Shown: positions 1 through 64,000 of the stretch, one piece after another
Layout of the letters: each line of letters starts with the position of its first letter
Numbering within the stretch: the stretch's first letter is position 1
Program-made: the position numbers and the translations under genes
The notes under the pieces: generated by a model
Databases searched by the model: none
Seen by the model: only the letters and a program-made list of their open reading frames with translations
What the model was told of the DNA's origin: nothing
NCBI GenBank assembly: GCA_934466515.1
Contig: CAKSLH010000003.1
Coordinates: 228,472 to 292,471, forward strand
Direction of reading: 5' to 3'
Source: an uncultured Eubacteriales bacterium
GTDB taxonomy: Bacteria > Bacillota > Clostridia > Oscillospirales > Acutalibacteraceae
DNA: 64,000 nucleotides

Positions 1-627
1 GAGCAGGAGATTTTAAAGGTGTTAAAGCACTTCACGGGCGCAATAAAACAAACTCCGCCCATGTTCAGCGCCCTCAAAAAAAACGGCGTTCCGCTTTATA
101 AGCTCGCAAGACAGGGGAAAAGTCTGGAGCTTGAAAAAAGAGATATTTTTATCCATTATATAAAGCTTTTAAAATTCGACGAAACGAATAAAGAATGCCT
201 TGCAGAAGTTAAAGCGTCAAAGGGCACTTATATCAGATCGCTTGCAAATGATATCGGAGAGTTTTTAGGCTGCGGCGCGGTTTTAAAGGAACTCAGAAGA
301 ACCTGCGTTACAGGCTTCGATATATCAGAGTGCGTTCCACTTGAATCTTTAAATGAAAGTAATATAAACGGTTATATTTTAAAGCCCGATTTTGCAGTTA
401 AATATATGCCTGAAATAAATGTAACCTTTAAGCAGGCAGTCCGCTTTTCAAACGGCGGCGCTCTTGATATTAAAAGACTTAAAATTTCAGAGCCTGAGGA
501 CGGGGAGCTCTTCCGCGTAAGCTTTGAGGGCGATTTTTTGGGCGTGGGGGTCTATAACCGAGAAAACGGTGAAGTAGCCGTTAAATGTGTTATAAAATCT
601 TTGAGAGAAGGAAGCGTGCAGAGTTGA
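1..627 (+). CDS. truB: tRNA pseudouridine(55) synthase TruB, C-terminal part (5' end outside window)
   Basis: Frame 1 is open from base 1. The translated motifs (KQTPPMFSALK, PUA-like C-terminus) match TruB, and the gene lies immediately upstream of ribF as in the conserved truB-ribF arrangement. Confidence 0.85.
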   Translation, partial: EQEILKVLKHFTGAIKQTPPMFSALKKNGVPLYKLARQGKSLELEKRDIFIHYIKLLKFDETNKECLAEVKASKGTYIRSLANDIGEFLGCGAVLKELRRTCVTGFDISECVPLESLNESNINGYILKPDFAVKYMPEINVTFKQAVRFSNGGALDIKRLKISEPEDGELFRVSFEGDFLGVGVYNRENGEVAVKCVIKSLREGSVQS

Positions 628-1463
628 AAAAAGCTGTTGTGTTAGGCACCTTTGACGGGGTCCATAACGGACACCGCGCGGTAATTTCCTCTGTAAAGGG
701 CTGTTTTGTTACAGCTGTGACCTTTTTATATCCCCCTAAAATGTATTTTGATAAAAGTGTAAAAGCCTTGTATGAGCCCGAAACAAAGGCAGAGGCTTTA
801 AAAAGCCTCGGGGTCGGGAGGATTGACACGCTTGATTTTTTAAGGGTTAAGGATATTTCGCCGATTGATTTTTTAAATGAAATAAAGGAAAAATATCAGC
901 CGGATATCATTGCCTGCGGATTTAATTTCAGATTCGGCAAAAACGCACTCGGAAATACCGAGCTTTTAAAATCCTTCTGTGATTTGAATAATATTGAGCT
1001 TAAAATTTCAAATCCCGTTTCCGTCGGCGGAAGGGTTATTTCCTCTTCCGAGATAAGATCGCTTATAGCAAAAGGAGAAATTGAAAGGGCAAATAAGCTT
1101 ATGCTGTTCCCCTTTTCTTTTAAGACACCGGTCATTAAAGGAAATGAGCTCGGCAGAACGCTTGGTTTTCCTACGGCAAATCAGGTTTACCCCGAAAATA
1201 CCGTTAAACCGCGTTTCGGAGTGTATGAGGTTCAGGCGATAGTTGATAATAAAAGCTTTAAGGGAATTTCCGATATCGGCGTCAAGCCGACGGTAGGCTC
1301 CGATAAGATTCAGTGCGAAACCTATATTTTGGATTTTTCGGAAAATCTTTATTCAAAGGATTTAAAAATCGTTTTAAAATCGTTTATAAGACCCGAAATG
1401 AAATTTTCGGGTGTTGAAGAGCTTAAAAATCAAATTAAAAAAGATGTTGAAAAAATAAATTGA
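585..1463 (+). CDS. ribF: bifunctional riboflavin kinase / FMN adenylyltransferase
   Basis: VLGTFDGVHNGHRAV nucleotidyltransferase motif plus a C-terminal riboflavin kinase domain. Start is uncertain: ATG 585 or in-frame TTG 624 preceded by agaagga. The gene overlaps the truB 3' end. Confidence 0.85.
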   Translation: MCYKIFERRKRAELKKAVVLGTFDGVHNGHRAVISSVKGCFVTAVTFLYPPKMYFDKSVKALYEPETKAEALKSLGVGRIDTLDFLRVKDISPIDFLNEIKEKYQPDIIACGFNFRFGKNALGNTELLKSFCDLNNIELKISNPVSVGGRVISSSEIRSLIAKGEIERANKLMLFPFSFKTPVIKGNELGRTLGFPTANQVYPENTVKPRFGVYEVQAIVDNKSFKGISDIGVKPTVGSDKIQCETYILDFSENLYSKDLKIVLKSFIRPEMKFSGVEELKNQIKKDVEKIN

Positions 1464-1515
1464 CTTTTACACATAATAATTATAAAATATTTATTATAGG
1501 GAAGAGGTGCTTTTA

Positions 1516-2238
1516 ATGAAATTAAAATTCAAATCGGTTTTGGCTGTTATACTGTCGGCTTTATTGCTGCTTTCCTTTGCTGCTTGCAGCCCTATTGACA
1601 ATAATTACGGGGTCGAAAGCTCAAAACCAGAATCCGCCGAAAAAACCGCTTCCATTCCCGAAATTAAATCTACCGATGTCGTAATGTCAAATTATTTTGA
1701 TATAAGTAAGTATGATGAAGAAAATTATGCCGATATTTATCTCGGTAAGAAATTTTCTTATAAAATCACCTATTCCGGCAGCGAGCTTACCCTGCCTTTT
1801 AGCTTTAAGGAGCTTGAAAAGAAGGGCTTTAAGCTGTCAGAAGGCTATGATGAAAACGATACGGTGTTCGCCGGAGAAATGAGCGAGGTTATTTTTGAAA
1901 ATGAATACGGAAATATTTTAAACGCCGTGTTTTATAATTCGGGAAAATCCTCTCAGAAATTAAAAAAGTGCGATATTGTGGAATTTTCCGTTCCCGAGAA
2001 TTCACTTCTTGTCAAGGAGTCTAAATACGGACAGTTCTGGATAAATGGCATTACTAACGGAAGCGCTATAACGGATATTACGGATTATATCGGCGCGCCC
2101 TCGCATTTTTACTCTGCCGACGGTAATATTTACTGTCTCGATTTCTTTATGGGAAAAGACGATAAGCGCAGTAAAATGTCGATAACGGTTGATGTTGCAA
2201 ATGATAATGTTATTTCCGTTAAGGTTTCAAAATTTTAA
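1516..2238 (+). CDS. hypothetical lipoprotein
   Basis: Signal peptide with lipobox LLLLSFAAC|S. ATG 1516 is preceded by ggaagagg, and an intrinsic terminator follows. Confidence 0.6.
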   Translation: MKLKFKSVLAVILSALLLLSFAACSPIDNNYGVESSKPESAEKTASIPEIKSTDVVMSNYFDISKYDEENYADIYLGKKFSYKITYSGSELTLPFSFKELEKKGFKLSEGYDENDTVFAGEMSEVIFENEYGNILNAVFYNSGKSSQKLKKCDIVEFSVPENSLLVKESKYGQFWINGITNGSAITDITDYIGAPSHFYSADGNIYCLDFFMGKDDKRSKMSITVDVANDNVISVKVSKF

Positions 2239-2264
2239 ACCTGCGTTAAAACGCAGGTTTTTTA
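2237..2264 (+). terminator. rho-independent terminator
   Basis: Hairpin acctgcg-ttaaa-acgcaggt followed by a T-run. Confidence 0.7.
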
Positions 2265-2293
2265 ATAATTATATTTTTTGAAAGGAAAGTTAA

Positions 2294-3493
2294 ATGAACG
2301 GTAAAATTTGTTTTTCTTCTGCAGATATTCTTATTCCGAAAGAAAATTTAGAAAAATGGTCTGTTATCGCGTGCGACCAGTATACCTCCGAGCCTGAATA
2401 TTGGGAAAAGGCAAAAAAAGAGGCAGGAGAGGGTCCGTCTGCATTAAAATGTATTCTTCCCGAGGTTTATCTTTCGGATAATCCCGAAAAAAGAATTGAA
2501 AATGCCGATAAAGAAATGAATTCGTATCTTGAAAGCGGAGTTTTCGAAGAGTATAAGGATAGTCTTGTTTTTGTAAAAAGAAAGCAGAGCGACGGAAGAA
2601 TTCGTAAAGGAATTGTCGGCAAAATCGACCTTACATGCTATGATTTTTCAAAACAGAATAATGCCGAAGTCCGCGCGACAGAGGAAACAGTTCTTTCAAG
2701 AATTCCGCCGAGAGTTAAAATAAGGGAAAACGCTCCTCTTGAAATGCCGCATGTTATGCTCCTGTTTGATGACCCCGAGGATAAAATTTTTGGCAAGCTT
2801 GAAAAGAGTTCGGCTGAGCTTAAAAAGCTTTATGATTTTGATTTAATGCTCGGCGGCGGCAGTATCAGCGGCTATTCGGTTGATAACGCAAATAAGGAAT
2901 TTATTTTCGGCGCGCTTGAAGAAATAAAGAGCAAGCATAACGGGCTTTTGTTCTGCGTAGGGGATGGCAACCATTCTTTGGCTACCGCAAAGCGCTGCTA
3001 TGAATTAAATCCGAATGAGCTTAACAAATTTGCGCTTGTCGAAATAGTCAATATCCATGATACGGCGCTTGATTTCGAGCCGATTTACAGGGTGCTTTTC
3101 AATGTCAGCCCCGAAAAATTCATAGAAGAATTTTCATCCTTCTGCGAAAGCTCGGGCGGAAATGAGAATAGAGAATATACCTTTGTTTTCGGCGGTAAAA
3201 AAATAACAAAAAGCCTAAAAATAAAGCAAAAGCTTGCCGTTGCCGCGCTTACTGAGTTTATAGACGGATATTTATCTGAGCATACCGATACCGAGGTCGA
3301 TTATATTCACGGAATTTCTTCGGTAGAAAAGCTTTCGGGCGGAGAAAACACGCTCGGCATTTTATTTGACGGAATGAAAAAGAGCGAGCTTTTTGACGCC
3401 GTTTTAAGTGACGGCTCGCTCCCGAGAAAAACATTTTCAATGGGACATGCCGATGATAAGCGCTTTTATCTTGAGGCAAGAAAAATTAAATAA
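2294..3493 (+). CDS. DUF1015 family protein
   Basis: About 400 aa. The N-terminal pattern (ILIPKENLEKWSVIACDQYTSEPEYW) is typical of DUF1015/COG4198. Confidence 0.6.
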   Translation: MNGKICFSSADILIPKENLEKWSVIACDQYTSEPEYWEKAKKEAGEGPSALKCILPEVYLSDNPEKRIENADKEMNSYLESGVFEEYKDSLVFVKRKQSDGRIRKGIVGKIDLTCYDFSKQNNAEVRATEETVLSRIPPRVKIRENAPLEMPHVMLLFDDPEDKIFGKLEKSSAELKKLYDFDLMLGGGSISGYSVDNANKEFIFGALEEIKSKHNGLLFCVGDGNHSLATAKRCYELNPNELNKFALVEIVNIHDTALDFEPIYRVLFNVSPEKFIEEFSSFCESSGGNENREYTFVFGGKKITKSLKIKQKLAVAALTEFIDGYLSEHTDTEVDYIHGISSVEKLSGGENTLGILFDGMKKSELFDAVLSDGSLPRKTFSMGHADDKRFYLEARKIK

Positions 3494-3503
3494 AGCATTA
3501 AAA

Positions 3504-3534
3504 ATCCCGAGGTAAGCATTTACCTCGGTTTTGT
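3504..3534. terminator. bidirectional intrinsic terminator
   Basis: Hairpin cccgaggtaagcatttacctcgg with T-runs on both strands, between convergent genes. Confidence 0.7.
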
Positions 3535-3540
3535 TATAAT

Positions 3541-4455
3541 CTAAAATAAACTTTCCTTTGCATGAATAAGGTCGACAATCAGGGAATGATAAGGGGTTTC
3601 AATTCCGTATTTTTTGCCTAAGCGGACAACCGCTCCGTTTATAAAGTCGATTTCGGTTTTGCGCTTGTTTTCCATATCCTGACACATTGAGGCTTTTCCT
3701 GTTCCTAAAACTTTTGCGGTGGTTATTACCTCGCTGTAAACCTGCTCCGCGTCGAATTTTTCTCCGTCCGCCTCGGCAACCATTGCCGCCTCTTCAATAA
3801 GCTTCTTTGCCGCATTTGAAGCATTTTGTGAATCCGAAATAATGCTTATATTCGCGTCAAGAAGGGAGGTAACGGAATTTATTGTCATGTTGATAAAAAG
3901 CTTTTGCCAAAGAAGCCTTTTAACATCTTCGCAGGCTTCTGTTTCGATATCGCAGGCGTTAAAGACCTCTGCGATTTTTTGTGCCGCTCCGCTGTTTCCT
4001 GCAGGCGAGCCTAAATGAGTTATTCCTGAGCCCGAATGGTAAATTTCGCCTGCGTTTAAGCTTACGCAGTTGTGCTTTGTAGTGCCTAAAAGGATTTGAT
4101 TTTTATGGGCGAATTCTTCCATTATCTCAAAATTTCCGAGTCCGTTCTGCAAGGATAAAAGCAAGGTGTTTTCTTTTATGAGTGAGGAGTTTGATTTTAA
4201 AGCCGCTCTCGTTGCGGTGTCCTTGACAAATACGATTAAAAGCTCCGGCGCCTCTTCAAGCTCTCCGCTGAAGGTAGCTTTAACCTTGTAGGTTTTCTTT
4301 TCCTTGCTGTCAGCCGAGGTCATGGTTATTCCCTTTTCGTTAATCGCTTTAACGGCGGTTTCGCTGACATCAAGCAGTGTAACATCATTATTTTTGCTTA
4401 AAAGGCTTGCGTAAAGACAGCCCATCGCTCCTGCTCCGATAATACCTATTTTCAT
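3541..4455 (-). CDS. panE: 2-dehydropantoate 2-reductase (ketopantoate reductase)
   Basis: MKIGIIGAGAMG Rossmann N-terminus. Length and pattern match ApbA/PanE. Confidence 0.8.
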   Translation of the reverse strand: MKIGIIGAGAMGCLYASLLSKNNDVTLLDVSETAVKAINEKGITMTSADSKEKKTYKVKATFSGELEEAPELLIVFVKDTATRAALKSNSSLIKENTLLLSLQNGLGNFEIMEEFAHKNQILLGTTKHNCVSLNAGEIYHSGSGITHLGSPAGNSGAAQKIAEVFNACDIETEACEDVKRLLWQKLFINMTINSVTSLLDANISIISDSQNASNAAKKLIEEAAMVAEADGEKFDAEQVYSEVITTAKVLGTGKASMCQDMENKRKTEIDFINGAVVRLGKKYGIETPYHSLIVDLIHAKESLF

Positions 4456-4567
4456 AAAATCATTTCGCTTTCTTTTAAAAAATTAAAAGGATGTCCTTAG
4501 AAATCTTCTAAAGACATCCTTGCCTTAAAGCTTATTTATTATACAATCGCTTTTTCGATTTGTCAAG

Positions 4568-6124
4568 CTATTTTGCATAATCTACGGCCCTGTTTTCCCT
4601 GATAAGATTTATCTTTATCTGTCCGGGGTATTCAAGCTCGTTTTCGATTTTTTCGGCAATCTGATGAGCAATTATTACCATCTGATCGTCGCTGATGACC
4701 TCGGGCTTAACAATAATTCTTATCTCTCTTCCTGCCTGAATTGCATAGGAGTCCTCTACTCCGCTGAAGGAATTGGCGATTTCCTCAAGCTTTTCAAGTC
4801 TCTTGATGTAATTTTCAATGTTTTCTCTTCTTGCTCCCGGTCGTGCCGCAGAAATTGCGTCAGCCGCCTGAACAATGCAGGCGATAACGGTTTTTGCTTC
4901 GACATCGCCGTGGTGAGCGTGAATGGCATGAATAACAGCTTCGCTTTCGCGGTATTTCTTTGCCGCCTCAACACCGAGCTGAATGTGCGAGCCCTCCTGC
5001 TCATGGTCGATAGCTTTTCCGATATCATGTAAAAGTCCCGCGCGCTTTGCAAGAGTAACATCTGCTCCGAGCTCTGCTGCGATAAGTCCGGAAAGGTGGC
5101 AGACCTCAAGCGAGTGGTTTAAAACATTCTGTCCGTAGCTTGTGCGGAAATGCAGACGGCCTAAAAGCTTGATAAGCTCAGGGTGAAGATTTTGAACACC
5201 CGATTCTATCATCGCGCGCTCGCCCTCCTGCTTAATTATTGCGTCAACCTCGGCGGTAGCCTTTGCAACGGTTTCCTCAATTCTTGCAGGATGAATTCTT
5301 CCGTCAATAACAAGCTTTTCAAGCGTTCTTCTCGCGATTTCTCTTCTTATAGGCTCAAAGCTTGAAACGGTTATCGCTTCGGGTGTATCGTCAATAATTA
5401 AATCAACGCCCGTTGCGTTTTCAATAGCTCTTATGTTTCTGCCCTCTCGGCCGATGATTCTTCCCTTCATTTCGTCATTGGGAAGCGGAACTACCGAAAC
5501 GGTCATTTCCGAAGAATGGTCGGCCGCACAGCGCTGAATTGCTCTGCCGATGATTTCCTTTGCAATCTCGTCAGCCTCATCCTTAGTGCGCTGCTCGTAA
5601 TCCATTATCTTGACGGCTTTTTCGTGAGTAAGCTCTCCGTCAAGCGCGTTTAAAAGCTCAGCTTTCGCCTGATCCTTTGAAAAGCCCGATATTTTTTCGA
5701 GCATGTCAAGCTGACTGCGCTTTATTTGCTCGCATTCCGCCATTCTTTCGTCAATTTCCTTGGAACGGGCGGCAAGCTTTTCTTCCTTGATTTCGATGTT
5801 GTCAGTCTTTCTGTCAAGGGTTTCTTCCTTTTGCTGGAGCCTGTGCTCCTGACGCTGAATTTCACTTCTGCGCTCGCGAAGCTCTTTTTCAGTGTCCTGT
5901 CTTAACTGGTGAATTTCTTCCTTTGCTTCAAGAAGAGTTTCTTTTTTCTTGGTTTCTGCAACACGCATTGCGTCGTTTAAAATGCGCTTTGCTTCGTCTT
6001 CAGCTGAACCGATAGCCTTTTCGGCGGATTTTCGGCGGTGAATTGAGCCTAAAACAAACCCTATTACCGCAAGAACCAGACCGACAGCTACTGGAATTAC
6101 AATCCGAATAACTTCTGAGTCCAT
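4568..6124 (-). CDS. rny: ribonuclease Y
   Basis: N-terminal TM helix, coiled coil, KH domain ([15 protein letters not shown]) and HD domain (LLHDIGKA). 518 aa. Confidence 0.92.
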
Positions 6125-6310
6125 TAAATATTAACCTCCAATATAAAAAACGGGTATTTACCGGCTTTTTAGAACTATCTGACCGGACGGTGACCGTATT
6201 TTCCACCGGATAAAAATTTTAACAGTGTGATATAAAGCTCGCCATAGCTTTTAACACATAGTAGAATTTACCAATCTAATTTTATCATTTTATAGGCTTA
6301 CTGTCAAGTC

Positions 6311-7342
6311 TCATACAAAATAAAAGCATGTGTCCCATGCGGGAAGGCTTTTAAAATGTCTCATAAAAATTTTATATTTTCCGTTTATATTTAAAACCTT
6401 TTCGGGCAAAGTGAAAAGATCCTCGCTTCGATGGTAGCAGGAAATTGCCATTTTCGGCTTGTTTTCGGTTATAACCTCTTTGGCACCGTCAAGCATTTTA
6501 AGCTCGGCTCCCTCAATGTCTGCTTTGATAAAGGTTGCGCTTTTGCAAATGCTGTCAACCTTGACCGATTTTATCTCATAGTTTCCTTTTCCCGCGCTTG
6601 AACCGCGCGACGAGGTCATGTCAAAGCTTACCTCCTCGCATTTGTCAAGCACGCAGGCATTGATTAAGGCTGTTTTTTCTAAAGCTTTCGCATAATTTTC
6701 GAGCTTTTTGAAATTTTTAATATCCGGCTCAACAGCGGTTATCGAGGAATAGCCGTTGACTCGGCTTAAAAAATCGCTTACGGTGTCTCCGCGGTAAGCG
6801 CCTAAATCCAAGTAATTTTCACTTTCAGAGAGCGTAAAAAAGCTTTCATAAGGCTCGTCCTGATTTACCTCGCAGTCAAAAAGATAATCTATATCTCCCG
6901 TGATTTTGTAAAGAACGGTGTTTTTGAAGGTTTTCTTTGAAATTTCATCGGCAAGCATACCGTAAACCCATTCTAACCGTTCTCGGTTTTTTAACGCAAA
7001 TTCCATATCAAACAGGTTTTTTCCGTAAACAGGCACATCGGGCGCATAAAGCTCATGCTTTGATTTTATTTTTTTAATGTTTGCTATAACCTCGTCCCTT
7101 GCCGAGCCGAAGCATAATAAAACCGTAAAATCCTTGTATTTATCTTCAAAATATTTCAGATTTTCAATGTGAAAGCCGCGGAAAACCTTGTCCCTTACAA
7201 ATTCGTCGCTTGCAAAAATTCCGTCTGCTTTAATGCCCTTAGACTCCATGATGTTTAGTATTTTATCGGCACCGTTTCCCATGCCGTAAAGAATTATCGG
7301 CTTGTCCGAGGCGCTAAGCCTTGACCATAAATCTTTTATCAT
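6311..7342 (-). CDS. FkbM family methyltransferase
   Basis: C-terminal FkbM-type SAM methyltransferase domain (LDLGAYRGDTVSDFL). Confidence 0.6.
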   Translation of the reverse strand: MIKDLWSRLSASDKPIILYGMGNGADKILNIMESKGIKADGIFASDEFVRDKVFRGFHIENLKYFEDKYKDFTVLLCFGSARDEVIANIKKIKSKHELYAPDVPVYGKNLFDMEFALKNRERLEWVYGMLADEISKKTFKNTVLYKITGDIDYLFDCEVNQDEPYESFFTLSESENYLDLGAYRGDTVSDFLSRVNGYSSITAVEPDIKNFKKLENYAKALEKTALINACVLDKCEEVSFDMTSSRGSSAGKGNYEIKSVKVDSICKSATFIKADIEGAELKMLDGAKEVITENKPKMAISCYHRSEDLFTLPEKVLNINGKYKIFMRHFKSLPAWDTCFYFV

Positions 7343-7463
7343 ATTTTTCTCCCGTATTATAAATATGTTTCATTTTACCATAATTTTTGATATTTTGATA
7401 GACAAAATATTTTAAATCTGTTATTATATAATAGATGTTAAATATTTAAAGGAGCTTTATCTT

Positions 7464-8927
7464 ATGAAAAAGGTTTTATCTTTTGATTTCGGCGCTTCTA
7501 GCGGAAGAGCAATGCTTGCAAGCTTTGAAAACGGTAAGATTGAAATGACGGAAATCCACCGCTTTTCAAATGACCCCGTTACGGTTAACGGCAGAATGTA
7601 TTGGGATGTTTTAAGACTTTTCTTTGAAATTAAAACAGGTATAACAAAGGCTGTAAATGCCGGCGGCTTTGACGCTATCGGTATCGACACTTGGGGCGTT
7701 GATTTCGGTCTTATAAATAAAAAAGGCGAGCTTATCGGAAACCCCTTCCATTACAGGGATCAGAGAACAAAGGAAATACCCGAAAGGATTTTTAATGAAA
7801 TAATTTCAAAAGAGGAGCTTTATCACCGCGCAGGAATGCAGTTTATGCATTTTAATACAATTTATCAGCTTATGTATCTTAAATATAATGAACCCGAGCT
7901 TTTAGCTCAGGCGGATAAATTTTTAATGATGCCCGACCTTTTTGCCTATTTCTTAACAGGTGAAATGAAAGAGGAGGCAAGCATTGCTTCCACCTCAAAT
8001 CTTTTGAATCCTAATACGAAGGACTGGGATTTCGAGCTTATCGAAAAATTGGGGCTTGATAAAAAGCTTTTTGCCCCGATAGTTAAATCCGGCAGTGTTT
8101 ACGGTTATTTAAGCGACGGTATCTGCGCCGAGCTTGGCTGTAAAAAGGTTCCCGTAGTTGCGGTCTGCTCTCATGATACCGCCTCTGCCGTTGCCGCAAC
8201 GCCGGCTTCAACCGATGATTTCGTTTATATCAGCTGCGGAACATGGAGCCTTTTCGGAATTGAAAGCAAAATTCCTTTCCTTTCTGACGAGGCTTATAAG
8301 GCAGACTTCACAAACGAGGGCGGATTTGACGGAACAATAAGATTTCTTAAAAATATTATGGGTCTTTGGCTTATTCAGGAGTCGCGCAGACAGTGGAGAA
8401 GAGAGGGAACAGAGGTCGGATTTGATACGCTTGAAAAGGAAGCTCTTGCAAGCGAGCCCTTTAAATGCTTTATAAATGTTGACGACCCGATGTTTGAAAC
8501 CGCGGGAAATCTTCCGAAAAGAGTTTTGGAATTCTGCGAAAAAACAGGTCAGTATGTTCCGAAAAACCGCGGCGAGATCATGCGCTGTATTTATCAGAGC
8601 CTTGCTATGAAATATAAGCATACATATAATATGCTTTCTGATTTCACTAAGCGTGATTATAAATCAATCAATATTCTCGGCGGAGGAATTAAGGATAAGC
8701 TTCTTTGCCGCCTTACTGCTGACGCAACGGGAGCAACCGTTCTTGCAGGACCTACCGAGGCGACCGTTATGGGCAATATTGCCGTCGCATTTTATGCTCT
8801 CGGCGAGATTGCGGACTTTAAGGAGATAAGAAAAACCGTTGCAAATTCTACCGACCTTAAAGAGTATATACCCGAAAATACCGACGAGTGGAATAAGGCT
8901 TACGAGGACTATAAAAAAATCCTTTGA
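7464..8927 (+). CDS. rhaB: rhamnulokinase-like FGGY carbohydrate kinase
   Basis: N-terminus VLSFDFGASSGRAMLA and overall FGGY architecture resemble RhaB. No rhaA or rhaD is adjacent. Confidence 0.7.
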   Translation: MKKVLSFDFGASSGRAMLASFENGKIEMTEIHRFSNDPVTVNGRMYWDVLRLFFEIKTGITKAVNAGGFDAIGIDTWGVDFGLINKKGELIGNPFHYRDQRTKEIPERIFNEIISKEELYHRAGMQFMHFNTIYQLMYLKYNEPELLAQADKFLMMPDLFAYFLTGEMKEEASIASTSNLLNPNTKDWDFELIEKLGLDKKLFAPIVKSGSVYGYLSDGICAELGCKKVPVVAVCSHDTASAVAATPASTDDFVYISCGTWSLFGIESKIPFLSDEAYKADFTNEGGFDGTIRFLKNIMGLWLIQESRRQWRREGTEVGFDTLEKEALASEPFKCFINVDDPMFETAGNLPKRVLEFCEKTGQYVPKNRGEIMRCIYQSLAMKYKHTYNMLSDFTKRDYKSINILGGGIKDKLLCRLTADATGATVLAGPTEATVMGNIAVAFYALGEIADFKEIRKTVANSTDLKEYIPENTDEWNKAYEDYKKIL

Positions 8928-8945
8928 AAAAATTAAAAGTTTTTA

Positions 8946-8974
8946 TTGACAATATCATTTCACAATGATATAAT
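8946..8974 (+). promoter_or_regulatory. sigma-A consensus promoter for tRNA-Leu
   Basis: TTGACA - 17 nt - TATAAT, perfect consensus, about 30 nt upstream of the tRNA. Confidence 0.75.
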
Positions 8975-9006
8975 AATCAAGCGCGATATTTAAAGCGCTT
9001 GAAAAT

Positions 9007-9090
9007 GCGAGTGTGCTGGAATAGGCAGACAGGCACGTTTGAGGGGCGTGTGTCTTCGACGTATGGGTTCAAGTCCCATCACTCGCACCA
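9007..9090 (+). tRNA. tRNA-Leu (anticodon GAG)
   Basis: Seven-bp acceptor stem GCGAGTG/CACTCGC with encoded CCA, long variable arm, anticodon loop TTGAGGG. Confidence 0.85.
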
Positions 9091-9093
9091 AAA

Positions 9094-9136
9094 ATCGGTA
9101 AGCATTGAAAAATGCTTGCCGATTTTTACTTTTTTG
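9094..9136 (+). terminator. intrinsic terminator after tRNA-Leu
   Basis: Hairpin atcggtaagcat-tgaaaa-atgcttgccgat followed by a T-run. Confidence 0.7.
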
Positions 9137-9339
9137 CTATTATAATTTTAATATCGCGTAAAACTCGTTTTAAAAACGGAAATTACACAATAGGTTTATT
9201 AAATGAATATGGACAAAGAATAAGCATTAGGGTTGAGCTGCAGCGAAAAAACGGTGATGGTACCGTCTCTTTTATTACAGGTTGGATGGTAAATCCCAAC
9301 GGACTAATACAATTAAATACACCGTTTGGAGGAAAATAA
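9112..9339 (+). pseudogene. orphan C-terminal fragment of a toxin-like protein (possible polymorphic-toxin remnant)
   Basis: The only ATG lies inside the upstream terminator and there is no RBS. The segment is AT-rich relative to its flanks and overlaps the DUF4926 gene start by 4 nt. Confidence 0.35.
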
Positions 9340-9340
9340 T

Positions 9341-9589
9341 ATGAAATATCTTGACTGTGTCGAAGTTATTGTTGAAAAAGAAAAATATGCAAAACATGGA
9401 GTACACAGGGGTATGCAGGGCGTTATTTGGTTAGAAGAATCAATTGACGGAACTTGGGATGTTTTTTTCGACTTATTAGGTGAGCATGCTCCAATTGGTG
9501 ATATCGCCGTTAAAGAGGAAGATTTGAAACCTATTCCTAAAATTAATGTGAGAGTTAACGAACAAATAAAAGCTGAATTCGGTGATTAA
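9341..9589 (+). CDS. DUF4926 domain protein (candidate immunity/antitoxin-like small protein)
   Basis: 82 aa. Strong RBS ggagg before ATG 9341. The pattern MKYLDCVEVIVEKEK...WDVFFD resembles the DUF4926 family. Confidence 0.5.
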   Translation: MKYLDCVEVIVEKEKYAKHGVHRGMQGVIWLEESIDGTWDVFFDLLGEHAPIGDIAVKEEDLKPIPKINVRVNEQIKAEFGD

Positions 9590-9694
9590 AATTTTGCGTA
9601 GTTAAGCTTATGTTCTACAATTCAATGGGAGCAGAAGCTAATTATCCCTTGCTTTTATTAATAAAATATTATATACTTTAAAAAGGTGAAGCAA

Positions 9695-10516
9695 ATGAAC
9701 AATGTTTTTTTAAGAGCGGAAAAAATTGCTGAATTTTTAAAATCGAAAATCAAGAATATTCCCGATACCCTTGTTGTTTTAGGGAGCGGACTCGGTAATT
9801 TCGGAGAAGAAATCGAAAAGGAAAAAGAAATATTTTATAAGGATATTCCGGATTTTCCGGTTTCCACCGTTAAGGGTCACGCAGGAAAGCTTGTTTTCGG
9901 CAGGATAAACGGTAAGGCGATTATCGCCATGGAGGGAAGATTTCATCTTTATGAGGGATATACAACCGAGGATGTAACTCTTTATATCAGGGTGTTTTCT
10001 CTGCTCGGATTAAAAAATATTATTCTTACAAATGCCGCAGGCGCAATAAATAAGTCGTTTAGGGCAGGCGAGCTTATGCTTATATCGGATCATATTTCGC
10101 TGTTTTGCAGAAATCCGCTTATAGGTCCTAATGATGAGCGCTTCGGTCCGAGATTTCCCTCAATGAGCAATGCTTATGATAAGGACTTGCGCCTTCTTGC
10201 AAAACAGGTTGCGGAAGAGCTTAATATAAAGCTTGAAGAAGGCGTTTATTGCTATACATCGGGCCCCAGCTATGAAACGCCTGCCGAAATTCGCGCGCTT
10301 AAAATTTTAGGGGCGGACGCTTGCGGAATGTCTACCGTTCCCGAGGCGATTGCCGCAAATCATTGCGGAATAAGAGTTCTCGGAATTTCCTGCCTTACGA
10401 ATATGGCGGCAGGGATATCGGATAAGCCTTTAAATCATGAAGAGGTTATTAAAACCTCAAAGACTGCGGAAAAGGATTTTAAAGCGCTTATAAAAGGAAT
10501 TTGCAGTAAGCTTTGA
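9695..10516 (+). CDS. punA: purine nucleoside phosphorylase
   Basis: PNP family I motifs (LGSGLG, VKGHAGKLVFG, SGPSYETPAE). Confidence 0.88.
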   Translation: MNNVFLRAEKIAEFLKSKIKNIPDTLVVLGSGLGNFGEEIEKEKEIFYKDIPDFPVSTVKGHAGKLVFGRINGKAIIAMEGRFHLYEGYTTEDVTLYIRVFSLLGLKNIILTNAAGAINKSFRAGELMLISDHISLFCRNPLIGPNDERFGPRFPSMSNAYDKDLRLLAKQVAEELNIKLEEGVYCYTSGPSYETPAEIRALKILGADACGMSTVPEAIAANHCGIRVLGISCLTNMAAGISDKPLNHEEVIKTSKTAEKDFKALIKGICSKL

Positions 10517-10524
10517 GGTGAACG

Positions 10525-11085
10525 ATGAGTACAAAAGAAAAAACGGGGATTTTAACTGTTGCAAATTTTATAACATTTTTAAGAATTTTCGGAACAATAG
10601 TTTTGCTTTTTATAAAACCGCTTTCGGTTCTGTTTTTTGTGATTTATGCCTTTACGGGACTTACCGACGCGCTTGACGGATTTGTCGCAAGAAAAACAGG
10701 CACTCAAAGCGATCTCGGCGCAAAGCTTGATTCGGTTGCAGATTTGCTGTTCTATACGGTGATGATGATTAAAATTCTTCCCGTTCTTATAAAGGAAATG
10801 CCAAAGCTTATATGGCTTTTTGTAGCCTTGGTGCTTGCGGTAAGGCTTGCTTCTTATCTTGTTGCCGCCTATAAATATCATAGGTTTTCTTCAATGCATA
10901 CATATCTTAATAAGCTTACCGGAGCGGCGGTTTTTATTCTTCCCTTTATGCTGATTACACCTGTTAAAACATTCTATGCTTTTTTTGCAGTTTCCTTAGG
11001 AATAGCCGCTTCTTTGGAGGAGCTTATAATTCATTTTAAAAGCGAAAGCTATAATGCTTCGGTAAAATCACTGATTATGATGTAA
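10525..11085 (+). CDS. CDP-alcohol phosphatidyltransferase family protein
   Basis: DALDGFVARK...G...D...D motif. Multi-TM, 186 aa. Confidence 0.8.
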   Translation: MSTKEKTGILTVANFITFLRIFGTIVLLFIKPLSVLFFVIYAFTGLTDALDGFVARKTGTQSDLGAKLDSVADLLFYTVMMIKILPVLIKEMPKLIWLFVALVLAVRLASYLVAAYKYHRFSSMHTYLNKLTGAAVFILPFMLITPVKTFYAFFAVSLGIAASLEELIIHFKSESYNASVKSLIMM

Positions 11086-11090
11086 AAATA

Positions 11091-11121
11091 AAAATCCCGT
11101 CTGAATAAGACGGGATTTTTT
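11091..11121. terminator. bidirectional terminator
   Basis: aaaatcccgtctgaataagacgggatttttt. Confidence 0.75.
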
Positions 11122-11133
11122 ATAAGCTTATAT

Positions 11134-11949
11134 TTAGTTTTCGGCAAAGGTTTTCTTTATAAGAACGCTTGATATTATAAGCGTTGCCGAAAGGCTTCCG
11201 CTTGCAACGAATGAGGTGAAGCTAGGAAGCGAAGAAAGCGCCGAAATTCCTGCAAATACACCGAAGGTCATGCACCAACCGGAAGCCGCTTTGCATTTAA
11301 CCAAAGCGGGAACGCCTGTTTCAACGCTCTTATACAGCGACTGAACAAACTTGTGAATTGAACGGATTCCTATGCAGTTGAAAATGATTATAACTGCCGC
11401 GGCAATCAGGAAAACAAACGCAATTACTACCGCCGATAAGGAAAGCAATGAGGTAACAAGATTTCCGTAATTTCCGAATTGTCTGTTTATAAAGTCCGCT
11501 AAGCTGTTCGTAAGCTCGGGAACAGAAGCAAGGTAGGAAACAGCAAAGGCGGAAATAAGGCCCAAAAGAATAAGGAGACCGCTTACAACCCAGTATATAA
11601 CATAGCTTGCAAAAACCGTTCCGCTAATGTTACGCATTTTGCCGTGGTCCGCAAAGCCTTTTTTGGCAGAGGAAAAGAGAAGCCAAAGGAAAATTGTCAT
11701 AAGAATATTTATAATCGGAATATTCTTTGACGCAAGCGAAAAGGCTGTATAAACGCTTTCTAAAATGCAGATGCATAAAAACATACTGCTGCTCAGCATT
11801 TTATGTACCTTTTCCGTAAAGCTTTCGGCGGCTGCTGTGTCGGCAGTGATTTCGGCTGAAGTGTCGGCAGTCTCGCCTGCTTTGCTTCCGCAGCTCGGGC
11901 AAAAGACGAAATCTTCTTCGCGCTCAAATCCGCATTTGTTGCATTTCAT
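11134..11949 (-). CDS. zinc-ribbon domain membrane protein
   Basis: MKCNKCGFE...CPSCG zinc ribbon followed by several TM helices. RBS aggggg before ATG 11949. Confidence 0.6.
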   Translation of the reverse strand: MKCNKCGFEREEDFVFCPSCGSKAGETADTSAEITADTAAAESFTEKVHKMLSSSMFLCICILESVYTAFSLASKNIPIINILMTIFLWLLFSSAKKGFADHGKMRNISGTVFASYVIYWVVSGLLILLGLISAFAVSYLASVPELTNSLADFINRQFGNYGNLVTSLLSLSAVVIAFVFLIAAAVIIIFNCIGIRSIHKFVQSLYKSVETGVPALVKCKAASGWCMTFGVFAGISALSSLPSFTSFVASGSLSATLIISSVLIKKTFAEN

Positions 11950-12070
11950 AGTTTGATTACCCCCTGAAATATGATTTTTATTATATTTACAGTTTATCAA
12001 AACAAATAAATTTTGTCAATACACTAGACATTTTAATTTATTTAATATATCTTAGTCTCGGTGAATAAAA

Positions 12071-12439
12071 ATGGAAAAGAATTTAACTAACGGAAGCGTA
12101 TTTAAAACCTTAATTTCCTTCTCGCTTCCTTTTTTGCTTTCATACTTTTTGCAGACGCTTTACGGAATGGCGGACCTGCTTATAATAGGCATTTATAACG
12201 GGGTGGACGCTACAACCGCCGTTTCTGTCGGCTCGCAGGTTATGCACATGATAACGGTAATGATAGTCGGCCTCGCAATGGGAACTACAGTAAATATCGC
12301 TAGGGCGGTAGGCTCACAGGATAAAAAAACCACCCTTTTTCCGATGGGACTTGCAACGGCATTAGGCTCGCTTGTATCGGTAATAATATGTATTATCGCC
12401 TTTAAAGCAATTCAGAAGAAAAGCGTCACTCGCATTTAA
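12071..12439 (+). pseudogene. MATE family efflux transporter, N-terminal fragment only (truncated)
   Basis: The first ~120 aa match a MATE N-terminus (FSLPFLLSYFLQTLYGMADLLIIG). Full MATE proteins are ~450 aa. A stop codon and overlap with the convergent merR 3' end follow. Confidence 0.6.
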
Positions 12440-12872
12440 TTTGATTTTTAATATTTCTTATTTTTTCGGGAATGTTCTCCTCGGGCATTCCTTTATGTAT
12501 ATCGCAGGTTCCTGCCTTTTTTGCTGTTTCGTAGTACCAGTGCTTGTATTCTAAAATATCAAGCGTGCCCTCAAGCTCCGCTATTTGCCTTAAAACGGCG
12601 CTTCGCTGATTGTCTATGAGCTCAAGCCTCTGCGAAATCGTTTCGTCTCCTTTAGAGCAGAGGTCCACGAATTTTTTAATATCCTTTATCGGCATTCCTG
12701 TTTTTTTTAGGCATTCGATTATTTTAAGCCACTCGGTGTCGTCATCCGAAAATGTTCTTATGTTTCCCGAGGTCCTTTTAACAAAGGGCAATAGCCCCTC
12801 CTTGTCATAAAATCTGAGCGTTGAGGGTGCAACGCCTATTCTTTTTGCCATTTCTCCTACAGTGTAACTCAT
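12426..12872 (-). CDS. MerR family transcriptional regulator
   Basis: N-terminal MerR HTH (YTVGEMAKRIGVAPSTLRFYDKEGLL) with a coiled-coil dimerisation helix and C-terminal Cys/His residues. Confidence 0.85.
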   Translation of the reverse strand: MSYTVGEMAKRIGVAPSTLRFYDKEGLLPFVKRTSGNIRTFSDDDTEWLKIIECLKKTGMPIKDIKKFVDLCSKGDETISQRLELIDNQRSAVLRQIAELEGTLDILEYKHWYYETAKKAGTCDIHKGMPEENIPEKIRNIKNQIKCE

Positions 12873-12910
12873 AGCTTTCTCCCGTTCATAAAAAATTTAT
12901 AAAAAAGGTC

Positions 12911-12941
12911 TTGACTTAAAGTTAACTTTAAGTTGTAAAAT
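12911..12941 (+). promoter_or_regulatory. MerR-type promoter/operator with 19-bp spacer and dyad
   Basis: TTGACT - 19 nt containing the perfect palindrome aaagttaactttaa - TAAAAT. Divergent from the merR gene and upstream of the dxs-like gene. Confidence 0.65.
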
Positions 12942-12983
12942 TATTATAACAAAAAATAAATTAACAGTCAACAGGAGGAAGAA

Positions 12984-14753
12984 ATGTTTAAGCAGTTAAA
13001 TAAAATAAATTCACCCGAAGATGTTAAAAAGCTTGATTTTTCTGAGCTTGAAGTGCTTGCCTCGGATATCAGAGAAGCACTTTTAAAAAAGCTCAGTATT
13101 CACGGAGGCCATTTCGGACCGAATTTCGGCATGGTCGAGGCTATAATCGCGCTTCATTATGTGTTTGAGTCTCCTAAGGATAAGATAGTTTTCGATGTTT
13201 CCCACCAAAGCTATCCTCATAAAATTCTTACAGGCAGGAAGGACGCTTTTATTGACGAGGATAAATATGACGATGTTTCGGGCTATACCGATTTTACCGA
13301 AAGCGGCCATGATTTTTTCAGAATAGGCCACACCTCGACCTCTGTAAGCCTTGCGTCGGGTCTTGCAAAGGCAAGAGATTTAAAAAATGAAAGCTATAAT
13401 GTTATCGCCGTTATCGGGGACGGCTCTCTTTCAGGCGGAGAGGCGCTTGAGGGGCTTGATTTTGCAGGCGAGCAGAAAACAAACTTTATCGTTTTGGTTA
13501 ATGATAACGATATGTCTATAGCCGAAAATCACGGCGGACTTTATAAGAATTTAAAGGCTCTTCGTGAAAGCAACGGAAAATGCGAATGCAATCTGTTTAA
13601 ATCCTTGGGTCTTGACTATAAATATGTAGGATACGGAAACGATATTCCCTCGCTTGTTAATGTCTTTAAAGAGGTTAAGGATATAGATCATCCTATAGTT
13701 GTTCATATCAACACCTTAAAGGGCAAGGGCTATAAGCCTGCCGAAGTCAATAAGGAAAACTGGCACTGGACGATGCCGTTTGATATCGAAACGGGTAAAC
13801 CTAAATTTTCCTTTGACGGCGAGGATTACGGCACCTTAACTGCCGATTTTCTTCTTAAAAAGATGAAAGCCGACCCGACCGTAACCGCAATTGTTGCGGG
13901 TGTTCCTACAAATATCGGCTTTACTAAGGATAAAAGGGAAGAGGCAGGCAAGCAGTTTATAGATGTCGGAATTGCCGAGGAGCATGCAATAGCTTTAGCC
14001 TCGGGAATTGCCAAAAACGGCGGAAAGCCTGTTTTTGCCACCCATTCAAGCTTTATGCAAAGAACATTTGACCAGCTGTCTCAGGATCTTTGCATAAATA
14101 AAAGCCCTGCAACGGTAATTGTTAATACCGCCTCTGTTTTCGGGCTTAATGATATAACGCATTTGGGTCTTTATGATATCCCGCTTATCTCAAATATTCC
14201 AGAAATGGTTTATCTCGCGCCAACCTCAAAGCAAGAATATTTCGCTATGCTTGATTGGAGTATTGAGCAGACCGAGCACCCTGTCGCTATAAGAGTTCCG
14301 TGCAACGGTGTGATTTCCGATTTGAGAAAAGCCGACACCGATTATTCAAAACTTAATAAATTCAAAACCGAAATTGAGGGCAGCGAGGTCGCGGTAATAG
14401 CGCTGGGAGATTTTTATCAGCTCGGCGAAGATGTGATAAAGCAGTTAAAAGAAGAGCTTAATATAAATGCCACTCTTATCAATCCGAGATTTATCACCGG
14501 AATTGATAAGGAACTGTTAGATGGGCTTAAAGCTAATCATAAAGCCGTTATAACCTTGGAGGACGGAATAAAGGACGGCGGCTTCGGAGAAAAAATAGCC
14601 GAGTTTTATTCCGACAGCGAAATGTCAGTTAAGGTCTACGGAATAAAGAAAGCCTTTTATGACAGGTTTAACCCTGCTGAGCTTTTAAAGGAAAACAGAC
14701 TTACAACAGAACAGATAACCGAGGACATTAAAAACCTTTTAAAAGGAGAATAA
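12984..14753 (+). CDS. 1-deoxy-D-xylulose-5-phosphate synthase-like TPP enzyme (DXS/transketolase family)
   Basis: HGGHFGPNFGMVEAIIALHYVF...SHQSYPHKILTGR DXS N-terminal signature and GDG(X)n thiamine-pyrophosphate (TPP) motif. 589 aa. Confidence 0.7.
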   Translation: MFKQLNKINSPEDVKKLDFSELEVLASDIREALLKKLSIHGGHFGPNFGMVEAIIALHYVFESPKDKIVFDVSHQSYPHKILTGRKDAFIDEDKYDDVSGYTDFTESGHDFFRIGHTSTSVSLASGLAKARDLKNESYNVIAVIGDGSLSGGEALEGLDFAGEQKTNFIVLVNDNDMSIAENHGGLYKNLKALRESNGKCECNLFKSLGLDYKYVGYGNDIPSLVNVFKEVKDIDHPIVVHINTLKGKGYKPAEVNKENWHWTMPFDIETGKPKFSFDGEDYGTLTADFLLKKMKADPTVTAIVAGVPTNIGFTKDKREEAGKQFIDVGIAEEHAIALASGIAKNGGKPVFATHSSFMQRTFDQLSQDLCINKSPATVIVNTASVFGLNDITHLGLYDIPLISNIPEMVYLAPTSKQEYFAMLDWSIEQTEHPVAIRVPCNGVISDLRKADTDYSKLNKFKTEIEGSEVAVIALGDFYQLGEDVIKQLKEELNINATLINPRFITGIDKELLDGLKANHKAVITLEDGIKDGGFGEKIAEFYSDSEMSVKVYGIKKAFYDRFNPAELLKENRLTTEQITEDIKNLLKGE

Positions 14754-14755
14754 AA

Positions 14756-15226
14756 ATGAAGCCTGTAGTTATTTATTATTCATATTCGGGAAATACAAAA
14801 AGTATAGCCGAAAAATTTAAAGAAAGCCTTGATTGCGATATTTTTGAAATCGAAACCGTAACACCGTATACCGGTGATTATAACGCAGTCGTCGATCAGG
14901 GCAAGGAAGAGGTTGAGAGCGCCTTTATGCCGGAAATTAAACCGCTTGCGGTCGATTTAAGCAAATATGATACCGTAATTTTGGGTATGCCCGTCTGGTG
15001 GTATACCTATGCGCCGGCAGTAAAAACCTTTCTTAACAGTTTTGACCTTTCCGGCAAAACGCTCTATCCTTTTGCTACAAACGGCGGCTGGCTCGGACAT
15101 ACCTTTAAGGATTTAAAAAAGGAATGTAAAGCTGATGTCAAGGACGGGCTCAATATCCGTTTTAACGGCAAAAATTCAAGAACAAACGAAAAAGAAATTG
15201 AAGCTTATATAAACTCAATCACATAA
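14756..15226 (+). CDS. flavodoxin
   Basis: MKPVVIYYSYSGNTKSIAEKF N-terminus. 156 aa. Starts 3 nt after the upstream stop, so likely co-operonic. Confidence 0.8.
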   Translation: MKPVVIYYSYSGNTKSIAEKFKESLDCDIFEIETVTPYTGDYNAVVDQGKEEVESAFMPEIKPLAVDLSKYDTVILGMPVWWYTYAPAVKTFLNSFDLSGKTLYPFATNGGWLGHTFKDLKKECKADVKDGLNIRFNGKNSRTNEKEIEAYINSIT

Positions 15227-15326
15227 TTTAAAAAATTGATTTGATTTTTAAAAAGTGTGATGTTATAATACCTTTAGATTTGAATTTGCCTGAAACGGCG
15301 TAATTGTAAAATTTAAAGGTGATAAT

Positions 15327-15821
15327 ATGAGAAGCGAAAGAAGCAAAATAGTAAGAGAGCTTTTAAAGATTACAGATAAAGAATTTTCGGATGAAGAGCT
15401 TATCCACCAATTGGTTTCAACAAAGGTTACAGAAAATTCCGAAGCCGAAAAAAAGCGTACCTTTGGGCAAAAAGCGTCAGACGCGGTCGCAAAATTTGCT
15501 GGAAGCTGGGCGTTTATATTCAGCTTTATAGCCGTAATGATAATTTGGATGGCACTAAATATATTTATGGGTTCAAAAGCGTTTGACGCTTATCCGTTTA
15601 TTCTTTTAAACCTTGTTCTGTCGTGTATTGCTGCGGTTCAGGCGCCACTGATTATGATGAGCCAGAACAGGCAGGAGGCTAAGGACAGGCAAAGAGCCGA
15701 AAACGATTATAGGGTCAATCTTAAAAACGAGCTTATAATCGATGATATTCATAAGAAGCTTGACAAAATTCTTGAAAATCAGGAAAAGCTCAGTAAAAGA
15801 ATCGAAAAGCTTGAAAAATAA
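15327..15821 (+). CDS. DUF1003 domain membrane protein
   Basis: Two TM helices followed by a charged coiled coil (RQEAKDRQRAENDYRVNLKNE). Confidence 0.6.
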   Translation: MRSERSKIVRELLKITDKEFSDEELIHQLVSTKVTENSEAEKKRTFGQKASDAVAKFAGSWAFIFSFIAVMIIWMALNIFMGSKAFDAYPFILLNLVLSCIAAVQAPLIMMSQNRQEAKDRQRAENDYRVNLKNELIIDDIHKKLDKILENQEKLSKRIEKLEK

Positions 15822-15823
15822 AA

Positions 15824-15848
15824 AAATCGCCGAAAGGCGATTTTTTTA
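15824..15848. terminator. bidirectional terminator
   Basis: aaatcgccgaaaggcgattt flanked by A/T runs. Confidence 0.7.
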
Positions 15849-15850
15849 TT

Positions 15851-17242
15851 TTATAAGATACCAACCGAAAAGAAGAAAGAAATAAAGCATGGACCGGCAT
15901 AAAGTAAAAATGCGAGCCAAAGTCTCAGTCTTAAAAGCCAGACATTATATTCTCCGTCATCATAGCTTAAATCTTCTAAAGCAAACTTCGGATGTTTAAA
16001 TACGAAGAATGAAAGAAGAACAACAAATAAAACTGCAAGCATCATATTTTTGCCGGGATTGGGATAAAATTCACATGCAAAACGGCTTATTGCATTGCCG
16101 CCGAATATTTTACCGAGAATTCCGTACCTCATAGTCTGGCTGTCAACGTTTCCTGTCCAGTGGGTTAAAACAACGGCATAAAACGCATAGGTATAAAGGC
16201 AGTCGAGCCACAGGAATTTTTTGGTGTTTTTGTTGAAAGAAGCGCTTATTACCCAAAACGGCGCACCGAATAAAAGCCACTGGGGATGCCATGTCATAAG
16301 CGCAAACTGTGCAAAGCAAATTCCGCAGCTAAGATAAAATCCCCATTTGATCAGGTCCTGAGTATCCTTAGGTTTTACAAAATAAGCCCAGATAACTATA
16401 AACATAACAAGAATCTGGAAATAGCTTACCGACCCGAGAATTGTAGTAAAATCTTCTTGAGAAACATAGGTTAAAGCTCCGAAACCGAAAACTCCGTCTC
16501 TGAAACCTTTTGAGGGATAAAAGCAGGCTATTTCTATAATAAGAAGCCACAAGGAACATAATCCGTATTTAGCAATGTCAATTACGCGTTTTTCTTTTAA
16601 GAGCAAAAATACAAGGAATATAAGAATAGCATAGTATTTAAATGTAATTGCCACGCCGAAAGATATACAAAAAAGCCATTTATCAAATTTTTTATTTCTG
16701 AAGAAAAAATAAAGACCTAAAACCATGAAAAACACAGTAAATATATCATACTGAGAAAATATAAACTGATTGAAAAACGCAACAGGAAGCGTCACAAAAG
16801 AAGCCGCGCATATTTTACTTTTATTTTTAGACATTCCGATTATAACTGCGAGTTTATAAATAAACAATGCGGTTATAAAGAAAAAGCAAGTTGGCAGAAG
16901 CTTATACCACATATTATAAATAAAATGTGAGGTCATCAAGGTTTCAGGTGCTGCAAAACCTAAAATTTTAAGCGGCAGCAGCCAAACGGCGAAAAACAAA
17001 AATGTTGTAGGAAGATAAGTCGCTCCGTTGTCTCCCGTCCATTTTTGCAAAACATCATAGTAATTAAAAAAATTGCTGTTATAAAACTGCCATGCGCGGT
17101 TTCCGGTGACTAAAATATCACCCTGCATAAATACAAGATAGCAAAATACAGCGATTATTCCGAAAATAATATAATCGGCAATATAAATTTTGTTATCAGC
17201 TCTTTTTAATGCTGCAAAAAGCTTATTATCTTTCATTTTCAA
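15851..17242 (-). CDS. polytopic membrane protein, possible GT-C type glycosyltransferase
   Basis: 463 aa with more than 10 predicted TM helices and a conserved Asp-containing N-terminal loop. No recognisable soluble domain. Confidence 0.4.
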   Translation of the reverse strand: MKMKDNKLFAALKRADNKIYIADYIIFGIIAVFCYLVFMQGDILVTGNRAWQFYNSNFFNYYDVLQKWTGDNGATYLPTTFLFFAVWLLPLKILGFAAPETLMTSHFIYNMWYKLLPTCFFFITALFIYKLAVIIGMSKNKSKICAASFVTLPVAFFNQFIFSQYDIFTVFFMVLGLYFFFRNKKFDKWLFCISFGVAITFKYYAILIFLVFLLLKEKRVIDIAKYGLCSLWLLIIEIACFYPSKGFRDGVFGFGALTYVSQEDFTTILGSVSYFQILVMFIVIWAYFVKPKDTQDLIKWGFYLSCGICFAQFALMTWHPQWLLFGAPFWVISASFNKNTKKFLWLDCLYTYAFYAVVLTHWTGNVDSQTMRYGILGKIFGGNAISRFACEFYPNPGKNMMLAVLFVVLLSFFVFKHPKFALEDLSYDDGEYNVWLLRLRLWLAFLLYAGPCFISFFFSVGIL

Positions 17243-17319
17243 ACTCCTTTAATAATATAAAATAATTATATATTATCGAAAAAATAAAGTCAAGAAAATA
17301 TAAGATATAAAACTTTTTG

Positions 17320-17347
17320 TTGAATTTTAAAAAAAATCTGATATAAT
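17320..17347 (+). promoter_or_regulatory. promoter of oadB leader
   Basis: TTGAAT - 16 nt - TATAAT. Confidence 0.55.
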
Positions 17348-17353
17348 AATATT

Positions 17354-17546
17354 GAAATAGAAAAATAATTTTCTTGTAAAAGGGAGTAATCGGCGAAAGC
17401 TTTTGCTTTCGTGTCTTTGGCGTCAGTACGGCTTTTTTGCCCGCTTAAGACTTAAATGTTGAGACTTTTACCGAGGCTTTTTAAGCCTGCGGTAAAGGTC
17501 TTTTTTATTTTTTTAAAAGGATAAGTTCTTTAAAAGGAGAAATTTT
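17354..17546 (+). promoter_or_regulatory. 190-nt structured 5' leader with intrinsic terminator (candidate riboswitch/attenuator) upstream of oadB
   Basis: Several hairpins (cgaaagc/gctttcg; agacttttaccgaggc...gcctgcggtaaaggtct) followed by a T-run at 17501-17514, directly before the oadB RBS. Confidence 0.45.
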
Positions 17547-18674
17547 ATGTCAGAACTGTTTTCAAATGTGCTCAATATCACTTGGCAGCAGGCGGTTATG
17601 TGGGTGATAGGCGGAATTCTTATTTATCTTGCGATAAAAAAGGATATGGAGCCGTCATTGCTGCTGCCTATGGGCTTCGGCGCGATTTTAGTAAATCTTC
17701 CGCTTTCGGGAGCGGTAACGCAGATTTATGATAAGGTTAAAGAGGTCGGCGTTATAGATGTGCTGTTTAACGCAGGCATAGCAAATGAGCTTTTCCCTCT
17801 TCTGCTTTTTGTCGGAATAGGAGCTATGATTGATTTCGGACCGCTTCTTTCAAATCCGAAGCTTATGATTTTCGGCGCGGCGGCGCAATTCGGCATTTTT
17901 ATGACCTTATCTCTTGCGGCGCTTTTAGGTTTTGATTTAAAGGATGCGGCTTCTATCGGAATTATCGGTGCTGCGGACGGACCTACATCTATATTCGTAG
18001 CCCAGTATTTCAATTCGAAATATATCGGTGCGATAATGGTTGCCGCTTATTCTTATATGGCTCTAGTTCCGCTTGTTCAGCCGCCTGTAATTAAGCTTTT
18101 GACAACAAAAAAAGAACGCCTTATAAGAATGCCTTATAAGCAGCGCTCGATTTCAAAAACCGCAAAAATTCTTTTCCCTATAATTATAACTATGATTACG
18201 GGAATAATTTCGCCGAGAAGCGTCGCTTTAATAGGCTTTTTAATGTTCGGAAATCTTATAAGGGAGTGCGGAGTTCTCGATTCGCTTTCCGATACCGCTC
18301 AAAAGGTGCTTGCAAATCTTATCACCCTTTTCTTAGGGATTACAATTGCGACAAAAATGCAGGCAAAATATTTCCTCACAAAGGAAACTCTGCTTATAAT
18401 CCTTTTAGGTCTTTTCGCCTTTATTTTCGATACGGCAGGCGGAGTTGTTTTTGCAAAAATATTAAATCTTTTCCTGCCCCGTGATAAAAAAATAAATCCG
18501 ATGATAGGTGCCGCGGGAATTTCGGCTTTCCCGATGAGCGCAAGAGTCGTTCATAAAATGGGACTTAAGGAAGACCCTCAGAACTTCCTGCTTATGCACT
18601 CTGTCGGAGTTAATGTTTCGGGTCAGATTGCGTCGGTCATCGCAGGCGGACTGATATTAAATCTCTTAGGTTAA
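17547..18674 (+). CDS. oadB: sodium ion-translocating decarboxylase beta subunit (OadB/GcdB/MmdB family)
   Basis: IKKDMEPSLLLPMGFGAILVN resembles the OadB N-terminus. About 9 TM helices. 375 aa. Confidence 0.8.
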   Translation: MSELFSNVLNITWQQAVMWVIGGILIYLAIKKDMEPSLLLPMGFGAILVNLPLSGAVTQIYDKVKEVGVIDVLFNAGIANELFPLLLFVGIGAMIDFGPLLSNPKLMIFGAAAQFGIFMTLSLAALLGFDLKDAASIGIIGAADGPTSIFVAQYFNSKYIGAIMVAAYSYMALVPLVQPPVIKLLTTKKERLIRMPYKQRSISKTAKILFPIIITMITGIISPRSVALIGFLMFGNLIRECGVLDSLSDTAQKVLANLITLFLGITIATKMQAKYFLTKETLLIILLGLFAFIFDTAGGVVFAKILNLFLPRDKKINPMIGAAGISAFPMSARVVHKMGLKEDPQNFLLMHSVGVNVSGQIASVIAGGLILNLLG

Positions 18675-18695
18675 TGAGAAAACAAGGAGAAAATT

Positions 18696-18830
18696 ATGAA
18701 TCTTGATTATAATGCGTTTTTAAAAACACTTCCCGTTATGGGCAAAGGAATGGCGGGAATATTTATCGTAACCGTTGTTATCATTGCGGTAATGCTTATT
18801 TTAACCTCGGTTTTTAAAGCCAAAAAATAA
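18696..18830 (+). CDS. small membrane protein, OadG-like gamma subunit candidate
   Basis: 44-aa single-TM peptide (MNLDYNAFLKTLPVMGKGMAGIFIVTVVIIAVMLILTSVFKAKK) immediately downstream of oadB. Not in the supplied ORF track because it is under 60 aa. Confidence 0.5.
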   Translation: MNLDYNAFLKTLPVMGKGMAGIFIVTVVIIAVMLILTSVFKAKK

Positions 18831-18836
18831 AGAAAT

Positions 18837-18877
18837 TAAAATTCCGTGATTTCATTTGAAATCACGGAATTTTTTTA
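18837..18877. terminator. bidirectional terminator
   Basis: attccgtgatttcatttgaaatcacggaat flanked by A- and T-runs. Confidence 0.75.
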
Positions 18878-20140
18878 GTCTTTTTCCTTTTCTTTGTCTT
18901 CCTGCTTTTCGGAAACCTTTATCTCAAGCAGGGCAACACGGTGGTTTTCAAGCTTTAAAACCTTAATATTCAGATTTTCATAATCAAAGCTTTCGCCCTC
19001 TTCGGGAATCTGCCCGAACTGTTCCATTGTCCAGCCGCCGAGAGAAACCGATTCTGTTTCAATCTTTATATCGAAATAATCGCAGAAATCGTTCATTTCC
19101 ATGTAGCCGTCGGCTTCGTAAGTGTCAGGACCTGTTTTCTTTATCATAACGTCGACCTCGTCATGCTCATCCCAAATTTCGCCTACAAGCTCTTCGATTA
19201 TGTCTTCCATTGTAACTATTCCGTAAGTTCCGCCGTATTCGTCGACTACTACGGCAATATGGGATTTTTCCTTTTGAAGCTCGCGCAGGATGTCGCTGAC
19301 CTTTTCGTTTTTCATAACGAAAATCGCAGGGGTGATAATGCTTTTTATCGGCTTTTTGGTAATTCCCGACTCGGTGTAGAAATCCTTTAAGTGAATAACG
19401 CCGACAATATGGTCGATATCCTCTTCATAAACTAAAATTCTCGAAAATTTAGTTTCCGCAAATACCTTTGCTATTTCTTCCTTGGTGCTGTCGATTGAAA
19501 CCGCCTCAAGATCGACTCGGTGGGTTAATATATCCTCCGCCTCTATGTCGTTAAACTCGATTGCGTTTTTAAGCAGCTCGCCCTCTTCCTCGTCAACACT
19601 GCCGTCCTGCTGAACCTCATCAACAAGCATTAAAAGCTCGTCATGCGACATTTTTGTGTCGGCTTCAAGCTTGAATATCTTTGTGACAAGCTTTTTCCAA
19701 AGAGAAAATATGAAATTAAGCGGTAAAAGCAGATAAATGAAAAATTTGATAAGCGGGGCGGAAAACATCGCAAATTTTTCGGGGCAGTCCTTTGAAATGC
19801 TTTTAGGGGTTATCTCGCCGAAAATAAGAATGATAACGGTTGTAAATACCGTCGAAAGCGTAGCTCCTACATCCCCGTAAGCATTAACGAACATAACCGT
19901 AGCAATAGAAGCCGCCGCGATGTTTACGATATTGTTTCCTATAAGAATAGTTGAAAGCAGACGGTCATAATTGTCCGCAAGCTTGTTTGTCATTTCCGCC
20001 CGCTTGTTTCCTTTTTCCGCCATTGTTTTAAGCTTTGTTCTGTTGAGTGATGAAAACGCCGTCTCCGTCGCCGAAAAATATGCCGACATAACGGTTAATA
20101 TCACAAGAATAAGTATAGAGGATAGATTGTCCTTTAACAT
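18875..20140 (-). CDS. hemolysin-family protein CorC/HlyC/TlyC (CNNM TM domain + CBS pair + CorC_HlyC)
   Basis: DUF21 TM region, tandem CBS domains and a transporter-associated C-terminal domain. RBS aagggag before ATG 20140. The track ORF extends to 20194. Confidence 0.8.
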   Translation of the reverse strand: MLKDNLSSILILVILTVMSAYFSATETAFSSLNRTKLKTMAEKGNKRAEMTNKLADNYDRLLSTILIGNNIVNIAAASIATVMFVNAYGDVGATLSTVFTTVIILIFGEITPKSISKDCPEKFAMFSAPLIKFFIYLLLPLNFIFSLWKKLVTKIFKLEADTKMSHDELLMLVDEVQQDGSVDEEEGELLKNAIEFNDIEAEDILTHRVDLEAVSIDSTKEEIAKVFAETKFSRILVYEEDIDHIVGVIHLKDFYTESGITKKPIKSIITPAIFVMKNEKVSDILRELQKEKSHIAVVVDEYGGTYGIVTMEDIIEELVGEIWDEHDEVDVMIKKTGPDTYEADGYMEMNDFCDYFDIKIETESVSLGGWTMEQFGQIPEEGESFDYENLNIKVLKLENHRVALLEIKVSEKQEDKEKEKD

Positions 20141-20341
20141 TAAAAATTTAACTCCCTTTTTAAAAATAATTCCCTTTAAAGCGCAAAAAAGCACATCCGT
20201 TCAGCAATAAGACTGAACAGAAATGCTTAATAAATCTAAAAAATAATAATTATCCGCGTCCGTAGTATCGCTACTGTCGCCGTCCATTATAGACTGATTC
20301 CTCCGTTTCGGTTATTAACAGATAAAAACATTATACTTTAT

Positions 20342-21532
20342 TTATTCCGAATAGTCAATATCTTTTTGTGATGTATCGGGTAAATCGGGATTATAATGCT
20401 TTTCCTTAGCCTTTTTGTTTATAAGTCTTCTGAAAAGCGTGTATAAAACCGACGCCGTAGGAACGCCGATCAGCATGCCTATAAATCCGAAGGTGCCTCC
20501 GCCTACTGTAACTGCTACAAGCACCCAAATTCCCGGAAGTCCTACTGATTTTCCCACTACCTTAGGATAGATAAGATTTCCTTCTAACTGCTGTAAAACA
20601 ATAATAAAGATTACAAACCAAAGCGCCTTCGCAGGTGAAATAAAGAGGATTAAAAACGCTCCTATCGCTGTACCTATTATGCTGCCGAAAACGGGTATAA
20701 GCGCCGTAAACCCGACAAGAATGGAAACCGCCGCCGCATAAGGCATTTTAAATATAAGCATTCCTATAAAGCACAGACACCCTATAATCACGGCCTCTAC
20801 AAGCTGACCCGAAATGAAGTTTGAGAAAATTCTGTCCGTAAGCATTATAATCTCAAAGGTTTTGTCAAAGCGCTTTTTGGGGACAGCGGCATATAAAGCT
20901 TTTTTTGCCTGCCTGCCGAGCTTTTCTTTCTGAGCAAGAATATAAATTGCAAATGCGAGAGCAAGAATACCGTTTACAACCGTTGAAACCAAAGAGCCCG
21001 TAAGCTTGATAGTCTGATTGACAATAAGCTCGCCCTTGTCCTTAAGAAAATCCGTAAGCTTTGCGGTCAGCTTATCCAAATTGAAGTTGAATTCCGGCAA
21101 AATATCGCCGTGTCTTTCAAAGAAGTCGGAAACGCTGTCAAGCCAAGCGTCCGCCTGTTTCGAATATGACGGAAGCGCTTCGACAATTGAAGTAATCGTT
21201 TTTGAAACTTCAGGGATTATAATAAGGAATATTGCGGCTACGATGCCGATAATGATTATTAAACTCAGAACAAGGCTTACGGGTCTTTTAAGTTTAAGGG
21301 CAATTTTGTTTTCATTTTTTAAAAACAGCTTTGAATAGAGCCTTTCGAGCGGCTTTAAAATCTCATTTACAACAAATGCAATTCCGAGACCTAAAAGAAA
21401 CGGCGAAATAACCTTAAGAATTTTATCGACTATCCCTACTATCAGTTTGAAGTTAATAAGACCGAGAACGCATAAAGCGACAATAAGAATCAGCATAACC
21501 GCATATTTGAAATTTTCTTTTAATTCCTTCAT
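20342..21532 (-). CDS. AI-2E family transporter (UPF0118/PerM)
   Basis: 396 aa, 8 TM helices, typical AI-2E family pattern. Confidence 0.75.
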   Translation of the reverse strand: MKELKENFKYAVMLILIVALCVLGLINFKLIVGIVDKILKVISPFLLGLGIAFVVNEILKPLERLYSKLFLKNENKIALKLKRPVSLVLSLIIIIGIVAAIFLIIIPEVSKTITSIVEALPSYSKQADAWLDSVSDFFERHGDILPEFNFNLDKLTAKLTDFLKDKGELIVNQTIKLTGSLVSTVVNGILALAFAIYILAQKEKLGRQAKKALYAAVPKKRFDKTFEIIMLTDRIFSNFISGQLVEAVIIGCLCFIGMLIFKMPYAAAVSILVGFTALIPVFGSIIGTAIGAFLILFISPAKALWFVIFIIVLQQLEGNLIYPKVVGKSVGLPGIWVLVAVTVGGGTFGFIGMLIGVPTASVLYTLFRRLINKKAKEKHYNPDLPDTSQKDIDYSE

Positions 21533-21628
21533 CCTTTGCTCTCCTGCTTATAAACTGTTGAAAAATTTTTATATCAATGCTATAATAACATAAAATGGTT
21601 TTATTTTCAATAAAAAGGGGAGATTTTT

Positions 21629-22312
21629 GTGAAAAAAACAAGTACTGTGCTTTGGGGAATTGTGCTTATCGGGTTAGGAACGCTTTTTGCGCTTAAAGCC
21701 GTAGGCATAAATGTTTTCGATATCCTGTTTACAGGCTGGTGGACTTTATTTATAATCATTCCGAGCCTTATCGGCGTTTTTACCGACAGAGATAAAACAG
21801 GCAGCTTTATAGGTCTTGCCGCCGGCGTTTTATTGCTCCTTTGCTGCCGCGAAATTCTCGCGTTTAAAATTTTCTGGAAGCTGTTGGTTCCTGCGATTAT
21901 AATTATTATAGGAATTAAGCTTATAATATCGGCTGTTTTTTCAAAAAAGCTTCCTGATGTTATTCCGGCAATAAATAAAAGCTTCAGCGGCTTTAAAAGC
22001 GGTAACGCAATTTTTTCGGGAGACCGAATCGACTGTGCAGGCGAGGTTTTTGAAGGCGCGGAATTAAATGCAATATTCGGAGGCGTTGAATGCGACTTAA
22101 GATATGCGATTATTGATAAGGACTGCGTCATTAAAGCAAATGCAATATTCGGCGGAATAGATATTTTTGTTCCCGATAATGTCAATGTCAAGGTGATTTC
22201 CCATTCGCTTTTCGGCGGTGTCGACTGCAAGAAGAAAACAGGCGGTCAGGAATTTGACAAAACACTTTATATTGAAGCCTCCTGCATTTTCGGCGGAATT
22301 GATATAAAGTAA
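21629..22312 (+). CDS. LiaF-like cell-wall stress protein (DUF5668 TM region + LiaF C-terminal beta-helix domain)
   Basis: N-terminal TM segments, then repeated IFGG(V/I)D motifs characteristic of the LiaF/DUF2154 toast-rack domain. Confidence 0.6.
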   Translation: MKKTSTVLWGIVLIGLGTLFALKAVGINVFDILFTGWWTLFIIIPSLIGVFTDRDKTGSFIGLAAGVLLLLCCREILAFKIFWKLLVPAIIIIIGIKLIISAVFSKKLPDVIPAINKSFSGFKSGNAIFSGDRIDCAGEVFEGAELNAIFGGVECDLRYAIIDKDCVIKANAIFGGIDIFVPDNVNVKVISHSLFGGVDCKKKTGGQEFDKTLYIEASCIFGGIDIK

Positions 22313-22400
22313 TTAAAAATTAAAAATTTAACCGATGGCAGCTTTTTGTCATCGGTTATTTTTATTACTGCTTGATTTTTTTAAAACAGAGTAGTATAAT

Positions 22401-22832
22401 ATGTTTATAACCGAGGTGAGAAATGTGCTTATTTCAACAAAAGGCCGTTATGCTTTAAGAATTATGATAGATTTGGCTCTCCATTCGTCGGAGGGTTATA
22501 TTCCCCTGCCTGTTATCGCCGAAAGGCAGAACATTTCCGAAAAATATCTTGAAAGCATTATTTCAATTCTTGCAAAAGCTAAGCTTGTGCAGGGCGTAAG
22601 AGGAAAAAACGGAGGATATAAGCTTTTAAGAAAGCCTGAGGAATACACCGCAGGCGAAATATTAAAGCTCACTGAGGGCACTCTCGCTCCCGTATCCTGT
22701 CTTGAAAGCAGTGAAAACAAATGCGAGCGCTCTGAGTTCTGCCTTACGCTTCCTCTGTGGAAAAAGCTTGACGAGGCAATAAATACCTGTCTTGACGGCG
22801 TAAAGCTTTCAGACCTGATAGCAGAAAAATAG
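22401..22832 (+). CDS. Rrf2 family transcriptional regulator
   Basis: STKGRYALRIMIDLA N-terminal winged-helix signature and three C-terminal Cys (CLESSENKCERSEFC). Start may be GTG 22428. Confidence 0.85.
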   Translation: MFITEVRNVLISTKGRYALRIMIDLALHSSEGYIPLPVIAERQNISEKYLESIISILAKAKLVQGVRGKNGGYKLLRKPEEYTAGEILKLTEGTLAPVSCLESSENKCERSEFCLTLPLWKKLDEAINTCLDGVKLSDLIAEK

Positions 22833-22898
22833 TTTAAAAAGCAATCGGTTTTTTCCTTTCCCCTCTCGCATTCTTCCATTCGCTTTCCTTAAAAGATA

Positions 22899-22934
22899 AA
22901 AAGTGTGCGGAAAACTTTTCCGCACACTTTTTAT
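22899..22934 (+). terminator. intrinsic terminator
   Basis: aaaagtgtgcggaaaacttttccgcacactttttat. Confidence 0.75.
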
Positions 22935-23032
22935 ATCGTTTTTTGCAATATTTATACCCTGTTTTGCAATTGTATTTTTAAACTTAATATGATACTATTT
23001 AAAAATAAACAGTTAAAAAAGGGGAATTTGCT

Positions 23033-24403
23033 ATGGAACGCAGAGAGGTTTTAAAATACTTTAAATTATATGAAAATTATATGAATTCCCGTGTAAACGA
23101 GGGTATTGAGAAGTACCGAAAAGGCGGATTTAAAATCAAAGTCCTTGATAAACACGGTAAGCCTGTCAGCGCAAAGATAACCGCAGAGCTTAAAAACCAT
23201 GCTTTTAATTTCGGAGCTAATATTTTTATGCTTGACACTCTAAGAGATTGGGCAAATGAGGATCCCGTAAAATATAAGGGCTGGCCGTCTTTGCCTGATT
23301 ATAAGGAAAAAAACGAAAAATATAAAGAGTATTTTAAAAAGCTTTTTAATTTTGCAACCCTTCCTTTTTATTGGGCGGATAACGAGCCTGAAAAGGGTAA
23401 ATACCGCTTTTATGAGGATGAACCTCATATTCACAGGAGACCTCCGATAAGCGGCTGCTTAAAATTCTGCAGGGAAAACAATATCCGCACCAAGGCTCAT
23501 TGCCTTAATTATGACGGCTGGGATTGCAAATGGGTAAAGCAGGCAGAGACCGCAGAAGAAGTAAAGAATTATGTTGAAGAAAGAATGAGGATCTGCGCGG
23601 AAAATTTTGCAAAGGATATAAAGGGCTGGGAGGTTACTAATGAAACCTTGGTTTTATATCCTCATCCGGACGGTGCAACAAAGTTCTTTTTCGAGCCGGA
23701 TTTTGTTAGCTGGTCATTTAAGACTGCAAGAAAATATTTCCCCGATAATAAGCTTATAATAAACGATAATCATGAAACCGTCTGGGAATACTTCCTTTAT
23801 AAAAGAAGCAATTATTATCTGCAGATTAAAGATGAACTTAATAACGGTACACCGATAGATATAATAGGAATGCAGAATCATTTCTTCTATAAGCGCGAGG
23901 ATGAAATGAAAATGGCGGAAAAGTTCTATAATCCTAAATTTATTTATGATGTATTAGATACCTATGCTGACTTTAATCTCCCCATTCAGCTTACGGAAAT
24001 AACGATTCCCTCTTATTCTAACGACCCCGAGGATGAAGAAATTCAGGCGCAAATACTTAAAAACCTTTATTCAATATGGTTTTCACATAAGAATATGGAA
24101 TCTATTGTTTATTGGAATATGGTTGAGGGATATTTAGGCCCTGTGCTTGATATGACACAGGGAGAGAATTATTATTACGGCGGTTTTGTAAGAAATGATT
24201 TCTCCTTGAAGCCCGCGTATGAAACGCTTTATAATCTTATTCACAAACAGTGGCATACTAAGGAATCAGTAACCGGAAACGAGCTTGATTTTAGAGGCTT
24301 TTACGGTAATTATGATATAAAAATTGAATTCGGCGGAAATGTTACAGAATTAAGCGCCGATTTCTTAAAAGACTGCGAAAATGAGATAACGGTAACAGTC
24401 TGA
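23033..24403 (+). CDS. glycoside hydrolase family 10-like protein (xylanase-like, no signal peptide)
   Basis: GH10-type pattern (NFATLPFYWADNEP...; WEVTNET; LTEITIP catalytic regions). 456 aa, cytoplasmic. Confidence 0.55.
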   Translation: MERREVLKYFKLYENYMNSRVNEGIEKYRKGGFKIKVLDKHGKPVSAKITAELKNHAFNFGANIFMLDTLRDWANEDPVKYKGWPSLPDYKEKNEKYKEYFKKLFNFATLPFYWADNEPEKGKYRFYEDEPHIHRRPPISGCLKFCRENNIRTKAHCLNYDGWDCKWVKQAETAEEVKNYVEERMRICAENFAKDIKGWEVTNETLVLYPHPDGATKFFFEPDFVSWSFKTARKYFPDNKLIINDNHETVWEYFLYKRSNYYLQIKDELNNGTPIDIIGMQNHFFYKREDEMKMAEKFYNPKFIYDVLDTYADFNLPIQLTEITIPSYSNDPEDEEIQAQILKNLYSIWFSHKNMESIVYWNMVEGYLGPVLDMTQGENYYYGGFVRNDFSLKPAYETLYNLIHKQWHTKESVTGNELDFRGFYGNYDIKIEFGGNVTELSADFLKDCENEITVTV

Positions 24404-24486
24404 TATTAAAAAAAATAAGAGAGCCTTGCAATAAGGAGCAGGTTCTCTTATATTTTTTGAAATTTTTTAAATATTTTGAAAAAACT

Positions 24487-24515
24487 CTTGCATATTTATG
24501 AGATATATGCTATTA
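24487..24515 (+). promoter_or_regulatory. promoter of argG
   Basis: TTGCAT - 17 nt - TATTAT. Confidence 0.55.
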
Positions 24516-24559
24516 TATTATTCGTCAAATGCATAATATTTCATTTCGGAGGCATTTTT

Positions 24560-25789
24560 ATGAATAAAAAAGAAATTAAAAAGGTAGTTCTTGCATATTC
24601 GGGAGGACTTGATACATCAATAATAATTCCTTGGCTTAAGGAAAACTATAATAATCCCGAAATAATCGCGGTTTCGGGAAATGTCGGTCAGCAGGATGAG
24701 CTTGACGGGCTTGAGGAAAAGGCTATAAAAACAGGCGCTTCAAAGCTTTATGTTGAAGACCTTACAGAGGAATTCTTAACAGATTATGTTTTCCCCTGCG
24801 TTCAGGCAGGAGCGCTGTATGAGGATTATATGTTAGGCACCGCTTTTGCAAGACCGCCTATCGCTAAAAAGCTTGTTGAAATCGCAATCGCCGAGGGGGC
24901 TGATGCTATCTGCCACGGCTGCACAGGCAAGGGAAACGATCAGGTAAGATTTGAAATGGCTATAAAAGCGCTTGCTCCCGATATGACTATTATTGCTCCT
25001 TGGAGGGAATGGAGCATTAAGTCAAGGGAAGAGGAAATCGAATATGCCGAGGCTCATAATGTTCCGCTTAAAATAAACAGAGAAACCAATTATTCAAAGG
25101 ATAAAAATATCTGGCATCTTTCTCATGAGGGACTTGACCTTGAGGACCCTGCGAACGAGCCTCTTTATAATAAGGAAGGCTTCCTTGAAATGGGCGTTTC
25201 CCCCGAAAATGCGCCCGATAAGCCTACTTATGTTAAAATTCACTTTGAAAAGGGAATTCCGACTGCTGTTGACGGCAAGGAAATGAATGCGACCGAGCTT
25301 GTAAGCACTCTTAATAAATTGGGCGGAGAAAACGGAATAGGACTTCTTGATATCGTTGAAAACAGGCTTGTCGGAATGAAATGCAGGGGAGTTTATGAGA
25401 CCCCCGGAGGCGCTATTCTTTATAAGGCTCATAATGTTCTTGAAACACTTTGTCTTGATAAGGAAACCGCTCATTATAAGGCACTTGTCGCCCAGAAGCT
25501 TGCGGAGCTTGTTTATAACGCTCAGTGGTTTACTCCTCTTACAGAGGCGATTTTAAGCTTTGTAAAAACCACTCAAAAAACCGTTACAGGCGATGTCACC
25601 TTAAAGCTTTATAAGGGAAATATGATAAACGCGGGAGTAACCTCTCCGTATTCTCTCTATGACCCCGAAATCGCAACCTTTGAGGAGGACGATGTTTATA
25701 ATCAGGCTGACGCAACCGGATTTATAAACCTCTACGGTCTTTCAACCAAGGTTTATGCAAAAATGAAAGCTAAAAACGGATTGAAATAA
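24560..25789 (+). CDS. argG: argininosuccinate synthase
   Basis: [14 protein letters not shown]-loop-like motif and full-length conservation. ATG 24560 follows ggagg. The track ORF starts earlier at an alternative codon. Confidence 0.92.
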
Positions 25790-25802
25790 AAATACAATAA
25801 AA

Positions 25803-25842
25803 AAACAAGGAGTTAAATCGTATGATTTAACTCCTTGTTTTT
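25803..25842. terminator. bidirectional terminator
   Basis: aacaaggagttaaatcgtatgatttaactccttgtttttt. Confidence 0.8.
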
Positions 25843-26837
25843 TAAAGCTCTGCCGAAAAAGTTATATTGTTTTCGCTGTCGCATTTGGCATAAATTTTTC
25901 CTTTATGGCATTCTGTTATGCTTTTTGCAATCGAAAGTCCTATTCCGAAACCGCCGGTTTCACGGCTTCTTGATTTGTCCGCCCTGTAAAATCTTTCAAA
26001 AAGCTGTCCGAGCGTTTCGGGGTCAAGCTTTTCGTCTACTTTATTTGTAACAGATAAAACCGTTTTCCTCTTTATTCTTTTAAGCGTTACTTCAATCGGT
26101 GAATTCAAAGAGGCGTATTTTATCGCATTATCAATAAAAATGGAGCATAACTGCCTTATCGCGTATTCATCTCCGCAATAATCAAGGTCTGGCTCAATGA
26201 GGGATAATAATGTATGTCCGTTTAAGGATGAAAAATCCTCAAAGGATTTGACCGTTTCTCTAAGAGCGTCAGAAATCTTAAATTCCTTCATTTTAAGCGG
26301 AGACTGCTCCTCGTCGAGCCGAGAAAGAGCAACAAGGGAATTTACAAGCTCTTTAAGCTTTTCGTTCTGCGCTTTCGCCTTGTCGATCCATTTGTTTTTG
26401 CCCGTTTCCATTTCGAGAACCTTAAGACTTGTCGCGATAACCGTTATCGGGGTTTTAAGCTCATGTCCTGCGTCGGTTATAAACTGTTTTTGCTTTTCGT
26501 ATCCTCTTACGACAGGATCAATCGCTCTTCTTGAGCATAAAACAACAATTATAAATATTAAAATTATGCAGACAGTCATTGTGGATAATGAAATAATAAG
26601 AACCTTTAAAAGTGAGCTTATTTCCATTTGTGCGTCCAAATATACTGCCATAAAACCGTTTTCGGTTTTAGTAACTTTAAATTTATAGCCGTTTTTAAAT
26701 CCGTAGCCAACCCCGTGATTTATGGCGGCTTTTAAATATTCGTCGGTATCGTTTTGGCTTACTGCCGCAATGTTGTCAAGATTTGAAGAAGTAAGCTTTC
26801 CCTCAGTGCCGTATTCCAAAACGAAATATCTCGTCAT
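25842..26837 (-). pseudogene. sensor histidine kinase, 5'-truncated (no TM1, no start codon for the in-frame sensor-domain extension to 26997)
   Basis: HisKA (HELKTPITVI) and HATPase (GGFGIGLSIAKS) domains are intact. The reading frame stays open upstream for about 54 codons (up to 26997, just inside the TAA at 26998-27000) without any ATG, GTG or TTG. No response regulator is adjacent. Confidence 0.55.
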
Positions 26838-27035
26838 AAACGGCTTTTCTCTGTCCTGCCTGTCATCAGGCTTTTGGTCGGGCTTCTTATCGTCGAATAC
26901 AGGATGGGGAAAAGAGCCGCTGTTGCCGCTGATTGAATCAAGGGTGCGGTTAAGCTGAGAATTAACCGTGGCAAAGCGAAGCTTTGACGGAAGGGTTTGT
27001 TTATATTAAGTGCCGTCAGGCACAGTGCTTAAAAT

Positions 27036-27082
27036 TAAAAAGTCCCACTGTTTCAAATGAGTGAAACAGTGGGTAAATTTTT
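27036..27082 (-). terminator. intrinsic terminator of manA
   Basis: Perfect inverted repeat cccactgtttca-aatgag-tgaaacagtggg with a T-run on the minus strand. Confidence 0.8.
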
Positions 27083-27089
27083 TAACCGA

Positions 27090-28061
27090 TTACAGGTGGG
27101 AGCAAAGAATAGTTGCGGTTCCGGAAACCGTTACCTTTAAATTTGCGGGAATAAAAAGGCTGTCACCTTTTTTAACCGTCATATTTCCGGACGGATAGGA
27201 CACCGTCGCCTCGCCGTCAAGTACAACAGCTGAAACAAAGCTACCGTCGCCGTGAATTCCGGCAATTCCGTTAAGCTCTAAAAGCTCTGCGGTAAACTTA
27301 TCGCATTCAGCAAGAGTTCTTGAAATTCCGAAAGGATACAGCGTTTTTTCGCCGACATCGCCGTAAGGCACGGACGGCGGAGCCGTAACGGTGACATCTA
27401 CAGCCTTGTCTATATGAAGCGCACGGGGCTTGCCGTCCGCTCCGAGCCTGCCGTAGTCCGAAACTCGGTAGGTGGTATTTGAATTCTGCTGAACCTCGGC
27501 TATAAGAATTCCGGCTCCAATGGCATGGAGCGTGCCCGATTTAATAAAGAAAACATCGCCCTTGTGAACATCGACAAAATTGCAGACCTCAGTAAGCGTG
27601 TTATCCTTTATTCTCCGTTTGAATTCTACCTTATCAATTGATTTATTAAATCCGTAGATAAGCTGAGCGCCCTCTTCACAGTCAACAACATACCACATTT
27701 CGGTCTTGCCGTACTCGCCCTCGTTTTTAAGTGCGTATTCATCGTCGGGGTGAACCTGAACCGAAAGCCTGTCCTTAGCGTCGATAAGCTTTATAAGAAG
27801 CGGAAAATAAGGAAAAGCCGCGGCTTTTTCGCCTAAAGCGTCCTTGCCTAAGACTTCAAGCGCCTCACTTAAGGTCTTTCCCGCAAGATATCCGTTTTTA
27901 ACAATGCTTTCGCCGTCCTTATGGCAGGATAAAACCCACGCCTCGGCAGCCTTGTCAAGCTTGGTTTCATATCCGAATTCATCTATAAGTCTTCTTCCGC
28001 CCCATAAATAGTCTTTTATCGGAGCTTTAAGTAAAAGAGGATACATAACAATCATCTCCAT
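27090..28061 (-). CDS. manA: mannose-6-phosphate isomerase, class I
   Basis: LKAPIKDYLWGG and QVHPDD motifs. Confidence 0.85.
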   Translation of the reverse strand: MEMIVMYPLLLKAPIKDYLWGGRRLIDEFGYETKLDKAAEAWVLSCHKDGESIVKNGYLAGKTLSEALEVLGKDALGEKAAAFPYFPLLIKLIDAKDRLSVQVHPDDEYALKNEGEYGKTEMWYVVDCEEGAQLIYGFNKSIDKVEFKRRIKDNTLTEVCNFVDVHKGDVFFIKSGTLHAIGAGILIAEVQQNSNTTYRVSDYGRLGADGKPRALHIDKAVDVTVTAPPSVPYGDVGEKTLYPFGISRTLAECDKFTAELLELNGIAGIHGDGSFVSAVVLDGEATVSYPSGNMTVKKGDSLFIPANLKVTVSGTATILCSHL

Positions 28062-28090
28062 ACAAATTTTATCATATTATATCCTGATTT

Positions 28091-28486
28091 TCAAGCACCC
28101 TTATAGTAATTTACCGCTTTAGCCATAAAATCCTGCGTTACACCGAAATATTCCGCAAGGGAATAAATGTTGTCATAACCCGAGGAAAGCGCCGCGTTGA
28201 ACTTCTTTTCGGGGACAAGCTTTTTTATTGCCCAAAGATTTGCATGTCTTTCATGCTTTTCCCTGATATCAAGCTTTGAATAAATGTTATAAAAGCTGTA
28301 GGTTGCACAGTGCCCCAGCTCGTGAGCCAGACACACCTTTTCGTCAGCGCCTGAAATCTTTTTATCCAGCGCTATATACATTGATTTGCCGCTTTTAAGC
28401 GAAACAGAACGGGTCAGAGGCAGGGGATATCTGTCAACAGGAATTCCCTTGCGCTCGGCAATTCTGTAAAGCCTAATTGTTTCCAT
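28091..28486 (-). CDS. ImmA/IrrE family metallo-endopeptidase
   Basis: HEXXH motif AHELGHC. 131 aa. Overlaps and is co-oriented with the upstream XRE gene. Confidence 0.8.
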   Translation of the reverse strand: METIRLYRIAERKGIPVDRYPLPLTRSVSLKSGKSMYIALDKKISGADEKVCLAHELGHCATYSFYNIYSKLDIREKHERHANLWAIKKLVPEKKFNAALSSGYDNIYSLAEYFGVTQDFMAKAVNYYKGA

Positions 28487-28805
28487 TATACCTCTCCTTT
28501 ATATATTCGGCATATCTTTTTACTTCATTCCACATTTCGTCGGTCACCTCTGTTTCGCCGCCGAAAAGAGCGACCTTAACCGCATTGTCGTCCGCGCCCG
28601 AGTTTTCTTTTCCCGATATAAAATCTACGCTGACATTAAAATAATCCGCAATTTTACTTAATGTACCGAAAGAAAGCGTTTTTGTTCTTCCGCATTTTAA
28701 ATCGGAAAGAGAAGCCCGCGGAATATCGCACTCCTTGCAAAGAGCAGTGACATTGATATTATTTTTCTTGCAGAGAGCTTCGATTCTGTCGTAAATGATT
28801 GCCAT
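28473..28805 (-). CDS. XRE-family helix-turn-helix transcriptional regulator (ImmR-like)
   Basis: N-terminal HTH_XRE (IEALCKKNNINVTALCKECDIPRASLSDLKCG). 110 aa. Confidence 0.8.
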   Translation of the reverse strand: MAIIYDRIEALCKKNNINVTALCKECDIPRASLSDLKCGRTKTLSFGTLSKIADYFNVSVDFISGKENSGADDNAVKVALFGGETEVTDEMWNEVKRYAEYIKERYNGNN

Positions 28806-28978
28806 AATTTTATCCCCTTTAAATAAAATTATGAAAAATCATAATTTTACTCTTGACATTTACGAAAAACCGTAATATAATAAGTTTGCATTACGGAAAA
28901 TCGTAATTAGTTTATTGCAAGTACTATTATATTACATATTTCCGTAAAAGTCAAGAATTATAAAAGGAGAATAAAGGA

Positions 28979-29272
28979 ATGTACAATTGTCAGGACAGTG
29001 AAAAAAATGTTTTGCACTGCAGATATTGCGGAGCAAGACTAAAAGAGGGCAGAACGGAATACTGTAACGATTTTTGCCGTAGGGCGGGTCAGTATCTGTG
29101 GCAGAAGCAGCAACGCAGGAGAAGAAAGTGGCTTAACAGTCCCCTTTCGCATATCGTTGCGAGGGTTGAGGATTATAACAGGGAAAATAAGACCTCTTAT
29201 TCCTACGGCTATTTTGTCGCTTACATATTGCCTAAGCTTATAAAGGGAGGAAAGCTTGCAGATGAATTTTAG
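28979..29272 (+). CDS. small zinc-ribbon protein with basic tail
   Basis: CRYCGARL...YCNDFC then an RRRRK stretch. Divergent from the XRE gene. Confidence 0.45.
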   Translation: MYNCQDSEKNVLHCRYCGARLKEGRTEYCNDFCRRAGQYLWQKQQRRRRKWLNSPLSHIVARVEDYNRENKTSYSYGYFVAYILPKLIKGGKLADEF

Positions 29273-29597
29273 CAGCTACGATAATTTTGAAGAAAAAAGA
29301 AATTTTTTAAGACAGTACAGATTTATGCTTTCAAAAATAAGGCGTCTTAAAAGCATGCTTGAAATTTCTCCCGAGAATGCGGAAAAATATAAAAAGGATA
29401 TTGCCGAAACGATAAAAAAACGCGATTTTATAGAGGATAGGATTGATTCGGTAGACGGAAGTCTCCTCACGGAAATCTTAAGCGAAAAATATATCTGCGG
29501 AAAGAGCCTTGAAGAAATTGCGCTCGGTCTTTCCTACAGTAAAAGACAAATCGAAAGACTTCATTTAAAAGCGCTTGAAAAGCTGGTTACGGTTTGA
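29256..29597 (+). CDS. sigma-70 region-4 type HTH protein (ArpU/DUF1492-like phage/ICE transcriptional activator)
   Basis: C-terminal SLEEIALGLSYSKRQIERLHLKALEKL resembles sigma region 4.2. Confidence 0.5.
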   Translation: MQMNFSSYDNFEEKRNFLRQYRFMLSKIRRLKSMLEISPENAEKYKKDIAETIKKRDFIEDRIDSVDGSLLTEILSEKYICGKSLEEIALGLSYSKRQIERLHLKALEKLVTV

Positions 29598-29631
29598 TAA
29601 AATAAAATATATAAAGTAAGGAGGGATACCG

Positions 29632-30822
29632 ATGGCTGACAGAGTGGTACTGCACTGTGATTTAAATAACTTTTTTGCGTCGGTAACTCTTCTTTCAAAC
29701 GCAACGCTTTATAATATGCCCGTAGCGGTCTGCGGAAATGAAAAGGAAAGGCACGGAATAGTTCTTGCAAAAAATGAAATTGCAAAGTCTTACGGGGTTA
29801 AAACCGCCGAAACTATACGGGACGCAAAAAGAAAATGCCCCGAGCTTGTCTGCCTGCCGCCCGATTATAAGCAGTATAAAAAGTATTCGGCTGCCGCAAG
29901 AAAGATTTATGAGCGGTATACCGATATGATAGAGCCGTTCGGTATTGACGAATGCTGGCTTGATGTAACCGGCAGTATAAGAATTTTCGGAAGCGGTGAG
30001 GAAATCGCCGAGAAAATCAGATGCTCAATTAAAAATGAGCTTAAAATAACGGTATCAATAGGGGTGAGCTTTAATAAGGCTTTCGCCAAACTCGGCTCAG
30101 ATATGAAAAAGCCCGACGGGATAACCGTTATCTCAAAGGAAAATTTCAAATCAAAGGTCTGGCCGCTTCCCGCAAAGGATTTGCTTTATGTGGGAAGAAG
30201 CACCGACGAAAGGCTTAAATCATCCGGGATTTTTACGATAGGCGATGTCGCAAACTGCGATACGGCACTGCTTTCGCATCTTTTAGGCAAAAACGGCGAA
30301 CAGCTTAAAAGGTATGCAATGGGTCTTGACTCTTCTCCTGTTGCCGACTCAAACGCCTTAAGAATACCTAAAAGCATCGGAAGATCCGTAACCTTAGATC
30401 ATGATATAGACTCTTATGAAGAGGTTAGGAAAATATTTCTTATTTTAAGCGAAGAAATAACCGAAAATATGAGGAATTTGAAGCTTGCCGCATTCGGATT
30501 TCAGATTCATTTAAGAGATACTTCTCTTAGGGTTAAGGAATATTCCGCAACCCTGAGCGCCCCGATTACTTCATCGTTACAGCTTTCAAAAAAAGGCTTT
30601 GAGCTTTTTAAAAGGAATTATTCTTTTCTTACTCCCTTAAGGTCTGTAGGAATAAGGGCGATAAATCTTAAGGATAAGGATACATATTTTCAGCAAAGCT
30701 TTTTTGATTTGCAGTCAGAGTTGGAAAATGAAGAAAAAATCGAGCAGTCGATTATAAATTTAAGGGATAAATTCGGGGAAAGCAGCGTTAAAAGAGCGAG
30801 CACAATAGAAAAGCAAAAGTAA
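29632..30822 (+). CDS. Y-family DNA polymerase (DinB/UmuC family)
   Basis: VLHCDLNNFFASV and the IMS/UmuC catalytic core. 396 aa. Confidence 0.88.
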   Translation: MADRVVLHCDLNNFFASVTLLSNATLYNMPVAVCGNEKERHGIVLAKNEIAKSYGVKTAETIRDAKRKCPELVCLPPDYKQYKKYSAAARKIYERYTDMIEPFGIDECWLDVTGSIRIFGSGEEIAEKIRCSIKNELKITVSIGVSFNKAFAKLGSDMKKPDGITVISKENFKSKVWPLPAKDLLYVGRSTDERLKSSGIFTIGDVANCDTALLSHLLGKNGEQLKRYAMGLDSSPVADSNALRIPKSIGRSVTLDHDIDSYEEVRKIFLILSEEITENMRNLKLAAFGFQIHLRDTSLRVKEYSATLSAPITSSLQLSKKGFELFKRNYSFLTPLRSVGIRAINLKDKDTYFQQSFFDLQSELENEEKIEQSIINLRDKFGESSVKRASTIEKQK

Positions 30823-30889
30823 TTTTCTTGTATTTGTAATAATTATAGTGTATAATATAATATTATAATTATTTTTAAGAGGTGTAGTT

Positions 30890-31546
30890 ATGCTCAGCCT
30901 TTTAAGACAGGGAAGCATGGATAGAATAATAGTTTATCTTATGTCCTCCGTAATCACTGTTTTTTTGACTTTGCCTATACATGAATTTGCCCACGGCTTT
31001 GTCGCTTCGAAATTAGGCGACCCCACGCCGAAATATCAGGGACGGCTGACGCTCAATCCCTTTGCGCATCTTGACCTTATCGGGTCTCTTGCAATTGTGT
31101 TTTTCGGCTTCGGTTGGGCAAAGCCTGTTCAGATAAACGCAAGATATTTTAAAAATCCAAAGCGCGGCATGGCGCTGACTGCTCTTGCAGGCCCTTTGGC
31201 AAACCTTTTGGTTTCTTTTATCGCAGTATTTTTCTGCGCGCTTATCCCGCATATTTTGCCTGTTTCTGCGGCAATGATTTATGCGGTGCTGTTTTTCAGG
31301 TATATCGCAACGATAAATGTCTATCTTGCGGTGTTTAACCTTATTCCCGTTCCTCCGCTGGACGGGTCGAGGGTATTGTTTGCGTTTTTGCCGAGCGGAG
31401 CATATTTTAAAATAATGCAGTATGAAAGATATATTTATTTCGGTCTTTTGCTGCTTATGTTTACAGGTGTTTTAAGCTATCCCATAAGTGCTCTTTCAAA
31501 TCTTATATTAAACGGAATGAGCGCCTTTTGGTCACTGATTTTTTAA
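30890..31546 (+). CDS. site-2 protease family protein (peptidase M50)
   Basis: HEFAHGF metalloprotease motif in a TM helix. Multi-TM. Confidence 0.8.
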   Translation: MLSLLRQGSMDRIIVYLMSSVITVFLTLPIHEFAHGFVASKLGDPTPKYQGRLTLNPFAHLDLIGSLAIVFFGFGWAKPVQINARYFKNPKRGMALTALAGPLANLLVSFIAVFFCALIPHILPVSAAMIYAVLFFRYIATINVYLAVFNLIPVPPLDGSRVLFAFLPSGAYFKIMQYERYIYFGLLLLMFTGVLSYPISALSNLILNGMSAFWSLIF

Positions 31547-31563
31547 AAAACGGAGTTTAAATA

Positions 31564-32283
31564 ATGGAAGAACAACCGCTTTTCAGGCTGGATAATTTTG
31601 AAGGCCCGTTAGATATGCTGTTAAAGCTGATATCTAAAAACAAATTGAATATTTATGATATCAAGCTTTCTGTTCTTATAGAGCAGTATCTTCAGCAGAT
31701 TGAGGTCTTTAAAGCGCAGGAAATGGATATTTCAAGCGAATTTCTAGAAATGGCTTCAAGGCTTATCTATATTAAGACCGTAAGTCTTCTGCCTAAGCAC
31801 GAGGAAATCGAAAGGCTCAAAGAGGAACTTACAGGCGAGTTGCTTGAATATCAGATGTGTCAGGAAATGGCAGGAAAGCTTGCTCTTATGACAGGTGGCT
31901 TTGATAATTTCATAAAAAAGCCCGAGCCCTTTGAGGCGGACAAAAAATATGTGCTTAATCATCCGTCCTCGGTTTTGTTTGACGCTTATCAGGAGGCTGT
32001 CGGCAGGGGACAGAGGAGACTTCCGCCTCCGGTTACTCCTTTTACCAAAATCGTTGCGAAAAAGATAGTAGCCGTTTCGACAAAAATCGTTTTCGTTATG
32101 CGAAAGCTTATAAAGGGAGGGACAAGCAAGCTTTCAAAGCTTTATATGTCCGCCCATGATAAATCCGAGCTTGTCGCAACCTTTCTTGCGGTGCTTGAGC
32201 TTTGCAAGGTAAACCGCATAAGCATTGATGGAGACGGAGAAAGCGCGCAGATTAAATTAAATAAGGAGCATAAAGCCAAATGA
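31564..32283 (+). CDS. scpA: segregation and condensation protein A
   Basis: LDNFEGPLDMLLKLISKNKLNIYDI signature. Confidence 0.9.
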   Translation: MEEQPLFRLDNFEGPLDMLLKLISKNKLNIYDIKLSVLIEQYLQQIEVFKAQEMDISSEFLEMASRLIYIKTVSLLPKHEEIERLKEELTGELLEYQMCQEMAGKLALMTGGFDNFIKKPEPFEADKKYVLNHPSSVLFDAYQEAVGRGQRRLPPPVTPFTKIVAKKIVAVSTKIVFVMRKLIKGGTSKLSKLYMSAHDKSELVATFLAVLELCKVNRISIDGDGESAQIKLNKEHKAK

Positions 32284-32855
32284 ATAAAGAACAGCTGCTT
32301 AGCGCTATGGAAGCCGTTTTGTTTGCTTCGGGAGACCCTGTAAGTATAGACAGGCTGTCTCAGGTATTTGAAATCAGCCCCGAAAAGGTCGAAGCTACCG
32401 CCTCGGCGCTTGAAAAAAAGCTTGAGGATAATAAAAGCGGCATAAAGCTTATAAGACTAGAAAATAAATACCAGCTTGCCACAAGAAATGAGTTTGCGGA
32501 ATATATTAAAAAAGCTTTCGATATAAAGCGCAAAACTCCGCTGTCTCCTGCGGCATTGGAGGTTTTAGCGGTTATCGCTTATAATCAGCCCGTAACCCGT
32601 TCATTTGTCGAGCAGGTAAGAGGTGTTGACTGCTCGGGAGTTATAACAACGCTTATTGAAAAGGAGCTTATTGAGGAGCGCGGAAGACTTGAGCTTCCCG
32701 GAAAGCCCCTGCTTTACGGAACAACGGATAACTTTTTAAGATGCTTCTCGATTTCGGATTTAAGCGAGCTGCCGCCGCTTCCTAAGGATAATGTACAGCC
32801 TGCTGATATGGGCGAACAGCTTGTTATCGAAGAAACTCAGCAAGCGGAAGAATAA
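32280..32855 (+). CDS. scpB: segregation and condensation protein B
   Basis: LSAMEAVLFASGDPVS signature. Overlaps scpA by 4 nt. Confidence 0.9.
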   Translation: MNKEQLLSAMEAVLFASGDPVSIDRLSQVFEISPEKVEATASALEKKLEDNKSGIKLIRLENKYQLATRNEFAEYIKKAFDIKRKTPLSPAALEVLAVIAYNQPVTRSFVEQVRGVDCSGVITTLIEKELIEERGRLELPGKPLLYGTTDNFLRCFSISDLSELPPLPKDNVQPADMGEQLVIEETQQAEE

Positions 32856-32870
32856 AGAAAGGAAAAAGCT

Positions 32871-33275
32871 ATGAGTGAGGGTAATATTCAGGGCATAATG
32901 GATGTCACTTTAGAAAAGCTCCGCGCTATGGTGGACGCGGATACTATAATCGGCACGCCTGTAAAAGCCGATAATTTCACCCTGATTCCTGTTTCGAAGG
33001 TGTCCTTCGGACTTGCAACCGGCGGAAGCGATTTTCCGTCAAAAAGCGGAGCGCAGATGTTCGGCGGCGGAAGCGGAGCGGGAGCCTCGGTGGTTCCGGT
33101 TGCGTTCATTGCGATAAACGGAGACGATATCAAAATGCTCCCTGTTTATAATGATCTTAATACCTTTGACAAAGCGATAAATATGATGCCCGACCTGATA
33201 GAAAAGGCAAAGGGACTTTTTAAGAGACAGGAAATCCGTTTCGATGAGGACGGAAATGTTATAAGCGAGGGCTGA
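32871..33275 (+). CDS. ytfJ: sporulation protein YtfJ (GerW family)
   Basis: YtfJ pattern (FTLIPVSKVSFGLATGGSDF...GGGSGAG). Follows scpAB as in other sporulating Firmicutes. Confidence 0.75.
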   Translation: MSEGNIQGIMDVTLEKLRAMVDADTIIGTPVKADNFTLIPVSKVSFGLATGGSDFPSKSGAQMFGGGSGAGASVVPVAFIAINGDDIKMLPVYNDLNTFDKAINMMPDLIEKAKGLFKRQEIRFDEDGNVISEG

Positions 33276-33327
33276 AATCCCGTTATAATTAGATTAAAAG
33301 CGGAATAAACTTTATACGGTGATATAA

Positions 33328-34446
33328 ATGCTTAATTCCGCTTTAAAAAAAATAACGGCAATCCTTTTGTCGGTTGTTTTTATGCTTACACTAAGAATAA
33401 ATACCTCTGCAATAAGCGCTAAGTCCGCCGTGCTTATCTGTGCAGATACAGGAGAAATTATTTATTCGAGAAATGCCGAGGAAAGGCTTCCTATGGCAAG
33501 CACTACTAAAATTATGACGGCTTTTTTGCTTTGCGAGCAGGACCTGAAAAGACAGGTGACAGTTTCCTTTTCCGATATAAATACCGAGGGCACCTCTATG
33601 GGGCTTAAGGATAAGGATACCGTGACCTTAGAGGACCTTCTTTACGGAATGCTTTTAGCCTCGGGTAACGACGCGGCAAATGCCGCGGCGGCGGCAGTCG
33701 GGGGAACGGTCGACAATTTTGTTAAAATGATGAACGAAAAAGCTAAGTCTTTGGGGCTTAAAAACACCCATTTCGCAACCCCCTCCGGGCTTGACGCCGA
33801 CGGCCATTATTCCACCGCCTACGATATGGCAATTCTTGCTAAGAACGCTTTAAATAACGCTGACTTTGCAAAAGCCGCGGCGACAAAGGAAAAGACCGTA
33901 GCTTTAAATAACGGCGAAAAAAAGATTACCCTTACAAATCATAACCGCCTTTTAAGGTCCTACAGCGATGTTACGGGTGTTAAAACAGGATTTACAAAAA
34001 AATCGGGCAGATGCTTGGTTTCCTCCGCCGAAAAGGACGGCAAGAGGGTAATAGCCGTCACCTTAAATGACCCGGACGACTGGAAGGACCATAGATATAT
34101 GCTTGATTTAGGTCTTGAAACTGTAAAGGAATATAAGGTTTCTCCAAAGCAAAATTATGCCGATATCAGGGTCTTCGGCGGAAATAAAAACAGCATTAGG
34201 ATTTCACTTCCGAAGCTCTCGGTCTGCTCTGCCGCTAAATCGGAGCTCGGCTGCGAAGTCAATGTTAAATCGGCTGTTTTTGCGCCTGTTAAAAAGGGGC
34301 AAAAGCTCGGAGAAATCGTTTTCACTTCGGACGGCAGGGTTATTAAAAAATGCGATTTGAATTCGGACGAGGACATAAAAAGAGAAAAAAGCGGCTTTTT
34401 TAAAAAGCTTATAAATATAAGTATTGTTATACTGGGGAGTATTTAA
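33328..34446 (+). CDS. D-alanyl-D-alanine carboxypeptidase (serine-type, PBP5 family)
   Basis: Signal peptide, SxxK (ASTTK), SGN and KTG motifs. Confidence 0.88.
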   Translation: MLNSALKKITAILLSVVFMLTLRINTSAISAKSAVLICADTGEIIYSRNAEERLPMASTTKIMTAFLLCEQDLKRQVTVSFSDINTEGTSMGLKDKDTVTLEDLLYGMLLASGNDAANAAAAAVGGTVDNFVKMMNEKAKSLGLKNTHFATPSGLDADGHYSTAYDMAILAKNALNNADFAKAAATKEKTVALNNGEKKITLTNHNRLLRSYSDVTGVKTGFTKKSGRCLVSSAEKDGKRVIAVTLNDPDDWKDHRYMLDLGLETVKEYKVSPKQNYADIRVFGGNKNSIRISLPKLSVCSAAKSELGCEVNVKSAVFAPVKKGQKLGEIVFTSDGRVIKKCDLNSDEDIKREKSGFFKKLINISIVILGSI

Positions 34447-35189
34447 TGAAGGATATTAAAATCAGACTGCAAAAGCATCTTTCCGCCTGCGGAATTGCTT
34501 CAAGAAGAAAAGCAGAGGAGCTGATAGCCTCGGGCAAGGTGCGTGTAAACGGCAAAATTGCAGTTATAGGCGATAAGGTAGACCCGAAAAGGGATAAGAT
34601 TTCTGTCAGAGGAAAAACCGTTGTTTCAAACGATTCAAAATGCTATATAATGCTTAATAAGCCCCGCGGATTTATCACCGCCATGAGCGATGACAGGGGA
34701 AGAAAGACCGTTGCCGACTTAACCGCCGATGTTGGCGTCAAGGTTTTCCCCGTAGGACGGCTTGACCGCGATTCCGAAGGACTACTTATAATGACTAATG
34801 ACGGAGATATAACAAATATACTTACCCATCCGTCAAATCATGTTAATAAGACCTACCGCGTCACCGTAAAAGGCGAGGTAAGCGAGGACAAGCTTAAAAG
34901 GCTTTGCGAGGGCGTAATTATAGAGGGCAGAAAGACCTTGCCGTGCGATGTTTTTGTAGTCGAAAGAAAAGAAGACAGAACGGTTTTGAATTTCATAATC
35001 CATGAGGGCAGAAACAGGCAGATAAGAAAAATGTGCGCGGCTGTAGGGTTAGAGGTTTTAAGGCTTAAAAGAATTGAAATTGCGGGCATTAAGCTCGGAA
35101 AGCTACCTGCAGGCTCGTGGAGACCGCTTAATCAAAAGGAGCTTAACCGCTTAGAAAACATATCAAAATCGAAAGAGGAAACAGAATGA
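34446..35189 (+). CDS. rluB: 23S rRNA pseudouridine synthase B
   Basis: S4 domain (RLQKHLSACGIASRRKAEELI) plus RsuA-family catalytic domain. Confidence 0.85.
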   Translation: MKDIKIRLQKHLSACGIASRRKAEELIASGKVRVNGKIAVIGDKVDPKRDKISVRGKTVVSNDSKCYIMLNKPRGFITAMSDDRGRKTVADLTADVGVKVFPVGRLDRDSEGLLIMTNDGDITNILTHPSNHVNKTYRVTVKGEVSEDKLKRLCEGVIIEGRKTLPCDVFVVERKEDRTVLNFIIHEGRNRQIRKMCAAVGLEVLRLKRIEIAGIKLGKLPAGSWRPLNQKELNRLENISKSKEETE

Positions 35190-35554
35190 TTTCGGTTATC
35201 CCTTGCTATGATAAAGAAAAATTAAAGGAGCTTTATTTAAAAAGCGGTACTGAATTTTCGGATAAATCAGTTGCGGTTCTTGCGGAAAGCTCCGGCGAAG
35301 TTTTAGGCTTTTGCCTTTTTGATCTATATGAAAAAAGCGCGCTTATTAAAAAAATCGAGCCGGAAAACGATATTATGCTTGCCGACGGAATTTTAAGAAG
35401 CGCTCTTCATGTCGCCGCCGAGCGGTTTATAACGGAAGTCCGTTATGAAAAAAGCATTTTCGGAATTGTAGACAAGCTTAAATTTGTTAAAGATAAAAAC
35501 GAATGCACTTTGGATATTGACAAGCTTTTTAAAAGCTGTAAATCATGTAAATGA
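35186..35554 (+). CDS. hypothetical protein
   Basis: 122-aa ORF overlapping the rluB stop (ATGA). No recognisable motif. Confidence 0.4.
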   Translation: MISVIPCYDKEKLKELYLKSGTEFSDKSVAVLAESSGEVLGFCLFDLYEKSALIKKIEPENDIMLADGILRSALHVAAERFITEVRYEKSIFGIVDKLKFVKDKNECTLDIDKLFKSCKSCK

Positions 35555-35658
35555 TAAAAAAATGTTGCAAAATATGATATAATATGATAATATATATTTG
35601 TGTGCGCAAGACTTTTGCGTTTTTTAGTTTAAAAGTCTGATTTTGGGAGGTTTAAAAA

Positions 35659-35910
35659 ATGAATGCAGGTAAGATAATTCTCGGCATTGCCGTTATAATC
35701 GTTTCCTTGATTATTATAGCTGTTGTTCTGCTTCAGCAGGGAAGAAGAGCCGGTATAAACGGCGCAATTTCAGGCGGAGCCGATACATTTCTTTCTAAGA
35801 ACAAGGCTCATACTGCCGACGCGCTTCTCGCAAGAATAACAAAGATCGTTGCGGCTCTGTTTTTCGTTCTCGCAATCGTTGCGAATGTTATTTCCGCTCT
35901 CGGAAAATAA
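35659..35910 (+). CDS. secG: preprotein translocase subunit SecG
   Basis: 83 aa, two TM helices, LLQQG. Confidence 0.8.
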   Translation: MNAGKIILGIAVIIVSLIIIAVVLLQQGRRAGINGAISGGADTFLSKNKAHTADALLARITKIVAALFFVLAIVANVISALGK

Positions 35911-35986
35911 TTGAAAATATTTTAAAAATAAAAAAAGACACTTAATGCGCTTAGAGACGGGCTCAACCTAAATTTAAGCGCTTCAT

Positions 35987-36072
35987 GCCGGTGTGTCGGA
36001 ATGGCAGACGAGACAGACTCAAAATCTGTTGTCAGCAATGGCGTGTGGGTTCAAGTCCCACCACCGGCACCA
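35987..36072 (+). tRNA. tRNA-Leu (anticodon CAA)
   Basis: Acceptor stem GCCGGTG/CACCGGC with encoded CCA, anticodon loop CTCAAAA, long variable arm. Confidence 0.85.
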
Positions 36073-36075
36073 CAT

Positions 36076-36116
36076 ATCGACAGGACTTAAGCTTTTATGT
36101 CTTGTCGATTTTTGTT
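36076..36116 (+). terminator. intrinsic terminator after tRNA-Leu(CAA)
   Basis: atcgacaggac...gtcttgtcgat followed by a T-run. Confidence 0.7.
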
Positions 36117-36161
36117 AAATGAAGTATTTTTCGGCGAATAAAGAATAAGGTTGTGAAATTT

Positions 36162-36938
36162 ATGAAGGTTGTAATTCTCGCAGGCGGATTCGGCACAAGA
36201 ATTTCGGAGGAATCCGTTTATAAGCCCAAGCCGCTTATAGAAATCGGCGGAATGCCTATTCTTTGGCATATTATGAAAGGCTATTCTTATTACGGGTATA
36301 ATGACTTCATTATCTGCGCAGGATATAAACAGCATGTTATAAAGGAATGGTTTGCAAACTATTTCATTCATACAAGCGATGTCACTTTTGATTTTACAAA
36401 GGGCAACGAGGTGATTATCCATGAAAACCATGCCGAGCCGTGGAAGGTAACGGTTGTTGATACGGGTCTTAATACAATGACCGGGGGAAGAATCAAAAGG
36501 ATACAGCCTTATGTCGGAGATGAAACTTTTATGATGACCTACGGCGACGGAGTCTGCGATGTGGATATAGATAAGCTTGTAGAATTTCATAAAGCAAACA
36601 ATAAAATCGCAACCTTAACGGCCGTCGTTCAAAAGCAACAAAAAGGAATTCTTGATATAATGGAAAACGGAGCTGTTAAAAGCTTCCGCGAAAAGCAGGT
36701 TAATGACGGCGCCGCTATAAACGCGGGCTTTATGGTTCTTGAACCGCAGATTTTCGATTATCTTGAGGGCGACGATACCGTTTTTGAGACAACACCGCTT
36801 GAAAAACTCGTAAGTGAGGGTCAGCTGATGAGCTACCGCCATACGGGCTTTTGGCAGTGCATGGATTCAATGCGTGAAAAGGAGCTTCTTGAAACACTTC
36901 TTAAAAACGGTAAGGCTCCGTGGAAAAAGTGGGAGTGA
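36162..36938 (+). CDS. rfbF: glucose-1-phosphate cytidylyltransferase
   Basis: MKVVILAGGFGTRISEES...KPLIEIGG nucleotidyltransferase signature matching RfbF/DdhA. Confidence 0.88.
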   Translation: MKVVILAGGFGTRISEESVYKPKPLIEIGGMPILWHIMKGYSYYGYNDFIICAGYKQHVIKEWFANYFIHTSDVTFDFTKGNEVIIHENHAEPWKVTVVDTGLNTMTGGRIKRIQPYVGDETFMMTYGDGVCDVDIDKLVEFHKANNKIATLTAVVQKQQKGILDIMENGAVKSFREKQVNDGAAINAGFMVLEPQIFDYLEGDDTVFETTPLEKLVSEGQLMSYRHTGFWQCMDSMREKELLETLLKNGKAPWKKWE

Positions 36939-36944
36939 AAATAT

Positions 36945-37994
36945 ATGAATCTTGATTTTTATAAAGGAAAGAGAGTTTTCATTACAGGGCATACAGGTTT
37001 TAAGGGCTCTTGGCTCTGCAGAATTTTAATTTCGGCAGGCGCAAAGGTAATAGGCTTTTCTTTAGAGCCGCCCACATCTCCAAACCTCTTTGATATCGCA
37101 GATATTAAGCCGCACATCAATTCTGTTATCGGAGACATCAGGGATTTTGAGGCTCTTAAAAAAGCCTATGACGAAGCAGAGCCTGAAATAGTATTTCACC
37201 TTGCGGCACAGCCGATCGTCAGAGACAGCTATAAAGAACCTGCTTATACATACGAAACCAATGTCATGGGAACGGTCAATCTTCTTGAGTGTGTGAGGCT
37301 GAGCGCCAATCCGCCTAAATCAGTGCTTAATGTTACAACCGATAAGGTCTATAAAAATAATGAATGGGCTTGGGGCTACAGGGAAAACGAGCCGCTTGAC
37401 GGGTTTGATCCTTATTCAAATTCAAAGTCCTGCTCGGAGCTTGTAACTCATAGCTATAAGGTATCTTTTCTTGATGGAATGGGCATCGCTGTTTCAACCG
37501 CAAGAGCCGGAAATGTTATAGGCGGAGGAGATTTCGCAAATGACAGAATTATTCCCGACTGCGTAAGAGCGGCAAAGGAAAAAGCAATAATAACTGTAAG
37601 AAATCCTTATTCAACAAGACCCTATCAGCATGTTTTAGAGCCGCTTGCGGCATATCTGATGATTGCGGCAAAGCAGTATGAGGATATAAAATATGCCGAT
37701 TATTATAATGTCGGTCCCGATGAGTGCGACTGTGTTACTACAGGCGACCTTGTAACCCTCTTCTGTGAAAAATTCGGAGAGGGAATGAAATGGGAAAATA
37801 AATCCGTAGGCGGTCCGCATGAAGCAAACTTCCTTAAGCTTGATTGCTCAAAGCTTAAATCGGTATTTTCATGGAAACCGCGCTGGCATATTGACGAGTG
37901 CATGGAAATGACCTGCAGATTCAGTAAGATTTGGCTTGAAAACGGAAATATACCTGCGGAAATGGATAAGGAAATCAAAGAATTCTTTAAATAA
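36945..37994 (+). CDS. rfbG: CDP-glucose 4,6-dehydratase
   Basis: VFITGHTGFKGSWL extended-SDR signature of RfbG/DdhB. Confidence 0.88.
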   Translation: MNLDFYKGKRVFITGHTGFKGSWLCRILISAGAKVIGFSLEPPTSPNLFDIADIKPHINSVIGDIRDFEALKKAYDEAEPEIVFHLAAQPIVRDSYKEPAYTYETNVMGTVNLLECVRLSANPPKSVLNVTTDKVYKNNEWAWGYRENEPLDGFDPYSNSKSCSELVTHSYKVSFLDGMGIAVSTARAGNVIGGGDFANDRIIPDCVRAAKEKAIITVRNPYSTRPYQHVLEPLAAYLMIAAKQYEDIKYADYYNVGPDECDCVTTGDLVTLFCEKFGEGMKWENKSVGGPHEANFLKLDCSKLKSVFSWKPRWHIDECMEMTCRFSKIWLENGNIPAEMDKEIKEFFK

Positions 37995-38010
37995 AAAAAG
38001 GAGAAAGAAA

Positions 38011-39357
38011 ATGGCAAATTGGAATAGCGAGGAACAGGCAAGAGAACAGATAAAACAAATGGTTGCCGAGTATTATAAGGACTTTAAGACCAAAAAAGAA
38101 CCCTTTAAAGAGGGCGACAGAATAACCTATGCTGCACGTGTTTTTGATGAAAAGGAAATGTGCGCTCTTACCGACGCAACGCTTGATTTCTGGCTTACAA
38201 CCGGCAGATTTTCCGATGAGTTCGAGAAAAAATTTGCCGAATGGATAGGCGTTAAATATGCCCATCTTGTAAACAGCGGTTCTTCCGCAAACCTTATTGC
38301 TTTTTCCGTTCTAACCGCTCCGGAGCTTGGCGACAGAGCGATAAAGCGCGGAGACGAGGTTATAACCGTTGCCTGCGGCTTCCCCACCACCGTCACCCCG
38401 ATTTTGCAGTACGGCGCGGTTCCGGTTTTTGTCGATGTTACAATTCCTCAGTATAATATTGATTCTTCAATGCTTGAAAAGGCATTAAGCGATAAAACAA
38501 AGGCGGTTATGATTGCTCATACCTTGGGCAATCCGTTTGACCTTAAAACCGTCAAGGAATTCTGCGATAAGCATAATCTTTGGCTTGTCGAGGATAACTG
38601 CGACGCTTTGGGAAGTACCTACACTATTGACGGAGTTACTAAATTTACAGGAACTTGGGGAGACATCGGAACAAGCAGCTTTTATCCGCCTCATCACATG
38701 ACAATGGGCGAGGGCGGCTGTGTTTATACGAATAATCCTAAGCTTAACCGCCTCATTTTAAGCTACAGAGACTGGGGAAGAGACTGCATCTGTCCTTCGG
38801 GAAGAGATAACTTCTGCGGTCATAGGTATGACGGTCAGTACGGCGAGCTTCCTAAGGGCTATGACCATAAATATGTTTACAGCCATTTCGGATACAATCT
38901 TAAGGTTACCGATATGCAGGCGGCTGTCGGCTGCGAACAGCTTAAGAAATTCCCCGAATTTGTTAAGCGCAGAAAGCATAACTGGAGCAGACTTAAAAAT
39001 GCTTTAATGCCCGTCTCGGATAAGCTTATTCTTCCCGTTCCTGCCGAGAACAGCGACCCGAGCTGGTTCGGTTTCCTTATCACCTTAAAGGATGACAGCG
39101 GTCTTGACAGAGAAAAGGTTGTAAGATATATTGAAAGCAAGAATGTTCAGACAAGAATGCTTTTTTCGGGCAACCTTATAAAGCACCCCTGCTTTGACAG
39201 CATAAGAGGAACCGATGCTTACCGCGTTGCAGGCGAGCTTACCGCAACCGATAAAATCATGAAAAACACCTTCTGGGTAGGAGTTTACCCCGGAATGACC
39301 GATGAAATGATAGATTATATGGCAAAAACCATAATCGAGGCTGTAAATAATGGGTAA
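38011..39357 (+). CDS. rfbH: CDP-6-deoxy-L-threo-D-glycero-4-hexulose 3-dehydrase (E1, RfbH/DdhC)
   Basis: DegT-fold protein with His replacing the PLP-Lys (FYPPHHMTMGEGG) and a C-terminal Cys cluster (CICPSGRDNFCGH), typical of PMP/[2Fe-2S] E1. Confidence 0.8.
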   Translation: MANWNSEEQAREQIKQMVAEYYKDFKTKKEPFKEGDRITYAARVFDEKEMCALTDATLDFWLTTGRFSDEFEKKFAEWIGVKYAHLVNSGSSANLIAFSVLTAPELGDRAIKRGDEVITVACGFPTTVTPILQYGAVPVFVDVTIPQYNIDSSMLEKALSDKTKAVMIAHTLGNPFDLKTVKEFCDKHNLWLVEDNCDALGSTYTIDGVTKFTGTWGDIGTSSFYPPHHMTMGEGGCVYTNNPKLNRLILSYRDWGRDCICPSGRDNFCGHRYDGQYGELPKGYDHKYVYSHFGYNLKVTDMQAAVGCEQLKKFPEFVKRRKHNWSRLKNALMPVSDKLILPVPAENSDPSWFGFLITLKDDSGLDREKVVRYIESKNVQTRMLFSGNLIKHPCFDSIRGTDAYRVAGELTATDKIMKNTFWVGVYPGMTDEMIDYMAKTIIEAVNNG

Positions 39358-39862
39358 ATTAAAGGGCCTGCTGAGTAATAAAAAGCTTGCTCCGATTATC
39401 CAGTTTATAAAATTCGGACTTGTCGGCGTTTCAAATACCGCTATTTCTTACGGAATAGAAATGCTTTGCTTCTATGTGCTGTTTAAAAACGCCGAGTTTG
39501 GTTTAACCGTAAAGCTTCTTTCGCTTTTAAGCGTTAAAGCCTCGGTTAAATCGGTCAGAATTGTTTATACCTCAATACTTGCTTTTATAATAAGCGTTAC
39601 CAATTCTTATTATTGGAACAACCGATTTGTTTTTAAATCGGGGAATAAAAGGTTTAAGGACCATTTAAAGGCTTACCTTAAAACCGTTGTGTGCTACGGA
39701 ATAACGGGACTTGTTTTGTCACCGATTATTAAAGTGCTTTTAAGCAATGCGGGTGTGCCGTATTATATCGCAAGCTTAGGCTCGCTTGTTATAACAATTC
39801 CGCTTAATTTTGTGCTTAATAAATTCTGGGCATTTAATAATAAAAAGGAAGAAAATAAATGA
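39350..39862 (+). CDS. GtrA family membrane protein
   Basis: FIKFGLVGVSNTAISYGIEM signature. Four TM helices. Overlaps neighbours on both sides, so it is operonic. Confidence 0.75.
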   Translation: MGKLKGLLSNKKLAPIIQFIKFGLVGVSNTAISYGIEMLCFYVLFKNAEFGLTVKLLSLLSVKASVKSVRIVYTSILAFIISVTNSYYWNNRFVFKSGNKRFKDHLKAYLKTVVCYGITGLVLSPIIKVLLSNAGVPYYIASLGSLVITIPLNFVLNKFWAFNNKKEENK

Positions 39863-41700
39863 AAATAAGAATTGCAGACTATGTTGCGGATTTTTTGGCT
39901 GATAAGGGCGTTACCGATTGCTTCACCGTCGTCGGCGGAGGAGCAATGCATTTAAACGACGCTTTCGGCCACCATAAAAAAATCCACTGTACTTATAATC
40001 ATCATGAGCAGGCAAGCGCTATTGCAGCGGAAAGCTATGCGAGACTTAATAATAAAATCGCGGCACTTTGCGTAACAACAGGCCCAGGTGGAACAAATGC
40101 CATAACAGGCGTTGTCGGCGGATGGCTCGATTCAATTCCGATGTTTGTTATAAGCGGTCAGGTAAGATATGATACTACCGCAAGATATGCCATGCGGTTT
40201 ACCGACGGTTTGCCTCTTCGCGCAGTAGGCGATCAGGAATTCGATATCACAAAATCGGTTTCTTCGATGTGTAAGTATGCCGAAATGCTTGAAAAGCCCG
40301 AGGATATAAGATATATGCTTGAAAAGGCTTGGCACCTTGCAAATACCGGAAGAAAAGGTCCCGTTTGGCTTGATATTCCCGTAAATTATCAGGGCTGCTT
40401 TATTGAAACCGATAATCTTTCGGGCTATGACCCTGAAGAGGACGATAAATTGCTGCCGCCTAAGGTTAGCGATGAAACCGTAGATTTGATTTTGGAAAAA
40501 ATCAAGAAGGCGCAAAGACCTGTTATTTATGCCGGCGGCGGAATAAGACTTTCGGGAGGATATGAAGCCTTTAAGGCGGCTGTTGAAAAGCTCGGCGTTC
40601 CGGTTGTAACATATTGGAACAGCGTCGATGTCATTGAGGACGATAATCCCCTTTATTGCGGAAGAGGCGGAAACATGGGCGACAGACCCGGAAACTTCGC
40701 CGTTCAGAATTCCGATCTTTTGCTTGCAATAGGCACGAGACTGAGCTTAAGACAGGTCGGATATAGCTTTAAAACATGGGCGAGAGCCGCAGAGGTTATA
40801 ATGGTTGATGTGGATAGGGCGGAGTTTAAAAAGCCGACTATTCATGTAGATATGCCGCTCCTTGCGGATGCAAAGGATTTCCTTGAAGCTATAGTCCGCA
40901 AAACCGAGGATTTAAAAGCGCCCGTTTCGGATAAAGAGTCTTGGCGCGAAAAATGCCTTTATTGGAAAAAAACATATCCTGCAACTTTACCCAGACACTA
41001 TGAGGAAAACGGCAAAACCGCAAATGTTTTTGCTTTTATTAAGCACCTTTCCGATTCCTTACCCGCAGGCTCGCTTACAGCCGTAAGCAACGGCGCATGC
41101 TGTGTTGTCGGACATCAGAACTGGACTATAAAGAAGGACACTAGATTTATTATAAACAGTGCTATTGCCAGCATGGGCTACGGACTTCCTGCGGCAATCG
41201 GTCTTTGCATTGCGGGCGGTAAAAAGGATACGGTCTGCCTTGAGGGCGACGGAAGCATAATGATGAATTTGCAGGAGCTTCAGACTATTGTCACCAATAA
41301 ATTGCCTGTAAAGGTATTTTTAATAAACAATCAGGGCTATCACAGTATCAGAATAACCCAAAATAATCTGTTTAAGGACCATTGCAAGGTTGGAATAGGT
41401 CCCGAAAGCGGAGATCTTTCATTCCCCGATTTTAAGAAAATTGCGGGTGCTTTCGGTATGCCGTATTTCAGCGCTAAGAGTAATGAAGAAATGAAAAAAG
41501 CGGTCGAAGAGACTCTAAATACAGAGGGCTTTGCTTTCTGCGAAATATTTACGGATACCGTTCAGGTTTGGGAGCCTAAGAGCAGTACAAAGCGCTTGCC
41601 CGACGGAACACTTGTAAGTCCTCCTCTTGAGGACCTCGCTCCGTTCCTGCCGAGAGAAGAGCTTGAACAGCAGATGTTTATACCGCTTGTGGAAGAATAA
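39859..41700 (+). CDS. thiamine-pyrophosphate (TPP) dependent acetolactate-synthase-like enzyme (YerE-like candidate)
   Basis: Three-domain ALS/IlvB architecture. N-terminal TPP-pyrimidine domain and C-terminal GDG...NN TPP-binding motif (EGDGSIMMNLQELQT). Confidence 0.7.
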   Translation: MKIRIADYVADFLADKGVTDCFTVVGGGAMHLNDAFGHHKKIHCTYNHHEQASAIAAESYARLNNKIAALCVTTGPGGTNAITGVVGGWLDSIPMFVISGQVRYDTTARYAMRFTDGLPLRAVGDQEFDITKSVSSMCKYAEMLEKPEDIRYMLEKAWHLANTGRKGPVWLDIPVNYQGCFIETDNLSGYDPEEDDKLLPPKVSDETVDLILEKIKKAQRPVIYAGGGIRLSGGYEAFKAAVEKLGVPVVTYWNSVDVIEDDNPLYCGRGGNMGDRPGNFAVQNSDLLLAIGTRLSLRQVGYSFKTWARAAEVIMVDVDRAEFKKPTIHVDMPLLADAKDFLEAIVRKTEDLKAPVSDKESWREKCLYWKKTYPATLPRHYEENGKTANVFAFIKHLSDSLPAGSLTAVSNGACCVVGHQNWTIKKDTRFIINSAIASMGYGLPAAIGLCIAGGKKDTVCLEGDGSIMMNLQELQTIVTNKLPVKVFLINNQGYHSIRITQNNLFKDHCKVGIGPESGDLSFPDFKKIAGAFGMPYFSAKSNEEMKKAVEETLNTEGFAFCEIFTDTVQVWEPKSSTKRLPDGTLVSPPLEDLAPFLPREELEQQMFIPLVEE

Positions 41701-41716
41701 TTTTCGGGGTCAGAAA

Positions 41717-42772
41717 ATGAATAAAATTATACGTGAAGATTTAGAATATATATATAATTTTAAACCGAGCATGTGGGAAAAATTCCGTAATAAGACAGTT
41801 TTGGTAACAGGGGCTGCCGGAATGCTTCCGTCTTATATGGTCTTTATGCTTATTTATCTCAATGAAGTTGACAGCAATTTTAATGTCAGGATCGTTGCTT
41901 TGGCAAGAAGCAAAGAAAAGCTTGAGAAAAGATTCGGAGAATATATAAATAAGGATTATTTTGAATGTTACATTGCTGACGTTTGTTCGAAAATATCGTA
42001 TGAGGGACAGATTAATTATATTATTCACGGCGCAAGTCCGGCGAGTTCTCAATATTACAGTACCAATCCTGTCGGGGTTTTAATGCCTAATGTTTTGGGA
42101 ACTTATTATACTTTGGAATTGGCTCGCAAAAAGAATACAGACGGATATCTTTATTTCAGCAGCGGCGAGGTATACGGTAAAATTTCAAAAGAGCAGATAT
42201 TCGAAGAGGATGACGGGTATATGAATCCTGCTGATGTAAGAAGCTGCTACGGCGAAGGCAAGCGTGTCGGCGAGACTATGTGTAAATGCTATTCTCATCA
42301 GTATAATATTTCAACCTGCATGGTTCGTCCCTCACACACATACGGACCTACGATGGACATAAATAATGACAACCGTGTTTTTGCTGAATTTGTCGGAAAT
42401 ATTGTCAGAAATGAAAATATAGCCATAAAAAGCGACGGTTTAGCATCAAGAAACTTTTGTTATATAGCTGATGCGACCTTAGCATATTTTCTCATTCTTT
42501 TATCAGGCGGTATGGGTGAAGCCTATAATGTAGCGAATGAAAACGGAAAAAGTACTATACGCAATTTAGCTGAAACCTTGTGTGATTTATTTCCTGAAAA
42601 GAATTTAAGTGTTTCTTACGAAAAGCATGACAAGGATTATCTTGAAAATGCTCATAAGATTCATCCTGTTCAAAATACGGATAAGCTAAAAAAATTGGGA
42701 TGGGCTCCGCATTTCGGAATAAAAGATGGATTTAAAAGAACTGTTGAAAGCTTTTGTATAGGGGAAAATTAA
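41717..42772 (+). CDS. NAD-dependent epimerase/dehydratase family (extended SDR) protein
   Basis: VLVTGAAGMLPS Rossmann motif and YxxxK (YGEGK). Confidence 0.75.
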   Translation: MNKIIREDLEYIYNFKPSMWEKFRNKTVLVTGAAGMLPSYMVFMLIYLNEVDSNFNVRIVALARSKEKLEKRFGEYINKDYFECYIADVCSKISYEGQINYIIHGASPASSQYYSTNPVGVLMPNVLGTYYTLELARKKNTDGYLYFSSGEVYGKISKEQIFEEDDGYMNPADVRSCYGEGKRVGETMCKCYSHQYNISTCMVRPSHTYGPTMDINNDNRVFAEFVGNIVRNENIAIKSDGLASRNFCYIADATLAYFLILLSGGMGEAYNVANENGKSTIRNLAETLCDLFPEKNLSVSYEKHDKDYLENAHKIHPVQNTDKLKKLGWAPHFGIKDGFKRTVESFCIGEN

Positions 42773-43711
42773 ATGAAAAAAATCAGTGTTGTTGTTCCGA
42801 CTTATAATGAATCAGGCAATATTCTGCCGATGAGCGATAAGATAAAAGAAATATTTGAAAAAGATCTTCCGCAGTATGATTATGAATTGATTTTTATTGA
42901 TAATTTTTCAAAGGATAATACCCGTGCGGAAATAACAGCGGCTTGTCAGCAAAATAAAAAAGTCAAGGCTATTTTTAACGCTAAAAACTTCGGATGGATG
43001 AGATCGCCTTTTTACGGCATTCAACAGTCAACCGGAGATTGCACCGTTCTTATGTGTGCGGATTTTCAGGAACCGCCTGAAATGATTCCGAAATTTGTTA
43101 AAGAATGGGAAAACGGATACAGAATAGTTGTAGGCATTAAAACTACAAGTAAAGAAAGTAAATTAAAATATTGGATTAGAAGCTGCTATTATAAAATGAT
43201 GATAAAAATGTCCGATGTTGAGCAAATCGAGCATTTTACCGGTTTCGGACTTTATGACAAGAGCTTTGTTGAGGTTATGCGTGAACTCAAAGATCCTATG
43301 CCTTATATTAGAGGAGTGGTTTCAGAGCTTGGATTTGAACGCAAGGAAATTCCTTACGCTCAACAGGAAAGAAAGAACGGAAAAAGCAAGGGCAGCTTTT
43401 ATGCGCTTTATGATACAGCTATGTTAGGTATAACTTCTTATACAAAGTACGGCTTAAGGGCTGCGACGATGTTAGGTTTTGTTCTTTCTGCCCTCAGCAT
43501 GCTCGTTGCGGTAATATATTTGGTTTTGAAACTCATTTATTGGGAAAAGTTTGCTATGGGAACAGCTCCGATTTTAATAGGTGTTTTCCTTATGGGCTCA
43601 TTACAGCTCTTTTTCATAGGTCTCTTAGGTGAATATATTCTTAATATAAACACACGTGTAATGAACAGACCTCTTGTTGTGGAAGAAAAAAGAATAAATT
43701 TTGATGAATAA
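42773..43711 (+). CDS. GT2 polyprenyl-phosphate glycosyltransferase (GtrB/DPM1-like)
   Basis: ISVVVPTYNESGNI...FIDNFSKDNT GT2 signature and two C-terminal TM helices. Confidence 0.8.
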   Translation: MKKISVVVPTYNESGNILPMSDKIKEIFEKDLPQYDYELIFIDNFSKDNTRAEITAACQQNKKVKAIFNAKNFGWMRSPFYGIQQSTGDCTVLMCADFQEPPEMIPKFVKEWENGYRIVVGIKTTSKESKLKYWIRSCYYKMMIKMSDVEQIEHFTGFGLYDKSFVEVMRELKDPMPYIRGVVSELGFERKEIPYAQQERKNGKSKGSFYALYDTAMLGITSYTKYGLRAATMLGFVLSALSMLVAVIYLVLKLIYWEKFAMGTAPILIGVFLMGSLQLFFIGLLGEYILNINTRVMNRPLVVEEKRINFDE

Positions 43712-43741
43712 AAAAATCGACCCTGAAAAAGGGTCGATTTT

Positions 43742-44554
43742 TTAGAGCTTTAATATTCTTTTTGCATTTTCGCTTAAAATCATTTTCTGTTCATTTTCGC
43801 TTAAGTTCAGATTTAAAAATAATTTTAATTCGTTTTCGGGGTCGTTCATCGGGTAGTCTGTTCCGAAAAGCACTCTGTCGGCACCGTATCTTAAAATAAT
43901 CTCTTTTGCCTTTTTAGGTGTAAGAAAAGCGAGACTTGATGAGCAGTCAACATAGAAATTGTTAAGCTTATTTGAGGAGCAGATTTCTTTGCTTGCTTCG
44001 TCCCAAATCGTATATCCGCCGAAATGCGCTCCGATAACAGTTAGCTTTGAATAAATCTCAAGGATAGGAATAAGCCGGTTCGGGTTTGAAAAATCATATC
44101 TTTTGTCGCCCGTGTGCATTAAAATCGGCAGTCCGTATTCCTCGCAAAGCTCGTAAATTTTAAGGCACCTGTAATCATCAATTTTAAAGCCCTGAATATC
44201 GGGGTGGAGCTTTATTCCCTTTAAGCCCAATTCTTTTAAATGCCTTAGATCTCCCCTGATATCGCCCGAATCGGGATGAAGAGTTCCGAACCCTGTAAGA
44301 ATATCAGGGTGCAATGAAACCTCTCTTGCTATAAACTCATTTATGCTTTTAACCTGATGCGGAGTTGTCGCGACCGACTGAACAATACAGCGGTCAATTC
44401 CGCATTTTTCACATTTTTGAATAAGCTGATTAACCGTGCCGGAGCAAGCAGGCTTGCCGCCGTAAAAAGCGCCTGTTGCGTTGGCGGCTTTTTCGGCAAG
44501 CATATCAGGATAAATGTGACAGTGCGCGTCGATAACGGTTTTCTGATTTACCAT
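43742..44554 (-). CDS. amidohydrolase family (TIM-barrel metal-dependent hydrolase)
   Basis: N-terminal DAHCHIYP motif. 270 aa. Confidence 0.7.
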   Translation of the reverse strand: MVNQKTVIDAHCHIYPDMLAEKAANATGAFYGGKPACSGTVNQLIQKCEKCGIDRCIVQSVATTPHQVKSINEFIAREVSLHPDILTGFGTLHPDSGDIRGDLRHLKELGLKGIKLHPDIQGFKIDDYRCLKIYELCEEYGLPILMHTGDKRYDFSNPNRLIPILEIYSKLTVIGAHFGGYTIWDEASKEICSSNKLNNFYVDCSSSLAFLTPKKAKEIILRYGADRVLFGTDYPMNDPENELKLFLNLNLSENEQKMILSENAKRILKL

Positions 44555-45618
44555 TATTTTATCGGATAGGTCCAGCCGTATTTATCTTCGGTTCTGCCCC
44601 ACTGTAATCCTGTAAGGACATCATAAAGGTGCTTTGTAACCTCGCCGATTTTTCCTTCGCTTACTGTAAACTTCTCGTCATTATAACAAAGCTCGCCGAT
44701 AGGTGAAACAACAGCCGCCGTACCCGTGCCCCAAGCCTCTTCTAATTTTCCGCTTCTTGCGGCGTCCATAAGCTCGTCAACGGATAAAAGCCTTTCTTCG
44801 ACCGTATATCCCTCGTCCTTTAAAATCTCAATGCAGGATTTTCTTGTAATTCCGGGGAGAATTGAGCCTGTAAGTGCAGGGGTGACTATTTTGCCGTCGA
44901 TTTTAAACATTACGTTCATCGCGCCTACCTCTTCGATGTACTTTCTTTCAACACCGTCAAGCCATAAAACCTGAGAATATCCCTTTTTCTCCGCAAGCAT
45001 TCCCGCGCGGTTGCTTGCGGCATAGTTTCCGCCGCATTTTGCCTCTCCGGTTCCGCCTCTTACTGCTCTTACATCCTTTGATTCAATCATTATTTTAACG
45101 GGATTGAGTCCCTCTGCATAGTAGCTTCCTACGGGCGACGCTATAATAACAAAGGTTGCGTTTTTAACCGCATGAACACCTAAGCTTTCGTCATTTCCGA
45201 ACATAAACGGGCGGAGATAAAGCGAGGTTCCTTTCTCGCTCGGAGTCCAGTCCTTGTCGACTGAAACAAATGTTGTAAGCGCTTTTAAACCGTCTTCTTC
45301 GGGAATCTGCGGAAGACACATTCTTTCTGCCGAGCGGTTAAGCCTTTTAATGTTTTCAAGCGGTCTGAAAAGCTGAACGCTTCCGTCCGCCTTGCGGTAA
45401 GCCTTAAGACCCTCAAAAATCTCGACGCCGTAATGGAAAACGGTTGACGCAGGGTGTACAGAGAGGTTTTCAAAGGGAACTATTCTGGCATTGTGCCAGC
45501 CGAGGCCGTTTGAATATTCCATAATAAACATATGGTCTGTAAAATATTTGCCGAAGCCTAAATTTTTTGAATCCGGCTTTTGTTTAGGCGAAGATGTTTT
45601 AACAATTTTGATTTCCAT
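44554..45618 (-). CDS. ilvE: branched-chain amino acid aminotransferase
   Basis: Class IV aminotransferase, 354 aa, GFGKYFTDHMF N-terminus. Confidence 0.88.
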   Translation of the reverse strand: MEIKIVKTSSPKQKPDSKNLGFGKYFTDHMFIMEYSNGLGWHNARIVPFENLSVHPASTVFHYGVEIFEGLKAYRKADGSVQLFRPLENIKRLNRSAERMCLPQIPEEDGLKALTTFVSVDKDWTPSEKGTSLYLRPFMFGNDESLGVHAVKNATFVIIASPVGSYYAEGLNPVKIMIESKDVRAVRGGTGEAKCGGNYAASNRAGMLAEKKGYSQVLWLDGVERKYIEEVGAMNVMFKIDGKIVTPALTGSILPGITRKSCIEILKDEGYTVEERLLSVDELMDAARSGKLEEAWGTGTAAVVSPIGELCYNDEKFTVSEGKIGEVTKHLYDVLTGLQWGRTEDKYGWTYPIK

Positions 45619-45668
45619 AAAGATTTTCCTTTCTTAGGCGGGTTCTGTCAAACTGCACACCGAAACGC

Positions 45669-45698
45669 AAAAAACCGCCTCAAATTTCTTTGAGACGG
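45669..45698 (-). terminator. intrinsic terminator inside ilvE leader (attenuator)
   Basis: Minus strand ccgtctcaaa-gaaa-tttgaggcgg followed by a six-T run, 50 nt upstream of the ilvE ATG. Confidence 0.6.
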
Positions 45699-45903
45699 GT
45701 GAAAATCATCCGCAGTGCGACTCAAAACAGGCTCGGTTTTTAGCTTTTCCCTTTTTGCCTTTGGCGTTCACGCAGCATTTACGGGAAGCTTTTAAGCTTC
45801 CGGCTCCGAAGATAAAACAACCTGTCTGACGGCTCGCACCGAACGCCGCCTCTCTGATAAAAGCCTTTTATCTTCATCATAGCTTTTATAAATTTATGAG
45901 CAT

Positions 45904-45932
45904 ATTATAGTACTCATATTTTGATTTGTCAA
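45904..45932 (-). promoter_or_regulatory. consensus promoter for ilvE leader
   Basis: Minus strand TTGACA - 17 nt - TATAAT. Confidence 0.7.
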
Positions 45933-46067
45933 TCTTTTTTAAAAATAAAAATTTTTCTTAAGACTGATTTAATGCTTCTAAAACCCCCGTTTAGGGCAAG
46001 GGAGGCTTAAATACCACACATACTGGATACTAGACACTAGACGGTAGATGTTAGAGAATACCCCTCA

Positions 46068-46235
46068 GTCACCTTGCGGTGACAGCTCCCCTCTGTTTTT
46101 CGGTTACACCGAAAAAAGAAGGGAGCCTTTTCTTTAGTCTCAGCTGAAACTCAAGCTTCCCCTTTAGTCGAAAGGGGAAGTGTCAAGGCGTAGCCCTTGA
46201 CGATAGGGTTTGGTTATATCAGTGCCAAAAGGCAC
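46068..46235. other. array of five perfect stem-loops, candidate structured ncRNA of unknown class
   Basis: Perfect stem-loops at 46068-46083, 46096-46116 (enclosed by a gctccc/gggagc stem), 46156-46180, 46182-46201 and 46222-46235. The region is GC-richer than its flanks. Confidence 0.35.
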
Positions 46236-46294
46236 ACACTTGTTTAATATTAAATATCAAATATCCGCGAAGATTTAATTTGTTTTAATTTTTC

Positions 46295-46323
46295 TTGAAA
46301 TATATATTTTTATGTGATATTAT
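46295..46323 (+). promoter_or_regulatory. promoter of zinc-ribbon/TM2 gene
   Basis: TTGAAA - 17 nt - TATTAT. Confidence 0.55.
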
Positions 46324-46351
46324 AAAAATATACTTGTATGGGAGTGATTTT

Positions 46352-46753
46352 ATGTTCTGTAAAAATTGCGGAAATGAAATGGATCAAAATGCCGCTGTAT
46401 GCGTTAAATGCGGATACGGTAAGGGAAAAGGAAATAAATTCTGCCCCAACTGCGGAAGCGAGCTTGAGCCTAACGCTCAGTTTTGCGTAAAATGCGGAGT
46501 TTCGGTTGCGCCCGAGCAGCAAATAAACCCTCTTAATCAGAAATCGAAAATCGCCGCGGGTCTGCTCGGAATTTTCTTGGGCGGATTTGGAATACATAAT
46601 TTTTATTTGGGATATACCGGTAAAGCCGTAGGTCAGCTTGTGCTTACAATCTGCTCCTGCGGAATAGGCGGAATTTGGGGCTTTATCGAGGGCATTCTCA
46701 TTCTTTGCGGAAATATAAATACCGACGCAAACGGCGTTCCGCTTAAAGACTGA
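46352..46753 (+). CDS. zinc-ribbon + TM2 domain protein
   Basis: Two CxxC...CxxC zinc ribbons followed by a TM2 domain (LGIFLGGFGIHNFYLGY). RBS gggagtg before ATG 46352. Confidence 0.7.
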   Translation: MFCKNCGNEMDQNAAVCVKCGYGKGKGNKFCPNCGSELEPNAQFCVKCGVSVAPEQQINPLNQKSKIAAGLLGIFLGGFGIHNFYLGYTGKAVGQLVLTICSCGIGGIWGFIEGILILCGNINTDANGVPLKD

Positions 46754-47097
46754 TGAAGAAAAATAAAACAATAAAAAACGCAATCAAGCCGATTGCGTTT
46801 TTTTCTGCATTTCTTTTAAGTATAGCGTTTTTATATTTTTCTGGAATTCACTGCCCGTTTAAAAAATTTCTTAATATTGAATGCGCAGGCTGCGGAATGA
46901 CAAGAGCGTATTTTTCGCTTTTTAAGGGCGATATAAAATCCGCCTTTAAATATAATCCGCTTTTCTTTACGGTGCCTTTAATAATCTTCGGGGTTTTAAG
47001 AGACGGAAAGATAACAGGCAGAAGGATAATAGATATAATAATTTTTGCAGGTTTACTCATAGGATTTATAATTTTATTTGTTTTAAGACAAATATAA
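46753..47097 (+). CDS. DUF2752 domain membrane protein
   Basis: CPFKKFLNIECAGCGMTRA motif typical of DUF2752. Start overlaps the previous stop (ATGA). Confidence 0.7.
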   Translation: MKKNKTIKNAIKPIAFFSAFLLSIAFLYFSGIHCPFKKFLNIECAGCGMTRAYFSLFKGDIKSAFKYNPLFFTVPLIIFGVLRDGKITGRRIIDIIIFAGLLIGFIILFVLRQI

Positions 47098-47129
47098 AAG
47101 CACTTCTCGAAATCGGAGAAGTGCTTTTT
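47097..47129. terminator. bidirectional terminator
   Basis: aaaagcacttctcgaaatcggagaagtgcttttt. Confidence 0.8.
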
Positions 47130-47145
47130 CTTGTAAGATAAACAA

Positions 47146-47544
47146 TTATCTCTTTGAGAACTGCGGTGCGCGGCGAGCGCCTTTTAAACCGTACTTCTTT
47201 CTTTCCTTCATTCTCGGGTCACGAGTGAGGAAGCCTGCCTTCTTAAGAGCAGGACGGAGCTCTTCATTAGCCTGAAGAAGCGCTCTTGATATTCCGTGAC
47301 GGATAGCACCGGCCTGACCGGTAACACCGCCGCCGGTAACACGGCAGACAACATCATACTTGCCGATATTATCTGTAAGCGCAAGAGGCTGGCGAACGAT
47401 AAGCTTAAGAGTCTCAAGACCGAAATATTCGTCTATATCGCGGTCGTTAATTGTGATTTTTCCGGTACCGTTATAAACGCGAACGCGGGCAACAGAACTT
47501 TTTCTTCTGCCGGTGCCGTAAAAATAAGGCTTTCCTTCAAACAT
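47146..47544 (-). CDS. rpsI: 30S ribosomal protein S9
   Basis: C-terminal RRAPQFSKR signature. 132 aa. Confidence 0.95.
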
Positions 47545-47561
47545 TGTTTCTGTCTCCCTTC

Positions 47562-47990
47562 TTAAAATTCAAGCTTTTCGGGCTTCTGAGCAACCTGATC
47601 AAACTTCTCGCCCTTATAGACATGAAGTCTGGTAAGTGCCTTGCGGCCGATAGTAGTGTCCGGAATCATACCTTTAACAGCAAGCTCAACTGCAAGCTCA
47701 GGCTTTGTATTCATAAGAGTTGAATACTGAACCTCTTTGAGTCCGCCGACAAATCCGGTGTGACGGCGGTAATACTTCTTTTCAAGCTTCTTTCCTGTTA
47801 AAACTGCTTTTTCAGCGTTGATAACTACGACATGATCGCCGCAGTCAACATGGGGAGTAAATTCAGGCTTGCCCTTTCCGCGAAGAAGATCGGCAACCTT
47901 TACAGCGGTGCGGCCGAGCGGTCTGTCGGCAGCGTCCACAATATACCATTTACGCTGAATTTCAGCAGGTTTTGCCATAAATGTAGACAT
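47562..47990 (-). CDS. rplM: 50S ribosomal protein L13
   Basis: [21 protein letters not shown]-terminus. The true start is ATG 47990; the track ORF is extended upstream. Confidence 0.93.
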
Positions 47991-48216
47991 TTTCAAAACC
48001 TCCGTAAAATCAAATTTAAAACATTTCAGCCCGATTATCATACCACACGCTTTTTTGTTTGTCAACACTTAATTTTCAATTTTTTAATTTACAAAACTCA
48101 AATCTCGTGTTTTCTCTTATTTTCTCGTTTTATCTCTCATTTGCTCACTTTCGATTTTCAAAAATATAATAATTGAAAATAAGGAAATAATATGATAATA
48201 TATAATTAAATAAGTT

Positions 48217-49032
48217 TTGCTTGGAGATGTTCCGTTGAAGGTTCTTGCTATCGGCGATGTCTGCGGCGGCAGCGGCTGCAGGTATCTTTTAAAAATGCTG
48301 CCGGTTTTAAAAAAGAAATTCGGCGCCGAATTCGTTATCGTAAACGGAGAAAACTCCGATGAAGCGAACGGAATATCCAATTTAAGCGCCGATATGATAT
48401 TTGCCGCGGGTGCAGATGTTATCACAGGGGGAAACCATACTCTGCGCAATAAGAATTTTTATGAGACTCTTGACAGCAGTCCTTTTTTGCTTCGCCCCGA
48501 TAATATCAAGGCTGATTTCGGTAAGGGCTATTGCCTTGTTGATAAGGGAAAATTCAGCGTTGCTGTCATAAATCTTTGCGGAATAACATATATGGAAAGA
48601 AGCTCTGCCGAGAATTTTATGACCGCTGCCGACAGCCTCGTTAAAAGAGCCGAGGAGGACGGGGCGAAATTTATTTTCGTCGATTTTCACGCCGAGGCAA
48701 CAAGCGAGAAAAAAGCTCTTGCGCTTTATCTTGACGGCAAGGTTTCAGCTGTTTTCGGAACGCATACCCATGTGCTGACCGCCGACGCGCAGATTTTAAA
48801 AAACGGCACAGGATTTATAACCGATATCGGTATGACAGGCTCGGATAATTCCGTAATCGGAGTAAAAAGCGATATAATTATAAACAGACTGAAAAATAAC
48901 GATATGTCGAAATTCGAATTTTCAAGCGGAGAAAATATTATCTGCGGTTGCCTTTTTGAAACGGATAATTCGGGGCGCTGCCGCAATATAATGTCTTTTA
49001 AATATAAGGAGGGCTCAGATGAAAAAATATAG
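48217..49032 (+). CDS. ymdB: TIGR00282 family metallophosphoesterase (YmdB-like 2',3'-cyclic-nucleotide phosphodiesterase)
   Basis: KVLAIGDVCG...VNGEN and GTHTHV metallophosphatase motifs. Start codon uncertain (TTG 48217). Confidence 0.75.
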   Translation: MLGDVPLKVLAIGDVCGGSGCRYLLKMLPVLKKKFGAEFVIVNGENSDEANGISNLSADMIFAAGADVITGGNHTLRNKNFYETLDSSPFLLRPDNIKADFGKGYCLVDKGKFSVAVINLCGITYMERSSAENFMTAADSLVKRAEEDGAKFIFVDFHAEATSEKKALALYLDGKVSAVFGTHTHVLTADAQILKNGTGFITDIGMTGSDNSVIGVKSDIIINRLKNNDMSKFEFSSGENIICGCLFETDNSGRCRNIMSFKYKEGSDEKI

Positions 49033-50626
49033 AATAATATCTTTAATTCTCGCCCTGCTGATGGTTTTTTCTTTTTGCGGCTGTAAAAAGAAAAATAACG
49101 GAAATTCCGCAAGCTCCGATACAGCTTCGGACAGCGAAAAGCAATCTGTAAAGGCAAGCCTGCTCAGCAATTTTAACGATTCATTTGATCCCTTCACCGC
49201 CGCCACACCGCTTAATCGACAGCTTTGTAAGCTTTTATATGAACCGCTTGTAAAGGTAGGCGAAAATTTTGAGCCTGCTTATTGCCTTGCCGAAAGCGCC
49301 GAGATTTCTGCCAATCAGTGCACGGTAAAATTAAGGTCGGCTGTTTTTACCGACGGCAGTGCAGTTAGCTCTTCGGATGTAGTATATTCTTATAATGCCG
49401 CAAAGGCTTCCGCAACATATTCCGCACAGCTTTATGAGGTTAAGGATGTTAAGGCGCAAGGTGCTGATACGGTGGTATTTAACCTTACAAGGTATGACAG
49501 ATATTTTGCAAATCTCCTTGATTTTCCTATAATGAAATCGGGTTCGGATAATGCCGCAAATTCGGACGGGGTAAAGCTCGCTCCCATCGGCTGCGGAAGA
49601 TATAGGCTTGATAATGAGAATATGAAGCTTGTTTTAAACGATTCCTATTTCGGCGATAAGGGCGAAATTAAGGAAATCAGACTTATTCATGCTCCCGACG
49701 CGGAATCCGAAAGCCATTATGTCGAAATCGGCGCCTGCGATATTTATTATGCCGACCTTTCCGACGGAAATATAGTCAGAATGAGCGGAAAAAAATGCGA
49801 TGTTCAGCTTAATAATCTTGTTTATATAGGTATAAACGGAAATTCCGAAATATTAAAGAATTCTTATCTGAGATACGCAATATCCTCAGCTATTGACAGG
49901 AATGCAATCTGCTCTCAGAGCTATTATACTAATGCCGAGCCTGCAAGAGGATATCTTCACCCCTCATTTAAGCCTGCAAAACCACTTCAGACCATAAATT
50001 TTTCCTCGGATTTGCAAATAACAGTTGAGAATTTAGGCAAGATGGGTTATAATAATTTAGATAACAGCGGTTACAGAGTAAACAGCGCCGGAAGACATAT
50101 TACTCTTTCGCTCCTCGTAAATTCCGAAAATGCTTCGAGAAAAGCGGCGGCTTATCAGATAGCTTCCCAGCTTAAAGACGCGGGGATTGAGCTAAGAGTA
50201 ATCGAAAAAAGCTTTGCGGAATATTCCGCGGACCTTGCCTCGGGTGCTTTTGAGCTTTATCTCGGAGAAATAAAAATTCTTAAGAATATGGATATTTCCC
50301 AGCTTGTAATGCAAGGCGGTTCGGCTGCGTTCGGCGTGGTCTATGATTTGCCTCAAAATGCGGAGGGGGAGCCACAGCAGGCCGATCCTGAAAATCAGAC
50401 TTCGGCGCAGACTCCTGCAATATCGGTTGAGGATATTATAAACGGATTTTATAACGGTACTTATTCCGCCGCCGATATCGAAAGTATCTTGCTTACGCAG
50501 ATGCCGCAGATTCCCGTTTGCTACAGAAAGGGTCTTCTTTTCTATGATTCGGATATCGAAAGCGGTGTTGAGGCTACTGAAAGCGATATATATTTTTCAA
50601 TCGAAAAGTATAAATATAAAAAATAA
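49019..50626 (+). CDS. ABC transporter substrate-binding lipoprotein, family 5 (peptide/nickel type), orphan
   Basis: Lipobox LMVFSFCGC. SBP_bac_5 length and pattern. No permease or ATPase genes adjacent. Confidence 0.65.
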   Translation: MKKYRIISLILALLMVFSFCGCKKKNNGNSASSDTASDSEKQSVKASLLSNFNDSFDPFTAATPLNRQLCKLLYEPLVKVGENFEPAYCLAESAEISANQCTVKLRSAVFTDGSAVSSSDVVYSYNAAKASATYSAQLYEVKDVKAQGADTVVFNLTRYDRYFANLLDFPIMKSGSDNAANSDGVKLAPIGCGRYRLDNENMKLVLNDSYFGDKGEIKEIRLIHAPDAESESHYVEIGACDIYYADLSDGNIVRMSGKKCDVQLNNLVYIGINGNSEILKNSYLRYAISSAIDRNAICSQSYYTNAEPARGYLHPSFKPAKPLQTINFSSDLQITVENLGKMGYNNLDNSGYRVNSAGRHITLSLLVNSENASRKAAAYQIASQLKDAGIELRVIEKSFAEYSADLASGAFELYLGEIKILKNMDISQLVMQGGSAAFGVVYDLPQNAEGEPQQADPENQTSAQTPAISVEDIINGFYNGTYSAADIESILLTQMPQIPVCYRKGLLFYDSDIESGVEATESDIYFSIEKYKYKK

Positions 50627-50644
50627 ATCGGGAGGATTTAATTT

Positions 50645-50995
50645 ATGATAACTTTTGAAACAATTAACGGAAAAATTGAGATTTCTCAGGAATACCTCTC
50701 AAAGCTTATCGGACACGCGGTTACATCGTGCTACGGTGTAGTCGGTATGACGCCGAGCGGCAATAAACAGAAGATATTTAAAATGATTTCAAAGGATCCT
50801 TCGCTTGATACCGGTATTAAGGTAACCGGAAACAGCGACTGTCTTGATGTTGAGCTTCATATCGCCGTAAGCTACGGAATGAATATCAACGCGATAGCCG
50901 CAAGTATCACCGAAAAGGTAAGATATGTTGTTAAGTCAAATACCGGAATTGATGTCGATAAGGTCATCGTAAGGGTTGACGATATAAAGGAATAA
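50645..50995 (+). CDS. Asp23/Gls24 family envelope stress protein
   Basis: 116 aa. EISQEYLSKLIGHAV...YGVVGM signature. Conserved position upstream of yloV. Confidence 0.8.
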   Translation: MITFETINGKIEISQEYLSKLIGHAVTSCYGVVGMTPSGNKQKIFKMISKDPSLDTGIKVTGNSDCLDVELHIAVSYGMNINAIAASITEKVRYVVKSNTGIDVDKVIVRVDDIKE

Positions 50996-51034
50996 TTTAA
51001 AGCTCAAAACGCTTTTATAAGGAGTGCTTCACTT

Positions 51035-52711
51035 TTGTTAGACGGTAATTCACTGCGCGACGCGATAATATCCGCCGCAAATAATCTTTCAAATAACAGA
51101 AAAAGGGTTGACGATCTTAATGTCTTCCCCGTTCCGGACGGAGATACCGGTACAAATATGTCCATGACTCTTTCGAATTCCGTAAGAGAGCTTAAAAAGA
51201 CTCAGAATGCCACCGCAGGCGAGATAGCCAAAATGAATGCTTCGGCTCTGCTTCGCGGCGCGAGAGGAAATTCGGGCGTTATAACCTCATTGCTTTTCCG
51301 CGGCTTTGCCAAAGGAATAGGCACCGATGAGTTCGTGACCGCCGAAAATATTACAGCCGCATTTAAGCTCGGCGTTGAAGCGGCATATAAAGCCGTTATG
51401 AAGCCTACCGAGGGCACTATCCTCACGGTTGCGCGCGTAGCTTCGGAAAAAGCACAGTCAGCGCTGGACGAGGGTAAAAACGAGCTTGAGGTATTTTCTG
51501 CCGCAATTGAAGGCGCTAAAGAGGCTCTTGCATTCACTCCCGAACAGCTTCCTGCGCTTAAGAAGGCAGGCGTTGTCGACGCGGGCGGACAGGGCTTTGT
51601 ACTTATCCTTGAGGGTATGATGTCGGTATTTTCGGGCAACGGGATTATCGCTTCTCAAAATACCGCAGAGGCGGCACCCGAGGCTGAGCAGACAAATGTC
51701 AGCGCCGCAGGCAGCTTTGAAACCGAAATAACCTTTACCTATTGCACCGAGTTTATAGTAAACCGTGATCCTAAGTGCGAAAAGGAGCCTAAGGCACTGC
51801 GGGCTTATCTTGAAAGTATAGGCGATTGCGTTGTTGTGGTTGATGACGATGAGATAATCAAGGTTCATGTTCATACCGACCACCCGGGAAATGCTATTGA
51901 AAACGGTCTTACCTTCGGTCAGCTGGTTCACCTTAAAATAGAAAATATGCGCGATCAGCATGAGCGCGCTAAGCATGACGCGGAAAGCTCAAAGCAGCAG
52001 CCGACCACTAATGCAGACCTTACCGAAAAAATCGAGCCTGTCGAAATGACAAAGCCCGTAGGCTTCGTTTCCGTCTGCGCAGGCGAAGGAATTGCCGAGC
52101 TTTTTAAAGACCTCGGCGTTGATACGGTAGTCAGCGGCGGACAGACCATGAATCCGAGCACCGACGATATTTTAAAGGCTATCGAGAGTACCCCTGCCGA
52201 AACTGTTTTCGTTCTTCCGAACAATAAGAATATTATAATGGCTGCCGAGCAGACCGTTCCGATAAGCACAAGAAAGGTTTTCGTTCTGCATACCCGTACA
52301 ATTCCTCAGGGCGTAACCGCTATGCTTAATTTTGACGAATCGGCAAGCTCCGAAACCAACGCAATCGAAATGATGAAGGCGGCAGAAAAAATCGCTACCG
52401 GTCAGATAACCTTTGCCGCGCGAGATTCCGATTTTGACGGTCATAAGATTAAAAAAGGAGAGCTTTTGGCTCTTGCAAACGGTAAGGTTTCCTTTACCGA
52501 TACCGTGCTTGATAAAGCCGCAGTCCGTTTAGTCCGCCAGCTTATGAATAAAAACAGCGAGTTTATAACCGTTATGTACGGCGAGGATGTAACCGACGAG
52601 CAGGCAGAGGTTTTAGAGGCAATTTTGAATGAAAAATTCGGATCCAAAGCCGAAGTAACCTTTATAAAGGGCGGTCAGCCGATTTATTATCTTATAATTT
52701 CCGTAGAGTGA
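51035..52711 (+). CDS. yloV: DAK2 domain fusion protein YloV
   Basis: DAK2 domain (DGDTGTNM) plus a YloV-type C-terminal domain. TTG start. Confidence 0.85.
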   Translation: MLDGNSLRDAIISAANNLSNNRKRVDDLNVFPVPDGDTGTNMSMTLSNSVRELKKTQNATAGEIAKMNASALLRGARGNSGVITSLLFRGFAKGIGTDEFVTAENITAAFKLGVEAAYKAVMKPTEGTILTVARVASEKAQSALDEGKNELEVFSAAIEGAKEALAFTPEQLPALKKAGVVDAGGQGFVLILEGMMSVFSGNGIIASQNTAEAAPEAEQTNVSAAGSFETEITFTYCTEFIVNRDPKCEKEPKALRAYLESIGDCVVVVDDDEIIKVHVHTDHPGNAIENGLTFGQLVHLKIENMRDQHERAKHDAESSKQQPTTNADLTEKIEPVEMTKPVGFVSVCAGEGIAELFKDLGVDTVVSGGQTMNPSTDDILKAIESTPAETVFVLPNNKNIIMAAEQTVPISTRKVFVLHTRTIPQGVTAMLNFDESASSETNAIEMMKAAEKIATGQITFAARDSDFDGHKIKKGELLALANGKVSFTDTVLDKAAVRLVRQLMNKNSEFITVMYGEDVTDEQAEVLEAILNEKFGSKAEVTFIKGGQPIYYLIISVE

Positions 52712-52718
52712 GAAAATT

Positions 52719-54755
52719 ATGTCTGATTTGAATTCCGACATCCGTTTTTTAAAGGGCGTGGGTGAAAAGCGCGCCGCAGTTCTCTATAATATGGGCATCG
52801 ATACTATCGGTGCCCTTTTGCGTTATTATCCGAGAGATTATAAGGATTTTTCTTCTCCCGTTCCGCTTGCAAACTGTATGGGTGAAGAAAAGATATGTAT
52901 TAAGGCAAGAATTATTTCACCGATTTTGGAGCATTATATCAGGAAAAATATGACGCTTTTTAAGTTTAATATCTCCGATTCAACCGCCGTCTGCTCGGTA
53001 ACGCTTTTTAATAATAAATATCTTGCTTCGTCGCTTCATGAGGGAAGCGAGTACCTTTTTTACGGAAAGATAACCGACGGCGGAAATTTCCTGCCTTCCC
53101 TTGTTTCGCCCGAAATCAGCCCTGTTGGCGCTAAAGGTATTCACCCCGTTTATAAGGCAAGCGATAAAATGTCGTCAAAGGCCTTGGAAAAGCTTGTAAA
53201 AACAGCTTTTTCATGCGGCTTCCCCGATGACCCGATTCCTCTTGAAATAAGGGAAAAATATAAGCTTTGTCCGCTTTGCGACGCACTTATGAATATCCAT
53301 TTCCCGAAAAACTTTGAGGCGCTTAAAAGAGCTGAAAGAAGGCTTGTTTTTGAAGAGCTGTTTGTCCTTCAAACGGGGCTTATGCGCTTGAAATGCCAAA
53401 AAAAGCAGGAACAGAGTCCTGTCATAAAAGAAGATTATACAAATGAATTTTTATCTCTTTTGCCTTTTTCGCTCACTTCGGCGCAGTTAAAAGCTATAAA
53501 TGACTGTGTAAAGGATATGTCGGGCAAAAATAAAATGAACAGGCTTGTTGAGGGCGATGTCGGAAGCGGAAAGACCGCCGTTGCCGCGGCACTTATATAT
53601 AATACCGTTAAAAACGGCTTTCAGGCAGCCATGATGGCTCCCACGGAAATTTTAGCCGAACAGCATTATAAAACGCTGAGCAATTTTTTTAAGGATACCG
53701 ATATATCCGTTTGCCTGCTTACAGGCTCGGTAACGAAGCTTAAAAAAACTAAGCTTAAAGAACAGCTTAAATCAGGTGAAATAAATGTCGCCGTCGGAAC
53801 GCACGCTCTTTTGACCGACGATACCGAATTTTTAAATGCAGGGCTTTTTATTACCGACGAACAGCACCGCTTCGGCGTGGCTCAGCGTGCCGCTCTGGCG
53901 CAAAAGGGCAGAGTTGTTAATACTCTTGTAATGTCCGCAACTCCTATTCCGAGAACCTTAGGACTTGTGATTTACGGAGACCTTGATATAAGTATTATCG
54001 ACGAATATCCGAAGGGCAGACAGAAAATCGAAACCTATCTGATAGACTCGCGTATCAGAGCGCGCGCGTTCAATTATGTTAAAAAGCACCTTGACGAGGG
54101 CAGACAGGGCTATATAGTCTGTCCGCTTGTAGAAGATGGCGAAACGGACGAAGGAATTGTAAACGCGCAGGATTATTTTGAAAAGCTTAAAAACGGACCT
54201 TTTTCAGATTACAGTGTAGGACTTATTCACGGCAAAATGAAGCCGAGTCAAAAAGAAAAGGTCATGCGGCAGTTTAAGGACGGCGAAATAGATTTGCTTG
54301 TCTGCACTACCGTAATCGAGGTCGGAATAGATGTGCCGAATGCCGCAATTATGATTATCGAAAATGCCGAGCGTTTCGGGCTTTCTCAGCTTCATCAGCT
54401 GAGAGGAAGAATAGGTAGAGGCGGATTTAAATCGACCTGCATTCTTATTTCCGACGCTAAAAACAAAATAACCTTAGAAAGGCTCGGTGTCATAAAGCAA
54501 AATTCGGACGGATTTAAAATTGCCGAGGAGGATATGAGACTGCGCGGCCCCGGTGACTTTTTGGGTAAAAGACAGCACGGTCTGCCCGAGCTTAAAATCG
54601 CCGACCTCTTTGCCGATACCGCTTCGCTAAAGGCGGCAGGGGAATCTGCAAAGTATATTTTAAGCTCCGACCCCGAGCTTAAGTCCGCTGAAAACAGTGC
54701 GCTTAAGAAAGAAATAAATAATCTTTATAAAAAGCTTGAAAACACTCAAAATTAA
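52719..54755 (+). CDS. recG: ATP-dependent DNA helicase RecG
   Basis: Wedge/OB N-terminal domain, helicase motifs I (GDVGSGKT), II (DEQHRFG) and VI (QLRGRIGRG). Confidence 0.93.
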   Translation: MSDLNSDIRFLKGVGEKRAAVLYNMGIDTIGALLRYYPRDYKDFSSPVPLANCMGEEKICIKARIISPILEHYIRKNMTLFKFNISDSTAVCSVTLFNNKYLASSLHEGSEYLFYGKITDGGNFLPSLVSPEISPVGAKGIHPVYKASDKMSSKALEKLVKTAFSCGFPDDPIPLEIREKYKLCPLCDALMNIHFPKNFEALKRAERRLVFEELFVLQTGLMRLKCQKKQEQSPVIKEDYTNEFLSLLPFSLTSAQLKAINDCVKDMSGKNKMNRLVEGDVGSGKTAVAAALIYNTVKNGFQAAMMAPTEILAEQHYKTLSNFFKDTDISVCLLTGSVTKLKKTKLKEQLKSGEINVAVGTHALLTDDTEFLNAGLFITDEQHRFGVAQRAALAQKGRVVNTLVMSATPIPRTLGLVIYGDLDISIIDEYPKGRQKIETYLIDSRIRARAFNYVKKHLDEGRQGYIVCPLVEDGETDEGIVNAQDYFEKLKNGPFSDYSVGLIHGKMKPSQKEKVMRQFKDGEIDLLVCTTVIEVGIDVPNAAIMIIENAERFGLSQLHQLRGRIGRGGFKSTCILISDAKNKITLERLGVIKQNSDGFKIAEEDMRLRGPGDFLGKRQHGLPELKIADLFADTASLKAAGESAKYILSSDPELKSAENSALKKEINNLYKKLENTQN

Positions 54756-54758
54756 GTA

Positions 54759-54786
54759 TTGACAAAACCGTCTTTTATGGTATAAT
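54759..54786 (+). promoter_or_regulatory. promoter for tRNA-Met
   Basis: TTGACA - 16 nt - TGgTATAAT (extended -10). Confidence 0.65.
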
Positions 54787-54819
54787 AATTATTGCTTGAC
54801 TGATGTATTTCAGTCATTC

Positions 54820-54896
54820 GGACCAATAGCTCAGTTGGTTAGAGCAACCGGCTCATAACCGGTCGGTCCGGGGTTCGAGTCCCTGTTGGTCCACCA
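54820..54896 (+). tRNA. tRNA with anticodon CAT (Met; elongator or Ile-lysidine type cannot be resolved)
   Basis: Acceptor GGACCAA/TTGGTCC with encoded CCA. Anticodon loop CTCATAA. T-arm GGTTCGAGTCC. Confidence 0.85.
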
Positions 54897-54902
54897 AAAG
54901 AA

Positions 54903-54943
54903 CCGGCAATCTTCCTAATAAGATTGCCGATTCTTTTATTTTT
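54903..54943 (+). terminator. intrinsic terminator
   Basis: ccggcaatctt-cctaata-agattgccg followed by a T-run. Confidence 0.7.
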
Positions 54944-55045
54944 CACTCTTCTCTTAAATTGAAGACTGTATATTAAAAACATATAACGCAATATTTGCAA
55001 AACCATGCATAAATTTATAGATAATTTTTTTATATCTCATTCACA

Positions 55046-55090
55046 AAAATCTCCATCTGCTAGGATGGAGATTTTTATTTTTTTATTTTA
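55046..55090. terminator. bidirectional terminator
   Basis: aaaatctccatc-tgctag-gatggagatttt with T-runs on both strands. Confidence 0.75.
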
Positions 55091-55095
55091 TTTAG

Positions 55096-55911
55096 TTATT
55101 TGTTTGAAATATTAAGATTTTTTATATATTCGCTCGGTGAAGTGCCCGTAAATTTTGTGAAATTACGGTTGAAAGAACGGATAGAGTTAAATCCGCTCTC
55201 AAAGGCAATTTTGGAAAAATTTTGTTCTCCGCCCGAAATAAGAAGAATGGACTCATTAATGCGCAATTGATTTATACACTCACTAAAGCTGATTTTCAAA
55301 GTATTGTTGAACACCTGAGATACATAAGATTTGCTGATGTTAAGATCGGAAGCAATCTTTTCTATAGAAATATCCTCTTTAAAATGCTCGTTGCAGTATA
55401 TAAGAACATTTTGCGGAATATTCGCATTTGAAGAATGATTATCGGGAATCAAAGTAAGCTGTGGCAAAACAATTGAAAGAAGCAGTAAAAGATATGCTTC
55501 TATAATTTGCAATCGGTATTTTGTGGAAGAAATTTGTAATTCGTGTATTTTTTCTACATATTGCGAAATGTCATTATAGTCGATTTGAATGATCGGATTT
55601 TCTATCCTGTTCTGTCTGAAAATTGAATTGAAAGATGAAATAAGTGAATCGTTGAATATTATTGTGGCAGCAAAAAGATTGCTGTCTTTTTTGTCTTTAA
55701 AAGAGTGGATTTGATACGGAGTTATCAAATAAGCCTGACCGGACGAAACATCATATTCTTTATCGTTAACTTTAAGTCGGGTACTTCCCTGTAAAATGTA
55801 TCCGAATTCAAGGTATTTATGCAAATGGCTATGGTAAGTAAGACTTTGAACAAAGCCGGTATCTAAAATCTCTTTATCATTTTCAAAAAACAGCATTTGA
55901 TGAACTTCCAA
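55096..55911 (-). CDS. AraC family transcriptional regulator (cupin sensor + HTH)
   Basis: C-terminal AraC HTH (SISKSYVSQVFNNTLKISF...GFNSIRSFNRNFTKFTGTSP) and N-terminal cupin-like domain. Confidence 0.85.
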   Translation of the reverse strand: MEVHQMLFFENDKEILDTGFVQSLTYHSHLHKYLEFGYILQGSTRLKVNDKEYDVSSGQAYLITPYQIHSFKDKKDSNLFAATIIFNDSLISSFNSIFRQNRIENPIIQIDYNDISQYVEKIHELQISSTKYRLQIIEAYLLLLLSIVLPQLTLIPDNHSSNANIPQNVLIYCNEHFKEDISIEKIASDLNISKSYVSQVFNNTLKISFSECINQLRINESILLISGGEQNFSKIAFESGFNSIRSFNRNFTKFTGTSPSEYIKNLNISNK

Positions 55912-56114
55912 ATTTTTCCACTCCTTTCGCTTTTTTCAATCCAATTATAGCATCTGAATTTTCTTAATGCAAGATAATTGTAACAATTTAACATAAGTAA
56001 ATATTTCCAAGAATATAATGTGTAATTTATGACCATATCTATCGTTTTATTGGCTAGAAGCATAAGTTTTGTTGTGGTAATATAATAATGTAACAAAAAA
56101 GGGAGGCCGATTTA

Positions 56115-57686
56115 ATGAAAATGATATTAAAAAGTATAAAAAAATTAAAAAGCTTAAGTGCAGTGGTTTTAATATCAACTATTTTGGTATTTCAGATAAC
56201 AGGCGGAACTGTTGTTTCTGCGGCTTCATATGAAGGCAAAGGAACAAAATCCAGTCCGTATCTTGTAACAAATGCCGAACAGCTTGACGGCATGAGGAAC
56301 AAGCTTTCAGCTCATTATAAGTTGGCAAACACTATAGATATGTCGTCGGTTGCGAATTTTACACCTATCGGAGATAACAGTAAGGAATTTACCGGCAGCT
56401 TTACCTGCGATAAGGGAAGCGACGGAAAGCCTCTTTATATTATAAAGAATTTAACTGTTAACCCTCAGTTGACTGGATGCACAAAGGCAGAAAAATTTTC
56501 AGGCTATAAGGGCGATGATAAACCGTCCGGATGGGAAATAGGACTTTTCGGCAGCACAAAGGGAGCAACACTTGAAAATATTGTCGTACTGAATGCAAAT
56601 GTTACAAGTCCCGTTGAAGGCCTTTCTTCTATGAACAGCGACTGGTCCGGAAATGCAGGTACAGCTCAGCAGGGAACGGGAATTTTAATCGGTTTTGCAG
56701 TCAATACAACTGTTAAGGGCTGTGGAAGCAGCGGAACAGTAACCTCTAAGTCCAACAATACCGGCGGACTAATAGGAGCTTTAACCGGCAAATCTACTCT
56801 CAGCAGAAGCTATTCCTACGCAACCGTTACTTCGACGGGTACTTGGAGTGCAGGCGGACTTTTGGGTTCAACTGAAACACAATGGGGAAAATATGTAGCC
56901 AATGTTAAGATAAGCGAGTGCTTTTATAACGGAACTTTTTCCGGCGGTGTTACCGGTGCAGGAGCATTTTGCGGGCCTGCTCCTTCTAAGGATAAAAGTA
57001 CCGGCGACAGTGTGACAGTTGAAAACTGTTGGGCAGGAGGAACTGTAAAAACGGCTTCATCGGGATGCTTTTTCGGAACCGATAATCTTAATACTATAGA
57101 TGATGTTGATTTTAATTATGTTAAGAATTGTTACACTCTTTGCAAAATTGAGGGAAGAACAAAAGCTCAAACCAATAAAAAGGTTACGAACAACTGCTAT
57201 ATAACCGATGAACCGGGAGGTCTTGAAATCGGCTTTGCGGCTGCAAGTATGGCAGAAATAAATGCGGCATATAAAAATATTTCCGTTTGGACTGTTACCG
57301 ACGGCGCTTATCCTCAGCTTAAAAATATTAATGCTGTAAACGATGCTTCGGCTTATACCCCCGGAGCGGCTCAGCAAAGCAATTCCGATAATCAGGATTC
57401 TAAGACCGATTCAGATACGGCGGCTGCCGATAATACCGACGATACGCAATCAGATACAAAAAAGTCTGCAGATCAAACCGGAGTAAATGTCGTTGTCAAC
57501 GATAAGCTTACAGCAATGGGAACAGCTGAGCTGGTTTTAATAATCGTTCTGGTTATTGCTTTTGTTGCTCTTTCGGCATTCGGCGTCTGGACGATAATAC
57601 TTATAAGAAAATTCCTTTCTGCAAATGCGGTTAAAGAAATAAAAAACGAAGACGCGGATAAAGTGGATGTTAATTCCGATAATTAA
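56115..57686 (+). CDS. GLUG-motif cell-surface protein with C-terminal TM anchor
   Basis: Signal peptide. Repeated GLUG-type motifs (IGLFGSTKG, GGLIGALTG, GGLLGSTET). Acidic Ser/Thr/Asp-rich stalk and a C-terminal TM helix. Confidence 0.6.
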   Translation: MKMILKSIKKLKSLSAVVLISTILVFQITGGTVVSAASYEGKGTKSSPYLVTNAEQLDGMRNKLSAHYKLANTIDMSSVANFTPIGDNSKEFTGSFTCDKGSDGKPLYIIKNLTVNPQLTGCTKAEKFSGYKGDDKPSGWEIGLFGSTKGATLENIVVLNANVTSPVEGLSSMNSDWSGNAGTAQQGTGILIGFAVNTTVKGCGSSGTVTSKSNNTGGLIGALTGKSTLSRSYSYATVTSTGTWSAGGLLGSTETQWGKYVANVKISECFYNGTFSGGVTGAGAFCGPAPSKDKSTGDSVTVENCWAGGTVKTASSGCFFGTDNLNTIDDVDFNYVKNCYTLCKIEGRTKAQTNKKVTNNCYITDEPGGLEIGFAAASMAEINAAYKNISVWTVTDGAYPQLKNINAVNDASAYTPGAAQQSNSDNQDSKTDSDTAAADNTDDTQSDTKKSADQTGVNVVVNDKLTAMGTAELVLIIVLVIAFVALSAFGVWTIILIRKFLSANAVKEIKNEDADKVDVNSDN

Positions 57687-57697
57687 GAGGTAACAAG

Positions 57698-58627
57698 ATG
57701 GTCAATATTCGTAAAAAAAATAAACTTGGGGGAGCAGGCGAAAGATTTGCATGCAATATGCTTTGCCTGCCGGGTTTGCTCTCTCTTGTTTTATTTCACT
57801 TTGTACCGGTTTTCGGTATAATACTTGCCTTTAAGAAATACAGCTATTCAAAAGGCATTCTCGGAAGTGATTGGGTAGGATTTAAAAACTTTGAATTCTT
57901 TTTCAAATCAAATGATATGGTAAGAATTTTAAGAAATACAGTCCTTTATAATGTTGCGTGGATGCTGCTTGTAAACATCTTTTTGGGTATTGTTGTGGCA
58001 ATCCTTTTATATGAAGTTAAAAGCCGCTGGGCTAATAAGCTTTATCAGACCTCTATGCTTATTCCGAACTTTATTTCATGGGTTGCTGTGGCATACATAG
58101 GTTATATTTTACTCAGTCCTACAGAAGGCGTTTTGAATAAGGCTATTGTAGCAATGGGCGGAACTGCGGTCAAATGGTATTCAGAGCCGTCCTATTGGCC
58201 CGCAATCCTTACATTCTTTGCAGTATGGAAGGATGTCGGAATGGCAAGCCTTTACTATTATGCTTCGCTTCTGAGTATTGATACTACTCTTTATGAAGCT
58301 GCATCTATTGACGGAGCAGGAAGATTTAAGCAAATTATGACAATATCTATTCCCGAATGCTTGCCGATGATGTGTATGGTACTTATTCTCAGAATGGGAC
58401 AGGTAATGAATATAGGTATGGATATATTCTATCAGGTTCCTATGCAGCAAAGCGCGCTTTATGAAACAACAGATGTTATTTCAACCTATCTTTACCGCGG
58501 CCTTGCCAGCGGCGATATAGGAACAACCGCCGCTGTAGGCTTGTTCCAGTCGCTTATCGGTGTAGTTTTACTGTTTGCAACCAATATGATAATCAAAAGG
58601 GTAAATCCCGAAAATGCGGTTTTGTAA
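57698..58627 (+). CDS. carbohydrate ABC transporter permease (LplB/YtcP family)
   Basis: BPD_transp_1 signature (EAASIDGAGRFKQIMTISIP). N-terminal pattern typical of polysaccharide-uptake LplB. Confidence 0.8.
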   Translation: MVNIRKKNKLGGAGERFACNMLCLPGLLSLVLFHFVPVFGIILAFKKYSYSKGILGSDWVGFKNFEFFFKSNDMVRILRNTVLYNVAWMLLVNIFLGIVVAILLYEVKSRWANKLYQTSMLIPNFISWVAVAYIGYILLSPTEGVLNKAIVAMGGTAVKWYSEPSYWPAILTFFAVWKDVGMASLYYYASLLSIDTTLYEAASIDGAGRFKQIMTISIPECLPMMCMVLILRMGQVMNIGMDIFYQVPMQQSALYETTDVISTYLYRGLASGDIGTTAAVGLFQSLIGVVLLFATNMIIKRVNPENAVL

Positions 58628-58639
58628 GGGGTGAATAAT

Positions 58640-59524
58640 ATGAAAGTCAATAAGGTTTATTTAACGATAGTACATATTATTTTCCTGATTATGACGGTGC
58701 TGTTTTTATTGCCGTTTTTAATCATTGTTATTATTTCGGTAACACCCGAGGTTCAGATATCGTCTTCCGGATTTTCTTTGATACCGAATTCAATAGATTT
58801 CAGCGCTTATAAATACTTATTTGCGGATTTCGGAGTTATTATGCGTTCAATTATCTGGACGGTATTTCTTTCTTTAACGACGCCTATACTTCCGATAATT
58901 GCGCAAGCCTGTATGGCGTATGCGCTCAATAAAAAGACAAAGTTTTTATTGAGAAAGCCGACAAATGTGCTTCTTACACTTGCGATGTTTATAAGCGGAG
59001 GTATGATTCCGACATATATCGTTCTTACACAGTGGTATCACTTAGGAAACAATCCCTTAATTTACTTTTTTAACTCAGCATGGGTTTCCTTATGGGGAGT
59101 TTCGCTTTATAAAACATTTTTTAAGGGTGTTTCTCCGTCTCTTATCGAGGCGGCTCAGATTGACGGTGCAAGCGAATTTAAAATTCTTATGAAGATTGTA
59201 GTTCCGATGTGTACTCCGATTTTGGCAATGCAGTATTTTACTGGGGTCATCGGTACTTGGAACAGCTGGCAGGTATCAATGATTTATATGCAGCGCTCTG
59301 AGGAATTATGGACCTTCCAGTATTATCTGCAAAGAGTAATGGAAAACTCGCAAATTATTATAAACGCCTTAAAGGGCGCAGGTATAAGAGATTTGTCCTC
59401 TATACCGATAACAACAATGAAATATGCGGAATGTGCGCTTTCGGTAATTCCCGTTTTGTGTCTCTTCCCGTTAATTCAAAAATATTTTGCCAAGGGCATA
59501 GCCGTTGGCTCTGTAAAAGGATAA
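58640..59524 (+). CDS. carbohydrate ABC transporter permease (LplC family)
   Basis: EAAQIDGASEFKILMKIVVP EAA-loop. Six TM helices. ATG 58640 follows aagggg. Confidence 0.8.
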   Translation: MKVNKVYLTIVHIIFLIMTVLFLLPFLIIVIISVTPEVQISSSGFSLIPNSIDFSAYKYLFADFGVIMRSIIWTVFLSLTTPILPIIAQACMAYALNKKTKFLLRKPTNVLLTLAMFISGGMIPTYIVLTQWYHLGNNPLIYFFNSAWVSLWGVSLYKTFFKGVSPSLIEAAQIDGASEFKILMKIVVPMCTPILAMQYFTGVIGTWNSWQVSMIYMQRSEELWTFQYYLQRVMENSQIIINALKGAGIRDLSSIPITTMKYAECALSVIPVLCLFPLIQKYFAKGIAVGSVKG

Positions 59525-59542
59525 AAATAGGAGGTTGTTTTT

Positions 59543-61141
59543 ATGAAAAAATTAGTATCGTTGCTTCTTGCCGTTACTTTGCTAGCAGGATTGCTTTCCG
59601 GCTGCGGTTCCTCCGGTAAGAAGAAAAAGCTTGTCTGGGCTACATTCGGACAGGGCTGTAAGGAAGAAAATCTTGTTCTTGAAGAATTCAATAAACAGCT
59701 TCAGGAATATCTTCCGGGAGTTGAAATTGAATTTGTAAATGTCTGGAACTGGAGCTATATGATTTCGGGCGGAGAGCAAATGGATATTGCTTGGACAGGA
59801 TATTCCTTCGATGTTGCCAACGAAACCGAAAAGGACGCATATACTCAGCTTGATGATTTAGTCGATAAATACGGAAAGAACATTAAGCAGGAAATGAAAG
59901 ATTATCCGGCTGCTTATGAAAGCGGTAAATATAATGATAAGCTTTATATGATTCCTAATCAGCAGCCTATCATTAAAGAAAGCGCTAAGCTTATAGTTCC
60001 TGTAGAGCTTGTTAAGTATATGAATGTTGACGCTCTGCTTAATGCTTGTCATTCGTCAGTAAAGACCACCGCTGAGGTTTATGAAATAATCGAAGACTAT
60101 TTTGAGGCTATTAAAGCGGCGGACGCTATTGATACCGATACCGTAGGCGTTACCTGCGATATAAATGCAATTTTCGAAACCATGGCTGTCAGAGGATATG
60201 ATTTCATAGGCGGACAGAAGGGCGCTTGGGCTTGCTACGATACAACGGTTGAAAATCCGCAGGTCGTAAGCTTCTTTGATACTGACGCATTTAAGCTGTT
60301 TTTGAAATATGCAGGAAGATGGTATGAAAAAGGATATATTTCCGAGGACGCACTTGTAACGGCAGGCGGTTCCGGCGGAAGAGCAAGTACTCTTTCGGCT
60401 CATCCTTCCGCAAGCTGGTACGCTACAAAGAATCCCGAAACAGGAGAAGAGCGCGGCGTTGTTTACGATTTCGATGAAGACGGAAATGTAACCTATCATA
60501 ATATTTTGGTTGATACCGCCGATACAAAGTATAACGGCGTAAGCGAATACGGCTCCGAGGCTACCTATCTTGTAATTCCTTCAACTGCAAAATATCCCGA
60601 AGAAGCAATGCAGCTTTTGGATTTGCTAAGAGCGCCTAAGGGTGAACCGGGTAATGAATTATATAATCTTTTGGTTTACGGCTTCGAAAAATCAAGCTCA
60701 CAGGCTAAGAAATATAAAACCTATCACTATACTTTAGAGGGCGACGAGGCTCACGGTGTTGACTATACCATTCAGCCCAGCACCGATTCTAAATACGGTA
60801 TAGCTCACTGGATGCTCGGAAACGCATATCTTGCTTACAGAACTCCGAATATTCTTGAAGGCCAGCCCGAGTATGCGTATAAGTGGACGAGCGAGATTCA
60901 GCCCACCTACAGAAAGACCGCTCTTTACGGCTTCAGAGGAGATCTTTCCGACCTTTCAATAGAGGTTTCAAATGTCTCTGCCGCTATTGAAGAATTCGAA
61001 TCCCAGCTTGTATATGGTACAAAAGGCAGTAATTATCAGTCGCTTTACAATCAGATGATGTCTAAAGCAAAGACTGCGGGTCTGCAAAAGATAACAGACG
61101 CGCTAAATAAACAAGTACAGGACTTTTTGGCAAAGAAATAA
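59543..61141 (+). CDS. extracellular solute-binding lipoprotein (LplA-like, large SBP family 1)
   Basis: Lipobox LLSGCGSSG. About 530 aa, typical of LplA-type polysaccharide-binding proteins. Confidence 0.75.
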   Translation: MKKLVSLLLAVTLLAGLLSGCGSSGKKKKLVWATFGQGCKEENLVLEEFNKQLQEYLPGVEIEFVNVWNWSYMISGGEQMDIAWTGYSFDVANETEKDAYTQLDDLVDKYGKNIKQEMKDYPAAYESGKYNDKLYMIPNQQPIIKESAKLIVPVELVKYMNVDALLNACHSSVKTTAEVYEIIEDYFEAIKAADAIDTDTVGVTCDINAIFETMAVRGYDFIGGQKGAWACYDTTVENPQVVSFFDTDAFKLFLKYAGRWYEKGYISEDALVTAGGSGGRASTLSAHPSASWYATKNPETGEERGVVYDFDEDGNVTYHNILVDTADTKYNGVSEYGSEATYLVIPSTAKYPEEAMQLLDLLRAPKGEPGNELYNLLVYGFEKSSSQAKKYKTYHYTLEGDEAHGVDYTIQPSTDSKYGIAHWMLGNAYLAYRTPNILEGQPEYAYKWTSEIQPTYRKTALYGFRGDLSDLSIEVSNVSAAIEEFESQLVYGTKGSNYQSLYNQMMSKAKTAGLQKITDALNKQVQDFLAKK

Positions 61142-61157
61142 GTAAAGGAGCAGAAAA

Positions 61158-62810
61158 TTGATTAAGAAATTATCAAAACTGTTTTCTCTTGTCTTTTCCG
61201 TGCTTTTCTTGCTTACAGTAATGTATATTCCTGTTTCGGCACTTAACGAAAATGAAGCGGTATTTTCCCTTTCCGGCACAAGCGGCGTTAAAAAGGGAGA
61301 TACCGTAGTCGTTGAAATTTCGGTAAATGCCGGAAGCGGCACTAAGATTAATGGTATGGACTTTTCTCTGCTTTTTGAAAGCGAGTATCTTTCTTATATA
61401 AGCGGCTCTGCCAAGTTAAATATGAATACGGATAATTCACCTACCGTGAGTGTTCTTAATAACAGATTAAATCTTGCTTGGGACAGCGGAACCTCTGTTA
61501 CGCTTGCAAGCGGGAAATTTGCTTCATTTAGCTTCAGAGTTGAAAATATAAGCAAGGAGCTTGAGGTTAAGCTTAATTTCGGTTCGTGCTATGCGATAAG
61601 CATAGTTTCTGGACGGGTAGTATATAAGGATATAGCAGTAAGCGTATCAAACACCGCTCTTATAAAAGGCGATAATGAAGACGCGGCAGTAAATGCCGTA
61701 ATAGCGGCAATTGACGGAATTGGCGAGGTAACCGCCGGCAGTAAATCTCAGCTGGATCTGATTTATAATGCTTATAAAAGCCTGTCTCAGGCTCAAAAGC
61801 AAAAAGTTACTAATTATGATAAGCTTGCAGAAGCTATAAGAAAGTGCGATGAGTTGATAAAGCAGGAAGAAAACGACCCTGTTGCAAAGGAAATCAAGGA
61901 TTATAAGATAAAGTACAGCGAGGCTTTAAATCTTCGCGTCAGTACGGTAGGGCCTAACGATGTCGAAAAGCTTACCGAGGCTCTTGAAGCTATGAAAAAG
62001 CTTTCTTCACAGGCACAGGTTGAGCTTTTAAGAACAAAATATCTTCTTGACTCTGTTTTAGCAAAGGCAAAGGAGCTTAAAAGCGAAGAAGACAGAAAAA
62101 ACAATGAAGAAAAACTCAGAGCCGAGGCAGAGGCTTTGGCAAATGAATACCGAAACGGTATTTATAAATGGGTGTTTGCTTTAACGACGGATACCGTCAA
62201 AATCGTTGACGGAGAGGGCGTTAATCTCGCTTATGAAGAGCTGTTGAATATTGAGATAATAAATGATATTGCTTTCAAGCTTTTGGCGCCTGAAAAGAAA
62301 CTTCTGGAATCACTTAAAAAGAGAATAGACGAGTTGAAGCTTATACAGAATCCCGAGCTTTCGGCAGCAATTGCCAAGGCAAACGATTTCAGGGAAAAAT
62401 TCGGATTTTTGTTCACTCTTAAGGATGATGAAGTTACATACGACGAAAAAATAGATATTTATATTGCCTATGAGCTTCTCAATTCTTATGATGAGGATGT
62501 AAAGGAATTGCTTTCCTCCGAGCTTGAAAGACTTGAGCAATTGATGTCTATTGCAGGCGGCCTTGAGCCTGACGAGGTCAAAGAGGTTGAAACCGTTGTG
62601 AATGAAATAACTAAAATAAAAACAGTTCACGACACCTCCGGCTTAGGAGAGTTAAAGGTTGATTTGAGCTCGAGAAAAATGAGCCTTACAGCTTATATTC
62701 TTATGGGTCTGTGTGTGCTTTCGGCAATTCTCCTCGGCATTCTGAGATACGCTTACTATAAATTGAGAAAGCGTTATTATCCGGAACAGTTTATGAAAGG
62801 GGGGATATGA
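61158..62810 (+). CDS. membrane-anchored cohesin-domain protein (scaffoldin-like)
   Basis: Signal peptide. Cohesin-like beta-sandwich (about aa 35-165: KKGDTVVVEISVNAGSGTKINGMDFSLLFESEYLSYISGS). Long helical region and a C-terminal TM helix. TTG start with RBS aaaggag. Confidence 0.55.
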   Translation: MIKKLSKLFSLVFSVLFLLTVMYIPVSALNENEAVFSLSGTSGVKKGDTVVVEISVNAGSGTKINGMDFSLLFESEYLSYISGSAKLNMNTDNSPTVSVLNNRLNLAWDSGTSVTLASGKFASFSFRVENISKELEVKLNFGSCYAISIVSGRVVYKDIAVSVSNTALIKGDNEDAAVNAVIAAIDGIGEVTAGSKSQLDLIYNAYKSLSQAQKQKVTNYDKLAEAIRKCDELIKQEENDPVAKEIKDYKIKYSEALNLRVSTVGPNDVEKLTEALEAMKKLSSQAQVELLRTKYLLDSVLAKAKELKSEEDRKNNEEKLRAEAEALANEYRNGIYKWVFALTTDTVKIVDGEGVNLAYEELLNIEIINDIAFKLLAPEKKLLESLKKRIDELKLIQNPELSAAIAKANDFREKFGFLFTLKDDEVTYDEKIDIYIAYELLNSYDEDVKELLSSELERLEQLMSIAGGLEPDEVKEVETVVNEITKIKTVHDTSGLGELKVDLSSRKMSLTAYILMGLCVLSAILLGILRYAYYKLRKRYYPEQFMKGGI

Positions 62811-62811
62811 T

Positions 62812-64000
62812 ATGAAAGCTTTGTTTAAAGGGAAAAGACTTTTAATGCTGACAGCTTCGGTTATGGCAATTGCCGTTGCCTTTGCGTCTGTTATGATATT
62901 CAAGGTTAACGCCGCGGATATTGATGAAACAAATCCCGATCTAAAGTATGCTCAAATCAATAGTGATTTGGAGACTTCTTTCAGCAGTCCTTCTTATACT
63001 CCGAGCGGTGAGCTTTCCCAGAAGGGTGGAAAGTATATTTTAACTTCAAATGCTTATTGTGTTTGGCTTGGTGTTGATGATGTTTCTTTTGCATATCGGA
63101 AATATAATGTTCTTCCAACAGGAGAAGATTACCTTGAAATCGGAACTACGGTTGAAAGCTTAGACGCAGTGCAGGGCAATATTCACGAAAATGCTTCTGT
63201 CGGACTTATGGTGCGCTCAGGCATGAACCCTGATGATTCAGAAGTATTTTTACATTGCAGAAGTAAGGGAATAACAATTGTTTACCGTTCTAAAAAAGGA
63301 AACGGAACCGGAGTCAGATACACGGATATCGACATTAAATATCCTGTACAGTTTAAGATGACAATAAAGAAAAATCAGGTTATTTGCTCTTATAAAAATG
63401 CGAATTCTTCAAACTTTATCACTGCAACGCCTGTTGCTTTTAAATTTGACGGTCCAATATATGCAGGCATAGGAATTCATTCGGTTGATGAGCATACCTT
63501 TGTTAAATCGGTTTGTAACGGTTTTACCGCTAAGGGAATAGGTAATTATGACGGTAAGGATGACAATTCTTCGTCAAGCAGCGGCGGTGATGTAATTGAA
63601 CCGTGCGACCCCGATGTTGAGCTTACAGATAAAGATATATTGCTTCGCGAAACATTTACAGACGGCTCTATGACCGATAAAAAAATGGCTGTCGGTGAAT
63701 GGGATTGGGGAAATCCTCAGTATTCAAATCTGAAAGTAGTAAACGGAAACAGAGTCTGGCTTAAGGACCTTACCGAGGATTCAGAGGATTATGTAGGAGA
63801 TGAGCATTGGACTGACTATGAGGTCCGCGCGAATTTCAGATATACCGAGAATATTGATAAGGACGCAACAAATGCTTCTAATACCTTTAAGCTTTTTGCC
63901 AGACATACATATAATCCGTTTTACGGACACAGCGATTATTCCGCTGTAGCCAAAAATGTTGTGGACGGCACAAAGCAGGAAACAAGGATTTATCTTTATA
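62812..64000 (+). CDS. secreted/anchored hypothetical protein with beta-sandwich (lectin/glucanase-like) region, 3' end outside window
   Basis: Open frame from ATG 62812 to the window end. N-terminal signal/TM (LLMLTASVMAIAVAFASV). Absent from the ORF track because it has no stop in the window. Confidence 0.5.
   Translation, partial: MKALFKGKRLLMLTASVMAIAVAFASVMIFKVNAADIDETNPDLKYAQINSDLETSFSSPSYTPSGELSQKGGKYILTSNAYCVWLGVDDVSFAYRKYNVLPTGEDYLEIGTTVESLDAVQGNIHENASVGLMVRSGMNPDDSEVFLHCRSKGITIVYRSKKGNGTGVRYTDIDIKYPVQFKMTIKKNQVICSYKNANSSNFITATPVAFKFDGPIYAGIGIHSVDEHTFVKSVCNGFTAKGIGNYDGKDDNSSSSSGGDVIEPCDPDVELTDKDILLRETFTDGSMTDKKMAVGEWDWGNPQYSNLKVVNGNRVWLKDLTEDSEDYVGDEHWTDYEVRANFRYTENIDKDATNASNTFKLFARHTYNPFYGHSDYSAVAKNVVDGTKQETRIYLY

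Follow-up and report, generated by a model that had tools for sequence, protein, structure and literature searches.

A seven-gene operon from an uncultured human-gut Clostridia bacterium predicted to build a branched 3,6-dideoxy sugar for lipid-carried surface decoration

Yersiniose A of Yersinia pseudotuberculosis O:6 and O:12 is specified by ddhDABC together with yerE and yerF (PMC9306805, PMC5399914). In this pathway DdhA, DdhB and DdhC lead to CDP-4-keto-3,6-dideoxyglucose, an AHAS-like ThDP enzyme introduces a C4 branch and a reductase then works on that branch; a Leloir glycosyltransferase then adds the sugar to the O unit, which is flipped by Wzx. Although the initial annotation took YerE/YerF to be the only described route of this kind, ErwE/ErwF, MMAR_2332 and MygE have been described as well (PMC9306805, PMC12247030). 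These act in the erwiniose (ErwE/ErwF), caryophyllose (MMAR_2332) and gastriose (MygE) systems, where a ThDP enzyme and a reductase are encoded beside the CDP-4-keto-3,6-dideoxyglucose genes (PMC9306805), and an aldolase encoded in their clusters assembles 2-oxo-acid donors that are long and hydroxylated. A further ketone-accepting 'YerE-like' enzyme, JanthE from Janthinobacterium sp. HH01 (PDB IDs: 8RPH, 8RPI and 8RPJ; PMC12188165, PMC12247030), catalyses aldehyde-ketone cross-coupling to tertiary alcohols, and its physiological substrates are stated to be unknown (PMC12188165). Lipid-carried decoration is represented by the three-component systems GtrA/GtrB/GtrC, ArnC/ArnT and CsbB/GtcA/YfhO, whose parts are a GT2 enzyme with a C-terminal transmembrane hairpin, a GtrA-family protein and a GT-C transferase, with a UDP-sugar as donor.

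We analysed a 64,000-nucleotide stretch of DNA from an uncultured Eubacteriales bacterium (the window), a Gram-positive-type gut anaerobe unlike Yersinia. In this human-gut member of the Clostridia, the window holds an operon whose most likely product is a rare branched 3,6-dideoxy sugar, carried on a lipid for surface decoration. Seven intact ORFs were verified on the + strand, all in one direction between 36162 and 43711. On 23 metagenomic contigs that encode an identical TPP protein, genes called independently yield these products again (258, 349, 448, 170, 613, 351 and 312 aa in operon order), which bears out the co-directional set first described. The identities originally given to the genes (rfbF, rfbG, rfbH, gtrA, a TPP enzyme, an SDR and a GT2) hold in Pfam and NCBIfam profile matches. 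The upstream boundary is a tRNA-Leu(CAA) gene (35987–36072, + strand; ARAGORN, and Rfam RF00005 at 57.4 bits), 3' of which lies a terminator-like hairpin with a U-run (36077–36114, + strand; fold of −21.6 kcal/mol, z = −3.1). A promoter scan of the 89-nt leader 5' of rfbF gave no convincing sigma-70 match. We place the rfbF start at the ATG at 36162, which is backed by the 258-aa call on related contigs, with the GTG at 36153 less likely. Downstream, a strong bidirectional intrinsic terminator (43711–43743; 14-bp stem, −20 kcal/mol, z = −7.0) separates the GT2 gene from a convergent amidohydrolase gene. The genes had been described as mostly overlapping; two junctions do overlap (gtrA with rfbH by 8 nt and with the TPP gene by 4 nt), but at another the genes meet exactly (0 nt) and the other three leave 6–16 nt between genes, and larger overlaps arise only with the longest TTG-started ORFs.

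The first three genes are assigned with strong family evidence. Equivalog models identify rfbF/ddhA (36162–36938, + strand) as a glucose-1-phosphate cytidylyltransferase (TIGR02623, 372.8 bits with the cut-off at 300) and rfbG/ddhB (36945–37994, + strand) as a CDP-glucose 4,6-dehydratase (TIGR02622, 432.3 against 278), while rfbH/ddhC (38011–39357, + strand) matches the model for E1, the PMP- and [2Fe-2S]-dependent CDP-4-keto-6-deoxyglucose 3-dehydrase (NF011936, 728.9 against 423). RfbH also matches E1 of Y. pseudotuberculosis (PDB ID: 3BCX) over its full length with 548 bits, and in this alignment keeps His220 (SFYPPHHMTMGEGG) together with Cys193, Cys251, Cys253 and Cys261. Here we take the residue numbering to be that of E1, the histidine to be the one that replaces the PLP lysine and the cysteines to form the [2Fe-2S] motif C-X57-C-X1-C-X7-C. 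RfbF would make CDP-glucose from glucose-1-phosphate and CTP, RfbG would yield CDP-4-keto-6-deoxyglucose, and RfbH, with PMP and its [2Fe-2S] cluster, would strip the 3-hydroxyl to give CDP-4-keto-3,6-dideoxyglucose.

The known pathway to this intermediate requires E3 (DdhD/RfbI) in addition to RfbF, RfbG and RfbH, so the initial annotation went too far in treating RfbF, RfbG and E1 as sufficient. The locus differs from the yersiniose A cluster in having no ddhD: among window ORFs of at least 150 aa, the combination of Fer2, FAD and NAD domains that makes up E3 (DdhD/RfbI/AscD) is absent. No E3-like motif was found in the related loci L001–L092, and most related cassettes are likewise without E3. 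An FNR-like 224-aa reductase is encoded after RfbH in just 5 of 80 loci, and a tblastn search of the window with it returned no match. Because no E3 is encoded here, we infer that electrons for the RfbH step would come from a housekeeping ferredoxin or flavodoxin system.

The fifth gene (39859–41700, + strand) encodes a predicted ThDP-dependent carboligase (decarboxylase superfamily) that falls in the JanthE-type ('YerE-like') clade. The protein carries all three TPP domains (TPP_enzyme_N/M/C: PF02776, PF00205 and PF02775), and its catalytic residues are intact: HHEQAS and EGDGSIMMNLQEL...INNQGY align to JanthE and provide the catalytic Glu and the GDG...NN motif, with the canonical GDG in the window enzyme where JanthE has CDG. 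JanthE is its closest characterised and solved relative. In a PDB search, 8RPH matches residues 2–607 with 439 bits (E = 3e-130), compared with ∼180–217 bits for AHAS chains, the highest of these being the plant enzyme. A C-terminal VSPPLEDL extension is common to both proteins, a neighbour-joining (NJ) tree places them in one clade, and JanthE Y297 and K567 are conserved, these being catalytic hot spots of JanthE (PMC12188165). At least 150 clusters (50% identity) match the window enzyme over its full length at 372–696 bits.

Acetolactate synthase, glyoxylate carboligase and sulfoacetaldehyde acetyltransferase were considered as identities for this protein and rejected, since every NCBIfam model falls far below cut-off (54 of 54 matches). 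The best acetolactate synthase model reaches 319 bits against a cut-off of 738 and the sulfoacetaldehyde acetyltransferase model 185 against 620, which, with the 439 bits to JanthE, agrees with the initial proposal, which required the enzyme to stand apart from the genuine members of these two families. Orthology with YerE itself is not upheld. The structure 5AHK, which we take to be PpYerE and use as a proxy for YpYerE, is no closer to the window enzyme than AHAS is (229 bits against ∼215, or 217 for the plant enzyme; NJ distance 0.77 against 0.75), and it is itself nearer to AHAS (E. coli AHAS I, 250 bits; the plant enzyme, 243 bits) than to JanthE (224 bits). PpYerE is reportedly 59% identical to YpYerE, a value attributed to Hampel et al. 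2018. The window enzyme lies in the JanthE-type clade, not in the YerE/PpYerE clade, and it is predicted to be a ThDP carboligase acting on C4 of CDP-4-keto-3,6-dideoxyglucose.

The gene context here supplies a candidate acceptor. We compared synteny across 52 genome loci of the TPP clade, from many phyla, each with 5 kb or more of flank on either side of the gene: 35 of them have RfbH, or RfbF plus RfbG, no more than 10 kb away, and 27 have a GtrB-like GT2. The usual order in relatives is RfbF-RfbG-RfbH-(GtrA)-TPP-SDR-GT2, followed by a large polytopic membrane protein. Since the TPP clade is tied to rfbF/G/H in so many phyla, a CDP-activated, C4-branched 3,6-dideoxyhexose is the best reading of the operon, and the equivalog scores and the JanthE match also support this originally proposed pathway. 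The scheme parallels yersiniose A, with homologues of DdhA, DdhB and DdhC followed by an AHAS-like ThDP enzyme and a reductase, and it shares with the ErwE/ErwF, MMAR_2332 and MygE clusters the placing of a ThDP enzyme and a reductase beside the CDP-4-keto-3,6-dideoxyglucose genes. Its occurrence in a Clostridia-like host is not the rarity it was first thought to be: over 120 protein clusters with identities of 77% and higher come from metagenome-assembled genomes of gut Clostridia. The cassette is kept in all sampled strains of the species. The predicted lipid-carrier version of the branched-sugar pathway is widespread, and no study of it is known to us.

The sixth gene (41717–42772, + strand) encodes an extended SDR (PF01370) with VTGAAGM and YGEGK at the sites of the TGxxGxxG and YxxxK motifs. 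[quoted passage not shown] The match to 8V4G includes the unusual extra helix at the N-terminus, and the SDR keeps Arg164 and Arg233 (the CDP-pyrophosphate arginines), Tyr167 and Lys171 of the YxxxK motif, Glu140 and Arg208, the NADP-binding arginine also being shared; the score is only 137 bits, and residues contacting cytosine and the polyol partly differ. A YerF-like role is predicted from these features, in which the enzyme would use NADPH to reduce the side-chain ketone on the CDP-sugar. The SDR is non-orthologous to those of the otherwise near-identical cassettes L007 and L009 (19–20% identity), and because it is not conserved among such cassettes the exact reaction given here is tentative.

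The SDR could instead be a C4 reductase that yields an unbranched, paratose- or abequose-like 3,6-dideoxyhexose, with the TPP enzyme engaged in an unrelated carboligation. The regiochemistry of this SDR family is not readable from sequence, and the natural substrate of JanthE, as noted above, is given as unknown (PMC12188165). Known CDP-paratose and CDP-abequose synthases are, however, not among the best SDR matches, each cassette has exactly one SDR besides RfbG and it adjoins the TPP gene, and the TPP start codon overlaps the 3' end of gtrA within the operon. These observations, together with the rfbF/G/H linkage that 35 of 52 loci from many phyla show for the clade, make an unbranched product very unlikely.

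For the branched product, the JanthE-type enzyme would decarboxylate a 2-oxo acid and transfer the acyl anion onto the C4 ketone, giving a tertiary alcohol with an acyl branch, and the SDR would then form a yersiniose-like 4-C-(1-hydroxyalkyl)-3,6-dideoxyhexose with CDP still attached. Neither an aldolase (HMGL-like or HpcH/HpaI) nor a kinase is encoded in the window, and the missing aldolase sets it apart from the ErwE/ErwF, MMAR_2332 and MygE clusters; an aldolase is present in the related cassettes L093, L095, L079 and L030. As the cassette has no aldolase, pyruvate is the simplest donor, with 2-oxobutyrate or a longer donor also possible, and the preference of JanthE for longer donors over pyruvate (PMC12247030) leads us to leave the branch length flexible. 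The same architecture could accordingly carry a propionyl, butyryl or other acyl branch and make a homologue of yersiniose in place of a C2-branched sugar. JanthE gives more product in vitro with 2-oxobutyrate and 2-oxovalerate than with pyruvate (PMC12247030), ErwE rejects pyruvate outright, and the SDR-GT2 block is nearest to cassettes with an HMGL-like aldolase and a PfkB kinase, implying longer donors there. Yet the window has neither of these genes, the TPP gene is closest (86%) to L007-type cassettes that also lack both, and pyruvate is abundant. A non-pyruvate donor is on balance unlikely, although it keeps an appreciable probability, and we regard 2-oxobutyrate, 2-oxovalerate or a branched-chain 2-oxo acid as doubtful but credible candidates for that role.

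With its TPP gene closest to one cassette type and its SDR-GT2 block to the other, the operon is a mosaic of two. This mosaic origin, by recombination of two cassettes, might be taken as a sign of a decaying, non-functional remnant, as might the missing E3 and the Acyl_transf_3 remnants that persist in sister strains and are deleted here. Decay is nevertheless extremely unlikely: none of the seven ORFs is disrupted, 23 contigs recovered from different samples encode identical products, E1, the SDR and the TPP enzyme retain their catalytic residues, and the lack of E3 is shared with most related cassettes.

The remaining two genes concern the fate of the sugar. The gtrA-family gene (39350–39862, + strand; PF04138, 65.3 bits against a cut-off of 26.1) encodes a small membrane protein, presumably a flippase or accessory for a lipid-linked sugar. 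The last gene (42773–43711, + strand) encodes a predicted GT2 polyprenyl-phosphate glycosyltransferase of the GtrB/ArnC type, which matches GtrB (PDB ID: 5EKE; 146 bits, residues 3–303 against 27–325), ArnC (107 bits, 1–302 against 7–308) and, also over the full length, DPMS, and which has two hydrophobic C-terminal helices; its NCBIfam matches to PgfS and ArnC are below cut-off. The canonical DXD motif, which binds metal and nucleotide, is altered, reading C-A-D-F-Q where GtrB and ArnC have D-A-D-L-Q. In a departure from the three-component systems, this first position is non-acidic across the whole cassette-linked subfamily, with the Asp missing in 36 of 36 homologues at 40% identity or above. 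To our knowledge, all characterised GtrB, ArnC and DPMS enzymes take UDP- or GDP-sugars, and we know of no precedent for a CDP-sugar donor. The window system would also differ in its donor, a predicted CDP-activated branched dideoxyhexose, and has the sugar's own biosynthesis genes in the same operon. GtrA and the GT2, to which the initial annotation gave no role, together point to decoration through an Und-P-monosaccharide and not to O-unit-type assembly as in Yersinia. The GT2 would transfer the sugar to undecaprenyl phosphate, and GtrA would aid its passage across the membrane. The GT2 might alternatively be a conventional cytoplasmic glycosyltransferase working on a lipid-linked or wall polymer, with no Und-P-monosaccharide and no GT-C step; the Cys in place of the first Asp shows divergence from GtrB and ArnC, and the operon has no GT-C gene. 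We consider this improbable given the end-to-end similarity to GtrB and ArnC, C-terminal hairpin included, the co-encoded GtrA and the large polytopic or GT-C genes 3' of the GT2 in many related loci.

A candidate for the GT-C transferase is encoded at 15851–17242 on the − strand (possible true start at the ATG at 17236), unlinked in this genome at 19 kb from the operon. This divergent GT87/DUF2029-like membrane protein, from a family without annotation, has no Pfam match itself, while many of its homologues carry PF09594 and that in L046 exceeds the GT87 cut-off. Its AF2 model has a pLDDT of 94.9, the top 26 Foldseek matches in the PDB are all GT-C enzymes, and Asp42 in the first loop is invariant. 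Homologues directly adjoin the cassette in four other lineages (L007, L009, L046 and L095), which makes the protein the probable final transferase. It probably takes the sugar off the lipid carrier and hands it to an extracytoplasmic acceptor, which would be a wall polysaccharide, a teichoic acid or a surface protein.

We put the whole proposal, that the operon is a self-contained module making a branched sugar and attaching it to the cell surface, at somewhat better than even. More tentatively, and a little short of even, the cassettes may represent a pan-bacterial system for decoration with branched dideoxyhexoses that lacks a characterised precedent on three counts, namely its GT2, its electron supply and its GT-C family. 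If so, the GT2 would define a polyprenyl-phosphate glycosyltransferase subfamily that uses a CDP-sugar, with the missing first Asp of DXD as its hallmark, and E1-dependent 3-deoxygenation would be driven by general ferredoxin or flavodoxin with no dedicated E3. In abundant human-gut Clostridia, a new GT87-like GT-C family would deliver the branched sugar to the envelope, and the long-sought physiological acceptor of JanthE-type ThDP enzymes would be revealed.

Gene calls on the window and on 23 independent metagenomic contigs carrying an identical TPP protein agree with the initial annotation that seven co-directional forward-strand genes (36076–43711) directly follow tRNA-Leu(CAA) (35987–36072, immediately preceding). 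All 23 contigs encode seven identical products, RfbF, RfbG, RfbH (E1), GtrA, a TPP enzyme, an SDR and a GT2 (258, 349, 448, 170, 613, 351 and 312 aa), in the same setting, with SecG and the tRNA before the operon and genes for an amidohydrolase and a class-IV aminotransferase after it. These calls fixed the starts at 36162, 36945, 38011, 39350, 39859, 41717 and 42773. The packing is operon-like, but an earlier description of the genes as mostly overlapping is an overstatement, since overlap is confined to two junctions (8 and 4 nt); one further gene pair abuts and the other three pairs are 6–16 nt apart. Just downstream of the tRNA lies a hairpin with a U-run (36077–36114, forward strand, z = -3.1), and a bidirectional terminator with a 14-bp stem (43711–43743, both strands, -20 kcal/mol, z = -7.0) closes the operon against the convergent amidohydrolase gene. 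In the 89-nt leader before rfbF, a promoter scan gave no convincing match and no riboswitch or other Rfam family was found, the tRNA being the sole Rfam family reaching threshold. The branched-chain aminotransferase and amidohydrolase genes (43742–45618, reverse strand) were considered as members of the system and rejected, being convergent and past the terminator; their neighbourhood with the cassette is also not kept in the related loci L007, L009 and L093. Elsewhere in the window, ARAGORN called tRNA-Ile(AAT) at 2171–2264 (94 nt, overlapping the ORF at 1507–2238), probably a false positive, and tRNA-Leu(GAG) at 9007–9090; the Rfam tRNA model reports neither at its gathering threshold.

The first three enzymes match their families well. 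RfbF and RfbG pass the equivalog models TIGR02623 (373 bits, cut-off 300) and TIGR02622 (432 bits, cut-off 278), while RfbH passes NF011936 (729 bits, cut-off 423) and aligns from end to end with 3BCX, the E1 dehydrase of Yersinia pseudotuberculosis (548 bits). From this alignment, RfbH contains His220 and Cys193, Cys251, Cys253 and Cys261. We take His220 of E1 to stand in place of the PLP lysine and the four cysteines to be the [2Fe-2S] ligands; as all are kept, RfbH is by its sequence a true E1, neither a ColD-type dehydratase nor an aminotransferase.

RfbF, RfbG and E1 of the proposed route to CDP-4-keto-3,6-dideoxyglucose are all encoded, but the reductase partner of E1 is missing from the window. 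In the known pathway E1 requires the E3 reductase (DdhD/RfbI), encoded in Yersinia ddhDABC (PMC5399914). A Pfam scan of all window ORFs of at least 150 aa found no Fer2/FAD/NAD reductase, and an E3 motif scan (ferredoxin plus RxYS) over related loci L001–L092 gave no match. With E3 needed in the known pathway and none found in the window, 3-deoxygenation would rely on some other electron donor, plausibly ferredoxin or flavodoxin given the anaerobic host. A flavodoxin gene (14756–15226, forward strand) about 600 bp from the candidate GT-C gene described below could in principle serve E1, although nothing ties the two together. Five of the 80 related loci listed carry, directly after rfbH, an FNR-like flavin reductase of 224–229 aa (NAD_binding_1 and FAD_binding_8, without an Fe-S domain; L064 9321–9995, L030 7463–8146, L059 7230–7919, and also L042 and L087), which may be a minimal E3 substitute; tblastn found no counterpart in the window.

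The TPP enzyme contains the three ThDP-enzyme domains (Pfam), and scores far below every cut-off of the acetolactate-synthase, glyoxylate-carboligase and sulfoacetaldehyde-acetyltransferase models. Its best solved-structure match is 8RPH, the ThDP enzyme JanthE of Janthinobacterium sp. HH01 (439 bits, residues 2–607). The alignment takes in a C-terminal extension (…VSPPLEDLAPFLPREELEQQMF) that lies outside the aligned parts of AHAS and of 5AHK, the structure used here to represent YerE. JanthE, described as ‘YerE-like’, couples 2-oxo acids to ketones and its natural substrates are not known (PMC12188165, PMC12247030); Tyr297 and Lys567, catalytic hot spots of JanthE (PMC12188165), are both kept in the window enzyme. 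Scanning the full set of 1.84 billion representatives returned at least 150 clusters (50% identity) scoring 372–696 bits full-length against the TPP enzyme, compared with ∼215 bits for AHAS, and the JanthE-type clade is therefore large and distinct. Several members carry an additional domain of ∼200–260 aa, fused to the N- or C-terminus (P0143, P0145 and P0166, ∼850 aa; P0156, 790 aa; P0162 and P0244, 810–856 aa).

Two other assignments were weighed against a JanthE-type enzyme. A biosynthetic AHAS was rejected, as the scores speak against it and an ilvN or ilvC context is lacking. Orthology to YerE, implied by the initial annotation, did not hold up. The comparison was made through 5AHK, which we take to be PpYerE, 59% identical to YpYerE. 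5AHK scores only 229 bits against the TPP enzyme, and is itself nearer to E. coli AHAS (250 bits) and plant AHAS (243 bits) than to JanthE (224 bits). In a neighbour-joining tree, the TPP enzyme, JanthE and the enzymes of 84 loci (80 from the genome scan below plus L007, L009 and L011) form one clade that excludes 5AHK and AHAS. The enzyme therefore does not group with genuine acetolactate synthases; such a grouping had been named beforehand as telling against the pathway. From its sequence, the TPP enzyme is JanthE-type and no YerE orthologue, ‘YerE-like’ in predicted function and in context only.

The SDR has its best solved match in the Campylobacter jejuni CDP-6-D-glucitol synthase 8V4G (137 bits), which uses NADPH to reduce a ketone distal to a CDP handle. 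The match extends over the unusual N-terminal helix of 8V4G, and the SDR keeps Tyr167, Lys171, Glu140, the pyrophosphate-binding Arg164 and Arg233, and the NADP 2′-phosphate residue Arg208. These features fit a putative CDP-sugar ketoreductase in the role of YerF. The SDR varies at this operon position: those of L007 and L009 are merely 19–20% identical to the window SDR, in contrast to the TPP enzymes of the same loci (86% and 79%), and an SDR of the window type (at least 40% identity) occurs in just 4 of 80 loci among the matches listed. Since YerF determines yersiniose A versus B in Yersinia (PMC5399914), swapped reductases may, by analogy, give products of different stereochemistry.

We scanned 185,579 species genomes once with an alignment of the JanthE-type clade and obtained at least 80 loci, spanning Clostridia, Bacteroidales, Campylobacter concisus, Selenomonas artemidis, Treponema, Verrucomicrobia, Acidobacteria, Myxococcaceae, candidate phyla and others. 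The matches listed include neither a Yersinia nor a Pectobacterium atrosepticum locus, the scan patterns being specific to this clade. Cultured strains with the cassette are among them: Selenomonas artemidis DSM 19719 (L031), Gabonibacter massiliensis GM7 (L077), Campylobacter concisus Lasto28.99 (L025), Lachnospiraceae bacterium AM48-27BH (L066) and Clostridium sp. AT4 (L091). Homologues of the window proteins were then mapped on the loci, and 52 of those listed have 5 kb or more of sequence on either side. RfbH (at least 45% identity) or RfbF plus RfbG lies within 10 kb in 35 of these loci, and a GT2 at least 40% identical to that of the window in 27, both among the matches listed. The order RfbF-RfbG-RfbH-(GtrA)-TPP-SDR-GT2 recurs, often with a gene for a polytopic membrane protein (570–940 aa) behind it. 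This recurrent linkage is the strongest evidence that the E1 product would be the natural acceptor of the clade, and that the finished sugar would pass to a lipid carrier. Gut metagenomes hold more than 120 relatives of the TPP enzyme (90% clusters) at 77% identity or higher, in MAGs of Acutalibacteraceae, Lachnospiraceae and related groups. Far from being unusual in Clostridia, as first proposed, the cassette is thus common in this setting. A literature search for this gene combination found no paper describing the GtrA/GT2-linked form.

Related cassettes also bear on the side chain. Among the matches listed, an HMGL-like aldolase occurs in 14 of 80 loci and an HpcH/HpaI aldolase in 12, adjoining the TPP gene and sometimes with a PfkB kinase or HAD phosphatase (L093 6266–8885, L095 5546–8158, L079 7688–9292, L030 8177–9978 and L025 12511–13296). 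In L093 and L095, an HMGL-like aldolase and PfkB kinase follow the TPP gene, with Acyl_transf_3 nearby, directly after GT2 in L093. These aldolases parallel those of the erwiniose and caryophyllose clusters (PMC9306805), an analogy by which members of Clostridia, Bacteroidales, Selenomonas and Campylobacter concisus would make longer, functionalised branches resembling those of erwiniose or caryophyllose. The aldolases and PfkB kinase gave no tblastn match in the window, which makes a simple donor, for example pyruvate, more likely. JanthE prefers C4–C5 donors (PMC12247030), so the side chain may be of other than pyruvate-derived length.

Judged from amino acid identities, the window operon is a mosaic of two cassette types. 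RfbF, RfbG, RfbH, GtrA and the TPP enzyme are nearest to the L007-type cassette (85, 73, 89, 67 and 86%), and the SDR and GT2 to the L093 type (76 and 89%), with the switch at ∼41700, the TPP/SDR gene junction. The cassette occupies the same site in all sampled strains of the window species. In some sister strains GT2 is 317 aa long and has behind it an Acyl_transf_3 gene or what is left of one (182 aa, or 264 + 79 aa; L097 11920–12468, L101 2386–2934, L103 2369–3399). The window GT2 has 312 aa, with the acyltransferase gene cleanly missing (43711–43742), so strains differ in a possible O-acylation step. In one strain (L002 17326–21278), the rpsI-rplM region that lies downstream of a DUF2752 gene has given way to two phage-type integrases, an HTH gene and a sigma-70 r4 gene, a mobile-element insertion a few kb from the cassette.

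The remaining two products point to export. GT2 matches the polyisoprenyl-phosphate glucosyltransferase GtrB (5EKE) full-length (146 bits, residues 3–303), and also ArnC and DPMS full-length including the C-terminal TM hairpin, while GtrA matches PF04138; together they are the signature of a predicted three-component extracytoplasmic glycosylation system. GtrB and ArnC keep the D-x-D motif, reading D-A-D-L-Q, whereas the window GT2 reads C-A-D-F-Q (43040–43070, forward strand, GT2 residues about 90–100). Among the matches listed, the first position is non-acidic (C, A, V, H, L or S) in all 36 cassette-linked GT2 homologues of at least 40% identity, and Asp is kept in five of eight distant GT2s (below 40%, with a readable motif) at the same loci. 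Loss of this Asp is a possible adaptation to a CDP-sugar donor and may be a signature of a different nucleotide-sugar donor.

No GT-C gene lies inside the operon. A candidate is the 463-aa polytopic protein at 15851–17242 (reverse strand), found by homology and fold search, for which Pfam gave no match even at E = 10. Homologues adjoin the cassette elsewhere: as the unannotated gene immediately before it in L007 (32% identity, E = 3e-60) and L009 (27%, E = 2e-38), directly after GT2 in the Blautia MAG L046 (35%) and after rfbH in L095 (37%). Of 269 homologues detected, many carry PF09594 (GT87/DUF2029), and the L046 homologue passes its cut-off. An AlphaFold model (pLDDT 94.9, pTM 0.93, 47-sequence alignment) has GT-C proteins as its top 26 Foldseek PDB matches (ArnT, STT3, EmbB, PimE, Pmt4, ALG3 and, at TM-scores of 0.51 and 0.57, GPI mannosyltransferase I), and Asp42 in the first loop is invariant. 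This protein is the likely final transferase, tied to the cassette by synteny in other genomes and not by position here. GtrA, GT2 and the distant GT-C candidate make the cassette a predicted lipid-carrier decoration system. The window also encodes a 523-aa Pfam-less secreted protein with a C-terminal membrane anchor (56115–57686), a cohesin-domain protein (61158–62810) and a GH10 xylanase (23033–24403), all on the forward strand, which point to a lifestyle of fibre degradation, cellulosome- or amylosome-like. Surface proteins of this sort could accept the sugar.

A branched dideoxy-sugar pathway, as the initial annotation predicted, is the best explanation of the operon. It survives the comparison with acetolactate synthases, corrected in that the TPP enzyme is JanthE-type, E3 is missing, the cassette is common, the side-chain length may differ and a lipid carrier is probably involved. 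Biocatalysis groups engineer JanthE-type enzymes without knowledge of their natural role, and the gene context supplies a concrete physiological-substrate hypothesis for the clade. A GtrB-like subfamily that may use CDP-sugars would, if true, add to the donors that polyprenyl-phosphate glycosyltransferases are known to use. In Salmonella, Yersinia and mycobacteria, 3,6-dideoxyhexoses and the branched sugars derived from them are dominant antigens. A sugar of this kind, made by a conserved route in common gut Clostridia, would form a class of surface epitopes so far unrecognised in the human microbiota, possibly including phage receptors.

What the first reader, a model, noticed from the sequence alone, without database searches (positions are those of the whole stretch)
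46068..46235. Dense array of five perfect stem-loops in a 170-bp GC-rich patch between ilvE and a zinc-ribbon gene
The hairpins are gtcaccttgcggtgac; tttttcggttacaccgaaaaa (nested inside a gctccc...gggagc stem); cttcccctttagtcgaaaggggaag; gtcaaggcgtagcccttgac; and gtgccaaaaggcac. They sit back to back, each with a different sequence, so this is not a repeated MITE. The patch lies outside the ilvE leader promoter (45904-45932, minus strand) and upstream of the zinc-ribbon gene promoter (46295-46323). No conserved motif of RNase P, SRP, tmRNA, 6S or a T-box is recognisable. It may be a small RNA, a processing or terminator platform, or a protein-binding structured DNA.
Basis: seen in the sequence. 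Interest (0 to 1): 0.55.

Follow-up and report, generated by a model that had tools for sequence, protein, structure and literature searches.

The report
Dispersed palindromic repeat, not an sRNA
The hairpin cluster is one copy of a repeated, REP-like palindromic DNA element that is scattered through gut Clostridia (Oscillospirales) and their phages and that I did not find in Rfam or the searchable literature, rather than a small-RNA gene specific to this site.

Summary
The hairpins are real and sit at the stated coordinates. They fold far better than shuffles (z about -6 on either strand, as RNA or DNA). They are not unrelated. The patch is two ~55-nt double-hairpin units in inverted orientation (46061-46127 plus strand; 46155-46212 minus strand), with a spacer, a 7-nt array and a small outer hairpin. 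A covariance model built only from other contigs finds exactly these two units and a third solo unit at 26954-27000 in the window (E about 1e-5 to 1e-6). The unit's 20-22-nt core occurs in more than 120 gut-metagenome stretches and 29 viral contigs. It lies between genes, up to six units per 7 kb, and once in frame inside a phage ATPase gene. Stems covary strongly (258 double changes against 79 in shuffles) with almost no wobble intermediates and no strand bias. The patch is absent from the sister species and two further relatives. Strains of the same species carry it with whole stems swapped. No Rfam family and no paper matches. Best reading: a new family of REP/BIME-like dispersed palindromes, inserted between two divergent promoters. 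The sRNA idea is not supported, though it is untested by transcriptomics.

The parts
45952..46273 (.). Region with no counterpart in the closest relative (L001). L001 has an unrelated AT-rich spacer of about 113 bp here, and in L002/L003 the two divergent promoters abut.
   Evidence: BLAST of window 44000-48000 against the loci and the alignment A1. Model R1 finds nothing in L001-L003.
46030..46057 (+). Array with a 7-nt period (CTAGACA CTAGACG GTAGATG TTAGAGA), directly 5' of the left unit. L186 carries a comparable array at the same relative place.
   Evidence: Regex scan and the L186 sequence. TRF does not score it, so it is weak evidence.
46061..46127 (+). Left repeat unit ('type 1'). It comprises the flank CCCCTC, then hairpin A (46068-46083, foot GTCA..TGAC, loop TTGC), then hairpin B (46085-46126, CTCCC..GGGAG with a nested inner stem).
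   Evidence: Model R1, built without window sequences: 27.3 bits, E 1.4e-5. nhmmer without window seeds: E 1e-9.
46127..46154 (.). Spacer between the units, with a weak hairpin at 46133-46148. It is missing from strains L233, L236 and L237.
   Evidence: Folds and the within-species alignment A3.
46155..46212 (-). Right repeat unit, inverted. Hairpin E (46182-46201) corresponds to hairpin A, and hairpin D (46155-46181) to hairpin B. The flank AAACCCTATC corresponds to the left flank and forms the short closing stem with it.
   Evidence: Model R1: 29.6 bits, E 3.4e-6, full-length match.
46222..46235 (.). Outer hairpin F (GTGCC-AAAA-GGCAC), preceded by TTTGGTTATAT. This extension also accompanies the solo unit near 27000 and the element in L186.
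   Evidence: nhmmer of the 3' frame and the sequences themselves.
26954..27014 (-). Second locus in the window: a solo 'type 2' unit (26954-27000) plus a copy of hairpin F (27001-27014). It lies between the terminator of the upstream minus-strand gene (27090-28061) and a histidine-kinase gene.
   Evidence: Model R1: 27.0 bits, E 1.7e-5. nhmmer with the patch as query: E 5e-5. Pfam on the kinase.

Best explanation
The patch is a composite copy of a dispersed palindromic repeat family, of the same kind as enterobacterial REP/BIME (REPIN) elements.

The basic unit is 50-60 nt. It has a pyrimidine-rich flank (AAC[CT]C[CT][CT]TC) and then hairpin A. Hairpin A has a fixed foot (GTCA...TG[AC]C) but a freely variable inner stem. 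One base follows, and then hairpin B (CTCCC...GGGAG).

Here two units lie in inverted orientation around a short spacer. Their flanks therefore pair and the whole looks like a five-hairpin junction. A 7-nt array and a small outer hairpin belong to the local version of the element.

Shown: it is a repeat, it is absent from the orthologous site of the nearest relatives, and its stems are kept complementary while their sequences turn over.

Inferred: it arrived by, and diversifies through, DNA-level processes that act on hairpins. Candidates are cleavage and joining of single-stranded DNA by a HUH/Y1-type nuclease that reads the foot and flank (as RAYTs do for REPs), gene conversion between copies, and template switching. 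At this site it sits upstream of both divergent promoters. It is therefore probably untranscribed and neutral, doing no more than spacing the promoters about 300 bp apart.

Where such units lie inside operons, for example between the binding-protein and ATPase genes of a methionine-type ABC transporter, they would be transcribed. By analogy with REP they could then act as 3' hairpin barriers that stabilise upstream mRNA.
For: Repeat status:
- A covariance model built from 17 units of other contigs finds exactly three significant matches in 64 kb: the two halves of the patch and 26954-27000.
- There are 128 units at E<0.001 in 325 kb of those loci, up to 6 in about 7 kb (L124), often as inverted pairs.
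- There are 4 units in 603 kb of relatives' ilvE loci, in records titled Acutalibacteraceae, Eubacteriales and Ruminococcus sp. MAGs.
- Host loci have G+C from 0.38 to 0.64.

Same architecture elsewhere: L113, L117, L124, L083, L081 and L226 all show flank, A, B, linker, B', A', flank'. L186 has the same outer frame as the window at an unrelated locus, after a LUD-domain gene.

Structure kept, sequence free:
- 33 distinct A and 76 distinct B hairpins were parsed.
- On the model alignment 91.5% of cells pair, against 75.9% in shuffles. There are 258 cells with double changes against 79, and a covariation score of 0.384 against 0.150 (0/500 shuffles reach it). Slid controls give at most 0.13.

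DNA-level signature:
- One-sided (wobble) changes number 0-4 per pair, against up to 39 double changes.
- G.T and C.A mismatches are equally rare, 12 against 12.
- One unit is inserted in frame in the linker of a phage AAA_24 ATPase gene.

Insertion and turnover: the patch is absent in L001-L003. Strains with the identical neighbouring protein carry it with hairpin A, the inner stem of B and the spacer exchanged or deleted.

No known RNA: there is no Rfam match to the patch or to units in seven other loci.
Against: - No cognate transposase or nuclease was found. A crude motif scan of 1.7 Mb of held DNA found no Y1/HUH protein, and no whole genome could be searched.
- The canonical REP guide tetranucleotide GT[AG]G is absent.
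- No clean empty site or target duplication defines an insertion event, because L001 has a different spacer rather than a precise gap.
- Copy number in this genome is known only for 64 kb (two loci), and relatives show about 1 unit per 150 kb.
- The model alignment is fitted to the structure, and many rows are strain variants of a few loci, so the covariation counts are inflated.
- Partner-specific covariation of the closing stem is not significant (6.8 against 6.5 of 10; 211 of 2000 shuffles reach it).
- A rough gene-orientation count for solo units (13 in the sense of the flanking genes, 3 opposite) could point to an RNA-level role, but the gene calls behind it are crude.
- The reverse strand always folds slightly better as RNA.
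Confidence: 0.75

Rival explanations
1. The patch is an independent small-RNA gene, or a member of a structured non-coding RNA family. It would be transcribed from a promoter inside or beside the element: on the plus strand from TAGACA-17-GAGAAT at 46031-46059, ending at hairpin F, or on the minus strand from 46228-46200. The multi-hairpin fold would be the functional product.
For: - The fold is strong and the stems covary.
- There is a 9/12 promoter-like site just 5' of the left unit and a weak terminator-like hairpin F with the tail ACACTTGTTT.
- L186 has a similar -10-like GAAAAT before the unit and a T-run after F.
- Hairpin A loops read GNRA or GNA on the reverse strand, and the reverse strand folds 2-12 kcal/mol better.
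Against: - The patch is absent from the orthologous site in the three nearest relatives.
- The same unit occurs solo, in pairs, in both orientations, inside operons and in frame inside a gene.
- There are almost no wobble intermediates and no strand asymmetry.
- The promoter-like sites are only 9/12 and are not conserved as such.
- Internal hairpins are deleted or replaced between strains.
- No Rfam family matches.
Confidence: 0.07
2. The patch is a selected cis-acting element at this locus. It would be a bidirectional transcription barrier or insulator, or a protein-binding platform, that keeps the divergent ilvE T-box promoter and the zinc-ribbon promoter from interfering. More generally it could be an mRNA-end stabiliser or processing site.
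For: - The patch sits exactly between two strong divergent promoters.
- All eight same-species loci returned by the lookup retain it.
- Elsewhere, units lie right after stop codons and between operon genes. One example is between an NlpA-type binding-protein gene and an ABC ATPase gene, the layout in which REPs stabilise upstream mRNA (the REP function is from established knowledge).
Against: - Both promoters fire away from the element, so no known transcript crosses it.
- Relatives work with abutting promoters or with an unstructured spacer.
- Its internal parts are dispensable between strains.
Confidence: 0.1
3. The patch is a scar of phage or integrative-element DNA (an attachment or recombination site, or a fragment left by excision) rather than a self-propagating repeat.
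For: - The core module is frequent in viral contigs (29 stretches) and virome records.
- Some strains have integrase genes 600 bp further on.
- L100 shows a local duplication that includes 18 nt of the upstream gene.
Against: - No phage genes flank the patch in the window.
- The same unit is at many chromosomal, non-phage sites, such as a T-box-led ABC-transporter operon and the site after a LUD-domain gene.
- The 3-4-nt loop of hairpin A is too short for the 6-8-bp core of a tyrosine-recombinase site (established knowledge).
Confidence: 0.05

Closest known systems
REP / BIME / REPIN elements of Enterobacteria and Pseudomonas, mobilised by RAYT (TnpA_REP) HUH nucleases
   Same: - Short imperfect palindromes dispersed in intergenic DNA.
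- They occur solo or as inverted doublets.
- There are two unit subtypes that differ by a fixed mismatch and foot bases, comparable to Y and Z REPs.
- Placement after stop codons and between operon genes, including the site between a binding-protein gene and the rest of an ABC-transporter operon.
- Occasional in-frame insertion in flexible protein linkers, as PMC6006769 reports for REPs.
- Presence or absence varies between close relatives.
   Different: - There is no GT[AG]G guide tetranucleotide.
- The unit is a double hairpin (A plus B) of 50-60 nt rather than one palindrome of about 35 nt.
- The hosts are Clostridia (Oscillospirales) and their phages, not Proteobacteria.
- No RAYT was found or could be looked for properly.
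- The same foot and flank are shared across hosts with G+C from 0.38 to 0.64, whereas REPs are described as species-specific (PMC6006769).
BOX and RUP elements of Streptococcus pneumoniae; Correia (Neisseria) and ERIC (enterobacteria) repeats
   Same: These are modular or palindromic intergenic repeats in bacteria, with Firmicutes among the hosts for BOX. They fold into stable hairpins, vary in module number between copies, and have no transposase of their own. This comparison rests on my own knowledge.
   Different: No sequence similarity was seen or tested. Correia and RUP elements have terminal inverted repeats and target duplications typical of IS-derived MITEs, and neither feature could be shown here.
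IS200/IS605-derived palindrome-associated elements (PATEs)
   Same: Non-autonomous and rich in subterminal hairpins. They lack terminal inverted repeats and target duplications and are presumed to move as single-stranded DNA. This comparison rests on my own knowledge and on PMC6006769 for the enzyme family.
   Different: No TnpA was found. No conserved cleavage tetra- or pentanucleotide could be defined. Units here are far shorter and occur as solos.

Membership tests
REP/BIME/REPIN (RAYT-associated) | Short imperfect palindrome present in many dispersed, mainly intergenic copies | tested here: met
   - 3 units in the window.
- 29 viral and at least 120 metagenome stretches carry the core.
- 128 units in 325 kb, up to 6 per locus.
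- Copy number in this particular genome is known only for 64 kb.
REP/BIME/REPIN (RAYT-associated) | Conserved GT[AG]G tetranucleotide 0-2 nt 5' of the hairpin foot (definition as in PMC6006769) | tested here: not met
   The bases before and in the foot are C[AC]|GTCA on one strand and [GC]T|G[GT]CA on the other. No GTAG or GTGG is present.
REP/BIME/REPIN (RAYT-associated) | Inverted doublets of two unit subtypes (BIME/REPIN) | tested here: met
   Plus/minus pairs within 200 nt are common (107 such pairs). Two correlated subtypes exist, CAG..TGACAGC..GAGCC and CCG..TGCCACC..GAGGC. The patch itself is such a doublet.
REP/BIME/REPIN (RAYT-associated) | A cognate single-copy RAYT gene flanked by the repeats (REPtron) | not testable with these tools
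   Only a crude motif scan of 1.7 Mb of held loci was possible, with no hit.
MITE (IS-derived miniature inverted-repeat element) | Terminal inverted repeats plus target-site duplication; an empty site in relatives | tested here: inconclusive
   The two units are inverted relative to each other. A 10-nt inverted repeat (45963-72 with 46214-23, 90%) exists. L001 has a different spacer rather than an empty site, so no duplication can be read.
Any Rfam 15 RNA family (sRNA, riboswitch, ribozyme, leader) | Covariance-model match at or near the gathering score | tested here: not met
   In the patch the best match scores 18 bits at E 2.2 (mir-4679, chance level). Nothing matches over units in 7 other loci.
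Intrinsic terminator | G+C-rich hairpin followed directly by a U-run | tested here: inconclusive
   Two weak terminator-like sites are reported: hairpin F (5 bp, tail ACACTTGTTT) on the plus strand and hairpin D (tail CTTGAGTTTC) on the minus strand. Neither has a proper U-tract.

The most novel reading that the evidence does not exclude
The patch may belong to a REP-like system of gut Oscillospirales and their phages that no Rfam family or paper in my searches matches. In that system a fixed hairpin foot and flank are shared across distantly related hosts (G+C 0.38-0.64), while whole stems are swapped like cassettes, even between strains of one species. That would imply a conserved, still active sequence- and structure-specific protein working in both phage and host genomes. 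Candidates are a HUH nuclease or another hairpin-binding enzyme. It would also make these units hotspots for nested insertion and recombination.
Probability: 0.25. Interest if true: 0.6.

Novelty: new member of a known kind. Interest (0 to 1): 0.4.

Why it matters
Annotation: the result keeps an intergenic hairpin cluster from being annotated as a small RNA. It also provides a working model (R1) for masking or annotating the same repeat in gut metagenome-assembled genomes and viromes. There the repeat can be mistaken for structured RNAs, terminators or phage signatures.

Biology: REP-type repeats and their nucleases are documented mostly in Proteobacteria. A double-hairpin family shared by Clostridia and their phages would extend that picture to the main bacterial group of the human gut. 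It shows strain-level stem swapping and an in-frame insertion in a phage gene. It would also give a tractable marker of recent DNA turnover, since strains differ at these sites.

Tried and rejected
- Rfam over the whole window at gathering threshold and over the region at E<=10 found only the ilvE T-box and two tRNAs.
- Plasmid collection, distant mode: no match.
- Viral scans with patch-specific patterns (the 3' frame AGGGTTTGKTTATAT..AGTGCC, and hairpin D as a 25-mer): nothing.
- nhmmer with a profile free of window sequences found the left unit only. The right unit and the solo copy failed (E 3.2 or no hit). My first assignment of those two was therefore circular. It was re-tested with a covariance model built from other contigs, which does find them.
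- Closing-stem covariation between the partner flanks is not significant. I treat that stem as a by-product of two inverted units.
- Automatic closing-stem finding by duplex energy picked spurious partners and was abandoned.
- Naive ORF calling in G+C-rich contigs gave many false 'in ORF' calls. The orientation counts (13 against 3) are therefore only a hint.
- A Y1/HUH transposase motif scan of all held DNA gave 0 hits, but the patterns were crude.
- Small ORFs in the patch (22-29 aa) were rejected as coding, because a 23-nt indel and stem swaps between strains break them.
- Ideas considered from the sequence alone and dropped: hammerhead-like CUGANGA (position 7 wrong, no Rfam hit); integron attC (the AAC/GTT boxes are at the wrong ends); Xer/dif or other tyrosine-recombinase site (spacer too short); CRISPR-like solitary repeat; a downstream hairpin of a diversity-generating retroelement.
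- A HutP-type UAG-N4 binding array was considered for the 7-nt repeats. Nothing speaks for or against it.
- Literature searches for the core sequence on either strand, and for REP, REPIN or MITE together with Faecalibacterium, Clostridia, Firmicutes or Ruminococcaceae, found no description of this family.

Full report
**1.

Four are perfect. The long one (46085-46126) has a bulged G and one C.A mismatch.

The wider region folds far better than dinucleotide shuffles on both strands:
- RNA plus strand: z -5.7.
- RNA minus strand: z -6.3.
- DNA parameters: z -5.8.

G+C is 0.46-0.48 in the patch, against 0.19-0.29 in the promoter DNA on either side.

The neighbours are as described:
- A 12/12 promoter lies at 45932-45904 on the minus strand. 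It is followed by a T-box match (45688-45889, 59 bits, E 4e-12, under Rfam's cut-off of 93) and ilvE (Aminotran_4).
- A 10/12 promoter with an extended -10 TG lies at 46295-46323, before a zinc-ribbon/TM2 gene.

Rfam has nothing for the patch on either strand.

**2. The patch is not conserved at this locus**

Eighty loci encoding relatives of IlvE were fetched. Their record titles place the organism among uncultured Acutalibacteraceae and other Oscillospirales of the gut.

- The closest relative, L001, has 99% IlvE identity and about 93% DNA identity in the flanks. It matches the window up to 45951 and again from 46274, but has an unrelated AT-rich spacer of about 113 bp in between.
- In L002 and L003 the two divergent promoters abut.
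- The covariance model described below finds nothing in these three loci.

**3. The patch is a repeat**

nhmmer with the patch as query found a second partial copy in the window, near 26915-27041 (E 5e-5).

A distant BLAST against phage records found eight human-faecal virome contigs that share CCCTCAGTCACC(T)TGCGGTGACAGCTCCC. The flanking genes I read in L082 and L083 (IspG-like, Maf-like) look bacterial. In L081 and L083 that core is followed by further hairpins in the same order as in the patch.

- The 22-nt core is in 29 stretches of the viral collection.

Most of the metagenome stretches are one orthologous locus of a common gut bacterium. There are about 30 distinct contexts in all.

One of them, L186, has the same outer frame as the window: a 7-nt array, the flank and hairpin A on one side, and the flank, TTTGGTTATAT and hairpin F on the other. 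Its inner hairpins are different and it sits at an unrelated site, after a LUD-domain gene.

**4. Anatomy of the family**

Comparison of these copies shows a unit of 50-60 nt with four parts:
- a flank, AAC[CT]C[CT][CT]TC;
- hairpin A, with a fixed foot GTCA...TG[AC]C and a variable inner stem;
- one base;
- hairpin B, CTCCC...GGGAG.

There are two correlated subtypes. One reads CAG-GTCA..TGAC-AGC..GAGCC. The other reads CCG-GTCA..TGCC-ACC..GAGGC and carries a conserved T.C mismatch at the second pair.

Units occur solo or as inverted pairs. In a pair the two flanks are complementary and close the structure.
- A and B are the left unit.
- D and E are the right unit, read on the other strand.

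The "different" hairpins are therefore diverged inverted copies of one another.

**5. A non-circular test**

My first profile contained two window sequences. When they were removed, nhmmer still found the left unit (E 1e-9) but not the right unit or the solo copy.

I therefore built a covariance model (R1) from 17 units of other contigs only. With filters off, it gives exactly three significant matches in the 64-kb window:

| Match | Strand | Bits | E-value |
|---|---|---|---|
| 46155-46212 | minus | 29.6 | 3.4e-6 |
| 46061-46127 | plus | 27.3 | 1.4e-5 |
| 26954-27000 | minus | 27.0 | 1.7e-5 |

A fourth, weak match lies at 62189-62222 (E 0.44).

In other searches with R1:
- 4 units in 603 kb of relatives' ilvE loci (L043, L074 twice, L038).
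- 128 units at E<0.001 in 325 kb of the loci that had been fetched by the core pattern, up to six per locus.

**6. Structure is kept while sequence turns over**

I parsed 33 distinct A hairpins and 76 distinct B hairpins. Counts on the model alignment:

| Measure | Observed | Shuffled |
|---|---|---|
| Cells that form a pair | 91.5% | 75.9% |
| Cells changed on both sides | 258 | 79 |
| Covariation score | 0.384 | 0.150 |

No shuffle out of 500 reached any of the three observed values. Slid controls gave covariation scores of at most 0.13.

There are two caveats. The alignment is fitted to the structure, and many rows are strain variants of a few loci.

One-sided (wobble) changes are almost absent: 0-4 per pair, against up to 39 double changes. 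G.T and C.A mismatches are equally rare, 12 each. A functional RNA read from one strand would normally tolerate G.U pairs on that strand. The symmetry fits hairpins that matter, or arise, at the DNA level.

The closing stem shows no partner-specific covariation beyond what two consensus flanks give.

**7. Turnover within one species**

Eight same-species loci were returned by a lookup with the neighbouring zinc-ribbon protein, and all carry the patch. Six of them were aligned with the window, and they differ as follows:
- In L236, hairpin A is GTCGCAAT-TAA-ATTGCGAC instead of GTCACC-TTGC-GGTGAC.
- In L233, L236 and L237, the inner stem of B is TATTGAC-ATTC-GTCAATA instead of TTTTTCGGT-TAC-ACCGAAAAA.
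- In L233, L236 and L237, the 23-nt spacer hairpin is missing.

All variants fold into the same layout.

Elsewhere the loop or stem of hairpin B holds nested extra hairpins (L125 against L134; L100 against L103).

I cannot say whether these changes arise by gene conversion from other copies, by template switching, or by nested insertion.

**8. Contexts elsewhere**

- In the commonest metagenome locus, a full doublet lies between an NlpA-type binding-protein gene and an ABC ATPase gene with a NIL domain, in a T-box-led operon. This is the layout in which E. coli REPs stabilise the upstream message (established knowledge).
- In phage contigs, solo units often follow a stop codon by 3-10 nt and precede the next ribosome-binding site.
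- In L088, L093 and L104, one unit lies in frame in the Pro/Ala-rich linker of an AAA_24 ATPase gene. In-frame REP insertions of this kind are reported in PMC6006769.
- A rough count suggests solo units mostly read in the sense of the flanking genes (13 against 3). The gene calls behind this count are crude.

**9. What it most likely is and does**

The evidence fits a new family of REP/BIME-like dispersed palindromes.

At this site it lies upstream of both divergent promoters, so no known transcript crosses it. Relatives manage with abutting promoters or a plain spacer. The most economical reading is a neutral insertion.

How the family spreads is inferred, not shown. By analogy with REP and RAYT and with IS200/IS605, a HUH nuclease could read the fixed foot and flank on single-stranded DNA. 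I found no such gene in the DNA held and could not search whole genomes.

The canonical GT[AG]G of REPs is absent. I therefore file the element as working like REP/BIME, not as a member of the RAYT-associated REP families.

**10. Rivals**

- An autonomous small RNA cannot be excluded without transcript data. There are 9/12 promoter-like sites and a weak terminator-like hairpin F, and the reverse strand folds 2-12 kcal/mol better. The absence from orthologous sites, the mixed contexts, the dispensable internal hairpins and the lack of wobble pairs all speak against it.
- A selected insulator or stabiliser role at this site is possible but has no support here.
- A phage scar is unlikely, given the many chromosomal, non-phage sites.

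**11. Novelty**

No Rfam family matches. No paper in the searchable library contains the core sequence or describes such repeats in these bacteria.

RAYT groups and Y1 transposases are reported in Clostridia (PMC5581495, PMC6006769), but I saw no REP family tied to them.

I rate this a new member of a known kind and of moderate interest. Two features would be worth following up:
- the cross-host conservation of the foot and flank;
- the cassette-like stem swaps.

Noticed in passing
L088 20-1117 (minus strand); also L093 and L104: One repeat unit lies in frame inside a phage AAA_24 ATPase gene. The Pfam match (1e-62) covers residues 14-223. The unit encodes ..APSQRELSPQVTEGV.. in the Pro/Ala-rich linker that follows.
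   Followed up: partly
L113 2320-4404 (the same locus occurs in more than 70 metagenome contigs): A full doublet sits between an NlpA-type binding-protein gene and an ABC_tran+NIL ATPase gene of a T-box-led operon. This layout is comparable to malE-REP-malF in E. coli.
   Followed up: partly
window 46030-46057; L186 3602-3643: An array with a 7-nt period (YTAGAYN, 4-6 copies, so UAG every 7 nt) lies directly 5' of the left unit in both loci. TRF does not score it, and its role, if any, is unknown.
   Followed up: partly
L235, L238, L240 at about 3830-6400: In some strains of the same species, two Phage_integrase genes follow the DUF2752 gene, where the window has rpsI-rplM. This suggests an integrative element inserted about 600 bp from the patch.
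   Followed up: no
window 45688-45889 (minus strand): The T-box leader upstream of ilvE scores 59 bits, below Rfam's gathering score of 93. It has a terminator-like hairpin at 45698-45675.
   Followed up: no
window 2171-2264 and 9007-9090: ARAGORN calls a tRNA-Ile with an unusual AAT anticodon and a tRNA-Leu (GAG). Rfam at gathering threshold lists neither, only the tRNAs at 35987 and 54820.
   Followed up: no
L145 1246-1400; L202 8173-8400; L134: A unit of about 57 nt (GGGAGCCTCTGTATGCGATGCTGCTTGAGGGATAGATTGCAGTGCATT) is repeated one to three times next to a repeat unit, in different samples at the same locus.
   Followed up: no
window 62189-62222 (minus strand): A weak fourth match to the unit model (10.4 bits, E 0.44), with flank AACGCCCTCTCC and foot GTCA..TGAC. 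It may be a decayed copy.
   Followed up: no
window 25842-26837 (minus strand), with its upstream region 26838-27089: The histidine-kinase ORF (HisKA + HATPase_c) appears to have only one predicted membrane segment, and no response-regulator gene is evident beside it. I did not test either point. The solo repeat unit lies in its upstream region.
   Followed up: no
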